This document shows, piece after piece, positions 1-64,000 of a stretch of DNA of 64,000 bases. The DNA is from Parcubacteria group bacterium (lineage in GTDB: Bacteria > Patescibacteriota > Minisyncoccia > JACPHC01). Position numbers and translations under genes: made by a program. The stretch spans positions 12,704 to 76,703 of the forward strand of contig JACPHC010000004.1 in NCBI GenBank assembly GCA_016188775.1, in the 5' to 3' direction. Below the pieces are notes generated by a model. The model made no database searches, had not been told where the DNA came from, and saw only the letters and a program-made list of their open reading frames with translations. Numbering within the stretch: position 1 is the first letter of the stretch; every line of letters starts with the position of its first letter.

Positions 1-170
1 AATTTTAGACTGACATAGATTATAGGTTTGATATAATCAAAATAAGAAGCGGGATAACTCGTAAATTATGGGTTCTCCGTGTGTCGCAAAAAGATCTTCT
101 TGCAAAAGAGGGTCTTTTTGTTTCGGATAGAATTTTTAATTTTCTTGCGCCTCGCGGGCAATAATCAAAA

Positions 171-758
171 TTACTTCTCTCCTTGCATCGTGAATGACCC
201 GCCCTGGTAAAACGCTGTCCAGACCCATTTTTTCGCTTCTTTGGCGTAGTAGAACTTAAATTCGGAAAGGAGGCTAGGCGCCCCTCCTGCTGATTGATAC
301 AGACCGGCCGCGACCGCGTCGCTGTTGATTAAAACGCCTTTAAAAACTTGAGCAAAAGTGTCTTTTTTCTCGCTAGCGTCCCTGATTTCCCCGTTTTTGA
401 CCAAAACCGCGTAGCTCTTTTTAGCGGACGGCGAATAGAAAACCACGTTCCAGCCCGAAGCCCGGCCGTCTTTGGCGATTTCTCTGGAATCAAGAGTGAT
501 TAAAGCCAAAGTCGCGTCTTTTTGCCAAATAATGGCCGCGGGCAAAGCCAGTCGAAAGGCTTCGTCTGCCAAAAGATTGGAAACGACAGCCGGGCCGCCG
601 GGAATAATAATCCCCTGTCCGCCGCCGATTTGGGCCTGTTTTTGAACTTGGGCTTTGCCGATAAAAAACGCGGCCACTCCGGCGATCAAGGCGACGATGA
701 CTAAACTGATAAGAAAAGTTTGCTCGGAATATTTTTTTTCTTCTATTTTTTCTTCCAT
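171..758 (-). CDS. hypothetical membrane-anchored protein (single N-terminal TM helix)
   Basis: 195-aa ORF with a hydrophobic N-terminal segment (LISLVIVALIAGVAAFFI). No recognisable catalytic motif. Confidence 0.5.
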   Translation of the reverse strand: MEEKIEEKKYSEQTFLISLVIVALIAGVAAFFIGKAQVQKQAQIGGGQGIIIPGGPAVVSNLLADEAFRLALPAAIIWQKDATLALITLDSREIAKDGRASGWNVVFYSPSAKKSYAVLVKNGEIRDASEKKDTFAQVFKGVLINSDAVAAGLYQSAGGAPSLLSEFKFYYAKEAKKWVWTAFYQGGSFTMQGEK

Positions 759-925
759 AAATTGAACTAGAATCTAGAAGCTAGTAACTAGAATCTAGAA
801 GCCAGTAAAATAAATATAAATAAATTATTAATTGTTAAGAAAATTGTTAAGAATTTTCATTACTTTAGATAATAAGTTTTCGACCTTTTTTATTATAGCA
901 ATTAAATTCTGCCATGCGCTTATTT

Positions 926-1002
926 TGTCATTGCGAGCCGAAGGCGAAGCAATCTCAATCGTTTAGAGATTGCTTCGGCGATTTCATCGCCTCGCAATGA
1001 CA
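926..1002. repeat. MITE-like foldback repeat, copy 1 (termini TGTCATTGCGAG / CTCGCAATGACA, inner GAAGCAATCTC / GAGATTGCTTC)
   Basis: Nested inverted repeats read directly. Same element recurs at 14680-14758, 22058-22142, 38011-38099 and 48288-48379. Confidence 0.8.
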
Positions 1003-1020
1003 TCGGATTTTTTTCTATCC

Positions 1021-4000
1021 TTACGGCGTGTAGCTGTAAGTCAATATGATTTTAGCGTTAAGAAGATAGACTGTTGAACCAGTGGCCGTGGGAGAGACGT
1101 GAAGCGTGTATTCTTTGGTGGTGTTGGAAACGCCATTTAAGTCAGTCACGGTTTCGCAAGCGTTGCAGGCTTGAGGAGAAGCGGTGAAAACACTGGTGGC
1201 GTCGTAGAGCAGTTTGAAAGGCAGAGCCGAGGCTGGAGAAGAGAAAGTGAACTGGGCTCCCGGATAAGCTCCATAGCCGGTCGCGCCAAGATTGCCTCTT
1301 TTTAATTTAAGATCCATAGTCTGATTGGTTCCGCCTTGGGTGGTGCCGTTGATTTCAATGGCCGCGGATTTAATTTGAATATTATTTTCCGGAATGCGAA
1401 TTCGGAATTTTTTGGTAATGGCCGGAGTGGCAATGGGAGTGGCAATGGGAGAGGTGGGATTCTTTTCCTGGAAGATAAAGAATTCAACTGTTTTGGAAGG
1501 ACTGGTAGTTCCAGTGGTCAAGGAACAGAAAGGAGTGGCTGAAGGATTGAGGGCCGGACCGTTGTTGGCGCTGTCTTTGGCTGAAACTCTGAAAAAGTAT
1601 TGAGTGGAAGCGGTCAGATTTAAAAGATTAATGGTTTTAGTAAGACCAGCCTCGTTTTCAGGAATGGAAAGCATTGATGAAAGAGCATTGGGAGTGGTTA
1701 AAGAGGAATCAGTATCATACTCAATTTGGGCCGAGATTGGATAAGAATTAGCCAGATCAGAGGCGTTGAATGAAATGTTGGCTGTGGAAGCGGTAACTCC
1801 GCTATAAGCGGTGCCGCAACTGCCGCCATTTAAATTGACAACAGGCGGAGTGGTATCAACCATAAAATCAGCCGATGTTTCAGGATTGCCGCCAAATGAA
1901 ACCCAATTGGAAAGAGTGTTATTGGTCCCGCCGACAGTATCGGACCTGACTCGGGCTTGCCAGTGATAGGAGGTGCCGGAGACAAGACCGGAAACCGTCA
2001 CTTGGCCGGTGGCTGTTCCGGTTGTCCAGAGAACTCCGGTTCCTTCAACAATACCTGTTCCGTCAAAAGCTTGAGCAATGGGTTTAACTTCCACTTGAGG
2101 ATAATAGGTTTGATTGGTTTTGCCTCCGGCCATAGACATTTTGAAAATAACCGAGGATTCATTAGTGGACCCAGCAGTGGTAATGGCGGTGGAGCCGTCA
2201 GTTCGGTACTGATTAAGAGCGGTCGGGTCAATTGGTTTAGCGTCCAGAACAGTGAAAGGAGAATAACTGCCTGAACCAACTGAATTAGAAGCCACGACTG
2301 TCCAATTGCCTAAAAGTTTGTCAGTCAAATCAAAACCGCAGCCGGTCATTGAAGTGGAGCTGGCAAAAGCGCAAGCCGGGGAACTTAAAATATCGGTTTG
2401 ACTGGTCGTAGCCAATTTAACCAAAGTGTCAGCGGTGAAATTAGCGCCAGTGATAGAGACGCTGGAGATTGTTCCGTTATCAAAACCGGAAGAAGGAGAA
2501 ACGGAAGTGACAACCGGGGCAGTGGCTCGGACTTCAAAGCCGGTAGTTGAACCGTCTCCGAATTCTCCGATTTGGGTGTCTTGATTAGTCACTCGAGCTT
2601 TATAAAAACCGAGGGAAGCCGCGTTTAAATTAAAAGTGCCGGTAATGGAAGTGTAAGCGGTATTTATAGTTACGCTCGCGCCGGGGATGGCGAGAACGCC
2701 GGAACAATTATCGGTTAAACATTTAACGTATTTTAAATCATTCGTTGCCAATACTCCATTATTCGTTTCTTTATAAGCAATTTTTGCCAATCCGTCCGTG
2801 GAATCTAAAACTAAAGAAGCGAAACTGCCGGTAAAAGCATCAGTATCGCATCCTGAAAGAGTACAACCCGTATCGCCATCAAGAGTTTTTACAACTCCCG
2901 CGGAACAATTGGCGTCATTGCATCGAGCAAATCTCAATGATGATTCAGTCGAATATTTATAATAAGCAATCGCGGGATATTGATTTGAATCTAAAATCAA
3001 AGAAGGAGTATCATTAGGGCTTAAAATAGCCGTGCTTGTAGTGCAGCCGGATAAAACGCATCCGGCAATACCGTCAAGATTTACAACCGTTGCTCCGGTG
3101 CAGGCTGTGTTTGGACAACGAATATATCTAAGAGGATTGATTGAAACAATTCTGGCAAGATTATCAGAACCTAAAGCCATTGATGAATTATTTGATGAAC
3201 TGATGTCCGTAGAAACTCCGACCGCGCAATTGGCGTCAGAGCAACTGATAAATCTATTATCGAAAACAACTCTTCCAAAATCGTCTGCCGGATTTAAGGC
3301 AAGCGATATAGAATTAGCATTATAGCCAGCTCCGCAGCCGGTTAACGCGCAGCCTGTTCCGCTAATTGGCGTAATAATTCCTGAAGCGCAATTAATATCG
3401 GCGCATTTGGCATACTTAACCTGAGAAGTGGCGGGGTCTCCGTAAACAATCCTGGGAAATCCATCAGATCCAACGGCTATGGATGTAAACCGCCCCGAAT
3501 CTCCAGTGGCGCAATTAGTTAAAACACATCCGGTGTTGCCGTCAAGAAGATTCATTACGCCGGTTGAGCAATCTAAATCAGCGCAGCGAATAAATTTAAG
3601 ATCTAAATTTGAATCTTGATAAGCAATTCTGGCAAAACCGTCGGCGGAACCTATGGCAATCGAAGGATAACTGCCCGCCGCTGTTAACGTGCTGCATCCC
3701 GTAATTTTACAATTGGATCCGCCGTCAAGAGTCCTAATAATTCCGGCGCTGCAATTACTATTAGCGCAGCGAATATATTTAAGAAAACCAGCGCCACTAG
3801 CGGGACTATCGTTTTGATAAACTATTCTTGAAAATCCGTCTTGGCCTAAAATATTTTTAATATAGCTCCCCTGATTATTAGCAGTAAAGATTTCAACTGC
3901 GTTCCTAACAACGCTAACGCAATCTATGTCAACGCAACGAATATAATTCAAGTGTGGCGAAGATCCTATTGGATTAACTACAAACACAACTCTTAAAAAA

Positions 4001-6711
4001 TTACCAGAACCAAACGCAAGCTCCGCAACGCTCATAGGATTAGAGGCGTAAGTTAGAACGCCGCCAGAAATATTACCGGTAAATACTCCGGCGGAGCAAT
4101 CTTCGGCTGAACAATGAAAATATTTTAAAGGAAAAGGAGAAGCGTTGGCTAGACGATAAACAATTCTGGCAAAACCGTCGTCGGAACCTTTAATGCCGCG
4201 TATATTGGTTATGCTTAAAGCGCCGGTGTCGCATCCCGTTATAACGCAAGAAGGTCCATCAACCACTGTTATAGCGCCAGTCGAGCAATTTAAATCCGAA
4301 CATTTAGCGTATCTAAGATTAGAATTGGTAGAATCCAGATAGCTTATTCGGGCAAACCCATCATTGGCAATAAAAATAGAATTATATACTCCCGGGTCGC
4401 TCGTTGTACTGCAGCCGATTAAACCGCAGCCAGTCTCGCCGTCTATTTTTTGAACAAGACCGCTAGCGCAATCTAGATGAGTGCAGTTGATATATCTCAA
4501 TCCTGTTTCTCCTCCTCCCGTTGTAAAAATAATTTTTCCAAAATCATTTGAAGCAAGAGCAAATGACGGATTTCCCGCGCCATTCCCGGTGGAAACACTG
4601 CAGTCAGTTAACACGCACCCCGACCCCGCGACACTTGTTATAACGCCTGAAGAGCAACCAATATCAAAACAACGACTAAAATTAATGCTGCTAGAGCCAG
4701 TCCTTCTATTATGAACAATTCTGGCAAAACCGTCGGAACCTTTAATTATAGAGGTGAAACTTGTGCCATTTGCGCCATTTGTTGCGCAATTGGTTAAGAC
4801 GCAACCCGTAACGCCATCAAGAATGGCAACTGTGCCGGTTGAGCAATCTAAATCAGCGCAATGAGCATATTTTAAAATTCCAGATGTATAGGATGTATAA
4901 CTAATCATTGCAAATCCATTATTATCAAGAGTTATGGAATTGTAATGGCCTGTATTTTCAGCGGTATTGCAGCCGGTTAAAACGCAACCCGTTCCGCCAT
5001 CTAAAAGAGCGGCGGTATAGTCAGTGCAGTCTATATTTTTACATCTGACATATTTAAGATCGCCATTGGTGTCATCTCTATAACTTATTCGGGCAAATCC
5101 ATCAGTGGCAAATATTGTAAGCGATGGCGTCGCTAATATTTTACCGCTACCACTATTTTCACAGTCAGTTAATAAACAGCCGGTATTTCCATCTAAAAGA
5201 TTAACCGTACCTTCGGCGATCGTCTTCCTCAACTCCATCTTGGGCTTATTATTAACCATATCATCCGTGTCAATTCCGGCGCCGTTAAAAGTAATAGATT
5301 TGGCCGTTTCATTGTTAATTCCAAAAGTCGGAGCCACGCTGGTGACAGTTGGAGCGAAAATGGTAAAAGAACGGGTATTGGAAGTACCAGTGATTGGAGT
5401 GGAACGGGAAACAGAAATGGTTCCGGTGATGTTGGTTGATCCTTCCTGTCCCGGCACTCGGACGGCGATACAAGTATTAGTGTAAGCCGAGCCAGCGCAT
5501 TTGGTTGAGCCGGTAATTTGGGTGGCGGCTGAAGCGTTAATGGTAATAGCCCCAGCGGTTCCAAAATGATCTCCATTTAAAGCAATGACTTTGCCGATTT
5601 GATCATCCGGAGTCGTGTCTATTTGACCCGGACCTTCGATTGTTCCGGCATCATCAGCAATAGAGCAAAGACGGGGCAGAATCGTGAAAGCGAAATTAGA
5701 TGATTGGCCGGAAACAGTGACTGTGATGTTTCCGGAAATTCCGGCGTCAGAGGGAATCGCGGTGGTTATAGCCGCGTCAGTCCAATTAGTGGTTGGAGAA
5801 ACAACGATATTAGCGGAGCCATTGATGGTTAAAGTTGAAGCGTCTTGAGTGGCGCCGAAACCAGCGCCGTTGATTGAGATAGTGTCTGATTGTCTGGCTG
5901 AAGCAATACCGCTAGCAATGGATGAACCAGTCGGACAAGTAGTTTCGGCTCCAGCCTCGGTCAAGTCAACTGTTGTAATAGCCGGTCCGACGGAAAAATC
6001 CGGCGTTGTCATTTTCGTCCGGTCAGCGTCAGCCAGTTCCGAGCCTTCAACAATAAAATTGAGAGTTCGGCCGGAACTTACAACAGTGTTATGATCCCAA
6101 ACTTCAAGATAAAGATATTCGTTGGCTAAAGTAAAAGGGCCGACGGAAGAAGAGGCGGTGTTGATGGTGGAGGCGCCTCCGGTCCACCAATCAACGGCGG
6201 TCGGATCATGAGAGAAAAGAAGAACCGCTCCGGTTAAAGAAGTGTCCTGGGGAACTCGAAAAACCTGGAAGGCCGGATGAGAGGTGACGTTGGCTCTGTT
6301 GTCGGTTTTTCTGACATTGAAAGTCCAGGTTCCGGCGGCGAAAGTGCCGGACATTTGGGCGTTGGAAAACCAGCCGTAGGGTTGAGGCGTGGCTCCCGGA
6401 GTGCCGGTGGTAGTGCTTGTAACTCCCGGCCTGATAACGGTTTGGACAGCGGAAGCCGGAGAAGTAATAGCTGATGTGGTGTTTGAAGCTTGATCCGGAA
6501 CAGTTCCGTCTCTCATTATCCAAGTTCCGGCCATTCCGGAAACTTCCTGATGAAGATAAAAAGTTTTGACAGCGGCGTTAGCTGAATTTTTCTCAACGCT
6601 CACCTGCGGCGGGTTTTTGGATAAATCCAAAAAGACATCATAGGGAACCGCTGTCCCTAAAATGGATAAAGATAAAATTACGACCAGAGATAGTTTTTTA
6701 AAATAGTTCAT
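1021..6711 (-). CDS. giant secreted surface protein (1896 aa) with about 14 Cys-rich ~60-aa repeats, FN3-like and IPT/TIG-like domains
   Basis: N-terminal signal-like peptide MNYFKKLSLVVILSLSILGTA. Repeats of pattern LDGxTGCVLTxC...DGFARIxY...LKYxxCxDxDCSxG. FN3-like stretches (TSYHWQARVRS, TQYFFRVSAKDS). IPT/TIG-like (PVVTSVSPSSGFDNGTISSVSITGANF). Confidence 0.8.
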   Translation of the reverse strand: MNYFKKLSLVVILSLSILGTAVPYDVFLDLSKNPPQVSVEKNSANAAVKTFYLHQEVSGMAGTWIMRDGTVPDQASNTTSAITSPASAVQTVIRPGVTSTTTGTPGATPQPYGWFSNAQMSGTFAAGTWTFNVRKTDNRANVTSHPAFQVFRVPQDTSLTGAVLLFSHDPTAVDWWTGGASTINTASSSVGPFTLANEYLYLEVWDHNTVVSSGRTLNFIVEGSELADADRTKMTTPDFSVGPAITTVDLTEAGAETTCPTGSSIASGIASARQSDTISINGAGFGATQDASTLTINGSANIVVSPTTNWTDAAITTAIPSDAGISGNITVTVSGQSSNFAFTILPRLCSIADDAGTIEGPGQIDTTPDDQIGKVIALNGDHFGTAGAITINASAATQITGSTKCAGSAYTNTCIAVRVPGQEGSTNITGTISVSRSTPITGTSNTRSFTIFAPTVTSVAPTFGINNETAKSITFNGAGIDTDDMVNNKPKMELRKTIAEGTVNLLDGNTGCLLTDCENSGSGKILATPSLTIFATDGFARISYRDDTNGDLKYVRCKNIDCTDYTAALLDGGTGCVLTGCNTAENTGHYNSITLDNNGFAMISYTSYTSGILKYAHCADLDCSTGTVAILDGVTGCVLTNCATNGANGTSFTSIIKGSDGFARIVHNRRTGSSSINFSRCFDIGCSSGVITSVAGSGCVLTDCSVSTGNGAGNPSFALASNDFGKIIFTTGGGETGLRYINCTHLDCASGLVQKIDGETGCGLIGCSTTSDPGVYNSIFIANDGFARISYLDSTNSNLRYAKCSDLNCSTGAITVVDGPSCVITGCDTGALSITNIRGIKGSDDGFARIVYRLANASPFPLKYFHCSAEDCSAGVFTGNISGGVLTYASNPMSVAELAFGSGNFLRVVFVVNPIGSSPHLNYIRCVDIDCVSVVRNAVEIFTANNQGSYIKNILGQDGFSRIVYQNDSPASGAGFLKYIRCANSNCSAGIIRTLDGGSNCKITGCSTLTAAGSYPSIAIGSADGFARIAYQDSNLDLKFIRCADLDCSTGVMNLLDGNTGCVLTNCATGDSGRFTSIAVGSDGFPRIVYGDPATSQVKYAKCADINCASGIITPISGTGCALTGCGAGYNANSISLALNPADDFGRVVFDNRFISCSDANCAVGVSTDISSSNNSSMALGSDNLARIVSINPLRYIRCPNTACTGATVVNLDGIAGCVLSGCTTSTAILSPNDTPSLILDSNQYPAIAYYKYSTESSLRFARCNDANCSAGVVKTLDGDTGCTLSGCDTDAFTGSFASLVLDSTDGLAKIAYKETNNGVLATNDLKYVKCLTDNCSGVLAIPGASVTINTAYTSITGTFNLNAASLGFYKARVTNQDTQIGEFGDGSTTGFEVRATAPVVTSVSPSSGFDNGTISSVSITGANFTADTLVKLATTSQTDILSSPACAFASSTSMTGCGFDLTDKLLGNWTVVASNSVGSGSYSPFTVLDAKPIDPTALNQYRTDGSTAITTAGSTNESSVIFKMSMAGGKTNQTYYPQVEVKPIAQAFDGTGIVEGTGVLWTTGTATGQVTVSGLVSGTSYHWQARVRSDTVGGTNNTLSNWVSFGGNPETSADFMVDTTPPVVNLNGGSCGTAYSGVTASTANISFNASDLANSYPISAQIEYDTDSSLTTPNALSSMLSIPENEAGLTKTINLLNLTASTQYFFRVSAKDSANNGPALNPSATPFCSLTTGTTSPSKTVEFFIFQEKNPTSPIATPIATPAITKKFRIRIPENNIQIKSAAIEINGTTQGGTNQTMDLKLKRGNLGATGYGAYPGAQFTFSSPASALPFKLLYDATSVFTASPQACNACETVTDLNGVSNTTKEYTLHVSPTATGSTVYLLNAKIILTYSYTP

Positions 6712-6807
6712 ATTTTCTAAATTTAGATTTAAAATTTAAGAATCAATCGACCTCATTCTTAAATCATAAATCTTTTTAATTAATAATTATTTTTTCGACT
6801 TTTTTTA

Positions 6808-6841
6808 CCCGCCAAAATTTTTTTATAAAAATTTTGGCGGG
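6808..6841. promoter_or_regulatory. palindromic hairpin/operator-like site CCCGCCAAAATTTTT-TTAT-AAAAATTTTGGCGGG
   Basis: Perfect 15-bp arms. A near-identical site is at 15882-15913 and a half-site at 16021-16034. Confidence 0.4.
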
Positions 6842-6845
6842 TGAA

Positions 6846-6998
6846 TTATTTTATTTCAACGCCTAATTTTTCTTTAATGACTTTAATAACCGCTTCCAGT
6901 CTCTGATCTAAACGGCGATAAGCTTCTGAAGACATAATTAATTCTTGACGAATTTCCAAAGTCATTTTTGGTTTTTTGTTTTTTTCTGTTTTTTTCAT
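6846..6998 (-). CDS. small hypothetical protein (50 aa, MKKTEKNKKPKMTLEIRQELIMSSEAYRRLDQRLEAVIKVIKEKLGVEIK)
   Basis: Short ORF not in the supplied track (below 60 aa). It fills the gap between the coiled-coil genes and the giant gene on the same strand. Unsupported beyond ORF presence. Confidence 0.25.
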   Translation of the reverse strand: MKKTEKNKKPKMTLEIRQELIMSSEAYRRLDQRLEAVIKVIKEKLGVEIK

Positions 6999-7019
6999 TA
7001 TGAGATTGAATATCGAAAA

Positions 7020-7418
7020 TTATTTTATTTTTTTCTCAAGTTGAGCGACTCGGGTTTCTAAAATAGGAAGGCGGCTTAAATCTGACTTTTGAATATGTTC
7101 CAATTCTTTGTCTATTTTTGAAAGATATTCGAAAATAACTTTAAAATCTTTTCCATTTTGCTCTTCGTGTAAAATTAATTTAGTTTTTAAATCTTCGATT
7201 TTATCGCTCAATACCTTTTGCCCCATTGTCAAAAATCTTAATTCTTCTCTTGTTTCGCGCCTAAATTCTTCCGTTTCTTTTTTAATAACTTCTTGCCCTT
7301 CTTTGATTTGCTGAAATTTTGAATCAATATCTTCCAAAACAATTCCAAAATAACGATCTTTTGAAGACGAATCTTTGCTGATTTTTTTAGTTTTACTTTT
7401 ATTTTTTTCTTTCATCAT
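7020..7418 (-). CDS. coiled-coil protein (132 aa), paralog of the upstream gene
   Basis: Charged heptad-rich sequence. Its C-terminus (RVAQLEKKIK) resembles that of 7415-7753 (RIELLEKKAGIK). Overlaps the upstream gene by 4 bp (ATGA). Confidence 0.55.
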   Translation of the reverse strand: MMKEKNKSKTKKISKDSSSKDRYFGIVLEDIDSKFQQIKEGQEVIKKETEEFRRETREELRFLTMGQKVLSDKIEDLKTKLILHEEQNGKDFKVIFEYLSKIDKELEHIQKSDLSRLPILETRVAQLEKKIK

Positions 7419-7753
7419 TTAACATTTTTAATGCCGGCTTTTTTCTCCAACAGTTCTATTCTCGCCAGCGCGTCTTCAAATTCATCGCGATAGACAAAAT
7501 GTTTCCTAATTTCAGCGACATCGCGTTCTATAACGCCGAGCCTTGAATCTATATTCACAACTCTGTCTTCCAAACGATCAAATCGCCTGTCAACTTGTTC
7601 AAAGCGCTTATCAACTTGTTCAAAACGTTCATCAATCCGCTGAAAACGTTTATCAACGCTTTCAAATCCTTTGGCGACAATACGAGCAAGATTTTCTATC
7701 TCGCTTTGAACTATTCCTTTTATTTGCGATAAATCTTTTTTAGTTAAAGGCAT
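7415..7753 (-). CDS. coiled-coil protein (112 aa) with tandem DKRFEQV / DRRFDRL repeats
   Basis: Repeats RFQRIDERFEQVDKRFEQVDRRFDRLEDR read in the translation. Confidence 0.55.
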   Translation of the reverse strand: MPLTKKDLSQIKGIVQSEIENLARIVAKGFESVDKRFQRIDERFEQVDKRFEQVDRRFDRLEDRVVNIDSRLGVIERDVAEIRKHFVYRDEFEDALARIELLEKKAGIKNVK

Positions 7754-7776
7754 AAATTATTGGTTATGTTTAAATT

Positions 7777-8424
7777 CTATTGTAATTTAATCAGGCCGAC
7801 AGTTCCGGTGTTAATATTGGTCGCTGAATTATAAGTAGTCCAACCGGCGCAGGCGGAAGCGTCGCTTTGCGTTCCCGCGCCCGCGCCGCCGGACCAATCC
7901 GATTGCCGGCAAATTCGATTGGAAAGAGAACGGGTAAGATATTCAGACCAAGAAACGGATTGAGAAGTCGCCCAAGTGACATTTAAATTAACCTGCAGGG
8001 TGGAAGAATCTAAAATATTTGAAGAACAATTTACGCTGCTGGTAAAGCTGACGATGTCGCCGGTTGACGAATCCCGACAAATGTTAAAAAACTGAACTTT
8101 ACGGGTAAAAGGAATGCCGGAAATTGTGATAATTTCTTGGCCGGTAGTAAATATAAACCGAGTCGGAGAAACTTGACGGGAAGCGTAATAATCAACGCCC
8201 TTGGAAGAATTAAAAATATCAGTCCAACTGGAAGCCATAACGGAACGGGCGATTTCTATTTCTTCCTGGCCGAGCCGAGAAGCGGTTGATTGTTCTCCGC
8301 CGGATTTTTGGCCTCGCAAAGAAACAAAAGTCAATTGGGAAACGAGAAAAATAATAACCGCCACTATCGCCACCGCCAGAATCATTTCCAGCAAAATTTG
8401 TCCGTTCTCGTTTAATCTTTTCAT
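7777..8424 (-). CDS. prepilin-type N-terminal domain protein (minor pilin / pseudopilin-like)
   Basis: N-terminus MKRLNENG|QILLEMILAVAIVAV has the G-x4-E prepilin cleavage and methylation pattern followed by a hydrophobic helix. Confidence 0.6.
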   Translation of the reverse strand: MKRLNENGQILLEMILAVAIVAVIIFLVSQLTFVSLRGQKSGGEQSTASRLGQEEIEIARSVMASSWTDIFNSSKGVDYYASRQVSPTRFIFTTGQEIITISGIPFTRKVQFFNICRDSSTGDIVSFTSSVNCSSNILDSSTLQVNLNVTWATSQSVSWSEYLTRSLSNRICRQSDWSGGAGAGTQSDASACAGWTTYNSATNINTGTVGLIKLQ

Positions 8425-8601
8425 TAGAACTTATGCAAAATATTTTTTTCGTAGCGAAAATTTAATGTTTTGAGCGAAGCGAAGCGAAAATTTCGCAGGA
8501 ATATACAAAGCATATTTCAAGAAATTTCCGCAAAGCCGCAGCCAAAACAATAAATTTGTAGTAGAAAAAGTATTTCGCATAAGGCCTGTAAATTCCAACC
8601 G

Positions 8602-8625
8602 CCTGTTTTAAGAACAGGTTTTTTT
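8602..8625 (+). terminator. putative intrinsic terminator (CCTGTT-TTAAG-AACAGG followed by T7)
   Basis: 6-bp stem plus a T-run on the plus strand, with no annotated plus-strand gene upstream. It may end an unannotated small RNA. Confidence 0.3.
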
Positions 8626-8665
8626 AAAGCTAAAAAAATTATACCATAGATTTCGCCTGTCCAGT

Positions 8666-8676
8666 TGTGGATAACT
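8666..8676. promoter_or_regulatory. TGTGGATAACT 11-mer (contains a perfect DnaA-box complement TGTGGATAA)
   Basis: Exact 11-mer also at 15711-15721 and 15868-15878. Confidence 0.4.
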
Positions 8677-8740
8677 AAATTGAGCTAATTTTAGCGTTAT
8701 TTACTAATTTCTATCTATAATTTCTATCTATTTAAAGAAT

Positions 8741-8784
8741 AAACTTACATATTTACGGACGATCGTCCGTAAATATGTAAGTTT
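8741..8784. promoter_or_regulatory. perfect 44-bp palindrome centred on CGATCG (AAACTTACATATTTACGGACGATCGTCCGTAAATATGTAAGTTT)
   Basis: Reverse-complement identity checked by eye. Shares the core TTACGGACGATCGTCCGTAA with 40198-40243. Confidence 0.7.
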
Positions 8785-8794
8785 AATAAATTTT

Positions 8795-9355
8795 TTATTG
8801 AAGATGAAATCTATTTTTTAAATCCAAATCGATGTCTGTTTCTTTAACAATTAAAAATCTTGCATAAGCTCTCAAATTAAAAAATTCAATCACGAAATCA
8901 ATTTCATTTTTGCATTCATAAGGATAAATAAAAACGCTTTTTTGCAAAGGATAAAAACCTAATTGTTTTAATTGAAAAGTTAAAGCATTTCTTTCGCGTC
9001 TTAAACGTTCGGGAATATCAAAAATTACCACTCTCCATAATTTATCCCAATGGGGTGGTTTTTTAATTCGCATTGTTTTTAAATTATATCGCAAAAATTC
9101 TTTTTTGCCTTCTCTGTTTAAAACTAAACTAACTGTTCCGTCTTTATTTTCTTGATAATTAATTAATTTTGACCGATAAAGACGATGAATAGATTCTCTC
9201 AGACTACGATAATTAATTTTCTGCCATTCTTTGATAGCGGATTTTAAAATTCGAAAATAAGAATCTGGTCTGCGCGTTAAAGATAAAGCAACTCCCGTGC
9301 CTAACAAAATAATAATTTTTCTAGCCACCGGTCCCAATCTTTTTTTATTTGACAT
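8795..9355 (-). CDS. winged-helix plus Cas2-fold domain protein (PaaX-like putative regulator)
   Basis: The C-terminal segment VVIFDIPERLRRERNALTFQLKQLGFYPLQKSVFIYP resembles the Cas2/PaaX-C core. There is no cas1 and no repeat array nearby. Confidence 0.5.
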   Translation of the reverse strand: MSNKKRLGPVARKIIILLGTGVALSLTRRPDSYFRILKSAIKEWQKINYRSLRESIHRLYRSKLINYQENKDGTVSLVLNREGKKEFLRYNLKTMRIKKPPHWDKLWRVVIFDIPERLRRERNALTFQLKQLGFYPLQKSVFIYPYECKNEIDFVIEFFNLRAYARFLIVKETDIDLDLKNRFHLQ

Positions 9356-9407
9356 AAGTATTTAAATTTTTATTTAGATTTAATTTAAAATAAATAAAAT
9401 GCTTTGT

Positions 9408-9521
9408 TATTTCAATGATATTTCAATATTTTTAAAATTTTTAAATTTACATGTTTATTTACGATCGTCCGTAAATATGTAAATTTTAAAAATAATATTG
9501 AATATTGAAATGGAATGGAAA
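9408..9521. repeat. long imperfect inverted repeat (~55-bp arms) centred on ACGATCGTCCGTAAATATGTAAATTT
   Basis: Left arm tttcaatgatatttcaatattttt...acgatcg pairs with right arm cgatcg...aataatattgaatattgaaatgg. Confidence 0.6.
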
Positions 9522-9560
9522 ATGAAAAATGGAAAATGAAAAATGAAGAAATAATATAAA

Positions 9561-10049
9561 TCAATCTGAAATTCGACCGCTGGTAGTGACGGTGATCAAT
9601 TTGGAAAAAGTCGGCGAGCTTTTGATGTTGATTTCCAAAGAATGGCTGACGGAGCCGGAAGGAACGCCGGTTAATCTTTCAAAAGTGATGTCCAAAGGCG
9701 AACCCAGTCCCCCGCCATCGAAAGTTTTATATTCAACGCGATTGGATAAAAATAAGGTTTCTTTAACCGCGCCGGAAGCGAAAGTCGTCAGCGTGGAAAA
9801 TAAGCGGTAGCCGGCTAAAGAATTATCAAATCTTACTCCCCAGCGAGACCCGTCTTCGCCGGATAAGGCTCGAGCCTGAGCTTCTCTTAATTTTCCGACA
9901 ATTTCACGCGAGGCGATGTCCAAAATCGCGCCTCGCTGGAAAGACTGGTAAGCCGCGGTTAAAGCGACGGATAAAATGGCAATAATGCCCATAACGAGAA
10001 TGAGTTCCAAAAGAGTGAAACCGGTCAATTTTTTTTTCTTAAATGGCAT
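9561..10049 (-). CDS. type IV pilin-like protein (prepilin-type N-terminus)
   Basis: N-terminus MPFKKKKLTG|FTLLELILVMGIIAIL is a canonical class III signal with Glu at +5. Confidence 0.75.
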   Translation of the reverse strand: MPFKKKKLTGFTLLELILVMGIIAILSVALTAAYQSFQRGAILDIASREIVGKLREAQARALSGEDGSRWGVRFDNSLAGYRLFSTLTTFASGAVKETLFLSNRVEYKTFDGGGLGSPLDITFERLTGVPSGSVSHSLEINIKSSPTFSKLITVTTSGRISD

Positions 10050-10066
10050 AAAATTATATAAACTCG

Positions 10067-10210
10067 GAAATACTGATTTTCAAAACATATTCGCTCGCTT
10101 CCAGCGGCTCGCTCATTCTATGTCCTCGGCGAAAAATTTTTTTGCTTGAATAATATAGCAAAAAATACCAAGCTTTTTCGCCTGCGGATGGTTTTGAAAA
10201 TCAGTATTTC
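10067..10210. repeat. 20-bp inverted repeat pair (GGAAATACTGATTTTCAAAAC / GTTTTGAAAATCAGTATTTC) flanking a ~104-bp spacer in the pilin-pilC intergenic region
   Basis: Arms read at 10067-10086 and 10191-10210. Confidence 0.6.
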
Positions 10211-10231
10211 TTCGCTTACTATTTGTTATAA

Positions 10232-11446
10232 TTATCTAAACGATCCGACTAATTGATAAATCGGAACGATAATGGAAACGGCGATGCCGCCGATGATAAG
10301 ACCAATAACCAGAAGCAAAACCGGCTCAATCAGAGAAACTAAATTTTTGAGAGAATTATCAACTTCTTCTTCGTAAAATTCCGATAAGCTGACCAGTATT
10401 TCTTCAAGATTGCCGGACCGCTCTCCCACGCCGATCATATTGGTGACCAAATGCGGAAAAAGTTTCGGTTCTCTTTTCAACATCGCGGCCAGAGTGATGC
10501 CTCGAGCCACGCCGGATTCGGCTGACTTAAGATAGGCTGATTTATAGAGATCATTGCCGATGGTATCGGCCGTGATCCGCAAAGAATCCAAAAACGGCAC
10601 CGCGCTTTTTAAAAGCGTGGCCAGAACCCGGGTGGAACGAGCCAGGGACACTTTTTTTATCAAATCGCTCGCAACCGGCAAATGAAAAAAGATTTTTTCG
10701 TACAAAAATTTTTTCCCGGCCGAGGAACGCCAAACCAGAACAGCGGAAAAAATTAAACCAATAACAAAAATCGCTATATATAAAGGATAAGCGGTGATAA
10801 AATCGCTGATGTTTACCAAGACTTGAGTAATGGCCGGAAGTTTGACCCCGGTTTCTTTAAAAGTTTTCGTCAGACGCGGCAAAACAACCGTAAACATCAA
10901 AGTTAAAACTCCAAAAGCCATAATGATAAGAATGGAGGGATAAATCATCGCCGATTTGACCCGGCGTTTCAGGGAGTATTCGGATTTCATTTGAGAAGAA
11001 AGTTCGGCAAAAACCTGCTCTAAATTTCCGGAAGCCTCGCCGGCTTTAACGAGACTGACAAATAAAAGAGGAAAATCTTTCGGAAATTTTTCAAAAGCCG
11101 CTGACAAAGGCTGGCCGCGCTGGAGCTCATACCGAATCTGGGAGAAAATTTTGGCCAGTATCGGTTTTTCCGCGTCCGCGATCAAAATATCAATCGCTTC
11201 GATAATCGGAATGCCGGCGCGAAGCATCGTGGCCAGATGTCTGGTAAAAACGATTTTATCGTCAATGGAAAGCCGGCCAAAAATAAAACCGGCAAAAGGA
11301 ATTTTTGCCTCGTTTTTTGGCGCCACTCGAATCGCTTGCCAGCCTTGACGTTTAATGAAATCCAGAACCGCCTCTTCGCTCGCGGCTTCAATTTCTCCTT
11401 CTTGTAAAATTCCTTGGGAATCGGACGCGGTATAATTATAAATCAT
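10232..11446 (-). CDS. pilC: type IV pilus / type II secretion platform protein (GspF/PilC family)
   Basis: 404 aa with three TM regions and two GspF-like repeats (e.g. LATMLRAGIPIIEAI, LSLIEPVLLLVIGLIIGGIAV). Confidence 0.88.
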   Translation of the reverse strand: MIYNYTASDSQGILQEGEIEAASEEAVLDFIKRQGWQAIRVAPKNEAKIPFAGFIFGRLSIDDKIVFTRHLATMLRAGIPIIEAIDILIADAEKPILAKIFSQIRYELQRGQPLSAAFEKFPKDFPLLFVSLVKAGEASGNLEQVFAELSSQMKSEYSLKRRVKSAMIYPSILIIMAFGVLTLMFTVVLPRLTKTFKETGVKLPAITQVLVNISDFITAYPLYIAIFVIGLIFSAVLVWRSSAGKKFLYEKIFFHLPVASDLIKKVSLARSTRVLATLLKSAVPFLDSLRITADTIGNDLYKSAYLKSAESGVARGITLAAMLKREPKLFPHLVTNMIGVGERSGNLEEILVSLSEFYEEEVDNSLKNLVSLIEPVLLLVIGLIIGGIAVSIIVPIYQLVGSFR

Positions 11447-11452
11447 AAAACA

Positions 11453-13162
11453 TTATTCTCTAATGACGCGTAAAATTTCTTCAATGGTCGTAATGCCGGC
11501 CTCGACTTTAGCCAGTCCGTCTTCAAACATTGTCATCATCCCCTCTTTCCTCGCTTGTTTTCTTAAATCTTCAATAGTCCATTCGCTGTTGATGATTTCG
11601 CGCATGGCCGGAGTAACGGTTAACACTTCAAAAATAGCGACTTGCCCTTGATAGCCGACGGAACATTCGGGACAAGTGCCGGATTTATAAAGCAACTCCG
11701 GAATCGCGTAAGTAATTTTTTCTTTGGGATACAAAATGGCAAACTGGTCTTGAATCGCTTTTTTTATCTCGGGCGAGACGGGATAAGATTCAATGCAAGA
11801 TTGGCAAATTTTCCGCACTAAACGTTGGGCGATAATTAAATTAAGCGTCGTTGACATTAAAAATTTCGGCACGCCGATATCGGTCAGACGCGGAATGGAG
11901 GTAATGGCGTCATTGGTGTGCAAAGAAGAAAGAAGAAGATGACCGGTCAGGGCCGCGTTAACGGCGATCTCGGCGGTTTCCAAATCGCGAATTTCACCGA
12001 CCATCAGAATATCCGGGTTTTGCCTGAGAAGCGAACGCAGACCGGTGGCGAAAGTAATGCCGGCTTTAACGTTCACTTGCGTCTGGTTGAGCCGGGGAAC
12101 GTCGTATTCAATCGGGTCTTCAACGGTGGAAATATTAACTCCGGGTTTATTTAAAAGATGCAAAATGGCGTAAAGCGTGGTTGTCTTGCCGGAGCCGGTC
12201 GGACCGGTGGAAAGAATCATTCCGTGCGATTTAGTGATGGCGTCTTTAACAATCGCTAAATTCTTACCCACCATCCCCAACTCTTCCAAGTTAAGAGGCC
12301 GGGCCGCTCCTCTCAATAATCTCAAGACCGATTTTTCGCCGTGAAAAGTCGGCATTACCGAAACCCGAACGTCAACGGCTTCATCCTCAAATTTAAACTT
12401 GAAACGGCCGTCTTGAGGTTTAAAATGTTCGTCAATGGCGAGATTGGACAGAATTTTAATCCGGGCGGTTAAAGCCGGATGAAGTTCTTTGGGCAATTCG
12501 GTGATATCTTTTAAAATACCGTCAATCCGATAACGAACAATTAGTTTTTCGGCCGTGCGTTCAAAATGAATATCCGAAGCCCGGCTCAAAACCGCGAATT
12601 CAATAATGGAATCAATGATGGTGACAATGGGAATGTTTTCCGCCAAACGTTCCAGTGTCGCCGTTTCCGGAGAAGCGATTAAAGCTTTTTTAATATTTTC
12701 TTCAATAATTATTTCAAATTGCTTGGAAATATCGCCTTTATAAAAACGAAGAGCGTGAATAATATCCGCGGCCGTGGCCAAATAAACTTCAATTTCAGAG
12801 CCGGTTTTAAAACGGAGATATTCAATGAGTTTGATATCGCCCGGATCCTGCATCGCCACTTTCAGTTTAGATTCCGATTGGTCAAAAACGGCGATGCCGC
12901 GAGTTTTGGCGAAATCTTCCGGAATCATCCGAAGAACTTCCATATTGATTGTTCTTCGGGTCAGTCCGGCCATTGGAACACCGTAAAATGTCGAAAGCAA
13001 TTCAAAAAAATAAGACTCGGGAACGTCGCCACGCCCGATGAGAACATTTTCGATTTTTTGACCCGCCCGATGAGCTTCGGTTTTGGCCGACTCAAACTCT
13101 TTGACGGACACCAAACCGCTTTCCACGATCATTTTCCTTAATTTTCGCTCTGGGATAGGCAA
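11453..13162 (-). CDS. pilB: type IV pilus assembly ATPase (GspE/PilB family)
   Basis: Walker A GPTGSGKTT, Walker B/Asp box ILMVGEIRD, and a C-terminal tetra-Cys motif CQSC...CPEC. Confidence 0.92.
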   Translation of the reverse strand: MPIPERKLRKMIVESGLVSVKEFESAKTEAHRAGQKIENVLIGRGDVPESYFFELLSTFYGVPMAGLTRRTINMEVLRMIPEDFAKTRGIAVFDQSESKLKVAMQDPGDIKLIEYLRFKTGSEIEVYLATAADIIHALRFYKGDISKQFEIIIEENIKKALIASPETATLERLAENIPIVTIIDSIIEFAVLSRASDIHFERTAEKLIVRYRIDGILKDITELPKELHPALTARIKILSNLAIDEHFKPQDGRFKFKFEDEAVDVRVSVMPTFHGEKSVLRLLRGAARPLNLEELGMVGKNLAIVKDAITKSHGMILSTGPTGSGKTTTLYAILHLLNKPGVNISTVEDPIEYDVPRLNQTQVNVKAGITFATGLRSLLRQNPDILMVGEIRDLETAEIAVNAALTGHLLLSSLHTNDAITSIPRLTDIGVPKFLMSTTLNLIIAQRLVRKICQSCIESYPVSPEIKKAIQDQFAILYPKEKITYAIPELLYKSGTCPECSVGYQGQVAIFEVLTVTPAMREIINSEWTIEDLRKQARKEGMMTMFEDGLAKVEAGITTIEEILRVIRE

Positions 13163-13165
13163 AAT

Positions 13166-13825
13166 TTAAACGATTAAATTTATAAACTGAGTATGCCTTA
13201 TTATTATATCACCGAATAAAACTACAATCAAAGCCGCGACCAGCCAAAACGGAGTCAAAATTAATTCGCCCTGATTCTCGGGTTTAAATATCTTTAGAGC
13301 CAACAGCCAAAAAACCGCCAAAACAGGAACTAAAAAAATATAAATCATAAAACCGGGCCAACCGCCGACCAGTCCCCCGATCGCGGCAAAATAAACATCT
13401 CTTAATTCAAAACGGTTAAAATATTTGTAAAAAATAAAAATCAAAGAACTTAAAATTAAAGAAGCGATAGCGGCAAAAAAAGGCGCTTTGATAAAATGCT
13501 GCCAGGAGTATCGCAAAAAATAGCCGGAGAACGGCGTTTCCAGGCCGAAAATTTTAAGGCCCGGGGTATGAGGCGGAAAAACATAAATCATCACCGGGCT
13601 GGTTTTCCAAACGGCGTATTGCGCGAAAGTAAAAATCAAAGGCTGGGCTAAAAAAATAATTAAAATAAGCCCGAGGGCGAAAAATACGTATTTAGGGTTT
13701 AAAATTTTATATTTTAAATCGGGCCATCGGAAACGAAAAAAAGATATCGCTAAAATAAAAAATAATAAAAAACCGTAAAGAATGGATGGACCGTGAAAAT
13801 TAAAAAAAAGATTTATGAATTTCAT
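13166..13825 (-). CDS. polytopic membrane protein, possible divergent prepilin peptidase (A24-like)
   Basis: Multi-TM 219-aa protein directly upstream of pilB in the same operon. Has Asp-containing loops (RWPDLK, FGDIII) but no canonical GDVK motif. Confidence 0.35.
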   Translation of the reverse strand: MKFINLFFNFHGPSILYGFLLFFILAISFFRFRWPDLKYKILNPKYVFFALGLILIIFLAQPLIFTFAQYAVWKTSPVMIYVFPPHTPGLKIFGLETPFSGYFLRYSWQHFIKAPFFAAIASLILSSLIFIFYKYFNRFELRDVYFAAIGGLVGGWPGFMIYIFLVPVLAVFWLLALKIFKPENQGELILTPFWLVAALIVVLFGDIIIRHTQFINLIV

Positions 13826-13859
13826 AATAGTTCATATTTTTTAAATGCTGGTTGTATGC

Positions 13860-14123
13860 TTAACGATAAATATTTTTTCTGTGGCCAACATCAATAAGAA
13901 GAATTTCATAGGGAGATAAAAATTTAAAAAGGACTCGGAAATCTCTTGTGATACGAAATGAATAAATTCCGGCAAGCTCTCCGGATAAAGATTTAGTATG
14001 TAATTGAGAATAATAAGGATTTTCTTTTAATAAAACGACAAGTCGCGCAATTTTAGCTTGTTGTTTTTCACTAAGTTTTTGAACACGTTTAAGGAAATTA
14101 TCAGTATAATAAACTCTTACCAT
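13860..14123 (-). CDS. RelE/ParE family type II toxin
   Basis: SGELAGIYSFRITRDFRVLFKF...ILLIDVGHRKNIY matches the RelE/ParE C-terminal core. Confidence 0.75.
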   Translation of the reverse strand: MVRVYYTDNFLKRVQKLSEKQQAKIARLVVLLKENPYYSQLHTKSLSGELAGIYSFRITRDFRVLFKFLSPYEILLIDVGHRKNIYR

Positions 14124-14129
14124 TAGAGA

Positions 14130-14351
14130 CTAAGAATTACTTTTCTTTTCTCTTACATGCCGTAAAAAAGATTCAATGTTTTTAAATTCATAATTGGGTT
14201 TTTCTTTAGCTGCTTTTAAAATTCTTTGCGCAAAATCGGGATTATATTCTCCTTCAGAGTCTTGTCCTGCCTGACCAATCACAAAAGAACGTAAAAGATC
14301 TAACTCGCTTTCTAATTTTCTTGTTTTTTTATCTAACGTTTTTGTAGTCAT
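14130..14351 (-). CDS. putative antitoxin partner of the RelE/ParE toxin
   Basis: 73-aa ORF immediately upstream and co-oriented with a 6-bp gap. No recognisable RelB/Phd motif. Confidence 0.4.
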   Translation of the reverse strand: MTTKTLDKKTRKLESELDLLRSFVIGQAGQDSEGEYNPDFAQRILKAAKEKPNYEFKNIESFLRHVREKKSNS

Positions 14352-14411
14352 ATTATCAGTATAGCAAATATAAAAATTTTAACAATATCTCGGCCAGAAA
14401 GAATCCTTAAT

Positions 14412-14636
14412 TTAGGCATAAATCGGCTCAAGCTCTAAATTAAGCAAAATAGATGAATTTTTTGATAAATCTAATTTTGAAAAATCTTCTGATTCTAGAT
14501 GAAGAGATAGCGCTTCTTTAATATTTGAAACTACTTCATCAATAGTTCTGCCTCGGGTAATAATAGGCAGATCAATGCTTTCTCCAATATAATATTTTTC
14601 GCCTTTATAAATTTTAAATTGAATTATATGTTTCAT
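14412..14636 (-). CDS. HicB-like antitoxin domain protein (UPF0150 family)
   Basis: IYKGEKYYIGESIDLPIITRGRTIDEVVSNIKEALSLHLE resembles the HicB N-terminal core. No hicA partner found. Confidence 0.5.
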   Translation of the reverse strand: MKHIIQFKIYKGEKYYIGESIDLPIITRGRTIDEVVSNIKEALSLHLESEDFSKLDLSKNSSILLNLELEPIYA

Positions 14637-14679
14637 TATTTTAATTATAGTCTCAAAAAAAAGAAGTCAATGAATAAAT

Positions 14680-14758
14680 TGTCATTGCGAGGCGATGAAA
14701 TCGCCGAAGCAATCTCTCTCTTGGATTTTGAGATTGCTTCGTTTCGCTCGCAATGACA
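14680..14758. repeat. MITE-like foldback repeat, copy 2 (inverted relative to copy 1)
   Basis: TGTCATTGCGAGGCGATGAAATCGCCGAAGCAATCTC...GAGATTGCTTCG...CTCGCAATGACA. Confidence 0.8.
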
Positions 14759-14845
14759 AAATATAAAAATTGGAGTTGAAGTGAACAAAACAAAACCGCC
14801 ACCCGTAGGGTGGCGGTTTTTAAAAATCATTGGGAATTATAGGAA

Positions 14846-15547
14846 TTAATAGCCATTACTCGTCACAATTAATAATTCAGTGCCTTTTTCAAAAATCAAA
14901 TCATTATTTCCGCCGTCATTCTTTTCTTTATCATCCGCGCCACCGTTGGAAAAAGCCGAGCTTTCAAGATTGGCTCCCAATTCAAATGTTGTATCAACAG
15001 CGTCGCAAACATAAGAGTAAAAATGATTATTAGTCGGACCTTCGCCAAGACTATTGATAACAGGAGCAGGATCGCGCGGAAGATTTGAAATTGGCGAACC
15101 GCCTGTAATGTCGCTAAACCTTACTGGCAACCAGCCCGTACCATCAACTACGCTGCTTGCGGAGCCGCTAGTCGCCCAAGCCGTAGTTTCATAAGTTTTC
15201 CCGCCTCCGGTTTGCGCTCCTGTTCCGTAAGATCTAGTGCCGGCGGCGATTCCTGTTTGATCGTAAAAAACAGTTGGATCTGGCGTAGCAGCAGACGAAT
15301 TAACACATCGATTATTATCAATAGTGTCAGTGGAAAGATCCGGCGCGCTAACCGTTGTCAAATAAAGACCTAAAGCGGTCTTTAAAACATCAAGGTCGGA
15401 AATTCTCTGAACGTCCCGGGCTTTTTTCAATGTTTCCGCCGGGTTCAAAACCAAAACCACCACCACGGACAAAATCGCCAAAATAGCGATAACGATCAAA
15501 AGTTCAAGCAGAGTAAAACCTTTTTTGCTAAACATTTTATTAGTCAT
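14846..15547 (-). CDS. type IV pilin-like protein (prepilin-type N-terminus)
   Basis: MTNKMFSKKG|FTLLELLIVIAILAILSVVVV. Confidence 0.75.
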   Translation of the reverse strand: MTNKMFSKKGFTLLELLIVIAILAILSVVVVLVLNPAETLKKARDVQRISDLDVLKTALGLYLTTVSAPDLSTDTIDNNRCVNSSAATPDPTVFYDQTGIAAGTRSYGTGAQTGGGKTYETTAWATSGSASSVVDGTGWLPVRFSDITGGSPISNLPRDPAPVINSLGEGPTNNHFYSYVCDAVDTTFELGANLESSAFSNGGADDKEKNDGGNNDLIFEKGTELLIVTSNGY

Positions 15548-15710
15548 TTCTTAATTTTATTTCGACCTTTTCCTTTATTTCCTTTATTTTATCAAATTTT
15601 AAGCGAATAAAAAACTGTAAGCCAAAAAACCGAGCGAGCCGAGCAAAATCAGAGAAAAAATAATTATTAATACTATAATAACATTCCTGGGCATATTGTC
15701 TATAATTTAT

Positions 15711-15721
15711 TGTGGATAACT
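15711..15721. promoter_or_regulatory. TGTGGATAACT 11-mer (DnaA-box-like)
   Basis: Exact copy of the 8666-8676 and 15868-15878 11-mers. Confidence 0.4.
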
Positions 15722-15746
15722 TATGAAATATATTTTCTAGTTTAAT

Positions 15747-15768
15747 AAGTATCCTAAAAATTTTTAGG
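15747..15768 (-). promoter_or_regulatory. pilus-associated promoter-like motif (rc CCTAAAAATTTTTAGGATACTT) oriented toward the pilin gene 14846-15547
   Basis: Contains the 16-bp palindrome CCTAAAAATTTTTAGG plus a -10-like GATACT. Confidence 0.4.
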
Positions 15769-15810
15769 TACCCTCGGCGGATTATATAATTTCATTAAAG
15801 TGCCTCGACC

Positions 15811-15832
15811 TCAAAAATTTTTTAGAATACTT
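15811..15832 (+). promoter_or_regulatory. pilus-associated promoter-like motif (TCAAAAATTTTTTAGAATACTT) oriented toward 16038
   Basis: Same motif family, with -10-like TAGAAT. Confidence 0.4.
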
Positions 15833-15867
15833 ATTTAGCATTATACCACAAATTATAATCGTCAAGC

Positions 15868-15878
15868 TGTGGATAACT
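15868..15878. promoter_or_regulatory. TGTGGATAACT 11-mer (DnaA-box-like)
   Basis: Exact copy. Followed by the CCCGCC...GGCGGG hairpin at 15882-15913. Confidence 0.4.
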
Positions 15879-15881
15879 TTG

Positions 15882-15913
15882 CCCGCCAAAATTTTAGTTA
15901 AAATTTAGGCGGG
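15882..15913. promoter_or_regulatory. palindromic hairpin/operator-like site CCCGCCAAAATTTT-AGTT-AAAATTTAGGCGGG
   Basis: One mismatch versus 6808-6841. The half-site AAAATTTAGGCGGG repeats at 16021-16034, abutting the ATG. Confidence 0.4.
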
Positions 15914-16037
15914 TAAAAAAATAATAAATCGCATACCGGTTGCGCAAATAATCTTAAACGCGTATAATACCGCATAATCAAGAAGTGATTCCTTCTTATT
16001 TAAACAGTCGAAAAATAATTAAAATTTAGGCGGGTAA

Positions 16038-18314
16038 ATGTTTCAAAAACTCAATTTGAAAATCATTCTTTGGTCGCTCGTGGTTATTGTTTTTTTGCCG
16101 CTTCTGCTTTCGCCTTTTTTATTTTCCCCGCCGGAATTCGGTCGGGGCGTTATTTTCCGGATTATTATAGAATTGATTTTTATTATCTGGATAACGCTCG
16201 TTCTTTCCGACCAAAAATATCAGCCAAACCCTTCTTTTATTTTTTCTTCTTCTATTTTTAGGTCTTTGGCGATTTATATATCCATTACCGGCTTTTCGGT
16301 CATTTTCGGCATCCATCCTTTTTTCAGTCTTTGGTCCGAACCGGGACGGCTCGGCGGCTATTTCAGCCTCATTCATTATTTCCTTCTTTTTATTATAGCC
16401 GGTTCCGTTATAAAAGAAAAAGATTGGGAAAAAATTTGGACCGGAACGGCCGTGGCCGGAATTTTAGTCGGCCTTTTCGCGATTGAACAACGTTTTGATT
16501 TTTTTAAAAATTTTTTAACCGCCTTTGCCCGGCCGCCCGGACCATTGGGCAATCCCTTGATTTTAAGCGCCTGGTCGCTTCTTTTATTTTTCCTTTTTTT
16601 GGGATTTGTTTTAACTCAAAAATCTCTTTTCAAAAAAACGCTTTTCGCCTCCGCCGCCTCTTTCCAATTTTTTTCCATTTTACTCGCCCAGTCAAGAAGC
16701 GCCTATCTCGGCCTTGTCGCCGGACTCGGAATTTTTCTTTTATTTTACCCCGCCGGGAATAAAAAAATAAAAAAATGGCTGATGGCTTCCAGCCTCGTCA
16801 TAATTGCTATTTTTGCTCTGGGCGTTCTGCTTATTCCGAGCCTTACGAAAAATCCGGAAATCGCCAGAATTTTTACTTTTCTTCCTTCTTCCAAAAATGT
16901 TCAGGCCGCCAGCCTCGTTCCGCGCCTTTTAGTTTGGCAAGCCGGCCTCAAAGGATTTCTGGACAAACCGATTTTGGGCTGGGGGCCGGAAAATTTTTCC
17001 ATCGCTTTTGATAAGCATTTTAACCCCGGACTAGCCAGCTTCGGATACGTGGAAACTTATTTCGACCGAGCCCATAACACTCTTATCGACACGGCGGTTT
17101 CTTCCGGCATTTTAGGCCTGGCCGGTTATTTGGCTTTTTTCGTTATTGTATTTCGACAAATTCATAAAAAATACCGAGCCCAAAACATCAACGGCGAAAA
17201 TAAAATACTGCTAGCCGCTGTTGGCGCGACCTTGGCCGGCTATTTTATCCAAAACATTTTCAATTTCGACAGCGTTTCCACTTATATCTTTTTCTTTTTA
17301 ATTTTAGCTTGGCTGGAATTCCTTCTTAATTCTAAAATTCAAAATCCAACGCCCGAAACAGAAAATTCAGCGGTTAAAACGGCTAATTCCCGAATGCCGC
17401 TTCCGTTGCCATTATCGGCCGGAATTTTGATATTATCGGCCTTACTGGTTTTTTACTCAATTTTTAAATTTAACGTCAATCCTCTGCTGAAAAATTGGGA
17501 AATTAACCGGACGACTAATTTTTTAAAAAAAGGGTCATACCAGCTCGCTCTGGATAATTTTGAAAGACTGACCGGACAAGCTACTATGTTTGACCATTTT
17601 TACCACGCCTTAAACGAAGGCGGCGCGCTTTATGATATGGCCATGGCCATAAAAAATACCAATAAAGAAGAGGCGATAAAATTTCTAAAAAAGGCCGAGA
17701 AAAGAGTCCAAGATTATAATTATCAGCGGCCTTTTTACGTCCGAAATTATATCTTTTTAGGCTCCATAAATAACGCTCTTTACGAATTGGGCGAGACTGG
17801 AGCCGAGGACAGGGCCAAAAAATTTTTAGAGAAAGCCGTTGAAATCTCGCCAAAAAGACACCAGGCTTGGCTGGAATTGGCTAACATCTATTTAATTTCC
17901 AACGAGCAACAAAAAGTTCTTGCCATTGCCGATAAACTTATCAATTTTAATCCGGATATTGGAGAAGCTTATTTTATCAAAGCGCTGAGCTATGTCAGAA
18001 CAGGCAATATAGATGAAGCGGAATCGCAGCTGGAAATCGCCCAATCAAAAAAACTTGATTATTTCGGCTATCCTTACTTGGGAAGACTGGCGGAAACGGC
18101 GCTGACCATGAATAATAACGATTTCCTCGAAAAAATATATTTGGAATATAGCGATCAATATCCAAAAAATATTCAACCTCATCAACTTTTAGCCGCTCTT
18201 TACCGAAACACCAAACAAATCGTCAAAGCCAAAAAAGAAGCTCAAATTATTTTAGAACTTGAGCCGCGAGCTTCTAAACAAGTCGGAGATTTTCTAAATT
18301 CGCTGGAAAAATAA
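16038..18314 (+). CDS. O-antigen ligase-like (Wzy_C) polytopic membrane protein with C-terminal TPR repeats
   Basis: Many TM helices. The motif FDRAHNTLIDTAVSSGILGLAGYLAFF is typical of O-antigen ligase. The C-terminal half has TPR-like repeats. Confidence 0.7.
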   Translation: MFQKLNLKIILWSLVVIVFLPLLLSPFLFSPPEFGRGVIFRIIIELIFIIWITLVLSDQKYQPNPSFIFSSSIFRSLAIYISITGFSVIFGIHPFFSLWSEPGRLGGYFSLIHYFLLFIIAGSVIKEKDWEKIWTGTAVAGILVGLFAIEQRFDFFKNFLTAFARPPGPLGNPLILSAWSLLLFFLFLGFVLTQKSLFKKTLFASAASFQFFSILLAQSRSAYLGLVAGLGIFLLFYPAGNKKIKKWLMASSLVIIAIFALGVLLIPSLTKNPEIARIFTFLPSSKNVQAASLVPRLLVWQAGLKGFLDKPILGWGPENFSIAFDKHFNPGLASFGYVETYFDRAHNTLIDTAVSSGILGLAGYLAFFVIVFRQIHKKYRAQNINGENKILLAAVGATLAGYFIQNIFNFDSVSTYIFFFLILAWLEFLLNSKIQNPTPETENSAVKTANSRMPLPLPLSAGILILSALLVFYSIFKFNVNPLLKNWEINRTTNFLKKGSYQLALDNFERLTGQATMFDHFYHALNEGGALYDMAMAIKNTNKEEAIKFLKKAEKRVQDYNYQRPFYVRNYIFLGSINNALYELGETGAEDRAKKFLEKAVEISPKRHQAWLELANIYLISNEQQKVLAIADKLINFNPDIGEAYFIKALSYVRTGNIDEAESQLEIAQSKKLDYFGYPYLGRLAETALTMNNNDFLEKIYLEYSDQYPKNIQPHQLLAALYRNTKQIVKAKKEAQIILELEPRASKQVGDFLNSLEK

Positions 18315-18348
18315 GTTTTTTGGAAAAATAAAAAAAATATAAAATTTG

Positions 18349-18369
18349 CTAAAAAATTTTAGGATACTT
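18349..18369 (+). promoter_or_regulatory. promoter-like motif CTAAAAAATTTTAGGATACTT
   Basis: Same family as above, but between convergent genes. Its role is unclear. Confidence 0.3.
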
Positions 18370-18381
18370 TTAGATGAACAT

Positions 18382-20394
18382 CTACGGCGAATAATTGATA
18401 GTAACGTCATATAATTCCGGAGTTTTTGAACTATCGGTCGTGGAAAAGAAAAACTTGTATCTTAAATAACGATTGTTGTTATGGCAAGCCCGATTAATTT
18501 TAGCATACGAAGCCGACGCGCTGATAGTATAATAAGTTCCGGCGGAGCAATCCGGCCCTTTGTAATTCCAAGTGGCGTTATCGTTATTAGTGGCGATTTG
18601 AGCCTTTAGGTCCGTGCTGGCCACTTGCGAAGACGGATTCCAAGCCAAAGTGTTAAAAGCTGAAGAAGCGACGGTATCAAGCGAAGTGGAAGTAAAATCG
18701 CCCGAGGCAACAAATCCGCCGCTTGAGCTGGCAAAAAGAATATCGTCAAAAAACAAAGTCGGCCGGGCCGTGGTCGCGTTTTCAATCATTGAAATGGACG
18801 TAATTGTAGCGCTGGCAATATTCATATCCGCCAAAGGAATGGAAACCAATTGCCAACTGGTCGGATCTTTATCCGGGCCGCCGGTCAAATATGAAGACAT
18901 ATTTACTTCGGTCGGACTTCCGCCCACTGGCTTTACTTTAAAATCCTGACCGTAATAATTGGGCGTGAAATAACTGGGCGGAGTGGGATTATCCAAAGCG
19001 GTCGCGTAATTATAATTGACATTGGCGTTTCGAAAATTCGTGTCAAAGGTTTTAACAATAACCGAACCATTGACGGTCAAAACTTGCGGACTAGAAATGG
19101 AAGAATCATTAATTCCTCCGGTTTCTGAAAAAATAAATCCGCTAATCGTAAAATTATTGTTGGCGCTAAATTGAATCGCGCCGGCGCCAAGCAAAGCCGG
19201 ATAAATGTTTTTATTTTTGCTGTTTAAAGTAGTGCTGTTGTAATTTTGCAATCTAACGTCCGTGGTATTGGTGACGATTGAGGCCGTATAGCTTCGGCCG
19301 GAAAAACTGCCGAAATCTATCGTTAATCTTCTAGCGGTATCGCTGAATTCCACGTAAACCAATTTATTGGCGTAACCGGCCAGGTCAGATTCGCTGATCG
19401 TGTAATTGGACGAGCCGGCATTGACGTAAATTCCACTGGATTGAGCTTCGGATTTAAACGAGGCGTAATTGGGCGTGGGAAAAATAGTGGTATAAGAATT
19501 ATAAGTATAAGAAGCGTAGCCGGAAAAACTATTGGTTAAAGTAATACCTGAACCGGTCGGGGCGCCGCCGGTGTTGGAATAAAAAGCAAAAGTCCAAGGC
19601 GCGACTGAATCAATATAAAAATCAAAAGAATTGAAACCCGCGGTGTTAAAACTTTTGGAAAATTTTATTTCCCCGGAGGCGGCAAATTTTGTCAGCAAAG
19701 ATTTGGCGCCGGTTCGGATCGGCTTATTGGTATTATTAAGATCAGTCGTGTTGCCGCCGATGTTGGAAAAAGTCCAACCGGTTCCCAAAGCGTCGGTATA
19801 GATATTTTCCGGACTGCCTCCGCCCGAAGTCGCCAGTCTTACTTCCCCGCCGGAATTATTGGTCGTCACAACGTTATTTTTTGTTCCGGCGTCAAATTCG
19901 GCTTGAGTGGTATGAATAAATTTATTGTTGTTCAAATATCGGGTTGAATAAATCGTATAACTGACTGATCTTGAAATAGGTTGGGACCAAGAAACCGTCA
20001 CGACCATTTTTTTGCTTGAAGGATCAGAGACGCCGCAAGCGACCAAAGCATCGGACGAATCCCGACAAACATCGGAAATAACTATTTTCCGGGTAAAATT
20101 TCCCACAGTTTCGCCAACCGGATCAGCGGTCAGAATCCATTTGCCGTTTGAATTAGCCGAAATTTTATAAGCGCCATTGGCTAAATTCTGCCAAGAATCT
20201 TCCCGAATCGACCGAGCCGCTTCCAAGTATTCCTGGGCCAAAAAATTGGCCTCGGCAATGGCTTCGCTTTGAATGAAACTGGAATAAGTCGAGACCACAA
20301 AATCCGTCAAGGCCGGCAAAAAAATCGCCAGCAGTCCCATAACGACGACAATTTCAATCATCGCTTGACCTTTTTTATTGTTTATTAATATCAT
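18382..20394 (-). CDS. large (670 aa) prepilin-type protein, candidate pilus tip/minor pilin or adhesin
   Basis: N-terminus MILINNKKG|QAMIEIVVVMGLLAIFLPAL has the prepilin pattern. The large Ser/Thr/Asn-rich C-terminal domain is likely beta-rich. Confidence 0.6.
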   Translation of the reverse strand: MILINNKKGQAMIEIVVVMGLLAIFLPALTDFVVSTYSSFIQSEAIAEANFLAQEYLEAARSIREDSWQNLANGAYKISANSNGKWILTADPVGETVGNFTRKIVISDVCRDSSDALVACGVSDPSSKKMVVTVSWSQPISRSVSYTIYSTRYLNNNKFIHTTQAEFDAGTKNNVVTTNNSGGEVRLATSGGGSPENIYTDALGTGWTFSNIGGNTTDLNNTNKPIRTGAKSLLTKFAASGEIKFSKSFNTAGFNSFDFYIDSVAPWTFAFYSNTGGAPTGSGITLTNSFSGYASYTYNSYTTIFPTPNYASFKSEAQSSGIYVNAGSSNYTISESDLAGYANKLVYVEFSDTARRLTIDFGSFSGRSYTASIVTNTTDVRLQNYNSTTLNSKNKNIYPALLGAGAIQFSANNNFTISGFIFSETGGINDSSISSPQVLTVNGSVIVKTFDTNFRNANVNYNYATALDNPTPPSYFTPNYYGQDFKVKPVGGSPTEVNMSSYLTGGPDKDPTSWQLVSIPLADMNIASATITSISMIENATTARPTLFFDDILFASSSGGFVASGDFTSTSLDTVASSAFNTLAWNPSSQVASTDLKAQIATNNDNATWNYKGPDCSAGTYYTISASASYAKINRACHNNNRYLRYKFFFSTTDSSKTPELYDVTINYSP

Positions 20395-20417
20395 ATTTTC
20401 CTAATTTAAAAGGTGTT

Positions 20418-20438
20418 CTAAAAATTTTTAGGATACTT
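20418..20438 (-). promoter_or_regulatory. promoter-like motif CTAAAAATTTTTAGGATACTT, ~25 bp upstream of the 18382-20394 gene
   Basis: Exact match to the motif family. Confidence 0.35.
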
Positions 20439-20440
20439 TT

Positions 20441-20490
20441 TTTATTTATTTCCAATATACTGGTATACCAGTATATTGGAAATAAATAAA
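20441..20490. repeat. perfect 50-bp palindrome (TTTATTTATTTCCAATATACTGGTA | TACCAGTATATTGGAAATAAATAAA) directly after the pilin gene stop
   Basis: Perfect reverse-complement symmetry read directly. Candidate long hairpin terminator or attenuator. Confidence 0.7.
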
Positions 20491-20491
20491 A

Positions 20492-20959
20492 TTATTGAAC
20501 TTCAATAACCCCGGATTTATAAATTGTCATTGTTTTGGAAAGTCCGGTTTGAGTGTTTTGGATAATCAAAGTATTTTGGCCCGAAGAGAAAGATTCGACT
20601 TCTCCGATTAATTTAGTGAAAATAATTTGCGACGATGGAAAGGTTACGCTGGAAAACGTATAACCCGAAGAAAGAGTGGAAACAAAATTAGTTCCCGCGC
20701 CGGCCGAATACGGCGCCTGAAATAGAGTGAAAGAAGTCGAGTCAAAAAAAACGCCGAATTTGGCGGCTGTGGAACCGGATTCGGCAAAGCCGGTCATTGA
20801 TTTGACCCGGGCTTCAAAAAACGTGTTTTTAATTTGAGCGACCGCGGCCGAAAGTTCCGTGTCAATAATGGGTTTGACCGCGTTTAAACTTATCAAGGCG
20901 GCCAAAATCGCGAAAATCGCGACGCTGATGGAAATTTCAATGAGAGTAAAGCCCCGCAT
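20492..20959 (-). CDS. type IV pilin-like protein
   Basis: MRG|FTLIEISISVAIFAILAALISL. Confidence 0.7.
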   Translation of the reverse strand: MRGFTLIEISISVAIFAILAALISLNAVKPIIDTELSAAVAQIKNTFFEARVKSMTGFAESGSTAAKFGVFFDSTSFTLFQAPYSAGAGTNFVSTLSSGYTFSSVTFPSSQIIFTKLIGEVESFSSGQNTLIIQNTQTGLSKTMTIYKSGVIEVQ

Positions 20960-20960
20960 T

Positions 20961-22019
20961 TTATCTGGCTCCGATTCGGCCGATTAATTGATAAATCGGA
21001 GCGATAATCGTAATCACTATCAAAGCCACTAAAGTTCCGACGACAACAATCAAAAGAGGCTCAATCAAAGTTGATAAAGTCTTCAAAATGTTGGCGGCTT
21101 TTCTTTCATAAAAAACGGCTAAATCAATCAGCACTTGATCCAGATTGCCGGATTTCCAGCCCACGGCCACGGCTGAACGGTACATTTGAGGAAAAAGATC
21201 GGGCCAAGCGCCTAAAGCCATGTCCAAAGAAACGCCCTTGGAAACATCGTCTTTAATAACCGGCATAGCGGACCGATAAACCGGGTCTTCAAAAACATTG
21301 GCGGCCAGCTCCAGCGACTCCAGTATCGGAATGCCGGAGGCAAAAAGCAAACTCAAGGTTCGGGCGTATTTGGCCAGATTAACGGCTTGAACCAATTTGT
21401 TGATTCCGGGCAGGCGTTTAAAAAAAGAAAATATAACGAGACGAACCGGTTTTAAAACCCGCCAGACAAAAACAAAAACGAGAACAATAAAAATTAAAAA
21501 TAAAATGGAACTTAAAATATTCCGGCTCAAAATCGCCGAGATGGAAAATAAAATCTGGGTGTAGACAGGAACTTTTAATTGAAGTTTGGCGAAAACGGAC
21601 GCCACCCGAGGAATGACAAAAAGAAAAATGAAAAATAAAATAACGATGGCCAGTCCCAAAACTAAAAGAGGGTAAAAGGCCGCGGCTTGAAGATTTTTTT
21701 TGATATTGTAGGAATTTTCCAGCTCTTCTGCCAAAAAACTGATGTTGCGATCCAAGGTGCCGCTTTGCTCGCCGGCTCGAATCGCGGCCGTGAAAACTTT
21801 GTCAAAATACCGAGGGTGATCTTCAAAACTTTCAGTCAAGCTTTTGCCGCTGGAAATGGAAACGAGCATCGCCTGAAAAACTTTTTTAGCTTCCCGGCTT
21901 TCCGCTTCCACTGATAAAATTTCAAAAATCTCGATTAAATTAAGTCCGGATTTCAAAAGCAGATGAAAATTCTTTAAAAAATTTATCCGCTCAAGTAGTG
22001 AAAATTTTTTAGTAAACAT
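20961..22019 (-). CDS. pilC: second GspF/PilC-family platform protein
   Basis: 352 aa with a TM pattern and GspF-like repeats (LSTLIEPLLIVVVGTLVALIVITIIAPIYQL). Confidence 0.85.
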   Translation of the reverse strand: MFTKKFSLLERINFLKNFHLLLKSGLNLIEIFEILSVEAESREAKKVFQAMLVSISSGKSLTESFEDHPRYFDKVFTAAIRAGEQSGTLDRNISFLAEELENSYNIKKNLQAAAFYPLLVLGLAIVILFFIFLFVIPRVASVFAKLQLKVPVYTQILFSISAILSRNILSSILFLIFIVLVFVFVWRVLKPVRLVIFSFFKRLPGINKLVQAVNLAKYARTLSLLFASGIPILESLELAANVFEDPVYRSAMPVIKDDVSKGVSLDMALGAWPDLFPQMYRSAVAVGWKSGNLDQVLIDLAVFYERKAANILKTLSTLIEPLLIVVVGTLVALIVITIIAPIYQLIGRIGAR

Positions 22020-22057
22020 TTTTCTCTATAATAAAACAAAATAGAAATTTCAGCAGT

Positions 22058-22142
22058 TGTCATTGCGAGCGACCGAAGGGAGCGCGGCAATCTCAAGCAT
22101 TTAACAAATGATTGCTTCGTCGCTTACGCTCTTCGCAATGAC
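22058..22142. repeat. MITE-like foldback repeat, copy 3 (degenerate), followed by extra direct repeats to ~22230
   Basis: TGTCATTGCGAGCGACCGAAGGGAGCGCGGCAATCTC...GATTGCTTCG...CTTCGCAATGAC. Then ACGGACGCGAATGTT appears twice and CGAAGTTCAACTTCG is palindromic. Confidence 0.7.
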
Positions 22143-22245
22143 GGACGCGAATGTTCAATTTTACGAAGTTCAACTTCGCAAGGTTTCGCTTCGTAAGGTT
22201 TCACGGACGCGAATGTTGAAATTTTTATTTCATTATCTTTTAAAT

Positions 22246-23910
22246 TTATAAAACTCTTAAAACTTCTTCAATCGTTGTCAGGCCCGCGTCCACTTTTTCA
22301 AGGCCGTCCTCAAAAAGCGTCGTCATTCCTTCTTTTTTCGCTTGCGTCAAAATTTTTTGATCCGCCTCTCCTCTGAAAATCATTTGCCGGATAGCGTCGC
22401 TGAATTTCAAAACTTCAAAAATACCGATGCGGCCCTGAAAACCCGAACCGCCGCATTGAGGGCAACCCGTGCCGTGAAAAAACTGCCGGCCTCCAAGACT
22501 GACGCCGAATTCTTTTTCCGCCGCCTCTAAAACCAAAGGCGACGGCTGGTAAGAGCCGATGCAAACCAAACACGGCCTCCGAACCAAACGTTGGGCAATG
22601 GCCGCGTTCAAAGTTGAACTCAAAAGAAAGGGCCGAATTTTCAAATCCAGCAGTCTTGTTAAAGACCCAATAGCGTCTTGAGTGTGCAAAGTGGATAGAA
22701 CCAACTGGCCGGTCAGGGCGGCGTGAATGACAATTTCAGCCGTTTCTTCATCCCTGATTTCTCCGACCATAACTATATTGGGGTCGTGGCGCAAAATCGA
22801 GCGCAGACCAACGGCAAAATCAATGCCGGTTTTAGGATTAACCTGAATCTGATTGAGACGGGGAATGGTGTATTCAATCGGGTCCTCAATAGTCTCAATG
22901 CTGACTCGGGGATTATTCAAAACATTAATCATATTATAAAGAGTCGTTGTCTTGCCGGAGCCGGTTGGGCCGACCACTAAAATCAAACCGAATGATTTTT
23001 TGAGTTCTTCTTGAACAATCTCCAGTTGTCGGCCGGAAAGTCCGGTTTCTTCCAAATTCTTCGGCCGGCCTAATTCCGAAAGCACTCTCGTTTCAATGCT
23101 CTCCCCTTCTTCGGTCGGCAAAATGGAAACCCTGACGGAAACTTTTTCTTTTTGAAAAGAAAAAGTGAAACGGCCGTCTTGAGGCTGATAATGTTCGTCT
23201 ATTTTCAAATTGGCCAAAATTTTAATTCGGGCCAACAAAGGGTCGTAAATTTTGGGCGGCAGTTTCAAAACGTCAAAAAGCGCGCCTTCAATTCTTAACC
23301 GGACGATAATCTCTCCCAAAAATTTATCAATATGGATATCGGAGGCGCCTTTGGCGGCGGCGTAGGTTAAAATCAAATCCAGGATTTTCACCACCGGCGC
23401 TTCTTTGGCCCCTTGTTCCCCGGTTGCCTTGACCGCGGCGATTGATTTTTCAATCAGGGACGGAAGCTGTTTTTCAAAATTTTGAAAATAAAGCCCGAGA
23501 GCGTAATTAAAAGAACCTCGGGTCATAAAATAAGAAGTAACTTCGCTTCTGGTTTTTTTTCTGACCAATTCAATCGCTTCCAAATCTTTCGGATTTTCCA
23601 TTGCCAGAAAAACTTTTTTATCTTCTTTTTTAAAAACAATAATATGATATTCTTCGGCGATTTCTTGCGGGACTAAATTTAGGATTTCCAGGGGTATTTG
23701 AGTTCTTTTTAAATCAATATAAGGAACTTTAAAATACCAGCCGGCCACTTCGCCGAAATATTTTTCCGCGATTATTCCTTTTTCAATTAAAACATCCAAA
23801 AGATTTTTTCCCAGCGTGCCCGCGGTTTCTTCGGCCAAACGCATTTCTTCTTCCGGAACGATTCCTTGGCCGATAAGAATTTGTTTTATGTCATCATTTG
23901 AAAGAATCAT
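22246..23910 (-). CDS. pilB: second GspE/PilB-family pilus assembly ATPase
   Basis: Walker A GPTGSGKTT, MVGEIRD box, tetra-Cys CLVC...CPQC. Confidence 0.92.
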   Translation of the reverse strand: MILSNDDIKQILIGQGIVPEEEMRLAEETAGTLGKNLLDVLIEKGIIAEKYFGEVAGWYFKVPYIDLKRTQIPLEILNLVPQEIAEEYHIIVFKKEDKKVFLAMENPKDLEAIELVRKKTRSEVTSYFMTRGSFNYALGLYFQNFEKQLPSLIEKSIAAVKATGEQGAKEAPVVKILDLILTYAAAKGASDIHIDKFLGEIIVRLRIEGALFDVLKLPPKIYDPLLARIKILANLKIDEHYQPQDGRFTFSFQKEKVSVRVSILPTEEGESIETRVLSELGRPKNLEETGLSGRQLEIVQEELKKSFGLILVVGPTGSGKTTTLYNMINVLNNPRVSIETIEDPIEYTIPRLNQIQVNPKTGIDFAVGLRSILRHDPNIVMVGEIRDEETAEIVIHAALTGQLVLSTLHTQDAIGSLTRLLDLKIRPFLLSSTLNAAIAQRLVRRPCLVCIGSYQPSPLVLEAAEKEFGVSLGGRQFFHGTGCPQCGGSGFQGRIGIFEVLKFSDAIRQMIFRGEADQKILTQAKKEGMTTLFEDGLEKVDAGLTTIEEVLRVL

Positions 23911-23949
23911 TTGACGCTAAAATTAGATTTTTGGTATACTTATTTAAGT

Positions 23950-23977
23950 AAGTATCTTAAAAATTTTTAGAATACTT
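23950..23977. promoter_or_regulatory. bidirectional promoter-like palindrome AAGTATCTTAAAAATTTTTAGAATACTT between divergent pilB and pilin genes
   Basis: Motif family member in both orientations. A variant CTAAAATTAGATTTTTGGTATACTT lies at 23915-23940. Confidence 0.4.
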
Positions 23978-24022
23978 ACTTGTCGTTAATTTATAATAAA
24001 AAGCGAAGCTTTTGATTAAATT

Positions 24023-24463
24023 ATGAAAAATAAAGGTTTTACCTTGATCGAAGTTTTGGTCGTTGTCGGCATGCTCGCCATTTTAATGGCGATTGTGATC
24101 ATTGCCATTAACCCGCCCAGGCAATTTTCTTTGGCCAACAATACCAAGCGCCGTTCCGATATTCTGGCTATCCTAAACGCGGTCCATCAATACGCGGCTG
24201 ACAATAAAGGAACTTTGCCGTCAGTCATTACCACCACTTCCACGGATATGGGAACCGGCTCCGGCGAAATCAATATCTGCACGTATTTAGTTCCCAATTA
24301 TTTGGCCGAGATGCCCTTTGACCCAAAAGCCTCCGGCGCTAATTATTCCAGTTGCACCAGCTACGAAACGAAATATCAAATCAAAAAAGATTCCACCACC
24401 AGCCGAATAACCGTTGCCGCTTCCTCGGCCGAACTGAGCGAAACGATTTCAATCACCAGATAA
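24023..24463 (+). CDS. type IV major pilin-like protein (PilA-like)
   Basis: MKNKG|FTLIEVLVVVGMLAILMAIVIIAI is a canonical prepilin N-terminus. 146 aa. Confidence 0.8.
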   Translation: MKNKGFTLIEVLVVVGMLAILMAIVIIAINPPRQFSLANNTKRRSDILAILNAVHQYAADNKGTLPSVITTTSTDMGTGSGEINICTYLVPNYLAEMPFDPKASGANYSSCTSYETKYQIKKDSTTSRITVAASSAELSETISITR

Positions 24464-24528
24464 ATTTAAGCTCCGCTTTTTTAATTATAAATCTTAAAAG
24501 AAATTCAAGCAATAGGTCTAATTAATAA

Positions 24529-26031
24529 ATGTTCCGCCGATTCACCGATCAATTTATTTTCGTCATCATCATCAATGTTGTTATTTTCGTTATTTTAGGC
24601 GGCTACGCTCTTTGGTCGCTCAATTCCTTAAAAAACATCAATCAACGCTCAAAATTAATTTCCGGAACGCTCATCCTGAATGTCATAAAATTTAAAAATT
24701 ATTTTGATAATAATTATGTTGACTCGATTTCACTGGAACAAAATTTAATCTCATCCGATATTTTCAAAAAAGATTTTAGCGAACGCGTTTCTAAAAAAGA
24801 GGAAATTATCTCTGCCTTAAGTTTTTTTCCGGGAGATTTTAAAAAAGGCGGAGGTATCAGCGCGGAGGAACATAATTTTGCCAAAAATCTTGAAACTCAA
24901 TTGATCGATTTGACCGTCAGTTCCCGAGATCAAGACTCTTCTCTGGAAAATCTGATTAAGCTAAAAGAAACGGGAAGCGATATCAAATCCGGACTTCAAG
25001 AAATTGGAGAAAAAACCAAAAATACGGATAAACTTTTAAGTCAAATACTTTTGGCCGTCGGATCATTGGAAGGAATAAATTTTGATCATTTTCAAAACGC
25101 TCAAAACAAATCAGCCAAAAATATCTTTATCATTTTAACGGTTTTCAGTTTTATCTCCATCGGCATAATGATAGCAACCGTTTTGACGATAGCGTCCGGC
25201 CTAAACGCTATCCTGGAAGGCATTAAAAAATTTTCCAAAAACGAGTATAATTATCGCATACCTTTAAAATCCCAAAATGAACTCGGCCTGATTGCCAATT
25301 ATTTAAACACGGCCATTATCAATATTGAAAAAATGGATGAGCTGAAAACAAGCTTCATCTCCATCGCTTCGCATCAAATCAGAACGCCTTTGGCGGCCAC
25401 CCGCTGGTTTTCCGAAATGCTTCTTTCCGGAGACGCCGGTCCGCTCAACCAATTCCAAAAAGAATTCGCCGAAGAGCTTCATAACGGCATTTTGCGAATA
25501 TCCGAAATCGTCAACACTCTTTTGGCTCTTTCTCGAATCGAGGCTGGAAAACTGGTAATGCAACCGGTTTCCACCGATGTTATTTTGCTGACGGAAAATA
25601 TTGTCGCCAGTTTTGCTCCTCAACTCCAAACAAAAGAGCTTAAAATAGAGTTTTTGCCCGCGCCACCCATTCCAGTTATTCAAATAGATCCGAATCTGCT
25701 CCGCGAGGCCGTCAGCAATTTAATCGCCAATTCTATACAATACACCGAAGCCGGTGGTATAATAAAAGTAAAGGTGAGTAAGTTAGGCAACGATATTCAA
25801 TATTCGGTTGAAGATAACGGCATTGGAATTCCGGAAAACCAAAAATCGCAATTATTTGAAAAATTTTTCAGAGCGGATAACGCGCGGCTGAAAGTTCCGG
25901 ACGGACTGGGTCTGGGACTAAATTTAATAAAACGCTTGATTGAACTTTGGGGCGGCAAAATCTGGTTTGAATCCGAAGTGGGCAAAGGAACGACTTTTTA
26001 CTTCACTATTCCTTATATTAAGGAAATATAA
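24529..26031 (+). CDS. sensor histidine kinase (TM, HAMP-like, HisKA, HATPase_c)
   Basis: H-box SIASHQIRTPL. G-boxes GIGIPENQ and GLGLGLNLIKRLIELWGGKIWFESEVGKGTTFYFTIP. Confidence 0.85.
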   Translation: MFRRFTDQFIFVIIINVVIFVILGGYALWSLNSLKNINQRSKLISGTLILNVIKFKNYFDNNYVDSISLEQNLISSDIFKKDFSERVSKKEEIISALSFFPGDFKKGGGISAEEHNFAKNLETQLIDLTVSSRDQDSSLENLIKLKETGSDIKSGLQEIGEKTKNTDKLLSQILLAVGSLEGINFDHFQNAQNKSAKNIFIILTVFSFISIGIMIATVLTIASGLNAILEGIKKFSKNEYNYRIPLKSQNELGLIANYLNTAIINIEKMDELKTSFISIASHQIRTPLAATRWFSEMLLSGDAGPLNQFQKEFAEELHNGILRISEIVNTLLALSRIEAGKLVMQPVSTDVILLTENIVASFAPQLQTKELKIEFLPAPPIPVIQIDPNLLREAVSNLIANSIQYTEAGGIIKVKVSKLGNDIQYSVEDNGIGIPENQKSQLFEKFFRADNARLKVPDGLGLGLNLIKRLIELWGGKIWFESEVGKGTTFYFTIPYIKEI

Positions 26032-26044
26032 AAATTGCAGGTTT

Positions 26045-26425
26045 ATGGACGCTAAAAATAAAAAAATCCTTGTTGTTGAAGACGACCGAGCCACGCTCGC
26101 CGCGCTTTCTTTCAAATTACAAGTCAAAAACATCAAGGCCGACACGGCCAAAGACGGCCAAGAAGCAATAGAAAAAATAAAAAACGCCGCCTATGACGTA
26201 ATTTTACTGGATATTCTCCTGCCAAAAATCAACGGCTTCACGGTATTGGAAGAAATCAGAAAAAAATATCCTTCGGCTCAAACAAAAGTATATATGATTT
26301 CCAATCTGGGACAGGCCGAAGAAGTTTCCAAGGCGATGAGTCTGGGCGCGGACGGCTATATTGTCAAAGCCGAAACCTCGCTTGACGGCATTGTCCAAAA
26401 AGTTACGGAAATTACTGGCAACTAA
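26045..26425 (+). CDS. stand-alone response regulator receiver (REC) domain protein
   Basis: KILVVEDD...DVILLDILLP...K motif pattern. The start is chosen at MDAKNKK (26045) rather than the track start 25940, which overlaps the kinase. Confidence 0.75.
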   Translation: MDAKNKKILVVEDDRATLAALSFKLQVKNIKADTAKDGQEAIEKIKNAAYDVILLDILLPKINGFTVLEEIRKKYPSAQTKVYMISNLGQAEEVSKAMSLGADGYIVKAETSLDGIVQKVTEITGN

Positions 26426-26446
26426 AATTAAATTGATAAAATTAAA

Positions 26447-26478
26447 TAAAAAAAACTCCTTAAATGGAGTTTTTTTAA
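26447..26478. terminator. bidirectional intrinsic terminator (A-run, AACTCC-TTAAAT-GGAGTT, T-run) between convergent genes
   Basis: Stem-loop flanked by A-runs and T-runs, read directly. Confidence 0.5.
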
Positions 26479-26483
26479 AATTT

Positions 26484-28316
26484 TTAAGATTGGCGATTTA
26501 TGATTTCGTTTATTTCATCTTTTTCTAAAGTTTCTTTCTCAATCAGTTTTTCGGCCAGACTCGCCAAAATTATCGATTTTCTTTTTAAAATTTCTTTCGC
26601 GTTTTTATAGCAAGCGTCAATCAGAATTTTCACTTCTTGATCGATCATTCTCGCGGTTTCTTCGGAATAATCTTTCGTTTGAGCGATGTCTCTCCCCAAA
26701 AAAACTTCGCTTTTGCCCTGTTCATAAAAAATCGTCCCTAAATTTTCGCTCATTCCCCATTCCGCTATCATTTTTCTCGCCAGTTCGAAGGCTTTTTTAA
26801 AATCGTCTCTCGCGCCATTGGTAATTCCAAGCCCCAGCATCTTTTCGGCGATTCGGCCGCCGAGAAAAATAGAAATCTCCGCTTTAAGATAATCTTCAAA
26901 ATAAAGATGCCTGTCGTCTTCCGGCAAAGAATGAGTGGCGCCAAGCGAGTACCCGCGAGGAATAATGGTAACTTTATTTATTTCATCGGCGTTGGGCAAA
27001 GATTTCGCGACTAAAGTATGCCCGGCTTCGTGCCAAGCGACCACTTTCTTTTCCTTTTCATTCATAATAATGTTTTGGCTGATACCCATTAAAAGGCGAT
27101 CGATGGCGGCTTCAAAATCCGACTCTTCAACTTTTAATTTATTCATTCTCGCGGCAATTAAAACCGCTTCGTTAGCCAGATTGGCAAGATCGGCGCCAAC
27201 TAAGCCTGGAGTCATTTTAGCTATTTTAGCAAGATTGACATTAGCCGATAAAATAATTGATTTTGTGTGAATTTTTAAAATTTCTTCCCGTTCTTTTATA
27301 TTCGGCCTCGGGATAACAATATGTCTGTCAAAACGGCCGGGCCTTGTCAGGGCCGAGTCTAAAATATCCGGCCTGTTTGTCGCCGCGAAAACTATTATTG
27401 TCTCATGGGAGTCAAATCCGTCCATTTCAATAAGAATCTGATTCAGCGCTTGTTCCCTTTCATCATGCCCGCCTCCAATACCGGCGCCCCGATGCCGGCC
27501 AATCGCGTCAAGCTCGTCTATAAAAACAACGCAGGGGGTTTTTTTCTTCGCCTTTTCGAATAAATCCCGAACTCGCGCCGCTCCAACGCCCACATACATT
27601 TCCACGAACGCGGAACCCGATTCGGAAAAAAACGGAACACCCGCTTCTCCGGCAACGGCTTTGGCAAGAAGAGTTTTTCCCGTTCCCGGAGGCCCGATAA
27701 AAAGAAGCCCTCGGGGAATTTTCGCGCCAAGTTTTCTGAATTTTTCCGGCTCTTTTAAAAATTCAATAACTTCTTTTACTTCTTCTTTGGCTTTTTCACA
27801 GCCGGCAACATCTTCAAAAGTTATTTTATTTTTTTCAACGGCGGAAATTTCTTTCGCCCTCGCTTTTGTAAAACCGATTTGATTATTTAATCCGCTTTTG
27901 GTTTGTCTTATGAAAAAAATCACGTAAATAGCCGTAACGCCCAAAAGAAAAAGAACAAGCAGGTTTAAAAAAGAAAAAGAGGACGGGGGTATAATTTTCA
28001 ATCCAACCCCGTGATCTTTTAATTTATTCAGAAAATCCATATCGCCGGCCAAAGAAGAAAAAACATCAATCGCGTATAATCTTTGATCTTTCGACATCCA
28101 TTTTAATCTGCCGTCACTTAGCCGCAATTCCGCGTAAGAAACTTGATTCGATTCCACCAATTTAAGAAATGAGGTTATTGTTTGATAAGATGTTTTGTCT
28201 AAATATCCGTTTGTCGCGCCGTTTTCTTTAATTGAAACCGTGTTATTGATAAAAAACACGGCCAAAGAAGCGATAAGAACGCCTATTATTATAAACATTA
28301 TGTTTCGCGGAAACAT
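26484..28316 (-). CDS. ftsH: ATP-dependent zinc metalloprotease FtsH
   Basis: AAA Walker [24 protein letters not shown], zinc motif HEAGHTLV, N-terminal TM. Confidence 0.93.
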
Positions 28317-28497
28317 TTTTTCTCCTTTTAAAAAGAATTTTTCAAGGAACTTGATTTTAAATTATCCCAATTTTTTTGTTTTGTCAAAAGAAAAAAACAC
28401 CTTTAAAAAGTGTCTAATTAAACCGGCGAATAACCGGTTTTTTTAATTAGAAATCACTTCAAATGTCTGCTCAAGCGATTCTTCAGTTACAGCGCGC

Positions 28498-29358
28498 TCA
28501 CTCGTTCCCGGCCCGCCCTATGTAATCTTCAACGGCTGTAAAAAAATCCGTTCCGTAACGAAAATCAAATTTCCCGCTTGCGGTGAAAAGCCCCAGACCC
28601 ACAATCATGACGACGCAAAATACCATCCCAATGATAACTATTTTACGCGCGGGAGATCGCAGAAACTTTTTTCCAATAATCAAGCCGAAAATAAGCGCGA
28701 AAGCTCCGATTAAAGGATTGGCAAACCAGGCAATAGTCCCCATTATTCCAAAAAACAGCGGGCCGAACGCCTGTCTCTTTCTTTCTTTTTCTGATTCCGG
28801 ATCCCAACCGTTTTTTATTCTGCGTTTTTTAATAAACAGCGCGATTGGCAAAACTGCAAGGCCGAATAATCCGTAAACCCCGGCGTTAAAAACAATCCGA
28901 GCGGCGGGCGGAACCGTTTCAAAAAAATCATTAATTATAAAAATTGGTTCTCCGTCTTCAATATTAATCGTGCCGTAAACGGCAACTAGCGCCGCCCCAT
29001 CATTAAAAATTTCCATATTTTTGCAACCGGACGCATCTACCGGCATAGACCATTCGTTATCAGAAAGATAATATTGTTCGCTTAATGGCGCGAAAGAAAT
29101 TTTCGCGCGCGTGGAAACGCCTCTACCTTCCCATTCTTCGGGAGCAAGCGCTATTTCTTTAAGAGAGGTCTTGGAATATCTAACGTTAAACCGTTCACTT
29201 GTTTCAATTTGGCAGTCTGTTTCTTCCCCGAATTCAGTCGGAGAATAAAAAGCAAGATAAATTGCAGGACTCAAAAGCAAAATTAATTCCCCGATTATAA
29301 TCAAAAGATATCGCAATTTTTTATGTCTTTTTAAAAATGAAACCATATACTTATCCAT
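28498..29358 (-). CDS. hypothetical integral membrane protein
   Basis: 286 aa with TM segments at the N-terminus and a C-terminal cluster. No motif recognised. Confidence 0.5.
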   Translation of the reverse strand: MDKYMVSFLKRHKKLRYLLIIIGELILLLSPAIYLAFYSPTEFGEETDCQIETSERFNVRYSKTSLKEIALAPEEWEGRGVSTRAKISFAPLSEQYYLSDNEWSMPVDASGCKNMEIFNDGAALVAVYGTINIEDGEPIFIINDFFETVPPAARIVFNAGVYGLFGLAVLPIALFIKKRRIKNGWDPESEKERKRQAFGPLFFGIMGTIAWFANPLIGAFALIFGLIIGKKFLRSPARKIVIIGMVFCVVMIVGLGLFTASGKFDFRYGTDFFTAVEDYIGRAGNE

Positions 29359-29364
29359 TTAAAT

Positions 29365-31095
29365 TTATTGGCACGAGATCGCATTACAGCGGTCCGTCTC
29401 GGCATTGCTCTTAATAGTGCAATCAAACGCGCATTGCGTTCCAGCATCCCCGCTCGGGCATGAATTATAGCAGGCAACCCTATCGTTATCGTTCTTTTTG
29501 TGGCACTCTTCGCGCTCCACCCAACAGCTTGCCCCTGAAGTTTCCGGAGGCAAAGGCGCCGGAGCTTGAATGCTTCGGCATAAATAATCGGCCCTGGCAG
29601 CGCACAAGCAATCATCTCTTTTTCTTTCGGCGCCACCAATGCAATTATTAAAAGTATTATAATCGCCGTATTCTTCGCCGCCCAGATTATAAGCCCTGTT
29701 GCAAATATCATAAGCGGCGTTATATGCCGCGTAACACGCGTCTTTATCGCCCGCCGCTTTCGGTTTTACTGTAAACGCAATAGTCCGGCAGGCATTCGAC
29801 CCGGCCAAATCGATTGCGCAAACGCTAAATGTCCGCGAACCCTCCGCGCTCGGAGCGCCGGATAAAAGTCCGTTAAGATTCAATGCGATGCTGAACGGCG
29901 GAAATCCTCCCGAACCGAGCTGAAAATGATACGGTGGCTTGCCACCGGTCGGATTGACAGACGCGGCAGGGCATAAGTCGCTCGCCCGCGTTGCCGGCGG
30001 CTGACAAAAAGAATATTCAAATTTTTCGCCAACTTTTCCTTGAAAATTCAAAAGTGGATTAAATTTAATCGGGCCGCCAAGAGTATCCGCGTCCGGCTGT
30101 CCGAGCGAACGAGGCGTCGACTGGTTTTGCGCGGGTACGGTCTGCCGCGCTTGCTGCCGCATCGTTTGTTTTAATTCTTCTGACCGTTTCGCCGCAAGCT
30201 CTTGCGCGAGTTTGCGGTCAAGTTCCTTTTCTTCCGGAGGCTTGGTTTTTTCTTCCAATTCTTTAAAACGCTTTTCTTCTCCCTCGAGAAATTTTTTATA
30301 ATCCGCCGCAAGCCTGTCTTCCATTCGCTGATGTCGGATAGCTTCGATTATCCTTTCCAGCCGCTGGACGGCCGCGGGATTTGAGGCCCACTCTCCTTCA
30401 GGATCATATATTGTATATGCCAGGCTTTCTTTCAGCTTTTTTGCTTTTTCGAGAATAATTTCGCGTTTTACATTATCTTCAAAATCATCCTCAATTTTTT
30501 CAACTTCAATATCAATAATGATGTTCGACCGGTCAGCGGCTTTTGCTAGACGATCAAAGCGGTTCTTGGCAGTCGTAAGTTCTTCAAGCAGCGATCCCGC
30601 GCGAACGGCATCCCCGGCTTTGCGCGCCTCATTGATTGCTTCTCTTAATTCTTTCTTTTTTACCGAAAGCGCGAAAAGATCCTGACGCAAATGCTCCTGG
30701 ACCTTAGGCGCCTCTTCATTGAGTTTTTTATAAAACCGCTGTATTTCCTCGTCCCGCAACCCGCTTAAACGGCGGCCTATGTCACGCACCGCTTCCATCT
30801 GCGACTCTCGCGCAATTTCATATTCTTTAGAGTTATATGCGTCATATCCCTTATCTTTCCTAACCGCTTTTACTTCTTCCGTTCGTTCCTTGAGAAGACT
30901 AAAGGCAAACTCAAGCTTTTTCTTCGTGTCAAAAATCGTGGCGGCCCGAATTTTTTCAGCAAACCGATCAAAAAAATAAAAAAAGTTCAGCGGAGTAATG
31001 CCTGCTCCGGATTCATAGCTGGCGTGATTTTCGGCAATTGCGCTTCCGGGGAAAAAAATGATTACAGCCAAAATTATCCAAAAAATATACTTCAT
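29365..31095 (-). CDS. secreted coiled-coil protein with a putative Ig (He_PIG-like) domain and a Cys-rich C-terminus
   Basis: Signal-like MKYIFWIILAVIIFFPGSAIA. Long charged coiled-coil. GKPPYHFQLGSGGFPPFSIALNLNGLLSGAPSAEG resembles the putative Ig domain. About 20 Cys in the last 150 aa. Confidence 0.55.
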   Translation of the reverse strand: MKYIFWIILAVIIFFPGSAIAENHASYESGAGITPLNFFYFFDRFAEKIRAATIFDTKKKLEFAFSLLKERTEEVKAVRKDKGYDAYNSKEYEIARESQMEAVRDIGRRLSGLRDEEIQRFYKKLNEEAPKVQEHLRQDLFALSVKKKELREAINEARKAGDAVRAGSLLEELTTAKNRFDRLAKAADRSNIIIDIEVEKIEDDFEDNVKREIILEKAKKLKESLAYTIYDPEGEWASNPAAVQRLERIIEAIRHQRMEDRLAADYKKFLEGEEKRFKELEEKTKPPEEKELDRKLAQELAAKRSEELKQTMRQQARQTVPAQNQSTPRSLGQPDADTLGGPIKFNPLLNFQGKVGEKFEYSFCQPPATRASDLCPAASVNPTGGKPPYHFQLGSGGFPPFSIALNLNGLLSGAPSAEGSRTFSVCAIDLAGSNACRTIAFTVKPKAAGDKDACYAAYNAAYDICNRAYNLGGEEYGDYNTFNNCIGGAERKRDDCLCAARADYLCRSIQAPAPLPPETSGASCWVEREECHKKNDNDRVACYNSCPSGDAGTQCAFDCTIKSNAETDRCNAISCQ

Positions 31096-31251
31096 TTCTA
31101 TTTTGAACAGTTTAAACCAAAGTCCAAGAATTACTTAAATTTTATCGCTCAAAAAAAATTAGGTCTATAAAACAATCTGATCGGCTCTAATTTCGGAACA
31201 CCGCTTCCGTTCACTGCTTCCACTACGGGAAACTTCCGTTTCCCGACCCCT

Positions 31252-31270
31252 TCCCAGTTCGAATCTCACC
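31252..31270 (+). other. tRNA 3-prime-end-like fragment (AGTTCGAATCTCACC identical to the T-arm/acceptor of the tRNA-Ser at 35526-35615, opposite orientation)
   Basis: 15-nt exact match read directly. The surrounding sequence does not fold as a full tRNA. Confidence 0.4.
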
Positions 31271-31323
31271 ACTAATCAATAATCCAAATAAATATACTTT
31301 TACAAAGTATATTTATTTGGATT

Positions 31324-31617
31324 GGCGGTGAAATTATATCCTTTGCGCGAACCTTTTTCGAGGGACGATGACCCGACCAGCCGCCCGCCTCCGCTAACGC
31401 TCCGGCGGCAACCTCGCAGAAAAATATCCTCCGCCTTCTTGATTTTGCGCGCGCCCGATTTTTTCTTCTAAAAAGGAAGAGGATATTTTTCTGCTCGGTT
31501 CCGCCCTCCAAGTATTCGGGCGGAGCGGCGGGGCTTCTGCGCTCGGGCGCGGCAGAATTCCCCCCACCCCCCTTCCGCCGCGCCCGAGCTTCCACGGCGA
31601 AAATTTTTTGCGGCTAA
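31324..31617. repeat. GC-rich inverted repeat, left copy (IR-L, ~290 bp with an ~85-bp insertion relative to IR-R)
   Basis: The reverse complement of 31341-31617 aligns near-identically with 33797-34021 (e.g. GGCGCGCGCAAAATCAA..GCGGAGGATATTTTTCTGCGAGGTTGCCGCCGGAGCGTTAGCGGAGGCGGGCGG). Confidence 0.85.
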
Positions 31618-32231
31618 TTGATTTTTACAAAATAACAAAGCCAGTTTGTTTTTCGTTCGTCATCCTCGACATGCGTACTCATTTTTAGCACAGAAAACCC
31701 ATTTTGCTCAAGTAGATTTTTGAACTCATCTTGAGTGTAGAACGAAAAATACCGACTGATTCCGCCATATTTATTTTCGTTTATCATTCCTTCGTCCATT
31801 CCGTTTTTCTCTTTGACCGAGATAAAACCGACGCCGCCGTTTTTGATAATTCGTTTTGTTTCCTGCAAAACTCCAACAACATCTTTTTTGGGTATGTGTA
31901 AAAAACTAGCGGCTGCCCAAAATCCGTCAAATTCTCCGTCTTGGAAAGTGGTTTTGCTAAAATCCATTTTTTGAAATTTTCCTTTTGGCACTCTCTCGCT
32001 TGCCACCCTTAACATTCCTTCGGAAGCGTCTATACCCGTATAATCAAAACCATTTTCCACAAAAACGGCAGCGTCTCGTCCGGCTCCGCAACCGAGGTCA
32101 ATAACTTTTTTTCCGTTAATAATACTTTTGTAAAAATCAAATTCTTCAACCCGAAAATGAGCGAAATGACCTGCGCTATAGTCGGGAGCGATTTTGTCAT
32201 ATGTTTCTGCTGTTTTCTGTTTGATGTCCAT
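31614..32231 (-). CDS. class I SAM-dependent methyltransferase
   Basis: Motif I VIDLGCGAGRDAAVF. 205 aa. Confidence 0.8.
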   Translation of the reverse strand: MDIKQKTAETYDKIAPDYSAGHFAHFRVEEFDFYKSIINGKKVIDLGCGAGRDAAVFVENGFDYTGIDASEGMLRVASERVPKGKFQKMDFSKTTFQDGEFDGFWAAASFLHIPKKDVVGVLQETKRIIKNGGVGFISVKEKNGMDEGMINENKYGGISRYFSFYTQDEFKNLLEQNGFSVLKMSTHVEDDERKTNWLCYFVKIN

Positions 32232-32233
32232 AA

Positions 32234-32509
32234 TTATTTTTCTTTTGTCTCAAATTGTATAATTTGGAAGCCATATTTTTCTACTGCTTCCGGCGACCAA
32301 AAAGTTTGGCCTTTGGTTTTGAGAATATAGGTGGCGATAACTTCAACTTTTCTTCCAGTATATTCTTTTTTGTCTTTGTCCCACTCCTCTAAAACCAAAG
32401 TGTCGCCTTCGTTTACTTCAAAATCTGCAAGACGCAGTTCCAGCTTTTTCTTGCCGGAAATAATTTTCTCAAAATATTCTCGCCAAACTTTTTTACGAAT
32501 TGTTGCCAT
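32234..32509 (-). CDS. DUF3850 / ASCH-like (PUA-fold) small protein
   Basis: VWREYFEKIISGKKKLELRLADFEVNEGDTLVLEEWD...YTGRKVEVIATYI matches the DUF3850 pattern. Confidence 0.5.
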   Translation of the reverse strand: MATIRKKVWREYFEKIISGKKKLELRLADFEVNEGDTLVLEEWDKDKKEYTGRKVEVIATYILKTKGQTFWSPEAVEKYGFQIIQFETKEK

Positions 32510-32511
32510 AG

Positions 32512-33057
32512 TTATTTTACTTCATAATCCCATCCCGGTCTCCATGCCTTAGTTTTTCGCCAATCTTCCGCAAACGCATCTTCCCATGTTTTACCCTTGA
32601 GCAAAACATCAAGCGCGAGTTGCGGGGCTTTATGGGCAACTATGGCAACGCTTTTGCCGTCGTAATTCTGTTTTAGAAAATCGAGAAAGTCAGCAATTCG
32701 TGTTTTTACATCCTCATAACTTTCGCCATCAGGAAATTTTTCGATTATCGCTTTTTCTTGCATTGGTTCAACAATACTCGACGGCTTAGCATTGTATTTG
32801 CCATAGTTGCATTCCCGTAATCTCGCGTCAGGAATAATCGGCACAATTCCCTCAAATGTCAGTTTTGCGGAATCAATGGCTCGCTTCAAATCAGAGCAAA
32901 ATACAATATCAAATTTTTTGTCTTTGATTTTATCTCTCAAATCAATGGATTGTTTTACTCCCAATTCTGAAAGCCCAACATCAAACCAACCGGAGGAAAT
33001 TTCTTTCTCATTATCCGTTGTCGTGCCGTGGACAAAATAAGTAATCTTGATTGCCAT
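32512..33057 (-). CDS. histidine phosphatase superfamily (phosphoglycerate-mutase-like) protein, RHG motif variant VHG
   Basis: YFVHGTTTDNE...GLSELGVKQ...SDLKRAIDSA...IVAHKAP parallels branch-1 histidine phosphatases. Confidence 0.55.
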   Translation of the reverse strand: MAIKITYFVHGTTTDNEKEISSGWFDVGLSELGVKQSIDLRDKIKDKKFDIVFCSDLKRAIDSAKLTFEGIVPIIPDARLRECNYGKYNAKPSSIVEPMQEKAIIEKFPDGESYEDVKTRIADFLDFLKQNYDGKSVAIVAHKAPQLALDVLLKGKTWEDAFAEDWRKTKAWRPGWDYEVK

Positions 33058-33061
33058 AAAT

Positions 33062-33523
33062 TTATTTAATCATCCCGCCGTGTACCAAACAGCGATAAAC
33101 AACTTTTCCACCAAAAGAAATTTCCTCTTTACCGGAAAAATTTGCAAGGTTGCCATCAGCAACAAAACGATACTCTTTGTCGTCGGCGAAAAAGTTGCTT
33201 GGTCCTCGCACTGGAATTACATCATTGTATTCTTGCATGAGTGCTTTTCGGAGGAAATCATATACATCTTTCTCGCTCACTTTTTCATCTAGGACAAAGC
33301 CGAAATAATTTGCACCCCAAATTGGTTTCTCATTTTCGTATACGATTTCCTCGCCGATAAAGTCGCGCCCGCCAAAATAAGTGTCGTGGTAAATTAGCCT
33401 GTCTTTTTCAAAATGATAATCCTCCGATTTTAGACGGGATGGCGCGACTTTTGGAGCGTCTTTATTAGCGTAAGTTGTCTTGTTCATCTCATTAAGAAAC
33501 TTTGTTAGTGTTTGAAGATTCAT
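33062..33523 (-). CDS. conserved hypothetical protein (153 aa)
   Basis: ORF tightly packed in the operon (5-bp gap to the HTH gene). No motif recognised with confidence. Confidence 0.5.
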   Translation of the reverse strand: MNLQTLTKFLNEMNKTTYANKDAPKVAPSRLKSEDYHFEKDRLIYHDTYFGGRDFIGEEIVYENEKPIWGANYFGFVLDEKVSEKDVYDFLRKALMQEYNDVIPVRGPSNFFADDKEYRFVADGNLANFSGKEEISFGGKVVYRCLVHGGMIK

Positions 33524-33528
33524 AAAAT

Positions 33529-33732
33529 TTATTTAATTAAATCCTCAATCGCGACATCAAGGGCTTTCGCAATTTTGCTCACTACAAAGACAGATGGCTT
33601 CTTGATAACACCTGTTTCAATTTTGGTTAGGGTCGTATAAGGTACATCAGCCTTACGAGCAAAATCATCTTGCGAAAGCTCTAATTTCTGTCGCAATTTC
33701 CTTATTTTCTGTCCCAGTTGATTACTTTCCAT
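33529..33732 (-). CDS. XRE-family helix-turn-helix transcriptional regulator
   Basis: LGQKIRKLRQKLELSQDDFARKADVPYTTLTKIETG is a classic Cro/C1 HTH. Confidence 0.85.
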   Translation of the reverse strand: MESNQLGQKIRKLRQKLELSQDDFARKADVPYTTLTKIETGVIKKPSVFVVSKIAKALDVAIEDLIK

Positions 33733-33796
33733 ATATTGATAACATATAACTGTTGCTATATTTCGGAGACAATATTATACTAACAGATATGAGGAC

Positions 33797-34037
33797 TTTC
33801 TTCAATGTAGCCGCAAAAAATTTTCGCCGTGGGAGCGAGGGCGCGGCGGAAGGGGGGTGTGGGGGGAAAAGTTTTCTTTTCCTTTTAGAAGAAAAAATTC
33901 GGCGCGCGCAAAATCAAAAAAGCGGAGGATATTTTTCTGCGAGGTTGCCGCCGGAGCGTTAGCGGAGGCGGGCGGCGGGGCGATTCAGTCCGTTCTTCGT
34001 TCGAAAAAGGTTCGCGCAAAGGTTAATACATCACCGC
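33797..34037. repeat. GC-rich inverted repeat, right copy (IR-R)
   Basis: See IR-L. The outer ends share CCTTTGCGCGAACC / GGTTCGCGCAAAGG. Confidence 0.85.
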
Positions 34038-34069
34038 CTTCGCCTCGCAGTAGCTCGGCTTCGGCGTGA

Positions 34070-35525
34070 CGCAGTCCGCAGAAGACGAGCGAAGGCGGGG
34101 GAATAAAATCAACGGAAGATGACGACCGACAAGTAATGTCTATTGAAGCGCAACTTTTTGAACTGCGAGAATACGCGCGTAAAGAAAATCTTGAAATTCT
34201 GGAGGAATTTCAAGAGTCGAAAAGCGCAAAGACACCCGGACGAGAAATCTTCGGCGAGATGATGGCGAAAATAGAAAGTGATGGAGATTTTGGCATACTC
34301 GCGTGGCACCCCGATCGCCTTGCGCGTAATAGTATTGACGGAGGACGCATTATCTACACCGTAGATCAGAAGAAAATAGTGTCTTTGCGTTTTCCGACAT
34401 TTTGGTTTGAACCAACCCCGCAGGGGCTCTTTATGTTGCAAGTGGCGTTCGGATGCGTCGTAAAGAATGGCTGGGACTTGCGCCTTTCGGATACCAAAAC
34501 AATCCACTTATTCGTAATATTGAACCGCACCCGACCGAAGCGCGTATTGTTAAATTAGCGTTTGAGGAATATGCGAAAGGCGTACACTCTTTTGTTTCTC
34601 TCGCGCAATTTTTGGCGGACCTCGGCGTTGTCTCAAAAAATAGAATGCCACTTGCCAAAGCTTCCATCAAACGACTTTTAACGAACAGAGCATATCTCGG
34701 CTTTTTGAAACACAAAGGAGAATGGTTTGATGGAAACTTTGAACCAATTCTTTCTCCCGCATTGTTTGAAGCCGTGCAGAAAATTTTGAAAACGAAAGAG
34801 CGGCCGCGCCACCGCCGCGCTCGGCACGATTTCCCATTTACCGGATTATTCCGGTGTGCCGAGTGCGGCTCAATGATTAGCGCGCAATGGGCGGTCAATC
34901 GCTGGGGTACAAAATATCGCTACTATCGCTGTTCAAAAAAGCGCGGCCGCTGTCCGCAACCATATATTCAAGAGGCGGAGTTGGCGCGGCAAATCAAGGC
35001 ACGGCTTCAAACAATCTCGCTTTGCGACAATCTCACCGATTGGATGTTGGAAAAAGTAAAAAGTTGGGAGCACGAGGAAATCGGAGCGTCGCAAAGCGAG
35101 GTTCAAAATCTTTCCGAAAATATTAAAACGGCAGAAGCGAGGATGGAAAAGCTGGTTTCCACTTATCTTGATGGCGACATTCCCAAACAAACTTATCTCA
35201 AAAAGAAAGATGAAATTTTACTCGCTTCTGCCGTTTTGGAGCAAAGGAAAAAAGATTTTGAAAACGGGAGAAAAAATTGGGTCGAACCCCTGCGGGAATG
35301 GATTTTAGATACGAAACAGGCCGATTTTTTGAGCACATCGAATGATTTTCACCAAATCAAAACATTTGTTCAAAAAATCGGAACGAACCCTCGGGTTCGT
35401 AACAAATCCGCCGTCTTTGATTTTTGCCCAGCCAGCCAGTTCGCCGCGAAGCGGCGAGGGATTTTGCGGAGCGCGGCCGCCTCGCGGCCGCGCGGAGCAA
35501 CCCTTTCAAATCGTGAAGTTTCTAT
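34070..35525 (+). pseudogene. large serine recombinase: frameshifted, without an in-frame start codon, and with a degenerate catalytic motif
   Basis: Resolvase-domain remnant (IKSTEDDDRQVMSIEAQ...DRLARN) with no start codon upstream. Frame shift near 34440-34460. Recombinase plus zinc-ribbon domain (FRCAECGSMIS...YYRCSKKRGRCPQP) in the second frame. The track ORF runs on through the tRNA only because no stop codon intervenes. Confidence 0.7.
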
Positions 35526-35615
35526 TGGCGGAGGCGGTGAGATTCGAACTCACGATGCCCTTTCGGACATACTTGCTTTCCAAGCAAGCGCACTAGGCCG
35601 CTATGCGACGCCTCC
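35526..35615 (-). tRNA. tRNA-Ser (anticodon GGA), class II with long variable arm, CCA encoded
   Basis: rc sequence GGAGGCG-TC-GCATAGCGGCCTAGTGCG-CTTGC-TTGGAAA-GCAAG-TATGTCCGAAAGGGCATC-GTGAG-TTCGAAT-CTCAC-CGCCTCC-G-CCA folds as a cloverleaf. Confidence 0.85.
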
Positions 35616-35715
35616 AATAGATTGGATTATATAGTTTAAAATCGGGAAAATCAAACGATATCAGTATTACATATTGATATTTTTTTTGTTATAATAAATA
35701 TAATCAATAAAAAAC

Positions 35716-37929
35716 ATGAAAATATTTAGATTTTCCCTGATTTTTCTTTTTCTTGTTTTTGGGTTTTTTATTTTTGCCAAAATTTCTTTCGCTCAAAGCG
35801 TAACGGTCAATCAGCCCAACGGCGGCGAATGTCTAAAAACTAATCAAGCTTATTCTATTACCTGGACGAGAGTTGGCGGCGATCATGTCGCTCTTTATTA
35901 TCGTTCTGACGGCCAACAACCGACTCATCTTGACAACAGCTTGATTGATCATGGAATGACCGGCTCTTCTTTTAATTGGACCCCTTCGGCGGGCGAAGCC
36001 TCGGAAACAGGCAGAATCTGGGCGGAAATTCACGACGCGGATCATAATTCTTTAAATGTCTGGGATCAATCTAACGCTAATTTTTCAGTAAGGTCGAGTT
36101 GTCCGACTATCGGTTTATCCCCAGCGAGTTTTAGTTTTTCCGGTTCAGTCGGCGGATCAAATCCTCCCTCCCAAACTTTGACCGTCACCAATACCGGCGC
36201 CAGCGGCTCTTCTTTAAGTTGGACTGGAACCAGTAATCAATCCTGGCTATCCATCTCTCCGACCTCCGGCGGTCCGCTTGGTTCAGGCGCTTCAAATTCG
36301 GTAAGCGTGAGCGTAAATATCGCTGGCTTAACCGAAGGCACTTACAATGGAACAATAACGATTTCGGGCATATCAACCAATAAATCGCAAACAGTGTCAG
36401 TCGCTTTAACTATTAATCCGGCTGGCCCCACTATTTCCCTCACTCCTTCCAGTTTTAATTTCACGGCAACAACAGGCGCCAATCCGGCCAGTCAAACTTT
36501 AACAATTACCAATGTCGGTCCATCCGGATCCAATCTCAACTGGTCCGCTTCCGACAATGCCGCCTGGCTGACTCTTTCCCCGACTTCCGGCGGGCCTCTG
36601 GGTTCCGGAGCTTCAAGTTCGCCAGTGACGAGTATTGACACAGCCGGACTGGCAGCCGGAACTTATAACGGGACAATAACGATTTCTGACGCCAGCGCGA
36701 CTAACAGCCCGCAAACAGCCGGCGCGACATTAACTCTTAACGCGGCTTCATCCGGCTCATCCTCAATAACAACCGGACCGGCTGTTATTTCCAGTTCAAT
36801 AAAAACAATAATATCGCTGACCGGCGCGGAAATTACCTGGCAAACAGATACGGAATCGTACAGCCAAATTGAATACGGCCCAACGATTAATTACGAATTC
36901 CAAGGCCAGCTAGACGCGGTTTTGAGCCTTACTCATAAAATGATTTTGGAAAATTTGCTTTCGGAAACAACTTATCATTTTAGAATTGCCAGCGGCCGAT
37001 TTTTGCAGCAATCCATCAAATCAGCCGATTTTATTTTTACCACTTTGAGCTTACCCAAGTCGGAATCAGCGCCCGTCATTCTGCCGGAAGCAGAACAGCC
37101 AAAAGAAGAACCTCCTTCCCTCCCTTCAATCGTCATCCCGCCGCCAATAGTAAATTCAATTTTTAATCGGCCGGGCAACAAAAAAATTGAACTTTCTTGG
37201 ACTAATCCCGACCCTGAAAAATTTAAAGAAATAAAAATTATAAGAAAAGAGGATAAATTTCCTTCCAACCCGTCTGACGGAGAAACAGTATTTCAAGGAA
37301 TGGCCAATTTATTCCTTGACGAGTCGGTGAAAAACGGGGTCCGTTATTTTTACTCCATTTTCACCTTTGACGAAGCTGGAAACTTTTCCGAAGCGGCTTT
37401 CACTTCTTCCAGGCCTCGGCCCGACCCGCCAGAAACGCCTCTGTCTTTCACGGCTCTTTCCAGGCAAAGCAAAAACGCGGAAAAACTGAACGATTATTTG
37501 CGAGAAATCGGCTATCTGGAAAAAAGTTCGCCGATCTTTGACGAAAAAACGAAAGAGGCTCTGAAAACTTTTCAAAAAGATAAGTTCATCAGGCCAACCG
37601 GACGAGCCGATTTAAGAACTCTTCATATCATTAATCAAAAACCCATTGAAGAATTAGGAGGAAAAAAAATTAGCGTTGAAGAATATAAAGAAATAACAAG
37701 ACACTTTTTTAATAAAGATTTTTCTCAAAGCAAACGTTCCCAAGAAGTAAAATTACTGCAAAAATCTTTATATATCCGAGGCTATTACTTTGGCCGATTT
37801 CATAATTTATTCGACGCGCTGACGAAAAAAGCCCTGATAAAATTCCAAAAAGATTTTGATATTCCGGAAGAGTCTGGAAAAGTCGGCCCAAAAACACAAG
37901 ACTTTCTTAATCATTATCCAACTATATAA
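35716..37929 (+). CDS. secreted cell-wall-associated protein: two BACON/Ig-like repeats, an FN3-like domain, two peptidoglycan-binding-like domains
   Basis: Signal-like MKIFRFSLIFLFLVFGFFIFAKISFA. Duplicated LSWTGTSNQSWLSISPTSGGPLGSGAS...GTYNGTITIS segments. PG-binding-like LNDYLREIGYLEKSSPIFDEKTKEALKTFQK and LLQKSLYIRGYYFG...KKALIKFQK. Confidence 0.65.
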   Translation: MKIFRFSLIFLFLVFGFFIFAKISFAQSVTVNQPNGGECLKTNQAYSITWTRVGGDHVALYYRSDGQQPTHLDNSLIDHGMTGSSFNWTPSAGEASETGRIWAEIHDADHNSLNVWDQSNANFSVRSSCPTIGLSPASFSFSGSVGGSNPPSQTLTVTNTGASGSSLSWTGTSNQSWLSISPTSGGPLGSGASNSVSVSVNIAGLTEGTYNGTITISGISTNKSQTVSVALTINPAGPTISLTPSSFNFTATTGANPASQTLTITNVGPSGSNLNWSASDNAAWLTLSPTSGGPLGSGASSSPVTSIDTAGLAAGTYNGTITISDASATNSPQTAGATLTLNAASSGSSSITTGPAVISSSIKTIISLTGAEITWQTDTESYSQIEYGPTINYEFQGQLDAVLSLTHKMILENLLSETTYHFRIASGRFLQQSIKSADFIFTTLSLPKSESAPVILPEAEQPKEEPPSLPSIVIPPPIVNSIFNRPGNKKIELSWTNPDPEKFKEIKIIRKEDKFPSNPSDGETVFQGMANLFLDESVKNGVRYFYSIFTFDEAGNFSEAAFTSSRPRPDPPETPLSFTALSRQSKNAEKLNDYLREIGYLEKSSPIFDEKTKEALKTFQKDKFIRPTGRADLRTLHIINQKPIEELGGKKISVEEYKEITRHFFNKDFSQSKRSQEVKLLQKSLYIRGYYFGRFHNLFDALTKKALIKFQKDFDIPEESGKVGPKTQDFLNHYPTI

Positions 37930-38010
37930 ATTTTTTAATTAAATCAACTAATTGAAAAAAGAGAAGGAAGCGAATTTTTCAAATCGCCTTAGTCATGAGA
38001 TCGTACGAAA

Positions 38011-38099
38011 ATTCAATCATTTGTCATTGCGAGAAGCGAAGCGACGAAGCAATCTCTATAATCAGCCAAGAAATGAGATTGCTTCGGCGATTCCATCGC
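38011..38099. repeat. MITE-like foldback repeat, copy 4
   Basis: TGTCATTGCGAGAAGCGAAGCGACGAAGCAATCTC...GAGATTGCTTCGGCGATTCCATCGCCTCGCAATGAC. Confidence 0.8.
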
Positions 38100-38157
38100 C
38101 TCGCAATGACGATTGTTTCGCAATATTTCAAAAATCCGTTTCCGAAGCTTTAACTAT

Positions 38158-38766
38158 ATGAAATATAAATTTATAATGATTTTAGCGATTATTCTGCTGA
38201 TGGGCGGAGCGGGTTATTTTGTCTGGAAAACGCAAATCGCATCGCCTCAACCAATATCTCTGCCATCTTCGCCTCCTTCTACTCCAACTCCTCTGCCAAC
38301 TCCAATTCCGACCGTTGAACCGATTCAAGCGCCGGAAATAACACCGAATATTGAACCGACTCCCTCAATCACTCCGATACCTTTGCCAGCTCCACCTTCC
38401 CCAACGCCAACGCCCGCGCCTCAACCAACTCCTGTTCCAACTCCAACCCCAACTCCAACGCCTGAAATTGAATCCCCCAAAGAATACATAATTCTTATTG
38501 ACGGAAACGGGTATCAAAATAAAAATCCCGTCATTAAAACTGGAGATACCGTTACCTTTATTAATAAAGACAATAAACTTCATTGGCCCGGCGCCGACCC
38601 TCACCCGACTCATTCAAGCTATCCGGACTTTGATAGTTTAGGAGGAATAAGCAACAACCAAAGCTATTCTTTCACTTTTACTGAACCGGGGCTTTATTAT
38701 TATCACGACCATCTTTTTCCGCTGGAATTGGGCACGGTCGGCATTATCACGGTAAAATCGCGCTAA
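38158..38766 (+). CDS. membrane-anchored protein with a Pro/Thr-rich linker and a cupredoxin-fold-like C-terminal domain (no Cys ligand)
   Basis: Start chosen at MKYKFIMILAIILLMGG, downstream of the MITE. Linker PTPTPAPQPTPVPTPTPTPTPE. C-terminal GDTVTFINKDNKLHWPG...YYYHDH. Confidence 0.55.
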   Translation: MKYKFIMILAIILLMGGAGYFVWKTQIASPQPISLPSSPPSTPTPLPTPIPTVEPIQAPEITPNIEPTPSITPIPLPAPPSPTPTPAPQPTPVPTPTPTPTPEIESPKEYIILIDGNGYQNKNPVIKTGDTVTFINKDNKLHWPGADPHPTHSSYPDFDSLGGISNNQSYSFTFTEPGLYYYHDHLFPLELGTVGIITVKSR

Positions 38767-38772
38767 TAAAAT

Positions 38773-40200
38773 ATGAAATTTCCAAAATTAAAATTACTTC
38801 CGACATTTATCATCGCTTCAGGAACGATTTTTTTGCTTTTGACTATTATCATTATTCAGATAGCCGAACCGCTTCTTAAAAATAATTTTCTGGAAGAAAT
38901 AGGACAAAACACGGTCGTTTTTGTCAACCGACTGGCTAACACCGTTCTTGTCCAAAAAAATTTTGAAGATTACGGCTCAGAGGAATCTCAAAAAAATTTC
39001 CGCGAATTCAGGCGCGCGCTAGTCGTGCCGAATTTAGCCAGATTAAAAATCTGGAATCCCGAGGGCGTGATTATTTTTTCCGACGAGTCCAGACTACAAG
39101 GGAAAAAGTTCGCCAACTCATTCGCTCTCGAAGCTTTGGATCTTTCAGTCAAAAATAAACTCATCAATACTCTGGAACTGGCGATCGAAACGAACGAATA
39201 CGCTTTTGACAAAGGCATCGGCCAAGTCTTTGATATGGCCGTGCCGATTACTTTCGGCCTCTCCAGAAAACCAATCGGCATTGTCGAGGTTTTTATCCGC
39301 ACCGGCCCATTGGAAACAAGAATCGCCGATTTTAGGTTTGCGCTGGCGACCAGAATATTTATCGCCACGACTCTTTTTTTCATAATTTTAACCGGCATTA
39401 TTGTCCGGGCTTCAAAAACAATCCGCGATCAGCAAAACGAGCTTAATAAATACGCCAGGGAGCTTGAAGAAAAAGTGCTGGAACGGACAAAAAACCTTGA
39501 AGAATCTCATCGAAAAGAAAATATGCTCAAAGATCAGTTTGTTTTCATTATTTCCCACGAATTATCAACGCCGGTAACCGCGATATCTTGGAATATCAGC
39601 TCTTTGAAAAAAAGCAAAACATTGGAATCTTTGAGTCCAGACGCTCAAGAAATGTTTGATAATTTGGAAAAAAACACAATGACGCTATGGAGAATAATCA
39701 GAAATATTGTCCAAATTCACCGCGGCGAACTGGGCAAAATCCAAATATCCAAATCTGAATTTGATATTCACGCTCTTGCCAAAGAAATAATTAAAAACAA
39801 TCAAGCCTTTGCCCAACTGAAAAAAGTAAAACTTGCCTACGAGGACGAGGGCGAGCCTTTAACGATCAAATCCGATCCGGAAAGAATCAAAGAAGTTTTA
39901 AACAATTTAATATCAAACGCGATACAATTTAACGGCCAGGGAGGCAAAGTCAACGTGAAAATGAATAAAAATGATTCTGAAATCGTCTTTAACGTCGAGG
40001 ACACCGGAATAGGAATAAGCGAAGAAGAAAAGCCGAAGGTTTTTGAAAAATTCTGGCGATCCGAAGACGCGGCTAAAATCGAAGGCTCCGGCCTCGGTTT
40101 ATTTATATCTAAATTTATCGTCGAAACGATGGGCGGAAAAATTTGGTTTGAATCTAAAAAAGCCATTGGCTCGACTTTTTCTTTTTCTTTGCCCATTTAA
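38773..40200 (+). CDS. sensor histidine kinase
   Basis: H-box FVFIISHELSTPVTAI. ATPase boxes DTGIGISEEE and GSGLGLFISKFIVETMGGKIWFES. Confidence 0.85.
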   Translation: MKFPKLKLLPTFIIASGTIFLLLTIIIIQIAEPLLKNNFLEEIGQNTVVFVNRLANTVLVQKNFEDYGSEESQKNFREFRRALVVPNLARLKIWNPEGVIIFSDESRLQGKKFANSFALEALDLSVKNKLINTLELAIETNEYAFDKGIGQVFDMAVPITFGLSRKPIGIVEVFIRTGPLETRIADFRFALATRIFIATTLFFIILTGIIVRASKTIRDQQNELNKYARELEEKVLERTKNLEESHRKENMLKDQFVFIISHELSTPVTAISWNISSLKKSKTLESLSPDAQEMFDNLEKNTMTLWRIIRNIVQIHRGELGKIQISKSEFDIHALAKEIIKNNQAFAQLKKVKLAYEDEGEPLTIKSDPERIKEVLNNLISNAIQFNGQGGKVNVKMNKNDSEIVFNVEDTGIGISEEEKPKVFEKFWRSEDAAKIEGSGLGLFISKFIVETMGGKIWFESKKAIGSTFSFSLPI

Positions 40201-40243
40201 ATTTACACCTTTACGGACGATCGTCCGTAAAGGTGTAAATTTA
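40198..40243. promoter_or_regulatory. perfect 46-bp palindrome centred on CGATCG (TAAATTTACACCTTTACGGACGATCGTCCGTAAAGGTGTAAATTTA) between convergent genes
   Basis: Shares the 20-bp core TTACGGACGATCGTCCGTAA with 8741-8784. Overlaps the kinase stop codon. Confidence 0.7.
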
Positions 40244-40355
40244 GAAATCTTCTATTTTCATAGACTCCAACACTCTTATCCGTTCCTCAATCGGCGGATG
40301 GGTCACCCCGTACAAATGCTTCGCGTTATACGGAGCGAAACTCAAATAAATTAAT

Positions 40356-41279
40356 TTATACGCTAAATTCGCGTAAGGCCCGTATCCTCTCCTCAATCGG
40401 CGGATGGGTCATAAAAAGTTTAATAAACCAAGACGTTCCCGCTTTATCAAATTTTTGTCCGCTTCGCAAAGGATTATCAAAATAAATATGAGAAATAGCG
40501 GCATTGACCCTTAAGGGAGTTTGATTGGTTGATATCTTTTTAAGAGCCGAAACAAGTCCTTCCGGATAACGTGTTAAAAGAACGCCTGAAGCGTCAGCTA
40601 AAAATTCCCGTTTTCGCGAAATGGCCAGCCGAATCAAAGTCGCGGCAATAGGCGCTAAAATTGCCGCCGCGATTCCTAAAATGATAAGCAGCCCCTGAAA
40701 TTGATTCCCCTCCCTTTCGTTATTTCTGCTCCGGAAGCCGCCCCACAATAAAGACCGCATAAAAAAATCCGAAACCAGAGAAATAACGCCGACTAAAACC
40801 ACTGCCATGGAATTAATCAGCATGTCGCGATTGCCGATATGCGAAAGTTCGTGCGCGATTACGCCTTCCAATTCAACTTTATTTAATTTTTCCAAAAGAC
40901 CTCGGGTCGCCGCCACGACGGCGTGTTTGGGATCGCGGCCCGTGGCAAAAGCGTTCATTGCTTCCTCTTCAATAATATAAATCTTCGGCATGGGCAAGCC
41001 GGCGGTAATCGTTAAATTCTCCACGACGTTATATAATTCGGGAAAATCTTTTTTTTCAACCGGCTTGGCTTTGGCCAATGACAAAACCAATTTATCCGAC
41101 CACCAATAAGAACTGAAACTCATAAAAAAACTGATAAAAACCGCGAAATATAAAATTCCCGGACTCCGATAAATTTGGGAAAAAAACCAGCCGATTCCAA
41201 TGACAAAAAACAAAAAGACTGTCAGAAGCAGCCAAGTTTTTTGGATATTTTCCGTCTGTTGGGTATAAATAGTCGCCAT
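40356..41279 (-). CDS. htpX: HtpX-like M48 zinc metalloprotease
   Basis: HELSHIGNRD (HExxH) with N-terminal TM helices. Confidence 0.85.
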   Translation of the reverse strand: MATIYTQQTENIQKTWLLLTVFLFFVIGIGWFFSQIYRSPGILYFAVFISFFMSFSSYWWSDKLVLSLAKAKPVEKKDFPELYNVVENLTITAGLPMPKIYIIEEEAMNAFATGRDPKHAVVAATRGLLEKLNKVELEGVIAHELSHIGNRDMLINSMAVVLVGVISLVSDFFMRSLLWGGFRSRNNEREGNQFQGLLIILGIAAAILAPIAATLIRLAISRKREFLADASGVLLTRYPEGLVSALKKISTNQTPLRVNAAISHIYFDNPLRSGQKFDKAGTSWFIKLFMTHPPIEERIRALREFSV

Positions 41280-41600
41280 TTAAAATTCTTTTTTTGCGAG
41301 CCGCCAATGGTAAACATAAACCGGAATGCCGACAATCAAAAAAGACGCGGCGTTTGAAGCTTCTCTTTGGCGATTGGAATCGCGCTGTTCTTCCTGTGAT
41401 TTCTTTTCCGCTTCCGGATCAACGCCTTCAAATTCTCCTTTTGGAGAAACCGGCCGCGGATAAAAAATCACCACATCGGCTTTTTTAAAAACAAAAATTT
41501 TCAAAGCCAAATCAGTAAATTGAACCGCGCCGATTATCGTAAGCACGAGCCCGACTGTTGAAAAAATGTAAAGATAAATTTTCCTTAAATTAATGTTCAT
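41280..41600 (-). CDS. small membrane protein (106 aa)
   Basis: Two hydrophobic segments. Abuts htpX with no gap. Confidence 0.5.
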   Translation of the reverse strand: MNINLRKIYLYIFSTVGLVLTIIGAVQFTDLALKIFVFKKADVVIFYPRPVSPKGEFEGVDPEAEKKSQEEQRDSNRQREASNAASFLIVGIPVYVYHWRLAKKEF

Positions 41601-41612
41601 TTAAAATTTCAC

Positions 41613-42167
41613 TTAAAATTTCACTTTTACCGGCTCTTTAGCCGCTTCTTCTTCCAATTCAAAAAATTCCGCCATTTTAAAATTGAAAATTCCGGCAATG
41701 ATATTGGAAGGAAAAGACTCGATTAAAATATTAAAATCCCGAATGTTGCCGTTGTAAAATCTTCGGGCGGCCTGAATTTTATCTTCCGTGTCGGTCAGAT
41801 CGTTCTGAAGCTGGGCAAAATTTTGCGACGCTTTAAGCTCGGGATAATCTTCAGCCACGGCAAAAAGAGTTTTTAGCGCGCCGCCAAGAGCCATATCCGC
41901 TTCTCCTTTTTCTTTCACTCCTTTCGCTTCCATGAGCCGGCTTCTCATTTTAGCCACATTTTCAAAAAGTTCTTTTTCGTGCGAAGCGTACCCTTTGACG
42001 GTCTCGACTAAATTTGGAATCAAATCGTATCGGCGCTTCAATTGAACATCAATATCCGCCCAAGCCTCTTTAACTCGATTTTTTAAAGTTACCAAGCGAT
42101 TGAACGCGAAAATAATCCATAAAATCCCGCCGATTAAAATAATTAGAACAATATAAAATGGGTTCAT
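41613..42167 (-). CDS. lemA: LemA family protein
   Basis: N-terminal TM plus [41 protein letters not shown] is the LemA signature. Confidence 0.85.
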
Positions 42168-42218
42168 ATTATGATTTTAAAAATTTAATTATATGTAAAA
42201 AGCATAACTCTTTTATGA

Positions 42219-43772
42219 TTAATTTGCAATAAACTGTAAAAAGACGGTAAAAACGCTTCCCTTTCCCAGTTCCGATTCCGCGTTCAAGCGTCCGTTATGA
42301 GCTTCAATAAAATTTTTTGCCAGATAAAGCCCGAGACCGGCTCCGTCCGGAACAGTTTTAATCGCGTTTTTGGCTCGAAAAAACTTGGTAAATAAACGAG
42401 GAAAATCTTCTTTGGCAATGCCGATACCCGAATCCTTGACAATGACCGCAAGCGCCGGTTTTCCGAGATATTCGCTTTCTTGAATCGCGATTTTAATTTC
42501 TCCATTTTCCGGCGTATAATTGACAGCGTTTCGAATTAAAATTTCAAACGCGTGTTTAATTTTTTCCTGATCCAAAAAAACCTCTTTAATCGGCACGGCC
42601 GAGCTGCTAAAAATCAATTTTATTTTCCGAGATTCAGCCTCCTTTTGAAAATCTTTCACTAAATCGTCAATAATTTCCCAAAGCTCGACCGGTTTTTTCT
42701 CAATCTTCATTGTCTCATTCTCAACGGCCAAGACCGCGAAAATATCACTTAAAACATTGACTAGAAAACGGCTTTTTTCATAAATAGAACGAACAAATTC
42801 CAGGGGGTCTTTTCTTTGCTCTTCGGGCAAAAGTTTTAAAAGTTCCGTTTCTAAAACTTCCGCGCTCCAGCGAATTCCCGAAAGCGGCGTGCGAAATTGA
42901 TGGGAAATAACGGAAATAAAATCTTTCTCCGCTCCTTCCAACGCTTTTAATTCTTCAAGCGCTCTGGCCAATTTTATTTTTTCTTCGCTTAAATTTGAAA
43001 GGGCCAATTCGAGTTCCCGCGTTCCCCGCCTAACCTCCTCTTCTAATTTAGTTTTTGGCATTAATTCAATTCTTTCACTGGAAAGAAATTCTTCCGGAAC
43101 AATTTCAAGAACTTTTGAAAAATCATCAATAAAATCCAATTCGTTTTTTAATTCTTTATAAGATTCTTCAAATAATCTTTCGGCGCGCAACGAACCAAAC
43201 GTTTCGGATAAAACCGTTTTAAGCAGATTTAAAACTTTTTTAAGGACTGATTTTATTTGCGAATTTTGTTTTTCCAAAGGATGTTTATAAAATTTTTTTT
43301 GAAGGTCGCTCCATAAAATTTTATTATCTTTAATAATTCCGTTAAAATCGTCAATGGCTTTTAAATTGCCGAATAATTTTTTATATTCCGGATCGGCTAA
43401 TTGAAAACGAGCTTTATCGAAACAAAGACTGGAAAACATTTCAAAAAGCTTTATTTCTATTTTTGAGACCGGCAAAAAAATCAACGAAAAATTTCCTTGA
43501 ACTTTGTCCGCGTGACACTTTTTATTGATTTGGGCTCGCAGAACCTCGGAAGAAATTCTTTTTTTTGCCTGCTCTTTGGATAAAAAACTTTCGAGTTGAA
43601 GATAAAGTTTGGCTAAAGCTTTTTCTTCTTCTTTCGCGTCCGGCAAAGAAATCGATTCAATGCTCTTGAGATAATCCAAGCCTTCTTTTTGAACCGCGTG
43701 TTTTTTTAAAATTGAAACAGCGCAGGCTTTAAATTTTTTTTCCGAGACGAATTTTTTAAAAAAGAAAAACAT
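42219..43772 (-). CDS. cytoplasmic histidine kinase
   Basis: H-box FISVISHQFRTPLSGI. DSGIGIAKEDFPRLF, GAGLGLYLAKNFIEAHNGRLNAESELGKGSVFTVFL. Confidence 0.8.
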   Translation of the reverse strand: MFFFFKKFVSEKKFKACAVSILKKHAVQKEGLDYLKSIESISLPDAKEEEKALAKLYLQLESFLSKEQAKKRISSEVLRAQINKKCHADKVQGNFSLIFLPVSKIEIKLFEMFSSLCFDKARFQLADPEYKKLFGNLKAIDDFNGIIKDNKILWSDLQKKFYKHPLEKQNSQIKSVLKKVLNLLKTVLSETFGSLRAERLFEESYKELKNELDFIDDFSKVLEIVPEEFLSSERIELMPKTKLEEEVRRGTRELELALSNLSEEKIKLARALEELKALEGAEKDFISVISHQFRTPLSGIRWSAEVLETELLKLLPEEQRKDPLEFVRSIYEKSRFLVNVLSDIFAVLAVENETMKIEKKPVELWEIIDDLVKDFQKEAESRKIKLIFSSSAVPIKEVFLDQEKIKHAFEILIRNAVNYTPENGEIKIAIQESEYLGKPALAVIVKDSGIGIAKEDFPRLFTKFFRAKNAIKTVPDGAGLGLYLAKNFIEAHNGRLNAESELGKGSVFTVFLQFIAN

Positions 43773-43805
43773 ATTTTGAAAATAACCTCACGTTTATTAT
43801 AACTC

Positions 43806-43835
43806 AAAAACCGACTTTATTAAAAGTCGGTTTTT
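43806..43835 (-). terminator. intrinsic terminator downstream of groEL (AAAAACCGACTTT-ATTAA-AAGTCGGTTTTT)
   Basis: Stem-loop with flanking T-runs and A-runs. Confidence 0.55.
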
Positions 43836-43878
43836 GTTTTTTAAAACAAGACGGTTCAAATCTCGCCCTTTTAATCAA

Positions 43879-45823
<1,945 letters not shown>

Positions 45824-45926
45824 ATTTTAAATTTCAAAATTTTGAAATAATTTCTTAATTAGCAATCACGACCATTGAGCGCTAATTTGATTATAATATA
45901 GTATTATATTCAGACAAAAATTATTG

Positions 45927-47087
45927 TCAAGATAGAAGAGATTTATAAATCCGCAATAACTTTTTCGCCTGCGACCGGTCGGAAAATTTTTGAGCGATTT
46001 TAAAAGAATTGCCTGAAAAACGTTTTTGAATATTTGGATCGCGTAAAATTTTTAATATTTTATCGGCAAATAATTTAGCCGAGGAGCGGGGCGAGATCAA
46101 GAATCCGTTTTGATTATCAATAACCGCCCCGGAAAAAGCGGCGTCTTTCAAAGCGACTATTGGCAGCGAACTGCCGATCGCTTCAATTATGACTATCCCT
46201 TGAGTCTCTGTCAGCGAAGAAAAAACAAAAACATCCGCCAGCTGATAATAAAAAGGCAATGTTTCGTGGGAAATAGCGCCGGTAAAAATAATTGATTCGC
46301 TAATTTTTAATTTAGCCGCTAAAACTTTAAGCTCGCCCAAATAAGGACCGTCGCCAATTAAAATAAACTTGACGGCATTTCTCTTTTTCTTGATTTCTCC
46401 AAAAGCTCGGATCAAAAAATCGATATTTTTCTCTTTACCCATTCTTCCCACGAAAATTAATGCTTGATCTTTCGGCGACACGCTCAATTTATTTTTTAAT
46501 GTTTTAGCGCGGCTTAAAGATTTTCGGGTTTTTTTAAATATTTCCAAATCGACTCCGGTCGGCAATATGTAAATCGGTTTTTTAACGCCGTAGTCCTTAA
46601 GCTGTTTTTTTATTTTCAAAGAAGGAGCTAAAATGGCATCCGAGGCGTTTGAAAACCAACCGCTCCACCATCTGGCCAGCGACGGCAAAATAAATTTTTC
46701 CTTCATATACGCTTTGGCGTATTCCGGATAATCCGTATGGTGAGTATAAATTAAAGGAATATTTTGCCGCGCTGAAATAAATTTTCCCAAAATTCCAAGA
46801 CTAAACGGAGTATGGGCGTGAACAACGTCTAATTTAAAATCAATAATTTTTTTCAAATGCCCGGCGGCGGCCAAAGGAAAAGCAAAACGCATTTCCGGCT
46901 TTTTAATAATCCTGACGGATTTCAGTCTAAACACTCCGGGGTTCTTGTCTTTATAGCCGGGATGATAAGGGGCGTAAATAAAAACCTGATGCCCCATTTT
47001 TTCCAAACTTTTCCTGAAAGTCTCAATTGAAATTTCAACGCCGTGGACAACCGGCAAATAAGTATCTGTAAAAAATCCTATTTTCAT
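45927..47087 (-). CDS. glycosyltransferase family 4 (GT-B fold)
   Basis: MKIGFFTDTYLPVVHGVEISIE N-terminus. C-terminal E-x7-E region FVFSSLTETQGIVIIEAIGSSLPIV. Confidence 0.85.
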   Translation of the reverse strand: MKIGFFTDTYLPVVHGVEISIETFRKSLEKMGHQVFIYAPYHPGYKDKNPGVFRLKSVRIIKKPEMRFAFPLAAAGHLKKIIDFKLDVVHAHTPFSLGILGKFISARQNIPLIYTHHTDYPEYAKAYMKEKFILPSLARWWSGWFSNASDAILAPSLKIKKQLKDYGVKKPIYILPTGVDLEIFKKTRKSLSRAKTLKNKLSVSPKDQALIFVGRMGKEKNIDFLIRAFGEIKKKRNAVKFILIGDGPYLGELKVLAAKLKISESIIFTGAISHETLPFYYQLADVFVFSSLTETQGIVIIEAIGSSLPIVALKDAAFSGAVIDNQNGFLISPRSSAKLFADKILKILRDPNIQKRFSGNSFKIAQKFSDRSQAKKLLRIYKSLLS

Positions 47088-47197
47088 ATAACTATTATAA
47101 ATGATATAAAATTAAAATTAAAGTTTATGTTCAAAAAAATAATTCTTTAATATAGGCATATGTAATGAGTTTTTCTAAGATAAAATTTTTAAAAAAA

Positions 47198-47239
47198 TTC
47201 ACTACAATAGTATTACGATCGTAAGTTCATTGTAGTGAA
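47198..47239. promoter_or_regulatory. CGATCG-centred imperfect palindrome, family 2 (TTCACTACAAT-N6-ACGATCGT-N6-ATTGTAGTGAA)
   Basis: 11-bp arms and the ACGATCGT core match. The 6-nt internal segments are non-complementary. Confidence 0.6.
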
Positions 47240-47343
47240 AATGTCTGTTTTCAGTCGAAGGCGCGAGATAATCTTCACGAGGCGATTTCCTCTTGCAAAA
47301 GCTATTGCATAATAAAATTATTCGTGCTATATTGGATAATCGT

Positions 47344-47793
47344 ATGATAAAAGAACCAAAAATTTACGAAATTGCTTATCATCTAAATCCGGATTTAACC
47401 GAAGAAAAAGCGCTGGAAGCCAGCCGGGAAATTTTAAATTTTATCGGCTCGTACGAGGGCGAAATTAAAGAAATCAGCGAGCCCCAAAAAAGAAAATTGG
47501 CTTACCCGATCAATCATTTCCGCCATTCTTATTTTGGCTGGGCGACTTTTCATATTTCTCCGGCCGGCCTTGAAAATTTAAAAGCTAAACTGAAATACAG
47601 GCCGGAAATTTTAAGATACCTGATAATAACTTTTGAAAAACTTACTTCTAAACGGAAAAAAATAGCCGCTTTTCCAAAATTAGAACTGCCAATGCTGGAA
47701 ACTCCGGTTCCAAAAAACGAAAAAACTATTTATGAAAAAGAGAAAATAGGATTGGAGGAACTGGACAAAAAATTGGAAGAAATATTAAAATAA
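47344..47793 (+). CDS. rpsF: 30S ribosomal protein S6 with a K/E-rich C-terminal extension
   Basis: KIYEIAYHLNPDLTEEKALE...YFGWATFHISPAG. Start at MIKEPK (47344) preferred over the track start 47293. Confidence 0.85.
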   Translation: MIKEPKIYEIAYHLNPDLTEEKALEASREILNFIGSYEGEIKEISEPQKRKLAYPINHFRHSYFGWATFHISPAGLENLKAKLKYRPEILRYLIITFEKLTSKRKKIAAFPKLELPMLETPVPKNEKTIYEKEKIGLEELDKKLEEILK

Positions 47794-47798
47794 AAAAA

Positions 47799-48266
47799 AT
47801 GAATCTCAATAAAATTTTTATAATTGGAAACTTAACCAGAAATCCGGAAAAAAGAACCACGCCGCAAGGCCAAACCGTGGTCAGTTTCGGCGTCGCCACC
47901 AATAAAATCTGGACCGACCAACAGGGACAAAAACAGCAAAAAACAGAATTTCATAATGTCGTGGCCTGGCGACGGCTGGGCGATATAGTCGCCCAATATC
48001 TCAAAAAAGGCAGTATGATTTTTGTCGAAGGCCGGCTGGAAACAAGATCTTGGGAAGATAAGGAAGGAATAAAACGTTACCGGACCGATATTATCGCGGA
48101 AAATATCCAAATGGGGCCAAAAAGCGCCAACGCTATTGTCAAACCTTCGGGCCAAGAGGAATATAACGTCGGCTCGGAGCCAATCATTGATTCACAAGCG
48201 GCCGATGAAGAATTTTCATCCGTAAAATCCGGGGATGAAATAGAAGTAAAAGAAATTCCCTTTTAA
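47799..48266 (+). CDS. ssb: single-stranded DNA-binding protein
   Basis: MNLNKIFIIGNLTRNPEKRTTPQGQTVVSFGVATN...FHNVVAWRRLGDIVAQYLKKGSMIFVEGRLETRSWEDKEG. Acidic tail ending IPF. Confidence 0.9.
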   Translation: MNLNKIFIIGNLTRNPEKRTTPQGQTVVSFGVATNKIWTDQQGQKQQKTEFHNVVAWRRLGDIVAQYLKKGSMIFVEGRLETRSWEDKEGIKRYRTDIIAENIQMGPKSANAIVKPSGQEEYNVGSEPIIDSQAADEEFSSVKSGDEIEVKEIPF

Positions 48267-48287
48267 TAGATGCGAAATTCCTCTTTC

Positions 48288-48379
48288 CGTCATTGCGAGA
48301 AATGAAGCGAAGTGTAATAACGAAGCAATCCCAAAGATTGCCGCGTCGCTCTCATTTTCATTCGCTCCTCGCAATGACA
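48288..48379. repeat. MITE-like foldback repeat, copy 5 (degenerate), inside the rpsF-ssb-rpsR cluster
   Basis: CGTCATTGCGAG...GAAGCAATCCC...GATTGCCGCG...CTCGCAATGACA. Confidence 0.7.
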
Positions 48380-48423
48380 GAATGGTTTATTTAAGCGAAA
48401 CACATCACATATAAATAACAAAT

Positions 48424-48633
48424 ATGCAAAAACAATGCTATTTTCACCAGCAAAGCAATGTCGCGATTGATTACAAAAATATCGAAATTTTGCGGCGTTT
48501 TATTTCTTCACAGGCGAAAATTATGCCGCCCAAAAGAACCGGTCTTTGCCGCAAACATCAATCTTTGATAGCCCAAGCCATAAAAAGAGCCCGTTTTATG
48601 GCTCTGCTTCCGTACACGAATTTACAGGAATAA
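48424..48633 (+). CDS. rpsR: 30S ribosomal protein S18
   Basis: IDYKNIEILRRFISSQAKIMPPKRTGLCRKHQSLIAQAIKRARFMALLPYT. Confidence 0.9.
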   Translation: MQKQCYFHQQSNVAIDYKNIEILRRFISSQAKIMPPKRTGLCRKHQSLIAQAIKRARFMALLPYTNLQE

Positions 48634-48691
48634 TTTATTAGACCTAATAATTTATTAGACCTGTCGAGTAATAACCTTTCTACCGCAATTT

Positions 48692-48747
48692 CAAAATTTT
48701 ACTACAATCAATAATACGATCGTGAGCTTCATTGTAGTAAAATTTTG
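48692..48747. promoter_or_regulatory. CGATCG-centred imperfect palindrome, family 2 (CAAAATTTTACTACAAT-N7-ACGATCGT-N7-ATTGTAGTAAAATTTTG)
   Basis: 17-bp arms match perfectly. Lies between convergent rpsR and recA. Confidence 0.65.
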
Positions 48748-48784
48748 AATCGCACTATGAAAATTATTACGCAAAAACCTATTG

Positions 48785-49801
48785 CTAAATCGCCGCAACT
48801 GCCCGCGAGGCCTCGCGGGTTTTTTTTGCCACTTCCTCCATCACTTTGGGATTTTCTTTAAAATATAAACGAGCCGCCTCCATTCCTTGCCCCAATTTCG
48901 CGTCTTCGTAAGTAAACCAAGCGCCGGCTTTTTTGATAACGCCGTAGCGAGCCGCGGTATTGATGATATCGGAAAAACGGGCAATGCCTTCGTTATACAT
49001 AATGTCAAACTCGGCGATTTTAAACGGCGGAGCGACTTTATTTTTAACCACTTTGACTTTCACCCGAGAACCGATAATGTCATCGCCTTTTTTAATCTGT
49101 CCGGTTCTTCGCACATCGATGCGAACCGATGAATAAAATTTCAAGGCTTTGCCGCCCGGCGTGGTTTCCGGATTGCCGTAAAAAACGCCAACTTGCATTC
49201 TGATCTGATTAATAAAAATAATCGAGGTACTGGTTTTAGCCGAAATGGCGGTCAATTTTCTCAAGGCCTGGGACATCAAACGAGCCTGCAGGCCGACATG
49301 ATGAGCGCCCATTTCCCCTTCAATTTCGGCCTTGGGCGTTAAAGCCGCGACTGAATCCACCACTATCACGGCCACAGCGCCGGAACGAACCAAAGATTCC
49401 ACGATTTCCAAAGCCTGCTCCCCTGTATCCGGCTGGGATATTAAAAGATCATTAATTTTAACGCCGATCTTGGCGGCGTAATCCGGATCCAGAGCGTGCT
49501 CGGCATCAACAAAAGCCGCCTGTTCGCCTCTTTTCTGCGCTTCAGCCACGATATGCTGGGCTAAAGTCGTTTTACCGGAAGATTCGGGACCAAAAATTTC
49601 AACAATTCTGCCTTTGGGCACCCCGCCCACGCCCAAAGCAATATCCAAAGAAATCGAGCCAGTCGGAATCGCGTCAATATCCACTTTTCTCGCTTCCCCC
49701 AGCTTCATAATGGCCCCCTCTCCAAAACGCTCTTTAATTTCGCGAATCGTCTCGTTTAAATTTTTATCTTTAACTTCTTCTTTTTGATTTTTTGAAGTCA
49801 T
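48785..49801 (-). CDS. recA: recombinase RecA
   Basis: [45 protein letters not shown]. Confidence 0.97.
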
Positions 49802-50145
49802 TGTATCACAAATATTTTCCTGGTAATAATATCCGAACGATTATTTTGATCTTCGGCTTTTAAAACGATTTTATTCAAGCCCGAAGCTAAATTAATCTTT
49901 TGATTGAAAACGCCGTCTTCGCCAATATATAATTTTTCGTTGTTGATTGTCAAATTTTTTATTTGACCTTTAATTTTGCCTTCGATTTTAATCAGACGCG
50001 ATTCAGTTCTAATGTCTTCTTTGGGGTTGAGCAAGATAATTTTCGGCCCTTGAATAAAAAATTTACCCGTGGCAAAAAAATAAAAAGAAAAAAATAAAAT
50101 AATTAAAAAAGAAAAAAATAAACCTAAAAAACTAAAACTTTTCAT
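49798..50145 (-). CDS. small secreted/membrane-anchored protein upstream of recA (possible Ig-like/Gmad2-type fold)
   Basis: N-terminal hydrophobic segment. 4-bp overlap with recA. Fold assignment is weak. Confidence 0.45.
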
Positions 50146-52282
50146 TTTCCATTTCTTGATTAGATTCTTTCACAACCAAAATTTCGCGAGGCTTGGCCCC
50201 ATCGCCGGGTCCGATTATTCCCCGCGTTTCCATTATATCCAATAATCTCGCGGCTCGGGCGTAGCCGACCCGGAGCCGACGCTGAAGCAATGAAGCCGAA
50301 GCTTTGCCCATTTCAATAACCAAATCTTTCGCTTCTTCATAAAACTCGTCTTCTTCATCCGAATCCGCGTCAAATTTTTCCTCCGCTTTAGTTAAATTAA
50401 AATCCTCGGTTTTTGATTCCGCCTCATCCCATTCCAGGGATCCGATATAATCGGCGGTTTTTTTCGCCTCTTCTTCGGAAACATAAACGCTTTGAATTCT
50501 CTTTGGTTTTGAAGCGTCGCCGGCCAAATAAAGCATATCGCCTCGACCCAAAAGTTTTTCCGCTCCGGCCATATCAAGAATAGTGCGCGAATCCACCAAA
50601 GAAGCCACCTGAAAAGCGATCCGACTGGTGATATTGGCTTTAATAAGTCCGGTCACGACTTCCACCGAAGGCCGTTGAGTGGAAACGATCAAATGCATGC
50701 CGACGGCTCTGGCCATTTGGGCGATTCTGATGATTGACCCTTCCACCTCCCGCGGATAAGAAGCCATCAAATCCGCCAGCTCGTCAATAACAATTACAAG
50801 ATAAGGCATAATTTCTTCTTTATTTTTTCTGGCTTGCCTGTTGTATCCTTCTATGTCTCGGACTTTCGCGTCGGATAAAATGACGTAGCGCCGCTCCATT
50901 TCCGAAGCGGCCCAGCGAAGAGAAGCCACGGCTTTTTTCGGCTCAATAATCGTTGATGAAAGAAGATGCGGAATTCCGTTGTAAATTCCAAGCTCGACTC
51001 GTTTGGGATCGATCAAAAGAAGCCGCAAAGTCTCGGGAGAATTGCGCCAAAGAAAAGTGGTTAAAATACTGTGAATGGAAACTGATTTTCCCGCTCCGGT
51101 TGCCCCGGCCACCAACAAATGCGGCATCTTGGCCAGATCGGCGAAAATCTGCGAGCCGGCCACATCCCGTCCCAAGGCGAAAGCGAGAGGAGAAGTTAAA
51201 TTGACAAAAATCGGATTTTCTAAAATATTCCGGAGCCGCACCAGAGTTTGAGACCGATTGGGAATTTCAATGCCAACCAAAGACCGGCCCGGAATCGGCG
51301 CTTCAATTCTTAACGGATAAGCCGCCAAAGCTAGAGAAAGATCGGAATTTAACGCGGTGATGCGGGAAAGTTTCACGCCTTCCGCCGGCTTAAGAGTGTA
51401 TTGAGTGACGGTCGGGCCGACATTAACTTCGGACATCTCCACTTCAATGCCGAAATTTTCAAGGGTTCTTTTTATAATCTGCGCTCGGGCGCTGATGTCG
51501 CCTTGGGACGGAATGCCGCTTTCCGGAGTTAAAATATCAAGCGGCGGCGACTTGTACCCTTGGGAAAACCGGTCTTCTTTGACTTTTTTCGGTTTAAATT
51601 CAGCTTCCGATTCTCGGGCCGATTCGGCTTTCTCTTTCAAATTTTGGCTTGAGACTCCGCCAGGTAAATTGATTTTTAAACTTTCTTTTTTAGGGCTGAA
51701 TTTTTCCAAAGTTTTGGAAACGACCGCGGCGATTTTTTCCTCCAAAACCGGAATTGCTTTTTCATCCGTATCTTTAATATTTTCAGTTGATTTCCGATAA
51801 CGCCAAATCGGCATATTAATCGTAATTAAAAATGAAATAATAAGAGCCGCGATAAATAAAATCGAACTCGCCCAAAAACCGAAAATAAAAGAAAAACCGT
51901 CGGCAATAATCATTCCGAGATAACCGCCGGCGTCCAACTTATCATTGGCGACAAGCGTGAAAAATCCCAGAAAAGAAAATTTAAAAACGACTCCGCCAAT
52001 AACGCTGGCGTAAGCCACTTTTTCATTAAGCGTTCTGACGAAAGAGAAACTTAACAAAAAAAGCACTGTTGGAAGCATAAAAAAACCTTTTTTGCCTAAA
52101 AGAAAACTGGCGCCTTCAAAGAAAAAACCGCCGAAACGGCCGGCCAAACCAAAAGCGGAAAGCAAAAAAATAACCGCTAAAGTGAAAAAAATAATGGAAA
52201 TGACGATTTTTTTAACTTCCGGATGTAAAGAGGGGTTATTTTTTTCGTTTTCCAGTTTTTGATTTTTATTTTTTTTCGCCAT
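50132..52282 (-). CDS. ftsK: DNA translocase FtsK/SpoIIIE
   Basis: N-terminal TM helices. Walker A HLLVAGATGAGKSV. C-terminal winged-helix gamma domain (LLQRRLRVGYARAARLLD). Confidence 0.9.
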   Translation of the reverse strand: MAKKNKNQKLENEKNNPSLHPEVKKIVISIIFFTLAVIFLLSAFGLAGRFGGFFFEGASFLLGKKGFFMLPTVLFLLSFSFVRTLNEKVAYASVIGGVVFKFSFLGFFTLVANDKLDAGGYLGMIIADGFSFIFGFWASSILFIAALIISFLITINMPIWRYRKSTENIKDTDEKAIPVLEEKIAAVVSKTLEKFSPKKESLKINLPGGVSSQNLKEKAESARESEAEFKPKKVKEDRFSQGYKSPPLDILTPESGIPSQGDISARAQIIKRTLENFGIEVEMSEVNVGPTVTQYTLKPAEGVKLSRITALNSDLSLALAAYPLRIEAPIPGRSLVGIEIPNRSQTLVRLRNILENPIFVNLTSPLAFALGRDVAGSQIFADLAKMPHLLVAGATGAGKSVSIHSILTTFLWRNSPETLRLLLIDPKRVELGIYNGIPHLLSSTIIEPKKAVASLRWAASEMERRYVILSDAKVRDIEGYNRQARKNKEEIMPYLVIVIDELADLMASYPREVEGSIIRIAQMARAVGMHLIVSTQRPSVEVVTGLIKANITSRIAFQVASLVDSRTILDMAGAEKLLGRGDMLYLAGDASKPKRIQSVYVSEEEAKKTADYIGSLEWDEAESKTEDFNLTKAEEKFDADSDEEDEFYEEAKDLVIEMGKASASLLQRRLRVGYARAARLLDIMETRGIIGPGDGAKPREILVVKESNQEMENEKF

Positions 52283-52398
52283 AAAAAACTATTTTCAGTT
52301 TAAAACAAAAAAGACTTCTTGTGAAGCCTTTCTTGTTTTTTAATTCTCAAATTTATCACGTTAGACAAAATCTTATTATTTCACCATTTCACGTATTT

Positions 52399-52446
52399 AT
52401 TTTCACTACAATGCATTCACGATCGTGAGTTGATTGTAGTGAAAAT
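52399..52446. promoter_or_regulatory. CGATCG-centred imperfect palindrome, family 2 (ATTTTCACTACAAT-N6-ACGATCGT-N6-ATTGTAGTGAAAAT)
   Basis: 14-bp arms match. Lies between the ftsK start and the rpoC stop. Confidence 0.65.
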
Positions 52447-52460
52447 TTAAAAACTCAAAC

Positions 52461-55400
52461 CTACTTTTTAAATCCCGTGCCGACCGGAATCAGCCGGCCA
52501 ATAATGACATTTTCTTTCAATCCTTTTAATTTATCAATAGCGCCTTTGGTTGAAGCGGAAATCAAGATTCGAGAAGTTTCCTGAAAAGAAGCGGCCGAAA
52601 GAAAACTGTCAGTCGTCAAAGCGGTCTTCGTGATTCCTAAAAGAAGCTGAGCGCCTTTAGCCGGTTCTTTGCCTTCCTCTTTCAAACGATGATTTTCTTC
52701 AAGTAAAATCGCTTTCGGTATAATTTCGCCAACGGTGAAAATCGAATCCCCTTCTTCTTTAACTTTCACTCGCGAAAACATTTGACGAATTATTATCTCG
52801 ACATGTTTATCGGAAATCGGAGCGCCTTGCGAGACGTAAATTTTTTGAACTTCATTTAAAATATAGCGCTGAGTTTTTTCCGAGCCGGCCAATTTAAAAA
52901 GCTCTGAGGGATCAACCGAACCTTCGGAAAGTGAATCGCCTTTTTGAACTTTAGTTCCTTTTTCAACAATAATCGCCGTTCCTCCCGGAATGGCATATTC
53001 AACGACTTCCGGTTTCTTCTTGTTTTTTTCTTCATCTATCTCTTGAATTTTGATAATTTTTTGCGGCCTTTTATCAATAATATCCAAAACAATGCCGCTA
53101 ATTTCGCTGATAATCGCCTGACCTTTTGGCGGACGCGCTTCAAAAAGCTCTTCCACCCTGGGAAGACCTTGAGTAATGTCGCTTCCGGAAGCCACTCCGC
53201 CCGTGTGAAAAGTTCTCATTGTCAATTGAGTGCCGGGTTCGCCAATGGCTTGCGCGGCAATAACGCCCACGGCGGTGCCTAAAGGCACGATTTTATTGCT
53301 TCCGAGATCATAGCCGTAACATTTGGAACAAACTCCGGCTAAAGATTTGCAAGTTATCGGCGATCTTAAGATGACTTCATTTGCTCCGGACTGATCAATC
53401 TCCTCGGCTAATTCTTTAACGACCAAATCTCCTTCTTTACCAATGATTTTTCCTTTTTTGCCCATTACCGTCTCGGCCAAAATCCGGCCAGCCAAGCGAG
53501 CGGCGAAATTCCGGCCCAAAACCTCCCCGTCTTCGCGATAAACTTTCCAGCCGCCGGTCGTGCCGCAATCCTCTTGAGTCACTATCAAATCTTGAGCCAC
53601 GTCAACCAGCCGACGGGTTAAATAACCGGCATGAGCCGTTTTCAGGGCCGTATCCGTCGTGCCTTTTCTGGCTCCATGAGTGGCGATAAAATATTCAAGC
53701 GCGTTAAAACCTTCTTTGTAGCTTCGTTTAATCGGAAGTTCAATAATCTGCCCGGCCGGATTAACCACCAAACCCTTCATTCCCGACATCTGAATCGGCT
53801 GGGTCCAAGAACCTCTGGCCCCGGATGAAATTATGGAAAACACGGACCCGTTGGGATCAAGAGATTTTTTCACTTCATCGCCGACTTTTTCCTTAACTTT
53901 ACTCCAAATTTCAATAACCCTGGAATAACGCTCTTCATCGGTCAAAAGGCCGCGCTGATATTGATTGAATATCTTTTCAACTTCGGTTTCGGCCTCGGCC
54001 AGCAAAATTTTCTTCGCCGACGGAACAATCAGATCATTCATTCCCCAGGTAATTCCGGATTTAGTCGCGTATTCAAAACCTATTTTTTTAATTTTATCCA
54101 GAATTGACGGCGCTTCCGAATAACGAATAATTATCTGGCCGACTAGAGCTTCTAATCCTTTGGAATTCAATTCTTTATTGGCAAATTCAAAATCAGGCGG
54201 CAAGGCTTGATTAAAAATTATCCGACCGACTGATGTCTCGATTAATTTGCCTTTTTTCCTCACTTTAATTTTCGCTTTCAAATCAACCCCGCCGTGCTGA
54301 TAAACTAAAATTGCTTCATCTTCCGATCCGAAAATTTTGCCTTCGCCTTTAACGCCCTGACTTATTTTAGTCAAATAATAACAGCCTAAAACGATATCTT
54401 GAGTCGGAACCGTGATCGGATCACCGGTGGCCGGCTTTAAAAGATTCTTGGAGGAAAGCATTATTTCTCGAGCTTCCGCTTGAGCTTCTTCGGACAAGGG
54501 AAGATGAACGGCCATCTGATCGCCGTCAAAATCGGCGTTAAAAGCGCGGCAAACCATCGGATGGACCCGAATCGCTTCTCCTTCTATTAAAATCGGCTGA
54601 AACGCCTGAATGCCCAAGCGGTGCAAAGTCGGCGCGCGATTAAGAAGCACGAGTTTACCCTGAATAATTTCCTCAAGAATCGCCCAGACTTCATCCGGCC
54701 CTTCTTCAATCAAACGAAGAGCGCCTCTGATATTGTGAGCTGATTCCTTTTTTATCAATTCACGGATAACAAAAGGTTTAAAAAGTTCCAGGGCCATCTT
54801 TTTTGGAAGTCCGCACTGATGAAGATCAAGCTCCGGACCGACCACGATGACCGAGCGGCCGGAATAATCAACCCTTTTGCCTAAAAGATTTTGGCGAAAT
54901 CGGCCTTGTTTGCCTTTCAGTATGTCAGCCAAAGATTTCAAAGGCCGTTTTTGGCCGGTTGAAGCGACTGTCACAACGCCCTCGCCTCTTCTTTGAGAAT
55001 TGTCTATCAGGGCGTCAACGGCTTCCTGAAGCATTCTTTTCTCGTTTCTGACGATTACTTCCGGAGCGTTAAGCTCAATAAGTTTTTTCAGACGGCTATT
55101 GCGGTTTAAAACTCGCCGATAAAGATCGTTTAAATCAGAGGTGGCGTAGCGGCCGCCATCCAAAGGCACCATGGGCCGAAGATCCGGAGGAATAATCGGA
55201 AGATAAACTAAAAACATCCATTCCGGACGAATTCCGGCCTTAATTAAAGATCTTGTCAGAAATAAACGTTTTAAAATTTTTCGACGAGCTTCGGCTGACG
55301 CGGTCCTAGATTCGGTTTCCAGTTCAATTTTTAAATTTTCCAAATTTATTTTTGAGACAATATCTCTTAAAGTTTCAGAGCCGGTGCCGGCTTCAAAGAC

Positions 55401-56027
55401 CGGGCCGTATTTGAGCGAAAGATTTCGATATTCCACTTCCGACAAAACAAGGCCGACTTTAAGAGCTTTTAATTCTTTTTCCGTTTTTTCTTTGGCGCTT
55501 TTCAGAGATGCCAGCAATCCACCCTGTTTTTTGATTTGTTTAGCCTTAGTTTTATATTCCGCTTCCAAATCTTCCAAAATTCTGTTTTTGGCTTCTTCGT
55601 GAATTTTAGTGACAATATAGCCGGTAAAATAAATAATTTTTTCCAAATCAATAACCGAAAGACCGGTAATCGCGCCGATTTTGGAAGGAACGCCTCTTAA
55701 AAACCAGATATGCGAAACCGGAACGGCCAGTTCAATGTGGCCAAAACGTTCTCGGCGGACAATAGATCGCGTCACTTCGACGCCGCAACGGTCGCAAACA
55801 ACGCCTTTATAGCGAACCCGTCTATATTTTCCACAATAACATTCCCAATCCTTGGTCGGGCCAAAAATCCGCTCATCAAAAAGACCGTCTTTTTCCGGTT
55901 TCTGGGTCCGATAATTGATAGTTTCGGGTTTAGTCACTTCCCCGCGCGACCAATTTAAAATATCGTCGGGAGAAGCGACTTTTAATCTGATTGCTTCAAG
56001 ATCAATTGCTATTTTTTGATCAGCCAT
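52461..56027 (-). CDS. rpoC: DNA-directed RNA polymerase subunit beta-prime
   Basis: [12 protein letters not shown] catalytic motif. Zinc-finger [20 protein letters not shown]. Confidence 0.97.
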
Positions 56028-56043
56028 AAAATTAAACCGTAAA

Positions 56044-59000
56044 TTAAGATAAATTTTTTAACGCTTCTCTTTTTACCGCTTTCATTTCTTTTTCTTGTTC
56101 TTTCTTCTCTTCTTCCTCTTTCGGCATCTCAACTTTTTTCTCAATCAATTCGACATTCAAAGACAATCCTTTAAGTTCATTAACGAAAACGTTAAACGAG
56201 GCCGGCAAATTTTGAACTCGGATTTTTTCGCCGGAAATAATCGCGTCATAAGCGGCGGAGCGGCCATGGACATCGTCCGATTTAATTGTCAGCATCTCCT
56301 GAAGCGTATGCGAAGCGCCGTAACCTTCCAAAGCCCAAACCTCCATTTCTCCAAATCTTTGTCCGCCAAATTGAGCTTTACCGCCGAGCGGCTGCTGGGT
56401 AATCAGAGAATAAGGACCAATGGAGCGCATATGAATTTTATCTTCCACTAAATGATGCAGCTTCATAATGTAAATATGGCCGACTGTCACTTTATTATCA
56501 AAAAGTTCGCCGGTTCGGCCGTCGTAAAGAGAGACTTTCCCATCCTCTGGCATTCCGGCTTTCTTAAGCTCGGCCCGAATTTCTTCTTCGCTGACACCCG
56601 AAAGGGCCGGGGTAATAGCCTGATAATTCATCTTTTTGGCAATCCAGCCCAGATGAGTCTCGAGAATCTGGCCGAGATTCATTCGGGAAGCGACCGATAA
56701 CGGATTTAAAATAATGTCAATCGGCCGGCCAGTTTCCAAATACGGCATATCTTCCTCGGGAAGAATTTTTGAAATAACGCCTTTATTGCCGTGCCGACCG
56801 GCCATTTTGTCGCCAACGGAAAGTTTTCTTAATTGAGCCACTTCAACTTTAATCTGTTTAATAACTCCGACCTCAAGCTTATCGCCTTTTTCCCTGGAAA
56901 AAATTTTCACTGAAATCACCCGACCGTGCTTGCCAAACGGCAAAGCTAGAGACGTATCTTTGACATCGCGCGCTTTTTCGCCGAAAATAGCCCGCAAAAG
57001 CCTTTCTTCGGAAGTCAAATCCGCTTCTCCTTTGGGTGAAATTTTACCAACTAAAATATCTCCGGCCCTGACTTCCGCTCCAATCATCACGATTCCTTCT
57101 TCATCAAGATTTTTCAATCGTTCTTCGGAAACATTGGGAATGTCGCGAGTGGTAATTTCCGGACCAAGTTTCGTGTCTCTAACGTCAACGGTAAAATCTT
57201 CAATATGAATTGAAGTATAGCGATCGTTTTTCAAAATACGCTCGGAAATAACGATGGCGTCTTCAAAATTAGATCCGAAAAACGAAACAAAAGCGCAAAG
57301 AATATTTTGCCCCAAAGCCAGCTCACCTTTATCCGTGGCAATGCCATCGGCGATTACATCCCCTTTTTTAACCTCCTGCTTTTTTTTAACAATCGGCCGA
57401 TTGGTAATAGCGGTGAAAGCGTTAGATCTTAAAAAATTATTCATTTTATAAACTTTGGACTCCGGCTTTTTTCCTTTGGATTTGATGATAATCTGATTGG
57501 CGTCAACCGCCGCGACTTCGCCGTCAATATCGGAAACAATGACTCGGCCGGAATCGCGCGCGGCTTTGGCTTCCACTCCCGTAGCCACCACCGGAGCTTG
57601 AGGACGAATGCAAGGCACGGCTTGACGCTGCATATTTGAACCCATCAGAGCGCGATTGGCGTCGTCATGTTCAAGAAACGGAATTAAACTTGTGGCGATA
57701 CTGATTGACTGCTGCGGGGCGACATCCATATAATTAATCTCTTTTTTTGAAACAATCGTCGGCTTGCCTTTGACTCGCGCTTCAACAATCGGCGCCAAAA
57801 TACGCCCCTCTTGATCATAAGGAATTCCGGCGTGAGCGATATTAAATTCCGACTCTTCTAAAGCGTTAAGATAAACAATCTCTTTAGTAATCAGTCCTTT
57901 TTCAACTTTAATATACGGCGTTTCAATCAAGCCCAGCTCATTAACTCGGGCGTAAGAAGCGAAATGGCCAACCAAGCCGATATTCGGACCTTCCGGAGTC
58001 TCAATCGGGCAAATACGGCCATAGTGGGACGGATGCACGTCGCGAACTTCAAAACCAGCGCGCTCTCTAGTCAGACCGCCCGGGCCCATGGCTGAAAGCC
58101 GTCGTTCATGCTCAAGCTCCGAGAGCGGATTAACCTGATCCATAAACTGGCAAAGCTGGGAAGAAGTGAAAAATTCTTTCACCGAAGCCATAAAATGCCG
58201 AGTATTAATCAATTGAGCCGGCGTCAAAGTGTAAATATCAAAAGTGGACATGCGGTCGCGGATAATTCTGGTCAGGCGGCTAATGCCGAGCCTTAATTTC
58301 GTCTGCAAAAGCTCGCCCAAGGCCCGAACCCGACGGTTGCCCAAATGATCAATGTCATCAGGTTTAGCGTCCGGATCATTATTTAAACGAATAATTTCTT
58401 TAATAACCGCGACTATGTCTTCAAGATTCAAAACCCGCTTGTCCCGGCCAATTTCCTTGATATCTTTAACTCCCTTTTTAAATTTACTTAAGCGCTGATC
58501 TAATTTAAAACGGCCGACCGGAGAAATATCGTAACGCTCAAAACTGAACATTGATTCAATAAAACTTTTAGCCGTATCCGGCGTCACCGGCTCGCCGGGC
58601 CTTAAACGATGATAAATTTCAACAAAAGCCTCGGACTCGTCTTTCGCGCTATCGTGCGAAAGAGTGGATTTTATAAAATTAATTTCCGGATTTACGTCCA
58701 CTTCTTTAAAAGCATCCAAAATTTTTTCACCGGAACCCATGCCAAACATTTTCAAGAAAATAGTCGCCGGAATTTTTCTCTTGCGATCAATCTTGACGCT
58801 AATCACTCCTTGAGAATCGGTTTCAAATTCCAGCCAGGCGCCGCGATTCGGAATCAGTTTGGCGCCAAAAAGCTTGCGGCCCCTGGAAACTTCGGCGGTA
58901 AAAAAAACGCCGACCGAACGAATAAGCTGGGACACGACCACTCGTTCCACGCCATTGACGATAAAAGTTCCCCGCGGCGTCATTACCGGAAAATCCGTCA

Positions 59001-59322
59001 TAAAAATCTCCTGCTCTTTGATCTCACCCGTCCTTTTATTAGTCAAACGAAGGCGAACTCTCAAGGGCGCTTCATAAGAAAGATTATTTTCCCGGGAAGT
59101 CACTTCATCGTATTTGGCCTCGTCCAAATAATAATCGATAAATTCCAATTCAAGATCTTTGCCGGTATAATCTTTAATTGGCGAAATTTCGTCAAAAAGT
59201 TCCCGCAATCCCTTTTCCAAAAACCACTGCCAGGAATTCAATTGAATTTCGGCCAAAAAAGGGAGAGAAACAAAAGACGGTTTAAAGCTTCCGAAATATT
59301 TTTTATTCATAATAAAAAACAA
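56044..59322 (-). CDS. rpoB: DNA-directed RNA polymerase subunit beta
   Basis: GGQRFGEMEVWALEGYGASHTLQE and other conserved blocks. The true start may be the internal MNKKYF. Confidence 0.97.
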   Translation of the reverse strand: MFFIMNKKYFGSFKPSFVSLPFLAEIQLNSWQWFLEKGLRELFDEISPIKDYTGKDLELEFIDYYLDEAKYDEVTSRENNLSYEAPLRVRLRLTNKRTGEIKEQEIFMTDFPVMTPRGTFIVNGVERVVVSQLIRSVGVFFTAEVSRGRKLFGAKLIPNRGAWLEFETDSQGVISVKIDRKRKIPATIFLKMFGMGSGEKILDAFKEVDVNPEINFIKSTLSHDSAKDESEAFVEIYHRLRPGEPVTPDTAKSFIESMFSFERYDISPVGRFKLDQRLSKFKKGVKDIKEIGRDKRVLNLEDIVAVIKEIIRLNNDPDAKPDDIDHLGNRRVRALGELLQTKLRLGISRLTRIIRDRMSTFDIYTLTPAQLINTRHFMASVKEFFTSSQLCQFMDQVNPLSELEHERRLSAMGPGGLTRERAGFEVRDVHPSHYGRICPIETPEGPNIGLVGHFASYARVNELGLIETPYIKVEKGLITKEIVYLNALEESEFNIAHAGIPYDQEGRILAPIVEARVKGKPTIVSKKEINYMDVAPQQSISIATSLIPFLEHDDANRALMGSNMQRQAVPCIRPQAPVVATGVEAKAARDSGRVIVSDIDGEVAAVDANQIIIKSKGKKPESKVYKMNNFLRSNAFTAITNRPIVKKKQEVKKGDVIADGIATDKGELALGQNILCAFVSFFGSNFEDAIVISERILKNDRYTSIHIEDFTVDVRDTKLGPEITTRDIPNVSEERLKNLDEEGIVMIGAEVRAGDILVGKISPKGEADLTSEERLLRAIFGEKARDVKDTSLALPFGKHGRVISVKIFSREKGDKLEVGVIKQIKVEVAQLRKLSVGDKMAGRHGNKGVISKILPEEDMPYLETGRPIDIILNPLSVASRMNLGQILETHLGWIAKKMNYQAITPALSGVSEEEIRAELKKAGMPEDGKVSLYDGRTGELFDNKVTVGHIYIMKLHHLVEDKIHMRSIGPYSLITQQPLGGKAQFGGQRFGEMEVWALEGYGASHTLQEMLTIKSDDVHGRSAAYDAIISGEKIRVQNLPASFNVFVNELKGLSLNVELIEKKVEMPKEEEEKKEQEKEMKAVKREALKNLS

Positions 59323-59613
59323 AATAGCCCTAGGCCTCTATCTTTCTAGGGTTTTTGATTTTTTTTAATTACTACTTAAAGTAATAAAACACTATATTTT
59401 TATGAATCCAAGCCTTTTCTTTTTTAAGAAATCTATAAATTATAAAAAGGAATAAGGCTTGATTTTAATCGTAAAATAAAACCAAGAATAAGTTTATACC
59501 CTCTCCAAAAATTTGTCAAGAGCCCAGAATGTTGTGTGTTATTGCGCTATTATAAATTCTTGACTATTATTTAATTAGTGTTTACCGACGCTCTCATTAT
59601 TCTAATATAAAAT

Positions 59614-62043
59614 ATGGATAATAATAAATCAACAAATAATTTAACGGAACGCGTTCGCGACGTCCTTAAAAAGGAATATATCGTGGTTGGAAAAACTCGC
59701 GTGACGGGCTGGTATGCCTGGCTTTCGTTCGGTCTTATTGCGGGCGTTGTAGCTGGCGTTATTTTTGTCGCTAATCGCAGCGGAAAATTTGAATTAGTAA
59801 AAGCGGAATTAATATCATCTACAACTACCGTCAATGTTAATGCCAGTAAGATTCTTGGTGATTTGCCGCTCATTTACAGAACGGGAATATGGATTGCAAG
59901 CGCTGAAAATAGTAGCCAAGAATATATACGCAATAAAACATTTGAAGAAAACGCAATTGGAGTAATTCAGTTAAACGTCGATCATGAGATTGCTTATTCA
60001 AAAAATCTTTCTGATATTAAAAAACGCCTAAATAAATTTATTCCCGTTTCATTAACAGAGAAAATCAAGGATTCGAAAAAAATATTGATAGTCACAATTC
60101 CTAATTATCTTTTAATGCCCAATTGGCTTTCTGCTAGGCCTAATGATGAACGAACATTGGGACAAAATTTGGGTTCATTCATTTGGCAAGTGTCCCCGCC
60201 TAAATGTTATGAATGGGAATGTCCGATTGAGAACGAGAACTTGCCTGGTTGGGAGCAAGTCGTTTATGAAACGATGAAATTTTTTAAGGAACGCGGAATC
60301 ACAAATATTGCCCTCGCGGTTGGCCATGAACCAAATAGAGATTGGCTAACCAAAGAAGAGAATTGGTATAAACTTTATGCTCATAGTCTTAATGGAGCTA
60401 AAAAGATTTATCCAAGCATACTAATTGGCGGAGTGGGGTCTTGGGGTTGGGAAGAACCGAAGTTGAAGTGCGATAGCGGACAGTACGCTCTCTATGTGCA
60501 ACAAATGTGTTTTGATGAAAGCGGCTGGGCAGATCCTAATGGAAAATCGCTCACCGAAAATTTCATTGCTTATATAGCTAAAAATAATTTACCTTTAGAT
60601 TTTATCAACTATCATTCTTTTGGAACAATGCCCTTTCAATTTATCAGTCATGGCGCGGGAATCAGGGCATTGCTTCAAGAATATGGAGAAACATACAATA
60701 GGGATTTTTCGCAAGTCAAAATCTATCCAGCTGATTGGACGGTATGGGGAGGCACTTATCCGGCTGACTACTTAGATACTGAATATAATTCTTCATATTT
60801 CATTAACTCTCTTTATTATATGAACAACGCAAGCATTCAATGGCACAGTTATGATTTTGATGTTTTTGATCCTGGTTTTGAAAAAAGCGTAAAAGAACAA
60901 CGAGGGAAAAATGCTCAATTCATCGGCGACTGGCCCGTTTTTACTTTTAATCAAATCATCAAGCCTGTCTATAATGCGTTTTTCGCGCTTTCCATTTTTG
61001 CTGGAGAAAAAGAACAACAAATTCCGAATGAAATAGAAACGACGATTACTGACGATGGTTTTGTGATATCAGTCGCTTCTCAAACTAAAAATAAAAAAAC
61101 AACACGGGTATTGCTTTCAAGTTTCGCGCCGAGCGCTGATGCCGTAGGAACGAGCAAAGCCTACGGTCCTTATCTTCTATCGACACTCAAATCTTGCATG
61201 AATTCGAAAGGTTATTCCGAGGAAAAATTAAAATTACTCATTTCTTCTGTCAAAGTAGCGGCAAAAATAAACCCTCCTAACGGTAACATGACGCTTGAGT
61301 ATATAAAGAGCCTGATTGCGAATACGGCCCCTGATCCAAAAACAAGAGAAGATCTTTTTTGGTGCGCGGAACATGATGTATTTGAAATGAAACAATCGAT
61401 TGACCGCTACGCGAAAGAACCGTCGGAAATAAAACTCTCTGTTTCTGGCCTTGCTTATGGCTTTTATGAAATTAAAAAATATCTTATTGACGCAAATCAC
61501 TCTAATGGTTGCGGGTATAACAAAAAAACCGAGCCGCGAAGAACCGATACTCCCTGCGGCATCGATGGAGAAATAGATCAGCGCGTCGCGCGAGCAAAAC
61601 AAGAGGCCAAACGCAAAGGCACGAAAGAAGCGTTTTCTTACCTGCGCGAACAAGGATACAGCGAAAACGATCTCGCGTTGGGGAAAAAGATAGCTCAATC
61701 CTGCAAACGGAAAATGGCGTGTGTTCAAGAAAAATTGAAACAACGTTACCAAGAATTGGATCGTTGCAAAATGCTTCAATGCTCTTCGGCGGATACAACT
61801 ATATCGGAGTTAAAAACCGCCATCGACATCTATAAGGGCGCGTATGCGCGAGTTTTCTTTTACGATTCTCCGGATTCAATTGATAAGGTCAATAATATAA
61901 AAGAAGCGCGATTGGACACAACAGAACAAAAACTCATTTCAATTTCAGCGGTTAGCAACGCCTATCGCGAGATAATTAAACTCACGCCTCACTCTGTTTT
62001 ACTTGTAGAAATACAAAATATAGAAAAATTAATTATAAAATAA
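59614..62043 (+). CDS. large membrane-anchored hypothetical protein (809 aa) with a possible TIM-barrel glycosyl-hydrolase-like region
   Basis: N-terminal TM (WYAWLSFGLIAGVVAGVIFVA). Segments GHEPNRDW and FINYHSFG hint weakly at a glycoside hydrolase. Confidence 0.6.
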   Translation: MDNNKSTNNLTERVRDVLKKEYIVVGKTRVTGWYAWLSFGLIAGVVAGVIFVANRSGKFELVKAELISSTTTVNVNASKILGDLPLIYRTGIWIASAENSSQEYIRNKTFEENAIGVIQLNVDHEIAYSKNLSDIKKRLNKFIPVSLTEKIKDSKKILIVTIPNYLLMPNWLSARPNDERTLGQNLGSFIWQVSPPKCYEWECPIENENLPGWEQVVYETMKFFKERGITNIALAVGHEPNRDWLTKEENWYKLYAHSLNGAKKIYPSILIGGVGSWGWEEPKLKCDSGQYALYVQQMCFDESGWADPNGKSLTENFIAYIAKNNLPLDFINYHSFGTMPFQFISHGAGIRALLQEYGETYNRDFSQVKIYPADWTVWGGTYPADYLDTEYNSSYFINSLYYMNNASIQWHSYDFDVFDPGFEKSVKEQRGKNAQFIGDWPVFTFNQIIKPVYNAFFALSIFAGEKEQQIPNEIETTITDDGFVISVASQTKNKKTTRVLLSSFAPSADAVGTSKAYGPYLLSTLKSCMNSKGYSEEKLKLLISSVKVAAKINPPNGNMTLEYIKSLIANTAPDPKTREDLFWCAEHDVFEMKQSIDRYAKEPSEIKLSVSGLAYGFYEIKKYLIDANHSNGCGYNKKTEPRRTDTPCGIDGEIDQRVARAKQEAKRKGTKEAFSYLREQGYSENDLALGKKIAQSCKRKMACVQEKLKQRYQELDRCKMLQCSSADTTISELKTAIDIYKGAYARVFFYDSPDSIDKVNNIKEARLDTTEQKLISISAVSNAYREIIKLTPHSVLLVEIQNIEKLIIK

Positions 62044-62047
62044 AACA

Positions 62048-62281
62048 ATGACGCAATTATCCTTTATTAAAAAAATATTCATAGCGCTCATTATTATTGC
62101 CATTATTACGGTTGGAATATATCTATATTTTACAATGAAAAAAATACAAACGGGAACGGGTTCTCAAGAAAATTTACTTCCCCTATTTGAGAATGAAGAT
62201 CAAGATATTACATCCGGTTTGCCGCGCAATATTCCTAATCCAGAAGAAAACGAGATTCCTGAAGGATTTTTTGAGGAATAA
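62048..62281 (+). CDS. small membrane protein (77 aa)
   Basis: One TM (IFIALIIIAIITVGIYLYF) and an acidic tail. 4 bp after the upstream stop. Confidence 0.35.
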   Translation: MTQLSFIKKIFIALIIIAIITVGIYLYFTMKKIQTGTGSQENLLPLFENEDQDITSGLPRNIPNPEENEIPEGFFEE

Positions 62282-62337
62282 ATTAATAATAATTTTGATA
62301 ATTATACGTAAATTGTACGAATTTTTTTATAAAAAAA

Positions 62338-63159
62338 TTAAAATCTGATATATTTATTCCAATATTCATAAAGCTCTTTAGTGGCGCGAAGATCGCCGAC
62401 ATTATAACGGGCGATATCCAAAAATTTTTTCTCTTGGAAAAGTCGGCCGATATCGTCGCCGGTCACGCCGGAAGTTTTCGGACTTTTAATGCCAAAAAAC
62501 CGGCTCCAAAGATGAAGATTCCCCTTTTTTCTAACCGCGCCGTAAAAAGAGAGCTGATCCAATAAATCAACATGTGAGGCGCCGAATTTTTGAAGAGATA
62601 AATAACGATTGGACATCAAATCTTTGGACGGCCGAATTTTGTGCAGAGCGGATCTGGCCATTAAAAACGGGACATCGAATCCCCGGCCGTTAAAACTGAT
62701 AAATTCCTGATATTGGACAATGCCCCGCCAAAAATTTTCCAGCATTTCTTTTTCCGTCACTGGTTTAAATTTAATCCCGTCTTCTTCGAATTCTTTTATT
62801 TCTTCTCCGGAAGTTTGTCCCATACCAGAACTTCGTTCGGTACGGGACTGCGCCGATTTCTCTTTAAACGCGATGCCCTCTTTTCCATTTGAAATTAATT
62901 CTTTTACAAGTTCTTGATTCGGGGCTTGAAAATAAACCGTTCCCTGATTTTTTTCGTAATCCAAAACGCCAATGGCGACAATCTCTCCGGTCAACGGAGA
63001 AAAACCCAAGCCGTTTTTTAAATCCGCCAGGGCTGTTTCATATTCTTCTTCATTATAGGCCTCCTTTTTAATCCAGCGCGTCAGAACTTCTTGAGTCGAT
63101 TTGTCAAAAGCGTCAAAATCCGCGCCGATCGTTTCAATATCAAAAATAAGTTTACTCAT
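62338..63159 (-). CDS. RNase H-like 3-prime-5-prime exonuclease domain protein (YprB/PolB-exo-like)
   Basis: LIFDIETIG (exo I), FNGRGFDVPFL (exo II), YNVGDLRAT (exo III-like). Confidence 0.6.
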   Translation of the reverse strand: MSKLIFDIETIGADFDAFDKSTQEVLTRWIKKEAYNEEEYETALADLKNGLGFSPLTGEIVAIGVLDYEKNQGTVYFQAPNQELVKELISNGKEGIAFKEKSAQSRTERSSGMGQTSGEEIKEFEEDGIKFKPVTEKEMLENFWRGIVQYQEFISFNGRGFDVPFLMARSALHKIRPSKDLMSNRYLSLQKFGASHVDLLDQLSFYGAVRKKGNLHLWSRFFGIKSPKTSGVTGDDIGRLFQEKKFLDIARYNVGDLRATKELYEYWNKYIRF

Positions 63160-63217
63160 AATTTTATTATATTATATCAATTAATAAAAAATAACAAAAC
63201 TATTTATATTTTCTTTT

Positions 63218-63259
63218 ATTTTACATATTTTCAAACGATCGTTTGAAAATATGTAAAAT
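63218..63259. promoter_or_regulatory. perfect 42-bp palindrome centred on CGATCG (ATTTTACATATTTTCAAACGATCGTTTGAAAATATGTAAAAT)
   Basis: Reverse-complement identity verified. Arms share TTACATATTT with 8741-8784. Confidence 0.7.
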
Positions 63260-63312
63260 TTAAAATTTTATAATCTTTCTAATGATTGTTAAAAAATGTT
63301 AAATTAATTTTA

Positions 63313-64000
63313 TTAAAATAATGATTGCAATTCATTATTATTTTCCGGCAGACAAATTTGGCAAGTTTCGCATAAAGTTTTATCAACTCGCCAGGCCAGT
63401 ATCGCTTTGCTAATCGGCAAAATTGAAAGAAAATAGCGCAAATCGGCCAAACGGCGAAGCAGCCAACCCCAACGTCCGTAAATAGCTATTCCGTCAATCA
63501 AAGTCACGGCCCATCCCGGACCAATCGGAATTGAATAATACGGTTTTTGAGGCTGATAATTTGCCAATTTTTTATCTTGAAGAAGCGAGGCGATATGGCG
63601 AGCGACAAATTTTCCGTCATAAGAGGCAGTTTGAGCCATTCCGGCATGCAAGGTTGAAGCGCTATCGCCAATGATAAAAATATTTTCCAAGCCTTGAGCC
63701 CTCAAATAATCGTCAACTAAAATTCGGCCTTTTTTATCAAATTTGAATTCGCTAATTTTTTTATAAAGAGAGTTCGGTTGCACCCCGGCGGTCCAAATCA
63801 CCGTGTTAGAGAACAAAGTCATTCCGCGCACTTCCACCTTGCTTAATTTTTCGGCGATAATCGGCCGATTGGTAAAAATATTAATACCCAAACTCCGCAG
63901 CCGTTTTTCAATTTTTGCCGAAATTGCCGAGGGAAAAACCGGCATCACTCGTCCCGCTCCTTCAATTAAATCAATGGTTATAAGCGACGAATCGACTTGA
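63313..64000 (-). CDS. FAD/NAD(P)-dependent oxidoreductase (type II NADH dehydrogenase-like), C-terminal part; gene continues past the window edge
   Basis: TVIWTAGVQPN and IFIIGDSAS resemble the second dinucleotide-binding region. The N-terminus lies beyond 64000. Confidence 0.6.
   Translation of the reverse strand, partial: QVDSSLITIDLIEGAGRVMPVFPSAISAKIEKRLRSLGINIFTNRPIIAEKLSKVEVRGMTLFSNTVIWTAGVQPNSLYKKISEFKFDKKGRILVDDYLRAQGLENIFIIGDSASTLHAGMAQTASYDGKFVARHIASLLQDKKLANYQPQKPYYSIPIGPGWAVTLIDGIAIYGRWGWLLRRLADLRYFLSILPISKAILAWRVDKTLCETCQICLPENNNELQSLF

Follow-up and report, generated by a model that had tools for sequence, protein, structure and literature searches.

Among described mobile elements, the nearest to the one reported here are those of the large serine recombinases (LSRs), such as phage A118, the phiC31-type integrases, Ccr of SCCmec, XisF, and TnpX/TndX. 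They share with it the Resolvase-Recombinase-zinc ribbon architecture of the enzyme, site-specific insertion, a short core common to attL and attR, and the lack of long direct repeats. The family to which our locus belongs differs from them in targeting the CCA ends of tRNA genes, in having a second, complete attP in inverted orientation, in its tiny size (3 to 10 kb, holding one recombinase, one regulator, and cargo), and in that no recombination directionality factor was evident in the elements.

Tycheposons, from Prochlorococcus and marine bacteria, are also small cargo islands at tRNA genes, with tandem arrays and remnants and with a conserved integration module whose cargo turns over. In the study that describes them, 910 of 937 integrase-carrying elements (501 tycheposons) encode tyrosine recombinases; many tycheposons have replication modules, their flanking repeats are direct partial tRNAs, and neither an internal inverted attachment site nor an operon headed by XRE is reported (bioRxiv 10.1101/2020.12.28.424599). 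We considered and rejected the possibility that our locus is a tycheposon: there are no replication genes (only the LSR, XRE, and cargo), and the repeats are short cores, not direct partial tRNAs. Mobile R-M units are a third comparison. Furuta, Abe, and Kobayashi (2010; PMC2853133) reported integrase-linked R-M genes at tRNA genes, where the repeats are direct, and R-M genes within inverted repeats, where there are 26- to 65-bp terminal repeats and 8-bp target duplications. The cargo of our family is similarly rich in R-M genes and is headed by a controller-like HTH protein, but neither type of unit has the split and intact mirrored att architecture seen here (PMC2853133).

The window, as we call the entire 64,000-nt stretch of Parcubacteria DNA that we analyzed, contains an ~4.2-kb island (positions 31323 to 35531) in which two inverted repeat arms bracket five genes. 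We consider it probable, with good confidence, that the arms are two copies (B and B') of one P-side arm of an attachment site and that the island is an LSR element at the CCA end of a tRNA-Ser gene. The arm family belongs to a mobile element, of which the window copy is now defunct. We found no published description of an element family with mirrored att sites.

Anatomy and decay of the window island

A sequence-only reading had described the arms, at 31324 to 31617 and 33797 to 34037, as near-identical reverse complements. A repeat search of the window confirmed the pair as three collinear inverted blocks with 82 to 93% identity: 31324 to 31368 versus 33994 to 34038 (45 nt, 82%), 31369 to 31478 versus 33878 to 33987 (110 nt, 91%), and 31560 to 31616 versus 33808 to 33864 (57 nt, 93%). 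When the window was compared to itself by blastn, the arms matched with E values of 8e-51 and 7e-20, and there was no third copy across the 64 kb. The inverted repeat is thus real and correctly placed, but with ~88% identity overall, "near-identical" was an overstatement. The GC content of the left and right arms (0.588 and 0.531) is, as had been claimed, far above that of the window (0.414), and it also exceeds that of the enclosed genes (0.385). The nested internal hairpins are likewise present in the left arm (31410 to 31440 with 31470 to 31500 and 31541 to 31557 with 31573 to 31589). The two arms do differ in length, but not by the ~85-bp insertion in the left copy that was originally proposed. 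Because the segment missing from the right arm is retained in the equivalent arms of three relatives (L126, L043, and L120), the difference of ~72 to 81 nt is a deletion from the right arm.

The island is bounded by host sequences. On the minus strand, at 31281 to 31322, a perfect 20-bp AT-rich hairpin (20 nt, 100% complementary) directly follows the outermost core. We interpret this hairpin as the original terminator of the tRNA-Ser gene, which would have been moved 4.2 kb by the insertion and now flank attR on the host side as b'. In L051, L032, L095, and L120, too, attR is followed by a terminator-like hairpin. The attR core (31323 to 31328, minus strand), which was defined by comparing three junctions, reads CCGCCA, the last 6 nt of tRNA-Ser, and analogous cores are found in 12 relatives. 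Next to it lies the left arm, B' (31324 to 31617, minus strand), which is the P-side arm of attR in its full-length version. Within it are the P half-site (GGTTCGCGCAAAGG...), hairpin 1 (31541 to 31589, with the loop CCCCCCACCCCCC), and the 31-nt hairpin at 31410 to 31500.

Between the arms are five genes, all on the minus strand, that form the tightly packed, codirectional operon described in the sequence-only reading. At its head is an XRE/HTH_3 regulator of 67 aa (33529 to 33732), identified by its domain match and ultraconserved. It is followed by a DUF5680 protein of 153 aa (33062 to 33523; PF18931, 1.5e-30) that starts 5 nt past the XRE stop, a member of the histidine phosphatase superfamily of 181 aa (32512 to 33057; His_Phos_1, 1.9e-28), a DUF3850/ASCH-like protein of 91 aa (32234 to 32509; PF12961, 3.7e-17), and a class I SAM-dependent methyltransferase of 205 aa (31614 to 32231; Methyltransf_25, 5e-19), which scored under every NCBIfam cutoff. 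The inner ends of the arms adjoin the operon, as had been noted. On the left, the inner tip of the arm, TAGCCGC, supplies the TAG stop codon of the methyltransferase. On the right, the arm lies upstream of the XRE gene, and its end is 64 nt from the XRE start. Those 64 nt (33733 to 33796, minus strand; TATCTGTTAGTATAAT ... GCAACAGTTA) are unique sequence that is 78 to 100% identical across loci and presumably contains the XRE promoter and operator.

The right arm, B (33797 to 34032, plus strand), would be the P-side arm of a second copy of the attachment site that is internal and inverted. Its ~72-nt deletion took half of hairpin 1 and the adjacent hairpins. The arm ends in the internal core ACCGCC (34033 to 34038, plus strand; register CCGCC), whose orientation is opposite to that of the cores of attL and attR. 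Beyond the core, an unrelated GC-rich filler (34039 to 34105), for which searches found no relatives, lies where one would expect the A' arm, now lost, along with the recombinase promoter and approximately the first 10 codons. The LSR pseudogene follows (34106 to 35525, plus strand), and overlapping its end is the P' arm of attL, arm A (35476 to 35525, minus strand; ATAGAAACTTCACGATTTG...), which is homologous to the A arms of L021 and L098. The integration target, tRNA-Ser(GGA), is at 35526 to 35615 on the minus strand, and its last 6 nt, CCGCCA (35526 to 35531), are the attL core. Thus, attL reads tRNA..cct-CCGCCA-P' and attR reads P-CCGCCA-terminator.

The fragments of the window recombinase matched PF00239 (1.8e-13), PF07508 (6.2e-15), and PF13408 (1.4e-12), giving the architecture of an LSR (resolvase catalytic domain at the N terminus, recombinase domain, and zinc ribbon). 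The gene is truncated at its 5' end, with no start codon ahead of the catalytic KSTEDD and with the Y-x-R residues gone. It is also frameshifted at ~34390 to 34453, where the switch of frame was seen by tblastn with the intact L021 protein, and its open frame extends into the antisense of the tRNA. Intact proteins in relatives are 452 to 545 aa long; one is carried by an isolate, Schleiferia thermophila DSM 21410 (L083), and matches the A118 integrase (4KIS) at 6.7e-7. With its LSR broken, A' lost, 72 nt deleted from the internal arm, and its arms drifted to ~88% identity, the window copy is a dead element.

Attachment sites, orientation, and insertion in the relatives

The layout tRNA/A-LSR-A'/B-XRE-cargo-B' was found in at least 18 intact relatives (12 loci whose junctions we compared plus at least 6 from a metagenome scan). 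The LSR reads toward the tRNA, and at the far end B' and a core precede the host flank. At the 12 loci, attL is tRNA-core-A and attR is B'-core-flank, and the reverse complement of the internal joint is B'-core-A over at least 40 nt on each side. Because the internal A'-core'-B is the exact reverse complement of the fused ends, it is a complete attP-type site in inverted orientation, and, consequently, both transcription units lie within inverted repeats of their own. This internal site, with flanks of 80 to 390 nt, lies between the recombinase and the cargo. The three junctions in the window match the same pattern, so that the left arm reads as B' at attR (arm, CCGCCA, and displaced terminator at the far end) and the right arm as B of the internal joint. 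In the window, the 12 relatives, and further loci, attL and attR share just the short core with the target, and each combines a host half-site with an element half-site. The cores are tRNA 3' ends (CCACCA, CCGCCA, TCACCA, GGAGCCA, CAGCCA, and GCACCAG), and the targets are genes for tRNAs Ala, Ser, Glu, Gln, Leu, Met, and Asn, at which tandem chains of elements occur. The family extends across Patescibacteria, Omnitrophota, Marinimicrobia, Peregrinibacteria, and the isolate S. thermophila DSM 21410. These data are mostly from metagenome assemblies, in which long inverted repeats can mislead assemblers (as in L126). The internal joint is absent from simple relatives (L058, L019, and the second unit of L043) and is thus not essential for the family.

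From this anatomy, the LSR would act on the attP of an excised circle, recombining it with the 3' end of the tRNA inside a shared core of 4 to 7 nt; integration would regenerate the tRNA and send its terminator to the far end. We recovered no empty site, excised circle, or attP in a circular context, and there were no circular contigs among the 80 metagenome loci or in IMG/VR. Contigs with the right flanking protein break within the tRNA, and the left flanking protein has no database record. We therefore infer integration and excision from anatomy alone.

The arms matched no IS, which bears out the original remark that this is not a standard IS architecture. The suggestion that they are the ends of a foldback element fared less well. 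Arms that were the terminal inverted repeats of a nonautonomous cassette moving as a unit would account for one arm family around many cargos, for short-read contigs that start or stop within arms (L003 to L005, L100, L115, L165, and L173), and for arm-bracketed cassettes that have no recombinase (L095, the first unit of L043, and L098). However, there is no target site duplication at the arms, and their outer ends are inverted copies of the core at the tRNA 3' end. In the window only the left arm is terminal, at attR; beyond the right arm, which is internal, the element runs on through the LSR pseudogene to tRNA-Ser. Full elements elsewhere also have one arm internal, and their recombinase segment is bracketed by a second pair of repeats with the same core. 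Even the recombinase-less cassettes remain at tRNA ends as core-palindrome-core', as expected from a two-attP element minus its recombinase segment. We regard a foldback transposon as improbable.

The DNA invertase switches (Mu G/gin, P1 C/cin, and Salmonella hin) also have the gene for a serine-family recombinase beside a segment flanked by inverted repeats, and the window's order of repeat, segment, repeat, and, ~100 bp away, recombinase is the classical invertase arrangement. Long repeats have a precedent in the P1 C segment, whose inverted repeats are 0.6 kb, and one recombinase-less cassette (L150) is reversed relative to its relatives L043, L118, and L120. That the five genes are a phase-variable segment flipped by the adjacent enzyme, as by Gin, Cin, or Hin, is nevertheless very improbable. 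Invertases are small (~190 aa, with a C-terminal HTH), use enhancers, Fis, and ~26-bp crossover sites, and leave both orientations in populations, none of which was found here: the enzyme is a large serine recombinase (450 to 545 aa in relatives), and the ends of the repeats are tRNA-derived integration cores. In the window, the recombinase is a pseudogene. Of 33 loci with a recombinase, all 33 had the XRE end toward it, although assemblies show the majority orientation only and low-frequency flipping is possible. Thus, routine inversion is not supported, and inversion or excision of the 2.2-kb segment by itself, which the sequence-only reading had implied, was not seen. In addition, the putative promoter is inside the segment, so flipping would leave expression unswitched.

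Class E herpesvirus genomes and the yeast 2-micron plasmid also consist of two unique segments, each within inverted repeats; in the former, the internal joint repeats the fused termini in inverted orientation, and in the latter, the repeats hold the recombinase target. Both isomerize freely, giving four and two isomers, respectively. In contrast, our recombinase-bearing loci present a single isomer, and with no kinship of sequence or enzyme the likeness is an architectural analogy only.

Arm hairpins and the exchange of cargo

The two arm copies evidently evolve in concert: 39 fixed differences separated L035 from L037 and L086 from L087, and there were none within any element. Gene conversion between the copies could maintain this identity. 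Among 11 stem variants of the hairpins, 112 of 117 pairs were Watson-Crick and the loop was invariant; hairpin 1 had compensatory changes at all stem positions, and further hairpins had conserved loops. The hairpin arrays may act single stranded or as extruded DNA. Most simply, they would insulate the cargo or terminate transcription in both directions around it, a suggestion that has weak support: a simple terminator scan gave nothing above chance. One junction between cassettes, in L098, is a single ~110-nt palindrome, which is integron-like.

The same features might indicate an inverted pair of structured ncRNA genes, or long structured untranslated regions, that flank the operon by chance, as the sequence-only reading had offered. 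The genome is AT-rich but the arms are rich in GC, their hairpins have the compensatory changes and conserved loops just described, and the left arm folds more stably than its shuffles (z of ~−4). But palindromes can also be kept at the DNA level, and the right arm had no folding advantage over shuffled sequence (z = −0.4 and −0.9). Relative to the operon, the strand of the conserved loop switches by lineage, being G-rich in some and C-rich in others, and without exception the arms finish at half-sites and recombination cores. Searches of the window and 10 relatives with the covariance models of Rfam 15, at the gathering score, matched no arm; tRNAs and a single group I intron, in L001, were the only families found, and permissive scans added nothing beyond chance-level matches. 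We consider ncRNA genes or untranslated regions extremely improbable.

In the relatives, as the sequence-only reading had anticipated, the same repeat family brackets differing cargo. An identical XRE protein is encoded on 21 contigs with differing cargo, and across phyla the protein is 73 to 100% identical. Backbones that are 83 to 94% identical carry unrelated cargo, with breakpoints at the XRE stop and the inner edge of B'. Recombination within the conserved stretches of XRE and B' may be how elements swap cargo. Integrons similarly have a conserved promoter platform followed by trimmed, swappable, codirectional cargo bounded by palindromic elements. However, they use IntI, have a single attC for each cassette, and recombine attC sites in folded, single-stranded form. 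We rejected an integron, since the recombinase here is of the serine type, not the IntI tyrosine type, and the cargo breakpoints are in XRE and B', not at recombination cores.

The XRE protein resembles R-M controller (C) proteins. It is a small HTH_3 protein, it matched the PADLOC profiles Control_protein (1.9e-10) and capH (1.2e-10), and in relatives it precedes cargo rich in R-M and other defense genes; the window cargo itself has no R-M system. Its best matches among solved structures were generic XRE/SinR/Cro proteins. Upstream of XRE, a conserved inverted motif around the predicted −10 region (TCTGTTAG...CAACAG) is a candidate C-box-like site. The protein would be a controller or repressor that heads a promoter-proximal, translationally tight cargo operon.

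The internal mirror site and its possible significance

With the internal mirror attP, the excised circle would have two opposed attP sites. If both copies were freely used, two orientations would be expected among recombinase-bearing elements, but all 33 persist in one; recombinase-less elements occur in both. The mirror copy could be a functionless, frozen by-product, for example, of a recombinase-plus-attP module captured in inverted orientation in a cargo island, since inverted duplicates escape recombinational deletion; the window arms would still be att arms. In line with this, the joint is missing in the simple relatives, and palindromic junctions are collapsing (in L098 and the right arm of the window). 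In L083-type elements, three exact 20- to 28-nt blocks of the recombinase segment are repeated in inverted orientation beside the joint, and the recombinase-less L081 reads tRNA-core-A-hairpin-block-XRE, as inversion and deletion between such blocks predict. Against it, the position and orientation of the joint are constant in deeply diverged subfamilies with different tRNA targets, its core always fits the ends, and the B arms are in strict concerted evolution. The constant placement and the concert of the B arms argue for long-term maintenance over repeated accident, and we judge a frozen by-product to be unlikely. We tentatively raise the possibility that the mirror attP, within hairpin-rich arms whose identity is maintained, serves a function in LSR elements of a class not described before. 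The circle would thereby have two opposed sites and each module would be bracketed by recombination-competent repeats, allowing orientation-independent insertion and the exchange of modules or cassettes, in effect a natural equivalent of recombinase-mediated cassette exchange. The platform would spread R-M, defense, and accessory operons under a pan-phylum controller, including in Patescibacteria.

If the attachment-site reading is true, the recurrent contig breaks and GC-rich repeats in metagenome-assembled genomes of Patescibacteria and other groups would be the arms of one family, which would aid annotation and binning. The family would also be a natural set of compact LSRs with precise attP/attB pairs at the ends of tRNA genes. 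Because each element holds an intact copy of its own attP, the sites can be read from a single integrated genome without comparison to an empty site, which would be useful for recombinase mining and genome engineering. The combination of a mirrored-att architecture, strict concerted evolution, and yet a fixed isomer is a puzzle in recombination biology. For the organisms, the elements would be compact vehicles for R-M, defense, and accessory operons under a near-invariant, cross-phylum controller, including in lineages whose gene exchange is poorly understood.

Inverted repeat and operon in the window

A repeat search aligned positions 31324-31617 (left arm) with 33797-34038 (right arm) as three collinear inverted blocks of 45 nt (82% identity), 110 nt (91%), and 57 nt (93%), and self-blastn of the window recovered the pair with E values of 8e-51 and 7e-20. 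The inverted repeat, which the sequence-only reading had placed at 31324-31617 and 33797-34037, is thus genuine; self-blastn found no third copy of the arms within the 64 kb. The arms had been called near-identical, with an ~85-bp insertion in the left one. Their overall identity is ~88%, and the length difference is instead a deletion of ~72 to 81 nt in the right arm, because the segment concerned is kept in the window's left arm and in the matching arms of three related loci (L126, L043, and L120). GC content is 59% and 53% in the arms, 38.5% in the enclosed genes, and 41.4% in the window. The left arm does contain nested hairpins, as had been noticed, and folds better than shuffled sequences (z of about −4); the deleted right arm folds no better than shuffles (z = −0.4 and −0.9).

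The arms also bracket, as described before, a tightly packed operon of five minus-strand genes. It is headed by XRE, a 67-aa helix-turn-helix regulator (33529-33732), which is followed by genes for a DUF5680 protein (33062-33523), a histidine phosphatase (32512-33057), a DUF3850/ASCH protein (32234-32509), and a SAM methyltransferase (31614-32231). No recognized defense system was found in this cargo. The gene of a large serine recombinase (LSR), with Resolvase, Recombinase, and zinc-ribbon domains, starts ~100 bp to the right of the right arm, and its frame extends into a tRNA-Ser(GGA) gene on the opposite strand (35526-35615).

Attachment sites of the element family

The identical 67-aa XRE is encoded by 21 other contigs, ahead of differing genes (HNH, GrpB/SET, glycosyltransferase, NUDIX, APH, and others). 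The XRE DNA of these contigs is only 84 to 93% identical; the lack of amino acid changes partly reflects how the loci were found, since the look-up returns exact protein matches only. An XRE-anchored scan of one genome per species gave 129 relatives at 73 to 96% amino acid identity, from many Patescibacteria classes, Omnitrophota, Marinimicrobia, Peregrinibacteria, and the isolate Schleiferia thermophila DSM 21410, and a metagenome scan added at least 296. The suggestion of a mobile element with the same repeats around differing cargo is thus borne out in the relatives. IMG/VR, from which the element is almost missing, held just two weak relatives, which argues that it is not phage-borne. In S. 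thermophila (locus L083; NZ_QPJS01000004.1) the LSR is intact (480 aa), the B arms, defined below, are 100% identical, and the tRNA gene of the locus is tRNA-Ser(GCT). Searches for an empty site or a circle, including searches via flanking proteins, recovered none.

The recurrent order is a tRNA gene, arm A (78 to 140 nt), the LSR gene running towards the tRNA, arm A′ abutting arm B, XRE with its co-directional cargo, and arm B′ (86 to 487 nt). A with A′ and B with B′ are inverted-repeat pairs, and A′ and B overlap by 4 to 6 nt. We extracted three junctions at 12 loci: attL is tRNA-core-A, attR is B′-core-host flank, and the internal junction, reverse complemented, is B′-core-A, identical for at least 40 nt on each side. 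Because the internal junction mirrors the joined ends, the element holds a complete inverted attP-type site between the recombinase and XRE. The apparent two inverted-repeat pairs are in fact a single repeat of 200 to 600 bp, one copy split by integration and the other intact. The core is the own 3′ end of the target tRNA (CCACCA, CCGCCA, TCACCA, GGAGCCA, CAGCCA, or GCACCAG), and the targets include tRNA-Ala, Ser, Glu, Gln, Leu, Met, and Asn and one intron-containing tRNA. At least 18 loci, the cultured isolate among them, have the complete pattern.

Two target sites have features of their own. At L001 (7834-8159) a group I intron (Rfam RF00028, 76 bits) splits the target tRNA, whose gene ARAGORN does not detect. 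In line with this case, introns of this group were recently reported from tRNAs of Patescibacteria (PMC13011429). At L035, four more tRNAs lie less than 1 kb past attR (12202-13078), so that the element sits in a tRNA cluster and its insertion splits the tRNA array.

Several variants occur. Simple LSR-XRE-cargo units without the internal site (the joint) are found at L058, L019, and the second unit of L043; recombinase-less cassettes with an A-A′ palindrome at L095 and the first unit of L043; reduced tRNA-A-XRE islands at L081, L074, L069, and others; and chains of units at a single tRNA at L088, L098, L107, and L114. L064 has direct tRNA repeats of 23 nt. At L098, which has a collapsed palindromic junction, an ~110-nt palindrome (4677-4784) separates two XRE-less cargo cassettes. 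It consists of the inner-tip motif, the conserved arm hairpin 1 (31541-31589 in the window's left arm), and the inverted inner-tip motif, and resembles an attC-style separator; it is probably what was left when a larger palindromic junction, between elements in tandem, collapsed.

Set against this pattern, the left arm of the window is the terminal B′ and the right arm the internal B, so the two arms are not the ends of a foldback element, which had been offered as one explanation. In the tRNA sense, attL reads ...tctcaccgcct, the core CCGCCA, and ATAGAAACTTCACG...; the window P′ arm has its homologue in L021, whose recombinase is the closest relative. attR reads ...GGTTCGCGCAAAGGATATAATTTCA, CCGCCA, and then a perfect 20-bp hairpin (31281-31322), which we interpret as the displaced terminator of tRNA-Ser. 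Terminator-like hairpins also lie downstream of attR at L051, L032, L095, and L120. The island extends from 31323 to 35531, and the predicted empty-site junction is ...TCTCACCGCCTCCGCCAATCCAAATAAATATAC.... At the internal site the P arm and CCGCC are retained and the A′ side is swapped for unrelated filler (34039-34105); by eye the filler resembled the flanks of L087 and L050, and blastn found nothing. Aligned to the intact L021 protein, the window LSR switches frame at ~34390-34453; it lacks a start codon before its catalytic motif KSTEDD, which a stop precedes by 22 codons. Judged from its reading frames, the gene is dead. The dead recombinase, the lost A′, the deleted internal arm, and the ~88% arm drift together indicate that the window copy is decaying.

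Recombinase frames often have no stop before the core and read through it into the tRNA antisense (window, 34453-35634, plus strand; L035, 7897-9495; L021, 8048-9685), so that integration and excision would give the protein different C-terminal tails. Two Logan contigs with the right-hand neighbor gene (L093 and L094; 737 aa, BACON and PG_binding) end within tRNA-Ser (window ~35586 onward), which suggests that the assembly graph branches where the element integrates, because tRNA sequence is shared or because occupied and empty sites are mixed. Just past the displaced terminator hairpin, at 31256-31272 (plus strand), the T-loop and 3′ T-stem of tRNA-Ser recur as an exact match of 15 nt (AGTTCGAATCTCACC, then AC) in the orientation opposite to that of tRNA-Ser (blastn over the window, E ~0.04). 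tRNA prediction gives no gene at 31256-31272; a former convergent tRNA or an earlier integration may have left this copy behind.

Orientation, cargo, and arm evolution

Wherever recombinase and XRE are adjacent, the recombinase is upstream and divergent (33 of 33 loci, counted in two sets of 21 and 12), as read from consensus assemblies, which low-frequency flipping could escape. None of these 33 loci has a flipped recombinase or cargo segment. Inversion of the segment, which had been raised as a possibility, thus has no evidence in recombinase-bearing copies, and neither a Gin/Cin-type switch nor a 2-micron-type flip-flop is supported. Routine flip-flop or free use of both attP copies was rejected because recombinase-bearing loci show no other isomers. 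Another nine or more contigs, beginning in B and extending past B′, have no recombinase downstream. L032, considered as a flipped isomer, is really a remnant that lost its recombinase. The one exception, L150, carries the same cassette as L043, L118, and L120 (83 to 95% identical), has no recombinase, and points its cargo end towards tRNA-Met; this would be expected if the other attP copy had been used, or after a homologous inversion as a rare event. The 4.5-kb metagenome contig L126 (1-4563) is a perfect hairpin, with 1,526-nt arms of 100% identity around XRE and cargo. The likeliest cause is that the assembler folded back at the repeat, and the contig is not taken as evidence of inversion; mixed orientations in the source population could also produce it.

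Cargo is co-directional with XRE at a coding density of ~95%. The first cargo gene begins 2 to 5 nt past the XRE stop, and the last stops 0 to 18 nt short of, or at, the TAG of the inner arm tip TAGCCGC. Backbones are 83 to 94% identical, yet the cargo is unrelated, homology stopping at the XRE stop and restarting 0 to 76 nt before B′. This turnover of cargo on a conserved backbone rests on pairs other than L001/L002, which had been considered a swap at one site and are the same element (98.8% over 2.5 kb) with different gene calls. Many of the 70 cargo proteins are DNA methyltransferases, restriction endonucleases (CfrBI, DpnII, TdeIII, and Mrr), HNH nucleases, or Z1, DUF4420, or AbiEii-like ATPases. 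XRE matches the PADLOC R-M Control_protein and CapH profiles, and its best solved-structure matches are generic XRE proteins. It is much more conserved than the accompanying recombinase (L035 versus the window: XRE, 90%; recombinase C-terminal part, 30%). Ahead of XRE lies a conserved region, TCTGTTAG...CAACAG, a candidate XRE site.

The B arms evolve in concert: related elements have 8 to 39 fixed differences, and the arms within one element differ at 0 to 5 positions (L035 versus L037 and L086 versus L087, each 39 fixed and 0 within). A arms are less homogenized. Each arm consists of a series of hairpins, in which the loops are conserved and the stems vary but stay complementary. In hairpin 1, 112 of 117 stem pairs are Watson-Crick over 11 stem variants, with two or three pair types per position; pairs were counted by script, since gaps in a MAFFT alignment put the paired positions out of register. 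The loop, TTCCTCCCCAGACCCCTCC, is a pyrimidine mirror repeat with almost no variation; the C-rich-loop strand varies by lineage, and within the window the motif occurs in both arms only. An inverted pair of ncRNA genes had been offered as another explanation of the arms; this is not supported, and no Rfam family matches them in the window or 10 relatives. A simple promoter and terminator scan of the arms found nothing above chance. The hairpin 1 loop of all arms (window 31558-31572 and 33854-33868) is a homopyrimidine/homopurine mirror repeat, CCTCCCC-AGA-CCCCTCC, that holds two Shine-Dalgarno or anti-Shine-Dalgarno-like pentamers, and with the G-rich stems it could form a triplex, i-motif, or G-quadruplex.

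The internal site and the working of the element

No pair of att sites, worked by hand, gives an inverted attP by a single conservative recombination; thus, the joint requires a duplication or capture event. At L083 (9840-9906), and also at L087, L088, L086, L067, and L070, three abutting 20- to 28-nt blocks between arm B and the XRE promoter are 100% inverted copies of recombinase codons 45 to 52, of C-terminal coding sequence by arm A, and of the 5′ leader. A fourth block (32 to 37 nt), from the recombinase N-terminal region, lies just inside B′. The blocks would become direct repeats were the recombinase segment to flip. Together with the L081-type islands, they suggest past inversion-plus-deletion events in the family history.

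We offer only tentatively that the internal mirror attP is functional, as a second, opposed attP or as brackets for module exchange. Alternatively, though we consider this rather unlikely, the site may be a frozen by-product, retained since recombination cannot delete duplicates that are inverted; the blocks that L083-type elements have in both their recombinase segment and their joint region speak for it, as does the way L081-type islands are built. Another idea was that two inverted full sites let one strand fold into a duplex attP, after the manner of CTX phage or integron attC. It was dropped on established grounds: serine recombinases cleave all four DNA strands concertedly, and recombination of a hairpin attP would leave chromosome ends capped by hairpins.

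Class E herpesvirus genomes and the 2-micron plasmid have a parallel repeat architecture and isomerize, but such isomerization is not seen here. Nor is the element a TIR transposon, an integron, a DNA invertase switch, or a known RNA family. Tycheposons and the R-M-plus-integrase units at tRNAs of Furuta et al. work similarly, but their defining features are absent here. An LSR element with an internal inverted attP was not described in the literature searched, the coverage of which is incomplete, so an earlier account is possible.

By its domain content and junction logic, the element appears to belong to the broad class of LSR integrative elements. The LSR would put an excised circle into the CCA end of the tRNA, with the crossover inside the short core, and XRE, encoded first in the cargo operon, would act as a controller or repressor. 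Cargo would be swapped via homologous recombination in XRE and B′, and gene conversion would keep up arm identity. The hairpins may work single-stranded or extruded, most simply as bidirectional terminators or insulators.

Follow-up and report, generated by a model that had tools for sequence, protein, structure and literature searches.

Elements of large serine recombinases (LSRs), such as phiC31-type prophages, SCCmec with CcrAB and the XisF fdxN element, combine a recombinase of the domains Resolvase, Recombinase and Zn_ribbon_recom with site-specific insertion, attL- and attR-like junctions around a short common core, and variable cargo near the recombinase. The C-segment of phage P1 (Cin) has 0.6-kb repeats with the crossover sites at their outer ends. 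In the yeast 2-micron plasmid, 599-bp repeats with FRT in them separate two unique regions. Integron arrays link a recombinase and a promoter to an open-ended, shuffled pool of small, often uncharacterised genes. Among restriction-modification (R-M) units, those regulated by C proteins are led by a small helix-turn-helix (HTH) gene, and others have terminal inverted repeats (IRs) of 26–65 bp together with 8-bp target duplications (Furuta, Abe and Kobayashi 2010, PMC2853133).

The locus described here lies in a stretch of DNA of 64 kb, all of which was analysed (the window). Its recombinase has the three domains of the LSR elements and weakly matches CcrB and XisF (NCBIfam), and insertion, junctions and cargo are arranged as in those elements. 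Unlike them, the Patescibacteria family to which the locus probably belongs has the very 3' end of tRNA genes as its target, is tiny (~4–8 kb) and has no replication, transfer or virion genes. Moreover, long IRs bracket the recombinase gene and the cargo separately here, and a complete inverted attP-like joint lies between the two. Unique segments between long IRs, with a crossover sequence inside or at the outer ends, are shared with the P1 C-segment and the 2-micron plasmid, and an excised circle of the element would resemble the latter in holding two unique regions split by two inverted attP. In contrast to both, inversion isomers did not appear (nine of nine loci had one orientation), and the enzyme is an integrase-type LSR instead of a small invertase or Flp. 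The likeness to integrons is in the recombinase-linked platform, the promoter and the gene pool. However, the recombinase is a serine enzyme and not the IntI tyrosine integrase, and the recombination sites enclose the entire multi-gene cassette as one unit. There is no attC between the genes, as the intergenic gaps of only 2–5 nt leave no room for one. The leading HTH gene, which matches Control_protein (2e-10), recalls the C protein-regulated units, and the flanking IRs together with two R-M sister cassettes (L015 and L109) recall the IR-flanked R-M units (PMC2853133). The cassette in the window differs from R-M units in having neither a restriction enzyme nor a DNA methyltransferase, and its repeats exceed the 26 and 65 bp of the examples worked through in that study and go with LSR att cores instead of target duplications.

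The element and its decayed recombinase

Region 31281–35615 is quite probably the degenerate form of a small integrative element whose large family is common in the ultra-small Patescibacteria, with the cassette as its reshuffled cargo. The features outside the cassette genes are as follows.

35526–35615, minus strand: tRNA-Ser(GGA) (ARAGORN; Rfam 55.6 bits)
34106–35531, plus strand: LSR pseudogene, 5'-truncated, with a frameshift near 34453
34005–34046, plus strand: remnant of the internal inverted attP-like site, with P (AAAAAGGTTCGCGCAAAGGTTAATACATCA) and the core CCGCC kept
33802–34038, unstranded: proximal arm (IR-A) of the cargo IR, without a 68-nt stretch present in the distal arm
31324–31621, unstranded: distal arm (IR-A') of the cargo IR, starting at the TAG stop of the methyltransferase gene
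31281–31340, minus strand: attR-like site P-O-B', made up of the outer end of the IR arm (..AATTTCA), the core CCGCCA and a perfect 20-bp AT-rich hairpin of the chromosomal flank
31256–31270, plus strand: 15-nt copy of the tRNA-Ser T-arm, inverted and outside the element (15/15 identity, E = 0.02 in the window)

The preliminary description placed the cassette inside GC-rich IRs, with a tRNA and a decayed recombinase as neighbours. This setting was confirmed and puts the cassette in a mobile-element context. The IR (31324–31621 and 33802–34038) is real, with arms 84–92% identical (blastn E = 1e-50) and exactly two copies within the 64-kb window. The GC content is 0.58 and 0.54 in the arms versus 0.39 in the cassette. 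As RNA, the distal arm had a folding z of -3.6 compared with shuffles.

Compared with the intact 564-aa LSR of L085, the window copy lacks codons 1–12, and near 34453 its frame shifts with a gap of 12 residues: tblastn placed residues 13–128 in frame 3 and residues 141–508 in frame 2. The three LSR domains are all present (Pfam), divided over two ORFs in different frames. The gene is thus not one intact LSR ORF; intact homologues have 564 aa (L085) and 523 aa (P0124). The tRNA-Ser gene is convergent with the LSR gene and overlaps its 3' end.

The attL-like junction is the 3' end of the tRNA-Ser gene (..CCGCCA). The core CCGCCA is found at this end and again at 31324–31335, and so the attL- and attR-like sites share it. 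The P-O-B' pattern was also found in L086, L169 and L170. At the internal attP-like remnant, the X' arm was deleted along with LSR codons 1–12, and intact P-O-X joints occur at the corresponding position in L003, L085, L086, L168, L169 and L170.

In an intact member, the last 5–8 nt of the tRNA gene form the crossover core O. The LSR gene is convergent with the tRNA gene and bracketed by IR-B (110–170 nt), with its 3' end inside IR-B. An inverted, intact attP-like joint (P-O-X) separates this module from the cargo cassette, which is bracketed by a second inverted repeat, IR-A (80–290 nt), and the element meets the chromosomal flank in an attR-like joint. The conserved part is the vehicle, with three att-like sites sharing a core of 5–8 nt. 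At sequence level, the layout and its B-O-X / P-O-B' logic were found in L003 (tRNA-Asn, core GAGCCAA), L086 (tRNA-Tyr, CACCA), L169 (tRNA-Ser, CCGCA) and L170 (tRNA-Glu, TCACA), and the layout was partly resolved in L085, L168, L011 and L031. Independently of cargo, three of three LSR homologues picked solely for long contigs had the tRNA, IR-B, IR-A and a divergent HTH-led cassette. At E ≤ 1e-20, public data contain over 1000 homologues of the LSR clade (top 120: 62–93% identical).

The mobility of the family is predicted from its architecture and distribution, as neither an excision product nor an empty site nor transfer was observed. The element in the window is probably immobile, because the X' arm and the first 12 LSR codons are deleted, a frameshift interrupts the LSR gene and the identity of the IR-A arms has fallen to 84–92%. 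The element model gives no role to the long IRs or to the internal inverted attP-like site, and this counts against it. The layout is apparently undescribed: full-text literature searches found no description of an IR-bracketed LSR with IR-bracketed cargo, which is not proof of novelty.

The five-gene cassette and its cargo

ORF calling found the five cassette ORFs intact, all on the minus strand and all with an ATG start.

33777–33805, minus strand: putative cassette promoter TTGAAG-N17-TAGTAT(AAT), just inside the proximal IR arm and followed by a conserved leader of ~45 nt
33529–33732, minus strand: XRE/Cro-C1-type HTH protein, 67 aa, first cassette gene (Pfam HTH_3, 2e-15)
33062–33523, minus strand: DUF5680 protein, 153 aa (PF18931, 1.5e-30)
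32512–33057, minus strand: histidine-phosphatase branch-1 protein (HisPhos) with VHG, 181 aa (PF00300, His_Phos_1, 2e-28)
32234–32509, minus strand: DUF3850/ASCH-like (PUA-like) protein, 91 aa (PF12961, 4e-17; PF04266, 4e-5)
31614–32231, minus strand: class I SAM methyltransferase, 205 aa (Methyltransf_25/11/23, 5e-19)
31541–31589, minus strand: 17-bp GC hairpin (GCTCGGGCGCGGCGGAA..TTCTGCCGCGCCCGAGC), directly after the last gene and within the distal arm

The intergenic gaps, counted from the HTH gene, are 5, 4, 2 and 2 nt. With this spacing and the confirmed ORFs, the earlier reading of one HTH-led transcription unit holds, and the family calls made at that time (XRE-HTH, histidine phosphatase-like, DUF3850/ASCH, SAM methyltransferase) agree with the Pfam profile search, which assigned the 153-aa protein, listed there as unknown, to DUF5680. 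The same description had spoken of a self-regulated toxin/defence or prophage-derived cassette. The HTH-led unit stood; nothing pointed to a toxin or a prophage. The DUF5680 and LSR alignments had no match in IMG/VR viral contigs. The DUF3850 protein had none there either (as a single query, which reaches close relatives only), and DUF5680 had no match in GenBank phages.

The HTH gene had been counted as a member of the set. It belongs to the conserved backbone of the element and is preceded by a putative promoter and a leader that are conserved as well: the window HTH is 94% identical to that of L168 and 96% identical to that of L164, and both of these cassettes are differently loaded. The promoter hexamers and their spacing are identical in L003, L164 and L168, and the leader is nearly identical in L164 and L168. 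The promoter is a candidate predicted from sequence and scores under a strict consensus threshold. The HTH protein probably autoregulates the cassette. The GC hairpin after the methyltransferase gene has no U-tract and probably acts as a terminator or an insulator; it recurs behind the final gene of the cassettes in L017, L019, L020, L081 and L082. The cassette would be a self-contained transcription unit, running from a promoter inside IR-A through the XRE-HTH gene and the packed cargo to the GC hairpin of the distal arm.

About 160 loci were examined (among them 68 via DUF5680, 80 via the phosphatase and 3 via the LSR), with genes called by a crude longest-ORF heuristic. Cargo frequencies are biased, because most loci were fetched via DUF5680 or the phosphatase, and the unbiased contexts number only three. 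According to the preliminary description, a module would be refuted if its genes were never co-localised elsewhere. Homologues do co-localise at other loci. As a conserved unit, however, the five genes failed: the full set was found at no other locus among the ~160, and only pairs or trios recur, in varying gene order. The HisPhos-DUF3850-methyltransferase block recurs once (L083, 87% DNA identity), whereas the three pairings of DUF3850, HisPhos and DUF5680 were each met with a few times. A DUF3850-HisPhos pair is present in L081, DUF3850 adjoins DUF5680 in L023, and DUF5680 adjoins HisPhos in L042, L050, L082 and L127. DUF5680 and HisPhos co-occur in at least eight loci, and DUF3850 co-occurs with one of them in at least five. 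These pairs recur above the expectation for a purely random grab bag, and some functional linkage is conceivable.

The cargo varies even on nearly identical backbones. The window order is HTH-DUF5680-HisPhos-DUF3850-methyltransferase. L168, with an LSR 91% and an HTH 94% identical to the window, has HTH-deaminase-DUF5680-112 aa-RibD_C-HisPhos, and L164 (HTH 96% identical) has HTH-MazG-DUF4406-DUF3850-131 aa-deaminase-DUF5680-GrpB. Other cassettes hold a type II R-M pair, an EVE/REase-like protein, an OLD/AriA/GajA-like ATPase, EamA, alpha/beta-hydrolases, GrpB, an HD protein, MTS, a trypsin-like protease or M78+DUF4411. The sister cassettes L015 and L109 combine the HTH with an N6/N4 methyltransferase and RE_TdeIII. 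Many members of the pool are nucleotide or nucleoside handlers, namely dCMP deaminase, MazG, NUDIX, DUF4406/deoxyribosyltransferase-like, HD 5'-nucleotidase-like, Ham1 and GrpB proteins. The four non-HTH genes are probably cargo from a shared pool, swapped gene by gene among backbones that are close relatives. The best reading is one of small enzymes acting singly or in loose cooperation, not of subunits of one machine. The five-gene set is ordinary cargo and does not merit pursuit as a new five-component system.

Alternative readings and wider meaning

The five genes could be one dedicated system (self-regulated defence, toxin or nucleic-acid modification) in which the phosphatase, the ASCH-like protein, the methyltransferase and DUF5680 act on one substrate under HTH control. 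The tight packing with gaps of 2–5 nt and the recurring sub-blocks, such as the L083 trio and the pairs named above, speak for this, as do the defence genes in other cassettes of the element family. The set is nevertheless complete at no other locus, and order and partners vary on backbones that are 91–96% identical. Each gene is also found alone, in ordinary chromosomal contexts. PADLOC-DB v2 recognised no defence system over the window, in line with the earlier statement that the set matches no described system. DUF5680 and DUF3850 had no match, HisPhos had only a chance-level Cas8b match (E = 0.008), the HTH matched generic models, capH and Control_protein (2e-10), and the methyltransferase matched mad2 across its generic methyltransferase domain only. 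A dedicated system is thus unlikely.

Two further readings take the IRs as their starting point. The cassette could be an invertible, phase-variable segment that is flipped between the IRs by the adjacent serine recombinase, as in Cin and the P1 C-segment. Flanking IRs and an adjacent recombinase gene are both present, the recombinase core lies at the outer ends of the long IRs in opposite orientation, the arms are 99–100% identical in several intact elements, and contigs end at the repeats in L004 and L109. However, the LSR 3' end is tRNA-proximal in nine of nine loci, the HTH gene is LSR-proximal wherever a contig holds both, and the second orientation was absent from the assemblies, with the caveat that short-read assemblers cannot always orient segments between perfect repeats. 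As the promoter is located inside the cassette, flipping would not switch expression. The LSR is moreover of the integrase type and would have to pair attL with attP, or attP with attR, combinations that such enzymes do not normally recombine. We regard inversion as very unlikely. A DNA transposon or mobile insertion cassette would account for the terminal IRs, the lack of a recombinase inside and the variable passenger genes, and has a precedent in the IR-flanked R-M units (PMC2853133). Against this, there is no direct target-site duplication beside the arms, the arm ends are the att core common to the tRNA and the LSR module, the cassette is always beside the LSR module where the contig reaches that far, and only two repeat copies exist in the 64-kb window. 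This makes a transposon highly improbable.

Beyond the integrative element with reshuffled cargo, a wider joint reading is possible but, as a whole, somewhat doubtful. Patescibacteria would harbour minimal serine-integrase elements that target tRNA genes, share a stereotyped arrangement of two modules and three sites and form a widespread class, so far undescribed. The recombinase gene and the HTH-led cassette would each lie within long IRs, with an intact inverted attP in between. The elements would be an integron-like platform that shuffles nucleotide-handling, R-M/defence, DUF5680 and VHG-phosphatase genes. The duplicated inverted attP would have a function of its own, and the window would hold a decayed, fixed example. 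If this is true, the inverted attP could serve to form an ssDNA dumbbell with a double-stranded attP after transformation, to invert a module or to autoregulate the recombinase. The LSR vehicle may be a major route of accessory-gene gain and reshuffling in the genome-reduced, uncultivated Patescibacteria. The LSR/IR architecture is rigid and unusual; it would give a simple annotation rule to delimit accessory cassettes in their genomes, and the family would be a source of natural attP/attB pairs for compact serine integrases. It also singles out two uncharacterised families for biochemistry, DUF5680 and the VHG histidine phosphatases.

Proteins of the cargo

The phosphatase matches PF00300 with 99.9 bits (cut-off 21.7), and its best NCBIfam match is CobC with 77 bits against a cut-off of 163. 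The replacement of RHG by VHG, noticed in the preliminary description, is real: in the alignment with the phosphoglycerate mutase 3d8h, V9 stands opposite the RHG Arg, and the motif reads FVHG in place of the RHG signature. VHG was kept in five of five close homologues; the more distant L064 has RHG. Like histidine phosphatase superfamily branch 1 (dPGM, CobC, PhoE, SixA), the protein matches the HMM across the fold and keeps both His (the nucleophile and the second one), the second Arg and the Glu. The difference is that the VHG subfamily throughout has Val for the first Arg and 'HK' for 'HG', the latter also in the aligned homologues. The core residues H10, R59, E82 and H142 are invariant in the alignment of homologues. 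At least 283 relatives were found in JGI metagenomes. A nucleotide-like substrate for dephosphorylation is a weak working guess.

The methyltransferase carries the GxGxG SAM-binding motif (VIDLGCGAG, read directly from the translation). Its closest PDB entries are methyltransferases that are uncharacterised or act on small molecules, and its NCBIfam matches are all under their cut-offs. By sequence, it appears to be of the small-molecule (UbiE/TehB-like) type. A DNA methyltransferase of an R-M system was rejected: the translation contains neither (D/N/S)PP(Y/F) nor the C5 PCQ motif, Pfam gave no N6_N4_Mtase or DNA_methylase match, and the cassette holds no REase.

The DUF3850 protein matches PF12961 with 62.7 bits (cut-off 22.9) and PF04266 (ASCH) with 24.7 bits (cut-off 21.2). 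It has no sequence relative in the PDB and is 93% identical to the L164 copy. A modified base as the ligand or the deacylation substrate of this ASCH-like protein is, again, a weak guess to work with.

The DUF5680 match is full-length (106 bits, profile positions 1–104 of 104). There were 430 homologues; the best 120 of these are 66–90% identical, and those among them with a named source come from Patescibacteria or unclassified bacteria. The AF2 model has a pLDDT of 89, and the modelled protein resembles the UTRA/chorismate-lyase fold only weakly. Binding of a small molecule is an equally weak guess. The literature search on DUF5680 returned an unrelated mention only, and the family has no assigned function. 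A dCMP-deaminase gene adjoins or overlaps the DUF5680 gene in 7 of 68 genomes.

Gene content of the cassette and its partners

The five genes at 31614-33732, which the preliminary description had proposed as a possible new accessory operon led by an XRE-HTH, are probably the cargo of a degenerate integrative element of a large serine recombinase (LSR), and the reading as a novel five-gene system was not upheld. The interesting part is the architecture of the element family, not the five-gene set. The packed genes themselves were present as described, all on the minus strand with ATG starts and gaps of 2-5 nt (5, 4, 2 and 2 nt in order from HTH to methyltransferase).

ORFs of the cassette (all with ATG start)
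33529-33732, minus: XRE-HTH, 67 aa; Pfam HTH_3
33062-33523, minus: DUF5680, 153 aa (previously "unknown"); Pfam
32512-33057, minus: histidine phosphatase (HisPhos), 181 aa; Pfam His_Phos_1
32234-32509, minus: DUF3850/ASCH, 91 aa; Pfam
31614-32231, minus: class I SAM methyltransferase (MTase), 205 aa; Pfam domains

All five ORFs are undamaged, with 84-96% identity to homologues. The replacement of RHG by VHG in the phosphatase was borne out, as V9 aligns with the RHG arginine of a phosphoglycerate mutase of known structure. VHG was kept in five of five close homologues, along with H10, R59, E82 and H142, and is therefore a subfamily trait rather than a lesion. "HK" stands where "HG" is expected in this phosphatase and its close homologues. 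The methyltransferase is predicted from its sequence to be of the small-molecule (UbiE/TehB-like) type; direct reading of its translation gave no DNA-methyltransferase motif. Exact-protein look-ups for the methyltransferase and DUF3850 returned no identical record.

The comparison loci (L numbers) were fetched in three sets: 70 species-level genome loci via DUF5680 (68 non-redundant loci counted, partners within 5 kb), 80 metagenome loci via the VHG phosphatase (median length 3.9 kb) and 3 loci via LSR homologues, plus several by exact-protein look-up. As for a conserved system, the complete set was found in none of the other loci from any of these searches, and PADLOC recognised no system in the cassette. 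The most common DUF5680 partner was a dCMP-deaminase-like gene of ~151 aa (7 of 68 loci), always immediately upstream. The pair lies at 5549-6462 in L003 and also occurs in L011, L012, L013, L164 and L168; where genes had been called (L003, L164 and L168), it shares a 4-nt overlap. This most consistent partner is missing from the window. Other partners of DUF5680 in the 68 loci were the LSR, the phosphatase, related methyltransferases and HTH (five each) and DUF3850 (one). Partners of the phosphatase in the 80 loci were HTH (8), methyltransferase (4), DUF5680 (2), LSR (2) and DUF3850 (1).

Sub-blocks recurred, with gene order and partners varying from locus to locus. The HisPhos-DUF3850-MTase block is present in L083 with 87% DNA identity to 31610-33068, and the DUF3850-HisPhos pair recurs in L081. 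DUF5680 adjoins HisPhos in L042, L050, L082 and L127, and DUF3850 in L023.

DUF5680 domain fusions were dismissed: in six loci no additional Pfam domain was found in the longer ORFs, whose calls probably extend too far. DUF5680 homologues on Bacillus megaplasmids showed 32% identity, and their genomic surroundings were uninformative. Proteobacteria bins (Hyphomicrobiales, Reyranella, Asaia, Gammaproteobacteria) contain DUF5680 loci with 50-78% identity to the Patescibacteria proteins, and some other loci are recorded as DPANN archaea. L016, L017, L028, L029, L034, L039, L062, L066, L068 and L070 are among those filed outside Patescibacteria. Such placements could be binning contamination or real transfer.

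Repeats, att-like sites and the layout of the element family

The flanks agreed with the preliminary description: a GC-rich inverted repeat is followed by a decayed LSR and a tRNA-Ser(GGA). The cargo repeat comprises 31324-31621 and 33802-34038 (inverted, 84-92% identical), and no further copy was found in the window beyond these two arms. The GC content of the arms is 0.54-0.58 versus 0.39 inside the cassette. The same GC-rich repeat recurs as inverted pairs around other DUF5680/phosphatase cassettes, often with 99-100% identity between the proximal (IR-A) and distal (IR-A') arms.

Wherever the contig reaches far enough, the LSR gene is itself enclosed by another inverted repeat of 110-170 nt (IR-B). 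One of its arms starts in the last 5-8 nt of a tRNA gene and includes the LSR 3' coding end; the other is found upstream of where the LSR starts, directly against IR-A. Read as junctions around a crossover core O with arms P, X and B', site 1 is tRNA-O-X (attL-like) and site 3 is P-O-B' (attR-like), where B' is usually a terminator-like hairpin. Site 2, between LSR and cargo, is inverted and reads P-O-X, the attP joint expected from excision. P is the outer ~30 nt of the cargo arms (e.g. AAAAAGGTTCGCGCAAAGG...), a loose mimic of a tRNA T-arm.

IR-A length and core O
L003: 211 nt; GAGCCAA (tRNA-Asn)
L013: 244 nt
L017: 167 nt
L019: 80 nt
L085: 284 nt
L086: 158 nt; CACCA (tRNA-Tyr)
L161: 151 nt
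L169: 164 nt; CCGCA (tRNA-Ser)
L170: 244 nt; TCACA (tRNA-Glu)
Window: CCGCCA (tRNA-Ser)

The full layout was found in three of three LSR contexts, which were picked only for long contigs and thus carry no cargo bias. No description of this architecture was found in the full-text literature searched. The LSR clade is large (>1000 homologues at E <= 1e-20; the best 120 are 62-93% identical). Many homologues lie on contigs of only 1.5-5 kb, a length range in keeping with assembly breaks at the repeats, and the contigs of L004 and L109 start and finish in an inverted repeat. These elements break up short-read assemblies systematically, and binned genomes probably contain too few of them.

Other explanations of the repeats were weighed. 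Inversion of the segment between them, like the P1 C-segment, is disfavoured: the putative promoter is internal to the cassette, and, although short-read assemblies poorly orient segments lying between perfect repeats, LSR orientation relative to the tRNA was identical in nine of nine loci and cassette orientation relative to the LSR was constant wherever a contig holds both. Alternatively, the repeats might mark a transposon or mobile insertion cassette, for which the reported restriction-modification units with long inverted repeats (PMC2853133) are a precedent; this reading lacks target duplications, none of which flank the repeat arms. An assembly artefact was rejected because the two arms are no longer identical in several loci (73-99% identity). 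Moreover, the repeats were seen in contigs named by at least two assembler styles (megahit-style k141, SPAdes-style NODE) and in records from JGI, ENA, NCBI and Logan.

A known RNA family was also discarded, as Rfam gave tRNA only (relaxed search of 29-38 kb; gathering threshold for the whole window). ORFs of 127-156 aa inside the repeats or upstream of the LSR are Arg/Ala-rich products of GC-rich sequence, unrelated between distant elements and similar only where the DNA is similar; they were therefore treated as spurious. A prophage origin was rejected, with DUF5680 and LSR alignments finding no relatives in IMG/VR. Single DUF3850 and LSR proteins had no close relatives in IMG/VR either, and DUF5680 gave nothing against GenBank phages.

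For the integrative element, the excised circle would have two unique regions parted by two inverted attP copies, formally like 2-micron. A single-stranded form of such a circle would pair into a dumbbell whose stem is double-stranded attP; we speculate that this could matter, for instance once the DNA has been taken up by transformation.

Decay of the element in the window

With the tRNA forward, the element in the window reads tRNA-Ser-CCGCCA-X-[LSR pseudogene]-[X' arm and LSR codons 1-12 deleted]-CCGCC(inverted)-IR-A-[HTH, DUF5680, HisPhos, DUF3850, MTase]-IR-A'-CCGCCA-AT hairpin. The LSR is without codons 1-12 and frameshifted, and the IR-A arms have drifted apart, with a 68-nt indel between them. 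A still more eroded element lies at the same tRNA-Ser(GGA) in L047.

The LSR reading frame continues through the tRNA antisense strand (35526-35634; alignment A3), and the conserved LSR C-terminal tail '..GGIRT' is the antisense of the T-arm. An exact 15-nt copy of the tRNA-Ser T-arm (AGTTCGAATCTCACC; 31256-31270, plus strand) lies just outside the element, inverted with respect to the tRNA at 35526-35615, and may have been left behind by an earlier event; L017 has a comparable T-arm-like remnant against its cassette repeat. Directly outside the distal arm, at 31281-31323, is a perfect 20-bp AT-rich palindrome (AATCCAAATAAATATACTTT..AAAGTATATTTATTTGGATT), which probably served originally as the tRNA's downstream terminator (B' flank). 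Comparable hairpins come after site 3 in L003 and L170.

The remaining window resembles ordinary chromosome; the translation of 26484-28316, for example, looks like an FtsH-like AAA protease. Large ORFs include one of 1896 aa (1021-6711, minus strand) and others of 1092-1188 aa (52461-59322).

Cargo exchange within a shared backbone

Three near-identical backbones (window, L168 and L164) bear different cargo.

Cargo by locus
Window: DUF5680-HisPhos-DUF3850-MTase
L168 (LSR 91% identical): deaminase-DUF5680-112 aa-RibD_C-HisPhos
L164: MazG-DUF4406-DUF3850-131 aa-deaminase-DUF5680-GrpB
L015, L109: C-protein-type type II restriction-modification unit
L017: EVE/REase-like protein
L003: OLD/AriA/GajA-like ATPase
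Elsewhere: EamA, alpha/beta-hydrolases, GrpB, NUDIX, HD 5'-deoxynucleotidase-like protein, MTS methyltransferase, trypsin-like protease, M78+DUF4411

The cargo pool is mixed: a nucleotide-handling theme is visible, alongside some defence genes. Between the window and L164/L168, the HTH is 94-96% identical. The sequence TTGAAG-N17-TAGTAT(AAT) sits immediately inside IR-A, followed by a leader nearly identical in L164 and L168; a strict sigma-70 scan missed it, with 8 of 12 positions matched against a threshold of 9. At the other end, IR-A' directly adjoins the MTase stop codon and opens with a 17-bp GC hairpin. This hairpin recurs 3' of the last gene in L017, L019, L020, L081 and L082. In the cassette, a putative transcription unit, HTH, promoter and hairpins would belong to the backbone, as putative repressor, promoter, and terminator or insulator.

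Single genes would be exchanged with gaps held at 2-5 nt. The restriction-modification cassette of HTH, N6/N4 DNA methyltransferase and RE_TdeIII is shared by L015 (60-2760) and L109 (243-3022); one copy closes with DUF5680, the other with the VHG phosphatase. Either gene can apparently take the "last gene" place beside the repeat hairpin. L015 (2792-6242) and L082 (2561-4652) contain consecutive HTH-led cassettes split by repeat arms, and as many as three HTH genes fall within 7 kb. It may therefore be that cargo modules form arrays. In L164 (1-8798), several inverted-repeat pairs and an HTH-led cassette are interspersed with three tRNA-Thr genes; the arrangement may reflect elements inserted in tandem, or one within another, at duplicated tRNA targets.

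Follow-up and report, generated by a model that had tools for sequence, protein, structure and literature searches.

Probable remnant of a small tRNA-associated integrative element of a type widespread in Patescibacteria

Patescibacteria are ultra-small bacteria thought to be poor in mobile elements. Among the described large serine recombinases (LSRs), some are phage-type (A118/LI, Bxb1, phiC31, SPbeta SprA/YokA), and the SCCmec Ccr and XisF/SpoIVCA-type enzymes move or excise non-viral chromosomal cassettes. In Tn3/gamma-delta, which encodes a small resolvase, the res site lies between the divergent tnpA and tnpR genes, and resolvase binding there can repress both. The yeast 2-micron plasmid carries the sites of its tyrosine recombinase (FLP/FRT) within 599-bp inverted repeats. 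The Tycheposons of Prochlorococcus are small cargo-carrying integrative elements found at the tRNA genes of streamlined genomes, where tandem accretion and degraded remnants are seen (bioRxiv 10.1101/2020.12.28.424599). Most of them have tyrosine recombinases and a minority an LSR; partial tRNA copies of some 40 nt flank them, and replication genes are often present (bioRxiv 10.1101/2020.12.28.424599).

The window, that is, the whole 64-kb stretch of DNA analysed, contains an LSR gene at the end of a 4.2-kb segment, its 3' end adjoining a tRNA-Ser(GGA) gene. We suggest, with a probability of about 0.85, that this segment (31324-35529 of the window) was once a small integrative element, of a kind widespread in Patescibacteria, and is now defunct. 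The features of the segment and its flanks, apart from those of the recombinase gene, are as follows.

31256..31270, + strand: AGTTCGAATCTCACC, exact inverted copy of tRNA-Ser T-arm/acceptor sequence (15/15 match to 35536-35550)
31281..31323, no strand assigned: perfect 20-bp hairpin, 100% complementary, abutting attL
31321..31328, + strand: attL core ATTGGCGG, with GGCGG at 31324-31328 (read from the sequence)
31324..31621, + strand: A' arm, the left of the two inverted-repeat arms around the cargo; 88.9% identity with arm A of the related locus L001
31361-31333, - strand: outward-facing promoter-like site in the A' arm (TCGAAA-17-TATAAT)
31614..32231, - strand: SAM-dependent methyltransferase, 205 aa, intact (Methyltransf_25, E=5e-19)
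32234..32509, - strand: DUF3850/ASCH protein, 91 aa, intact cargo ORF
32512..33057, - strand: histidine phosphatase (His_Phos_1), 181 aa, intact, common to the L001 element
33062..33523, - strand: DUF5680 protein, 153 aa, intact, common to the L001 element
33529..33732, - strand: XRE/HTH_3 regulator, 67 aa, divergent from the recombinase, 94% identical to the L001 copy
33802..34038, + strand: A arm, right arm of the cargo inverted repeat, ending in the internal inverted core CCGCC (34034-34038)
35402..35524, + strand: B' arm, comprising the last ~40 codons of the recombinase frame, with a GC hairpin at 35481-35503
35522..35529, + strand: attR core ATTGGCGG, overlapping the tRNA at its discriminator base and encoded CCA end
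35526..35615, - strand: tRNA-Ser(GGA), intact class II (ARAGORN; Rfam 55.6 bits against a gathering score of 29)
35654-35626, - strand: promoter-like site of tRNA-Ser(GGA)

The borders are marked by the 8-nt direct repeat ATTGGCGG, located at the CCA end of the tRNA, whose acceptor stem is complete. A reading made earlier from the sequence alone (the sequence-only reading) had the recombinase running into a class II tRNA-Ser on the opposite strand, and ARAGORN and Rfam agree. It took a tRNA-proximal recombinase as the mark of an integrated element and proposed a search for att core repeats on the far side of the cassette; such a repeat is there, at 31321-31328 and 35522-35529, and the tRNA adjacency holds across the family. 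Both junctions fit the family pattern flank/core/TGAAAT...CCTTTGCGCGAACC. A scan of metagenomes for the left flank joined to the core gave seven unrelated chance matches, exact look-ups of the flanking proteins returned only 2.4-kb contigs starting inside the tRNA, or nothing, and neither contig was circular for the widely seen recombinases P0003 and P0022. It is from the anatomy of the junctions that we infer the insertion of the window element, and the predicted empty target site would read ...AAAGTATATTTATTTGGATTGGCGGAGGCGGTGAGATTCGAAC...

The perfect hairpin abutting attL is probably the original terminator of the tRNA-Ser gene, moved 4.2 kb away by the insertion. L014, L039 and L002 also have hairpins in their left flanks.

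The 15-nt T-arm copy AGTTCGAATCTCACC, found beyond the element's border at a distance of 53 nt to the left of attL, is not accounted for by the insertion model; comparable inverted T-loop fragments are found 54-89 nt left of attL in L002, L009 and L037. We rejected this copy as the far att site owing to its inverted orientation and its position outside the element. Instead of the copy at 31256-31270, the true core repeat is ATTGGCGG, which borders A' and B' on their outer sides.

From 8,000 candidates scored, 4,789 database proteins matched the recombinase at E<=1e-10. In species-representative genomes 358 loci were found, and 82 related loci form the comparison set. The window recombinase is 87% identical to P0001 and 66-87% identical to 120 homologues among the matches listed; it is orthologous to the family enzymes (>60% identity over the full length) and, like theirs, its ORF runs into the tRNA. 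A convergent tRNA gene adjoins the recombinase 3' end in about 60 of the 82 loci. Close relatives target tRNA-Ser with four anticodons, and more distant ones tRNAs for Arg, Glu, Leu, Lys, Gly, Val or Ala, with cores that go with the target: GCGG for Ser; GTGC for Arg, Gly and Leu; GTGA for Glu; TGGTGG for Lys. The C-terminal tails of the database homologues are antisense translations of a tRNA T-arm. Besides metabolic genes, the cargo of other elements includes restriction-modification systems, Mrr, GmrSD and AbiEii-like ATPases. A phage origin was rejected, no relative being found in IMG/VR viral contigs.

Intact members share the layout core-A'-cargo-A-core*-B-recombinase-B'-core-tRNA, where A/A' and B/B' are inverted repeats. 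The B/B' repeat (~130-140 nt) was seen in most elements whose flanks are long enough, and about 25 have the A/A' repeat (180-290 nt). At the internal A-core-B junction attP is repeated exactly in inverted orientation, the reverse complement of this junction equalling B' + core + A' base for base. An A-type arm occurs at every internal junction examined, with no recombinase-only element devoid of arm A among them. The identity of B to B' has a median of 99.2% within an element (n=47), against a median of 65% between elements; the arms of one element thus appear, from these comparisons, to evolve in concert. In L001, a promoter-like TCGAAA-17-TACAAT ends 2-3 nt before the internal core, and a mirror copy of it lies in the A' arm of the window. 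No description of the family or of its layout was found in the full-text literature searched. Taken alone, what the window shows is nothing out of the ordinary; it is the layout of the family that is unusual.

In the window, the arms flanking the cargo (31324-31621 and 33802-34038) are 84-92% identical, with a 68-nt gap in the right one, and the A' arm holds two internal hairpins. The near-core motif TGAnATnnTAnCCTTTGCGCGAACC runs from 31329 onward and is found inverted at 34009-34033, and the near-core arm types are TGAAATTATATCC at attL and TGATGTATTAACC at the internal site. Inverted, the B' arm matches the B arm of L001 at 95% identity. Its own partner B is absent: at the internal site, unrelated filler comes directly after arm A and the core. 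The window copy is a degraded family member. Two other identities for the arms were discarded: a MITE-like repeat, there being only two copies in the 64-kb window, and a known RNA element, as no Rfam family reached the gathering threshold and the matches at E<=5 were chance hairpins. The five cargo ORFs are all intact, and no replication genes are among them. A close homologue of the XRE regulator occupies the same position, divergent from and adjoining the recombinase, in 13 related loci. Long inverted repeats are the native layout of the family, and the cassette is part of the same element. The sequence-only reading was right that a cassette with inverted-repeat arms is present and fixed, but it is the cargo module of the element itself rather than a neighbour.

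Long, near-perfect inverted repeats around both the cargo and the recombinase gene would also suit an invertible, phase-variable segment, the recombinase being its invertase and the repeats its inversion sites. The recombinase segment is indeed reversed relative to the tRNA in L021 and L071, and the cargo genes of L055 are on the opposite strand. Against this stand about 60 canonical loci for 2 flipped ones, and each of the flipped contigs breaks off at the other arm of the repeat, as a misassembly across an inverted repeat would give, which leaves these two ambiguous. P0053 and P0066, each on eight or nine contigs from different samples, are canonical in all of them, and all but one of the 21 complete elements agree in the strand of their cargo genes. 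The enzyme is moreover an LSR of ~520 aa with the LSR domain set, not a Hin/Gin-type serine invertase as in invertible segments and shufflons (~190 aa, with a C-terminal HTH, and both orientations seen), and junctions with a tRNA and variable flanks fit integration. We consider an invertible segment improbable and retain the integrative element as the preferred reading.

The recombinase gene of the window copy (34070-35525, + strand) is an LSR pseudogene because the invariant block QSKYYSDNLAENIKRGIRQK is deleted, the frame is shifted and no start codon precedes the catalytic serine. Its parts are listed below.

34039..34104, + strand: filler, ~65 nt, GC-rich and hairpin-prone
34105..34453, + strand: recombinase fragment 1, resolvase catalytic domain, from KSTEDDDRQ to ...QVAFG
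34453..34454, + strand: site of the 61-nt deletion (L001 alignment)
34454..35525, + strand: recombinase fragment 2, with recombinase domain, zinc ribbon with coiled-coil region, and C-terminal tail
35321..35381, + strand: imperfect palindrome in the recombinase coding region, also present in L001

Pfam profiles matched Resolvase (PF00239, 56.8 bits) in the frame of 34070-34558, and Recombinase (PF07508, 55.7 bits) and Zn_ribbon_recom (PF13408, 48.2 bits) in the frame of 34453-35634. The latter two scores are above the curated cut-offs, and the order, Recombinase domain and then zinc beta-ribbon, is that of LSRs. These are the domains named in the sequence-only reading. KSTEDDDRQ aligns to the invariant K-S of the homologues, so that the nucleophilic serine is kept, and strand beta-1 (YFLYAR) is missing. 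Downstream, the frame continues antisense through the tRNA-Ser to a stop at 35634.

Compared with intact relatives, to which it is 87% identical in amino acids, the window recombinase lacks the first 11-12 codons and the entire leader. A TGA stop at 34067-34069 lies upstream of the frame, neither ATG, GTG nor TTG occurs in it ahead of the motif IKSTEDDDRQ, and the earliest start codon is the ATG at 34136, 3' of the catalytic serine. The lack of an in-frame start had been seen before, but the defect is larger: about 183 nt were exchanged for the ~65 unrelated nt at 34039-34104, which begin exactly at the core and stand in place of all of arm B, the leader and codons 1-11 of the recombinase. The filler has no match in the 82 related loci or elsewhere in the window. 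We rejected it as a decayed B arm, since its local alignment score equals that of shuffled sequence.

The second lesion is a 61-nt deletion at 34453/34454, by which 20 codons of helix E, with the invariant block, were lost and the frame was shifted. Window 34105-34453 aligns with L001 10036-10384 and window 34454-35549 with L001 10446-11541, and no microhomology is evident at the deletion. The frame change previously noticed near 34450 is therefore real, but it is not a single-base indel. The window gene has neither a continuous helix E nor a single intact ORF with a start codon. A single-base frameshift or sequencing error was rejected, as alignment to intact LSRs shows both the deletion and the separate 5' replacement to be multi-base; no single-base correction could repair them, and the gene is a genuine pseudogene.

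The inactivation of the recombinase appears recent, since its dN/dS relative to L001 (0.14) resembles that between intact copies (0.155-0.19). Beyond the two lesions it has no further stops or frameshifts. The enzyme had earlier been called decaying; it is dead, but with this dN/dS, no additional lesions and intact cargo ORFs, the word overstates its age. The divergence of the window arms was rejected as a decay clock on two grounds: the arms of the intact L001 are only 73% identical, and the two arms of the window are different allelic types.

The same observations bear on a possible domestication, in which the truncated product from ATG 34453, with its recombinase domain and zinc ribbon, or the cargo operon would serve the host and the lesions would be adaptive. 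A 393-codon ORF with its own ATG is still open at 34453-35634, the dN/dS is low and the cargo ORFs are all intact. However, a recent inactivation accounts for the low dN/dS just as well, since the divergence from L001 mostly predates it; the same truncation is found in no other locus of the 82, and the promoter and leader of the 34453 ORF are gone. We find domestication very improbable. It is hardly credible that the recombinase is intact in the organism and its lesions are sequencing or assembly errors, for although the window appears to come from a metagenome-type assembly and related contigs often break at repeats, pointing to a hard region, the deletion is clean, with both sides well aligned and no homopolymer slip, the 5' lesion swaps in unrelated sequence, and two independent multi-base lesions in one gene are unlikely as artefacts.

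For the integrative element, the following course may be proposed. An active ancestor would have been inserted by its own LSR through conservative recombination between the attP of the element and an attB formed by the last nucleotides of tRNA-Ser(GGA), that is, the acceptor end, discriminator base and CCA. The element re-supplies these terminal nucleotides, so the tRNA stays intact, and the hairpin downstream of the tRNA would have been pushed 4.2 kb away. In the window copy, arm B, the leader and codons 1-11 were replaced, with the break exactly at the internal core, and the 61-nt deletion took out helix E, leaving the enzyme dead, the element fixed and the five cargo genes open.

The internal core* site has the XRE/cargo genes on one side and the divergently oriented recombinase gene on the other. 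From arm A, a conserved -10-like element points across the core into B and the recombinase gene, so the internal attP copy would most likely serve as a combined promoter/operator through which the recombinase represses its own synthesis. The -35 of the arm-A promoter-like site is weak, and the site is a consensus match only, which may not apply to these organisms. The repeats, of 130-290 nt at ~99% identity, have a length that an operator role does not explain.

For this genome the significance is modest: the pseudogene is explained, the borders of a 4.2-kb islet are fixed, and five accessory genes are seen as horizontally acquired cargo now locked in place. The abundance of a single recombinase family bears on gene flow in Patescibacteria, and the family is a plausible vehicle for the exchange of defence and accessory genes. 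In an integrated copy attP and attR stand next to each other, so that attB can be deduced from the sequence, which is useful for mining programmable integrases. We put forward tentatively, at somewhat less than even odds, a broader view in which this is an undescribed, very abundant integrative family of Patescibacteria that inserts at the terminal nucleotides of many tRNAs and carries a perfect inverted attP within nested repeats evolving in concert, its leader mirroring the 3' end of the gene. If true, the layout would be a way of regulation or a mechanism new among serine integrases, with self-repression at an attP-like operator, 5'-3' mRNA pairing and/or occasional segment inversion as possible roles, and matched attP/attB pairs would become available for hundreds of natural integrases from sequence alone. 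To our knowledge, an internal inverted attP combined with repeats nearly identical within an element is a design not known from other serine integrases.

Relative to the known systems, the recombinase shares with phage-type LSRs the domain order (resolvase, helix E, recombinase domain, zinc ribbon with coiled-coil), and the anatomy of the junctions likewise agrees with attP x attB recombination at a short core. Among solved structures, SPbeta YokA (9dxh, E=5e-15) and the A118 integrase match the recombinase best. However, the family is only distantly related to phage LSRs by sequence, and its elements are small (3-9 kb), without phage genes, and target the extreme 3' end of the tRNA. We know of no phage-type LSR with an inverted full attP copy and long inverted repeats in the integrated element.

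The best NCBIfam matches are CcrB (100 bits) and XisF (80 bits), far under the curated cut-offs (900 and 375 bits, respectively), so the recombinase is a member of neither family. The Ccr and XisF/SpoIVCA systems resemble the family as LSRs moving or excising non-viral cassettes, but their targets differ (rlmH, or developmental genes), and nested inverted repeats are not known to us in either.

Like res of Tn3, the internal attP copy is the recombinase's own site placed between divergent genes. This is an analogy for how the copy may work, drawn with the promoter-like site in view; Tn3 differs in having a small resolvase that acts in resolution rather than integration. If excised as a circle, a family element would have a topology like that of the 2-micron plasmid, with two unique arcs and two ~400-nt inverted repeats centred on the recombination sites, although neither a circle nor a replication function turned up here, and there are few orientation isomers, if any.

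Finally, the window element departs from the Tycheposons in its 5-8 nt repeat at the tRNA terminus, its serine recombinase and its lack of replication genes. It is thus no Tycheposon, and the twin-inverted-repeat layout is distinctive to the Patescibacteria family.

The sequence-only reading had described a degraded large serine recombinase retaining a resolvase remnant and recombinase and zinc-ribbon domains, and the Pfam matches, all exceeding the curated cut-offs, confirm these domains. The ORF listing and six-frame translation contain two overlapping open frames at this locus, the second crossing in antisense the sole ARAGORN tRNA of the entire window, the tRNA-Ser gene into which that reading had the recombinase run:

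34070-34558, + strand: recombinase frame 1, with IKSTEDDDRQVMSIEAQ...DRLARN and Pfam Resolvase (PF00239)
34453-35634, + strand: recombinase frame 2, with Pfam Recombinase (PF07508) and Zn_ribbon_recom (PF13408)
35526-35615, - strand: tRNA-Ser(GGA) (ARAGORN; Rfam, 55.6 bits)

Frame 1 is closed upstream by a TGA stop (34067-34069), and no ATG, GTG or TTG precedes its catalytic-serine motif, in agreement with the claimed absence of a start codon. A strong sigma-70-like site on the - strand (35626-35654, TTGATT-17-TATAAT, 10/12 matches) stops 11 nt short of the tRNA 5' end, on its upstream side, and is plausibly the tRNA-Ser promoter.

The recombinase is a large serine recombinase, and the window copy is a pseudogene. 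A protein search found 4,789 proteins at E<=1e-10 among 8,000 candidates scored; the best 120 listed show 66-90% identity to the query (66-87% where it matched full length), have mostly 500-590 aa and, where the source is named, are mostly labelled Patescibacteria/CPR lineages. In an alignment with 11 of these homologues, the window copy lacks the N-terminal MNKPKYFLYAR and also 20 residues of helix E, QSKYYSDNLAENIKRGIRQK, that are otherwise invariant. The closest intact locus is L001, whose recombinase (P0001) has 87% amino acid identity with that of the window. At the DNA level, L001 10036-10384 corresponds to window 34105-34453 and L001 10446-11541 to window 34454-35549; since the matches stop at 10384 and resume at 10446, exactly 61 nt were deleted at 34453/34454. 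The frameshift noted near 34450 is hence a real frame break, but not a one-base change. Further upstream, L001 9853-10035 (leader and codons 1-11) is substituted by about 65 nt (34039-34104), a filler for which neither the 82 related loci nor the rest of the window offer a match, and whose similarity to the expected leader does not exceed that of shuffled sequence. These two lesions exclude a one-base sequencing error. The internal core (CCGCC, 34034-34038) marks the exact start of the 5' break, a hint that recombinase-mediated mis-recombination may have begun the damage there. The enzyme is indeed broken, but its decay is less advanced than had been supposed: dN/dS against L001 is 0.14 (dS 0.37), with 0.155-0.19 in intact gene pairs, and the gene has no additional stops or frameshifts, so that it was inactivated recently compared with the time since it diverged from L001.

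The footprint of an integrated element was also supported, with refined borders. Its left and right junctions (attL and attR) share the repeat ATTGGCGG, an att core repeat lying beyond the cassette as well as at the tRNA, where it spans the acceptor-stem end, discriminator base and encoded CCA; this repeat delimits the element to 31324-35529:

31281-31323: perfect 20-bp hairpin, directly adjoining attL
31324-31328: core of attL, ggatt-GGCGG-TGAAATTATATCCTTTGCGCGAACC
31324-31621: A' arm
33802-34038: A arm, with a 68-nt gap
35402-35524: B' arm, matching the inverted L001 B arm at 95% identity
35525-35529: core of attR, GAAGTTTCTATT-GGCGG-AGGCGGTGAGATTCGAAC
Cargo, - strand: SAM methyltransferase, DUF3850/ASCH, His_Phos_1, DUF5680 and XRE/HTH_3 regulator

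The inverted repeats of the cassette previously seen as a neighbour are real, but they are the A' and A arms around the cargo of this same element. The B arm has been lost. Because it would come directly after the tRNA once the empty site is reconstructed, the hairpin is probably the displaced terminator of tRNA-Ser; the left flanks of L014, L039 and L002 contain hairpins of a comparable kind. Of 15 loci examined, 4 carry an inverted partial T-loop/T-stem copy of the local tRNA at a distance of 53-89 nt outside attL (15 nt in the window, 31256-31270; 12 nt in L037 and 11 nt in L009, within the left flanks; 10 nt in L002, at about 7243-7256), each matching the tRNA of its own locus; at least 7 others have none.

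All five cargo genes are intact; His_Phos_1, DUF5680 and XRE are common to L001, and the remaining cargo differs. The near-core allele of A' (TGAAATTATATCC) is of the L036 and L020 type, and that of A (TGATGTATTAACC) of the L014 and L016 type. Arms of different allelic types together with mosaic cargo suggest that the window element is a hybrid from recombination between tandem elements. The same features disfavour slow divergence of the arms after element death, as does the identity of only 73% between A and A' in the intact L001. In the cargo of other family members (L007, L016, L036, L037, L044 and L050), defence genes (Mrr, GmrSD-HNH, EcoRI-type and C5 methylases, type I R-M subunits, AAA_21 ATPase) are mixed with metabolic ones (xanthine/uracil permease, GTP cyclohydrolase II fusion, aromatic amino acid lyase).

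For comparison, L001 and L002 were fetched by exact-protein look-up, 80 further loci came from species-representative genomes, and metagenome contigs were added. Of the 82 loci, about 60 have a convergent tRNA gene that touches the recombinase at its 3' end or overlaps it there; the rest mostly run to a contig border or belong to tandem arrays. Close relatives target tRNA-Ser of all four anticodons (GCT, TGA, GGA, CGA), and more distant ones Arg, Glu, Leu, Lys, Gly, Val or Ala tRNAs. The core is the acceptor-arm end and differs by target (Ser, GCGG; Arg/Gly/Leu, GTGC; Glu, GTGA; Lys, TGGTGG). Self-comparison of loci with enough flank revealed a constant layout, in which repeat B/B' (about 130-140 nt) flanks the recombinase gene and repeat A/A' (180-290 nt) flanks a cargo of 1.1-7.1 kb. 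B stops about 22 nt upstream of the start codon, B' forms the final 40 or so codons and stops at the tRNA, and arms A and B are contiguous. As attR consists of B' arm, core and tRNA, attL of flank, core and A' arm, and B' arm-core-A' arm is the reverse complement of the internal A-B junction, the integrated element holds a full inverted copy of attP, its own site. The median identity is 99.2% between the B and B' of one element (n=47) and 65% between the B' arms of different elements, a pattern of concerted evolution.

Judging from junction anatomy and established large-serine-integrase chemistry, attP (B'-core-A') would recombine with the target site attB (flank-core-tRNA end) within the last few tRNA nucleotides, which the incoming element would restore. 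Where two or three elements stand in tandem at a single tRNA (L031, L035, L082), they meet in B'(1)-core-A'(2) junctions, which implies that a site already occupied (attR or attL) is still open to recombination with attP. Stretches of 12-19 nt that directly repeat the 3' end of the tRNA were seen 150-190 nt to the left of arm A' (L002 7138-7156; L055, about 180 nt), and in L035 the entire 191-nt spacer is duplicated between tandem elements with 100% identity (4698-4888 and 8273-8463); these repeats could be what is left of older attR sites, or else a small satellite unit travelling with the element.

The XRE/cargo genes and the recombinase gene are divergent, and the internal inverted attP sits between them. 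The following features bear on its role and on the recombinase leader:

L001 9816-9844: sigma-70-like site, TCGAAA-17-TACAAT, oriented into B and the recombinase, ending 2-3 nt before the internal core
Window 31361-31333: its mirror copy in the A' arm, TCGAAA-17-TATAAT, pointing outward across attL
L001 9979-10000 versus 11290-11311: 22 nt before the start codon (CTGTTTCGTATCTAAAA...), reverse complement of the WILDTKQ codons near nt 1290-1311
L001 11313-11373: conserved imperfect palindrome between the WILDTKQ segment and B'
Window 35296-35381: counterpart of the WILDTKQ segment and palindrome

A TAnnAT hexamer was seen by eye at the same core distance in most listed family junctions. Given its position between divergent genes and the promoter-like site at the core, the attP-like site could be a combined promoter and operator, the favoured but tentative reading, to which we assign a probability of roughly 0.4. 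Recombinase bound there would block its own promoter; in the res site of Tn3, bound recombinase likewise occludes its own promoter. This reading leaves the length and uniformity of the repeats unaccounted for. With B/B', the 22-nt segment and the hairpin carried by the roughly 80 nt between the WILDTKQ segment and B' (in L001 and the window), the entire recombinase leader mirrors the 3' end of the gene, and an mRNA starting at the core could pair its 5' with its 3' end over about 155 nt. A weaker alternative is that the recombinase or cargo segments invert: L021 and L071 alone have the order tRNA(+)-core-B-recombinase(+), with flipped junctions at L021 7727-7965 and L071 2254-2488. However, both contigs end at or just before B', as expected of misassembly across an inverted repeat, so they could be either real inversions or such artefacts; all multi-sample contigs have the canonical orientation, and in 20 of 21 complete elements the cargo faces the same way.

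The repeats also affect assembly and annotation. A large share of the contigs (L003-L082; L102, L103) break off within arm A, B or B', either roughly 100-350 nt ahead of the recombinase gene or where that gene ends; since the arms systematically break short-read assemblies, these elements are probably split into pieces in MAGs and counted too rarely. ORFs of 57-156 aa wholly inside the GC-rich arms (window 31272-31595, 33753-33962 and 33857-34069; L001 6745-7068 and 9534-10004; L002 9621-10004), some overlapping the recombinase start, are called hypothetical genes in public records and are most likely annotation artefacts. Deposited recombinases (P0001-P0120) carry 20-100 extra C-terminal residues from the antisense of the tRNA and its flank, with tails (...GIRTH.., ..IRTLEG) that are the translated T-arm, which explains their length spread of 500-690 aa.

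The window feature itself is ordinary, a dead integrative element, and the interest lies mainly in the family-level architecture found while checking its pseudogene. Of practical value, attP and attR can be read straight from each integrated copy, and attB deduced from both. The nearest solved structures to the recombinase are SPbeta YokA/SprA and the A118 integrase; the NCBIfam CcrB and XisF models match far under their own cut-offs, and a search of IMG/VR viral contigs turned up no relatives. We found no description of the family or its layout in the full text of open-access papers and bioRxiv. The element works as tRNA-targeting islets do, the nearest concept being the tycheposon of Prochlorococcus (bioRxiv 10.1101/2020.12.28.424599), from which it differs by a 5-8-nt core at the tRNA terminus, the lack of replication genes, and a twin-inverted-repeat layout with an internal inverted attP.
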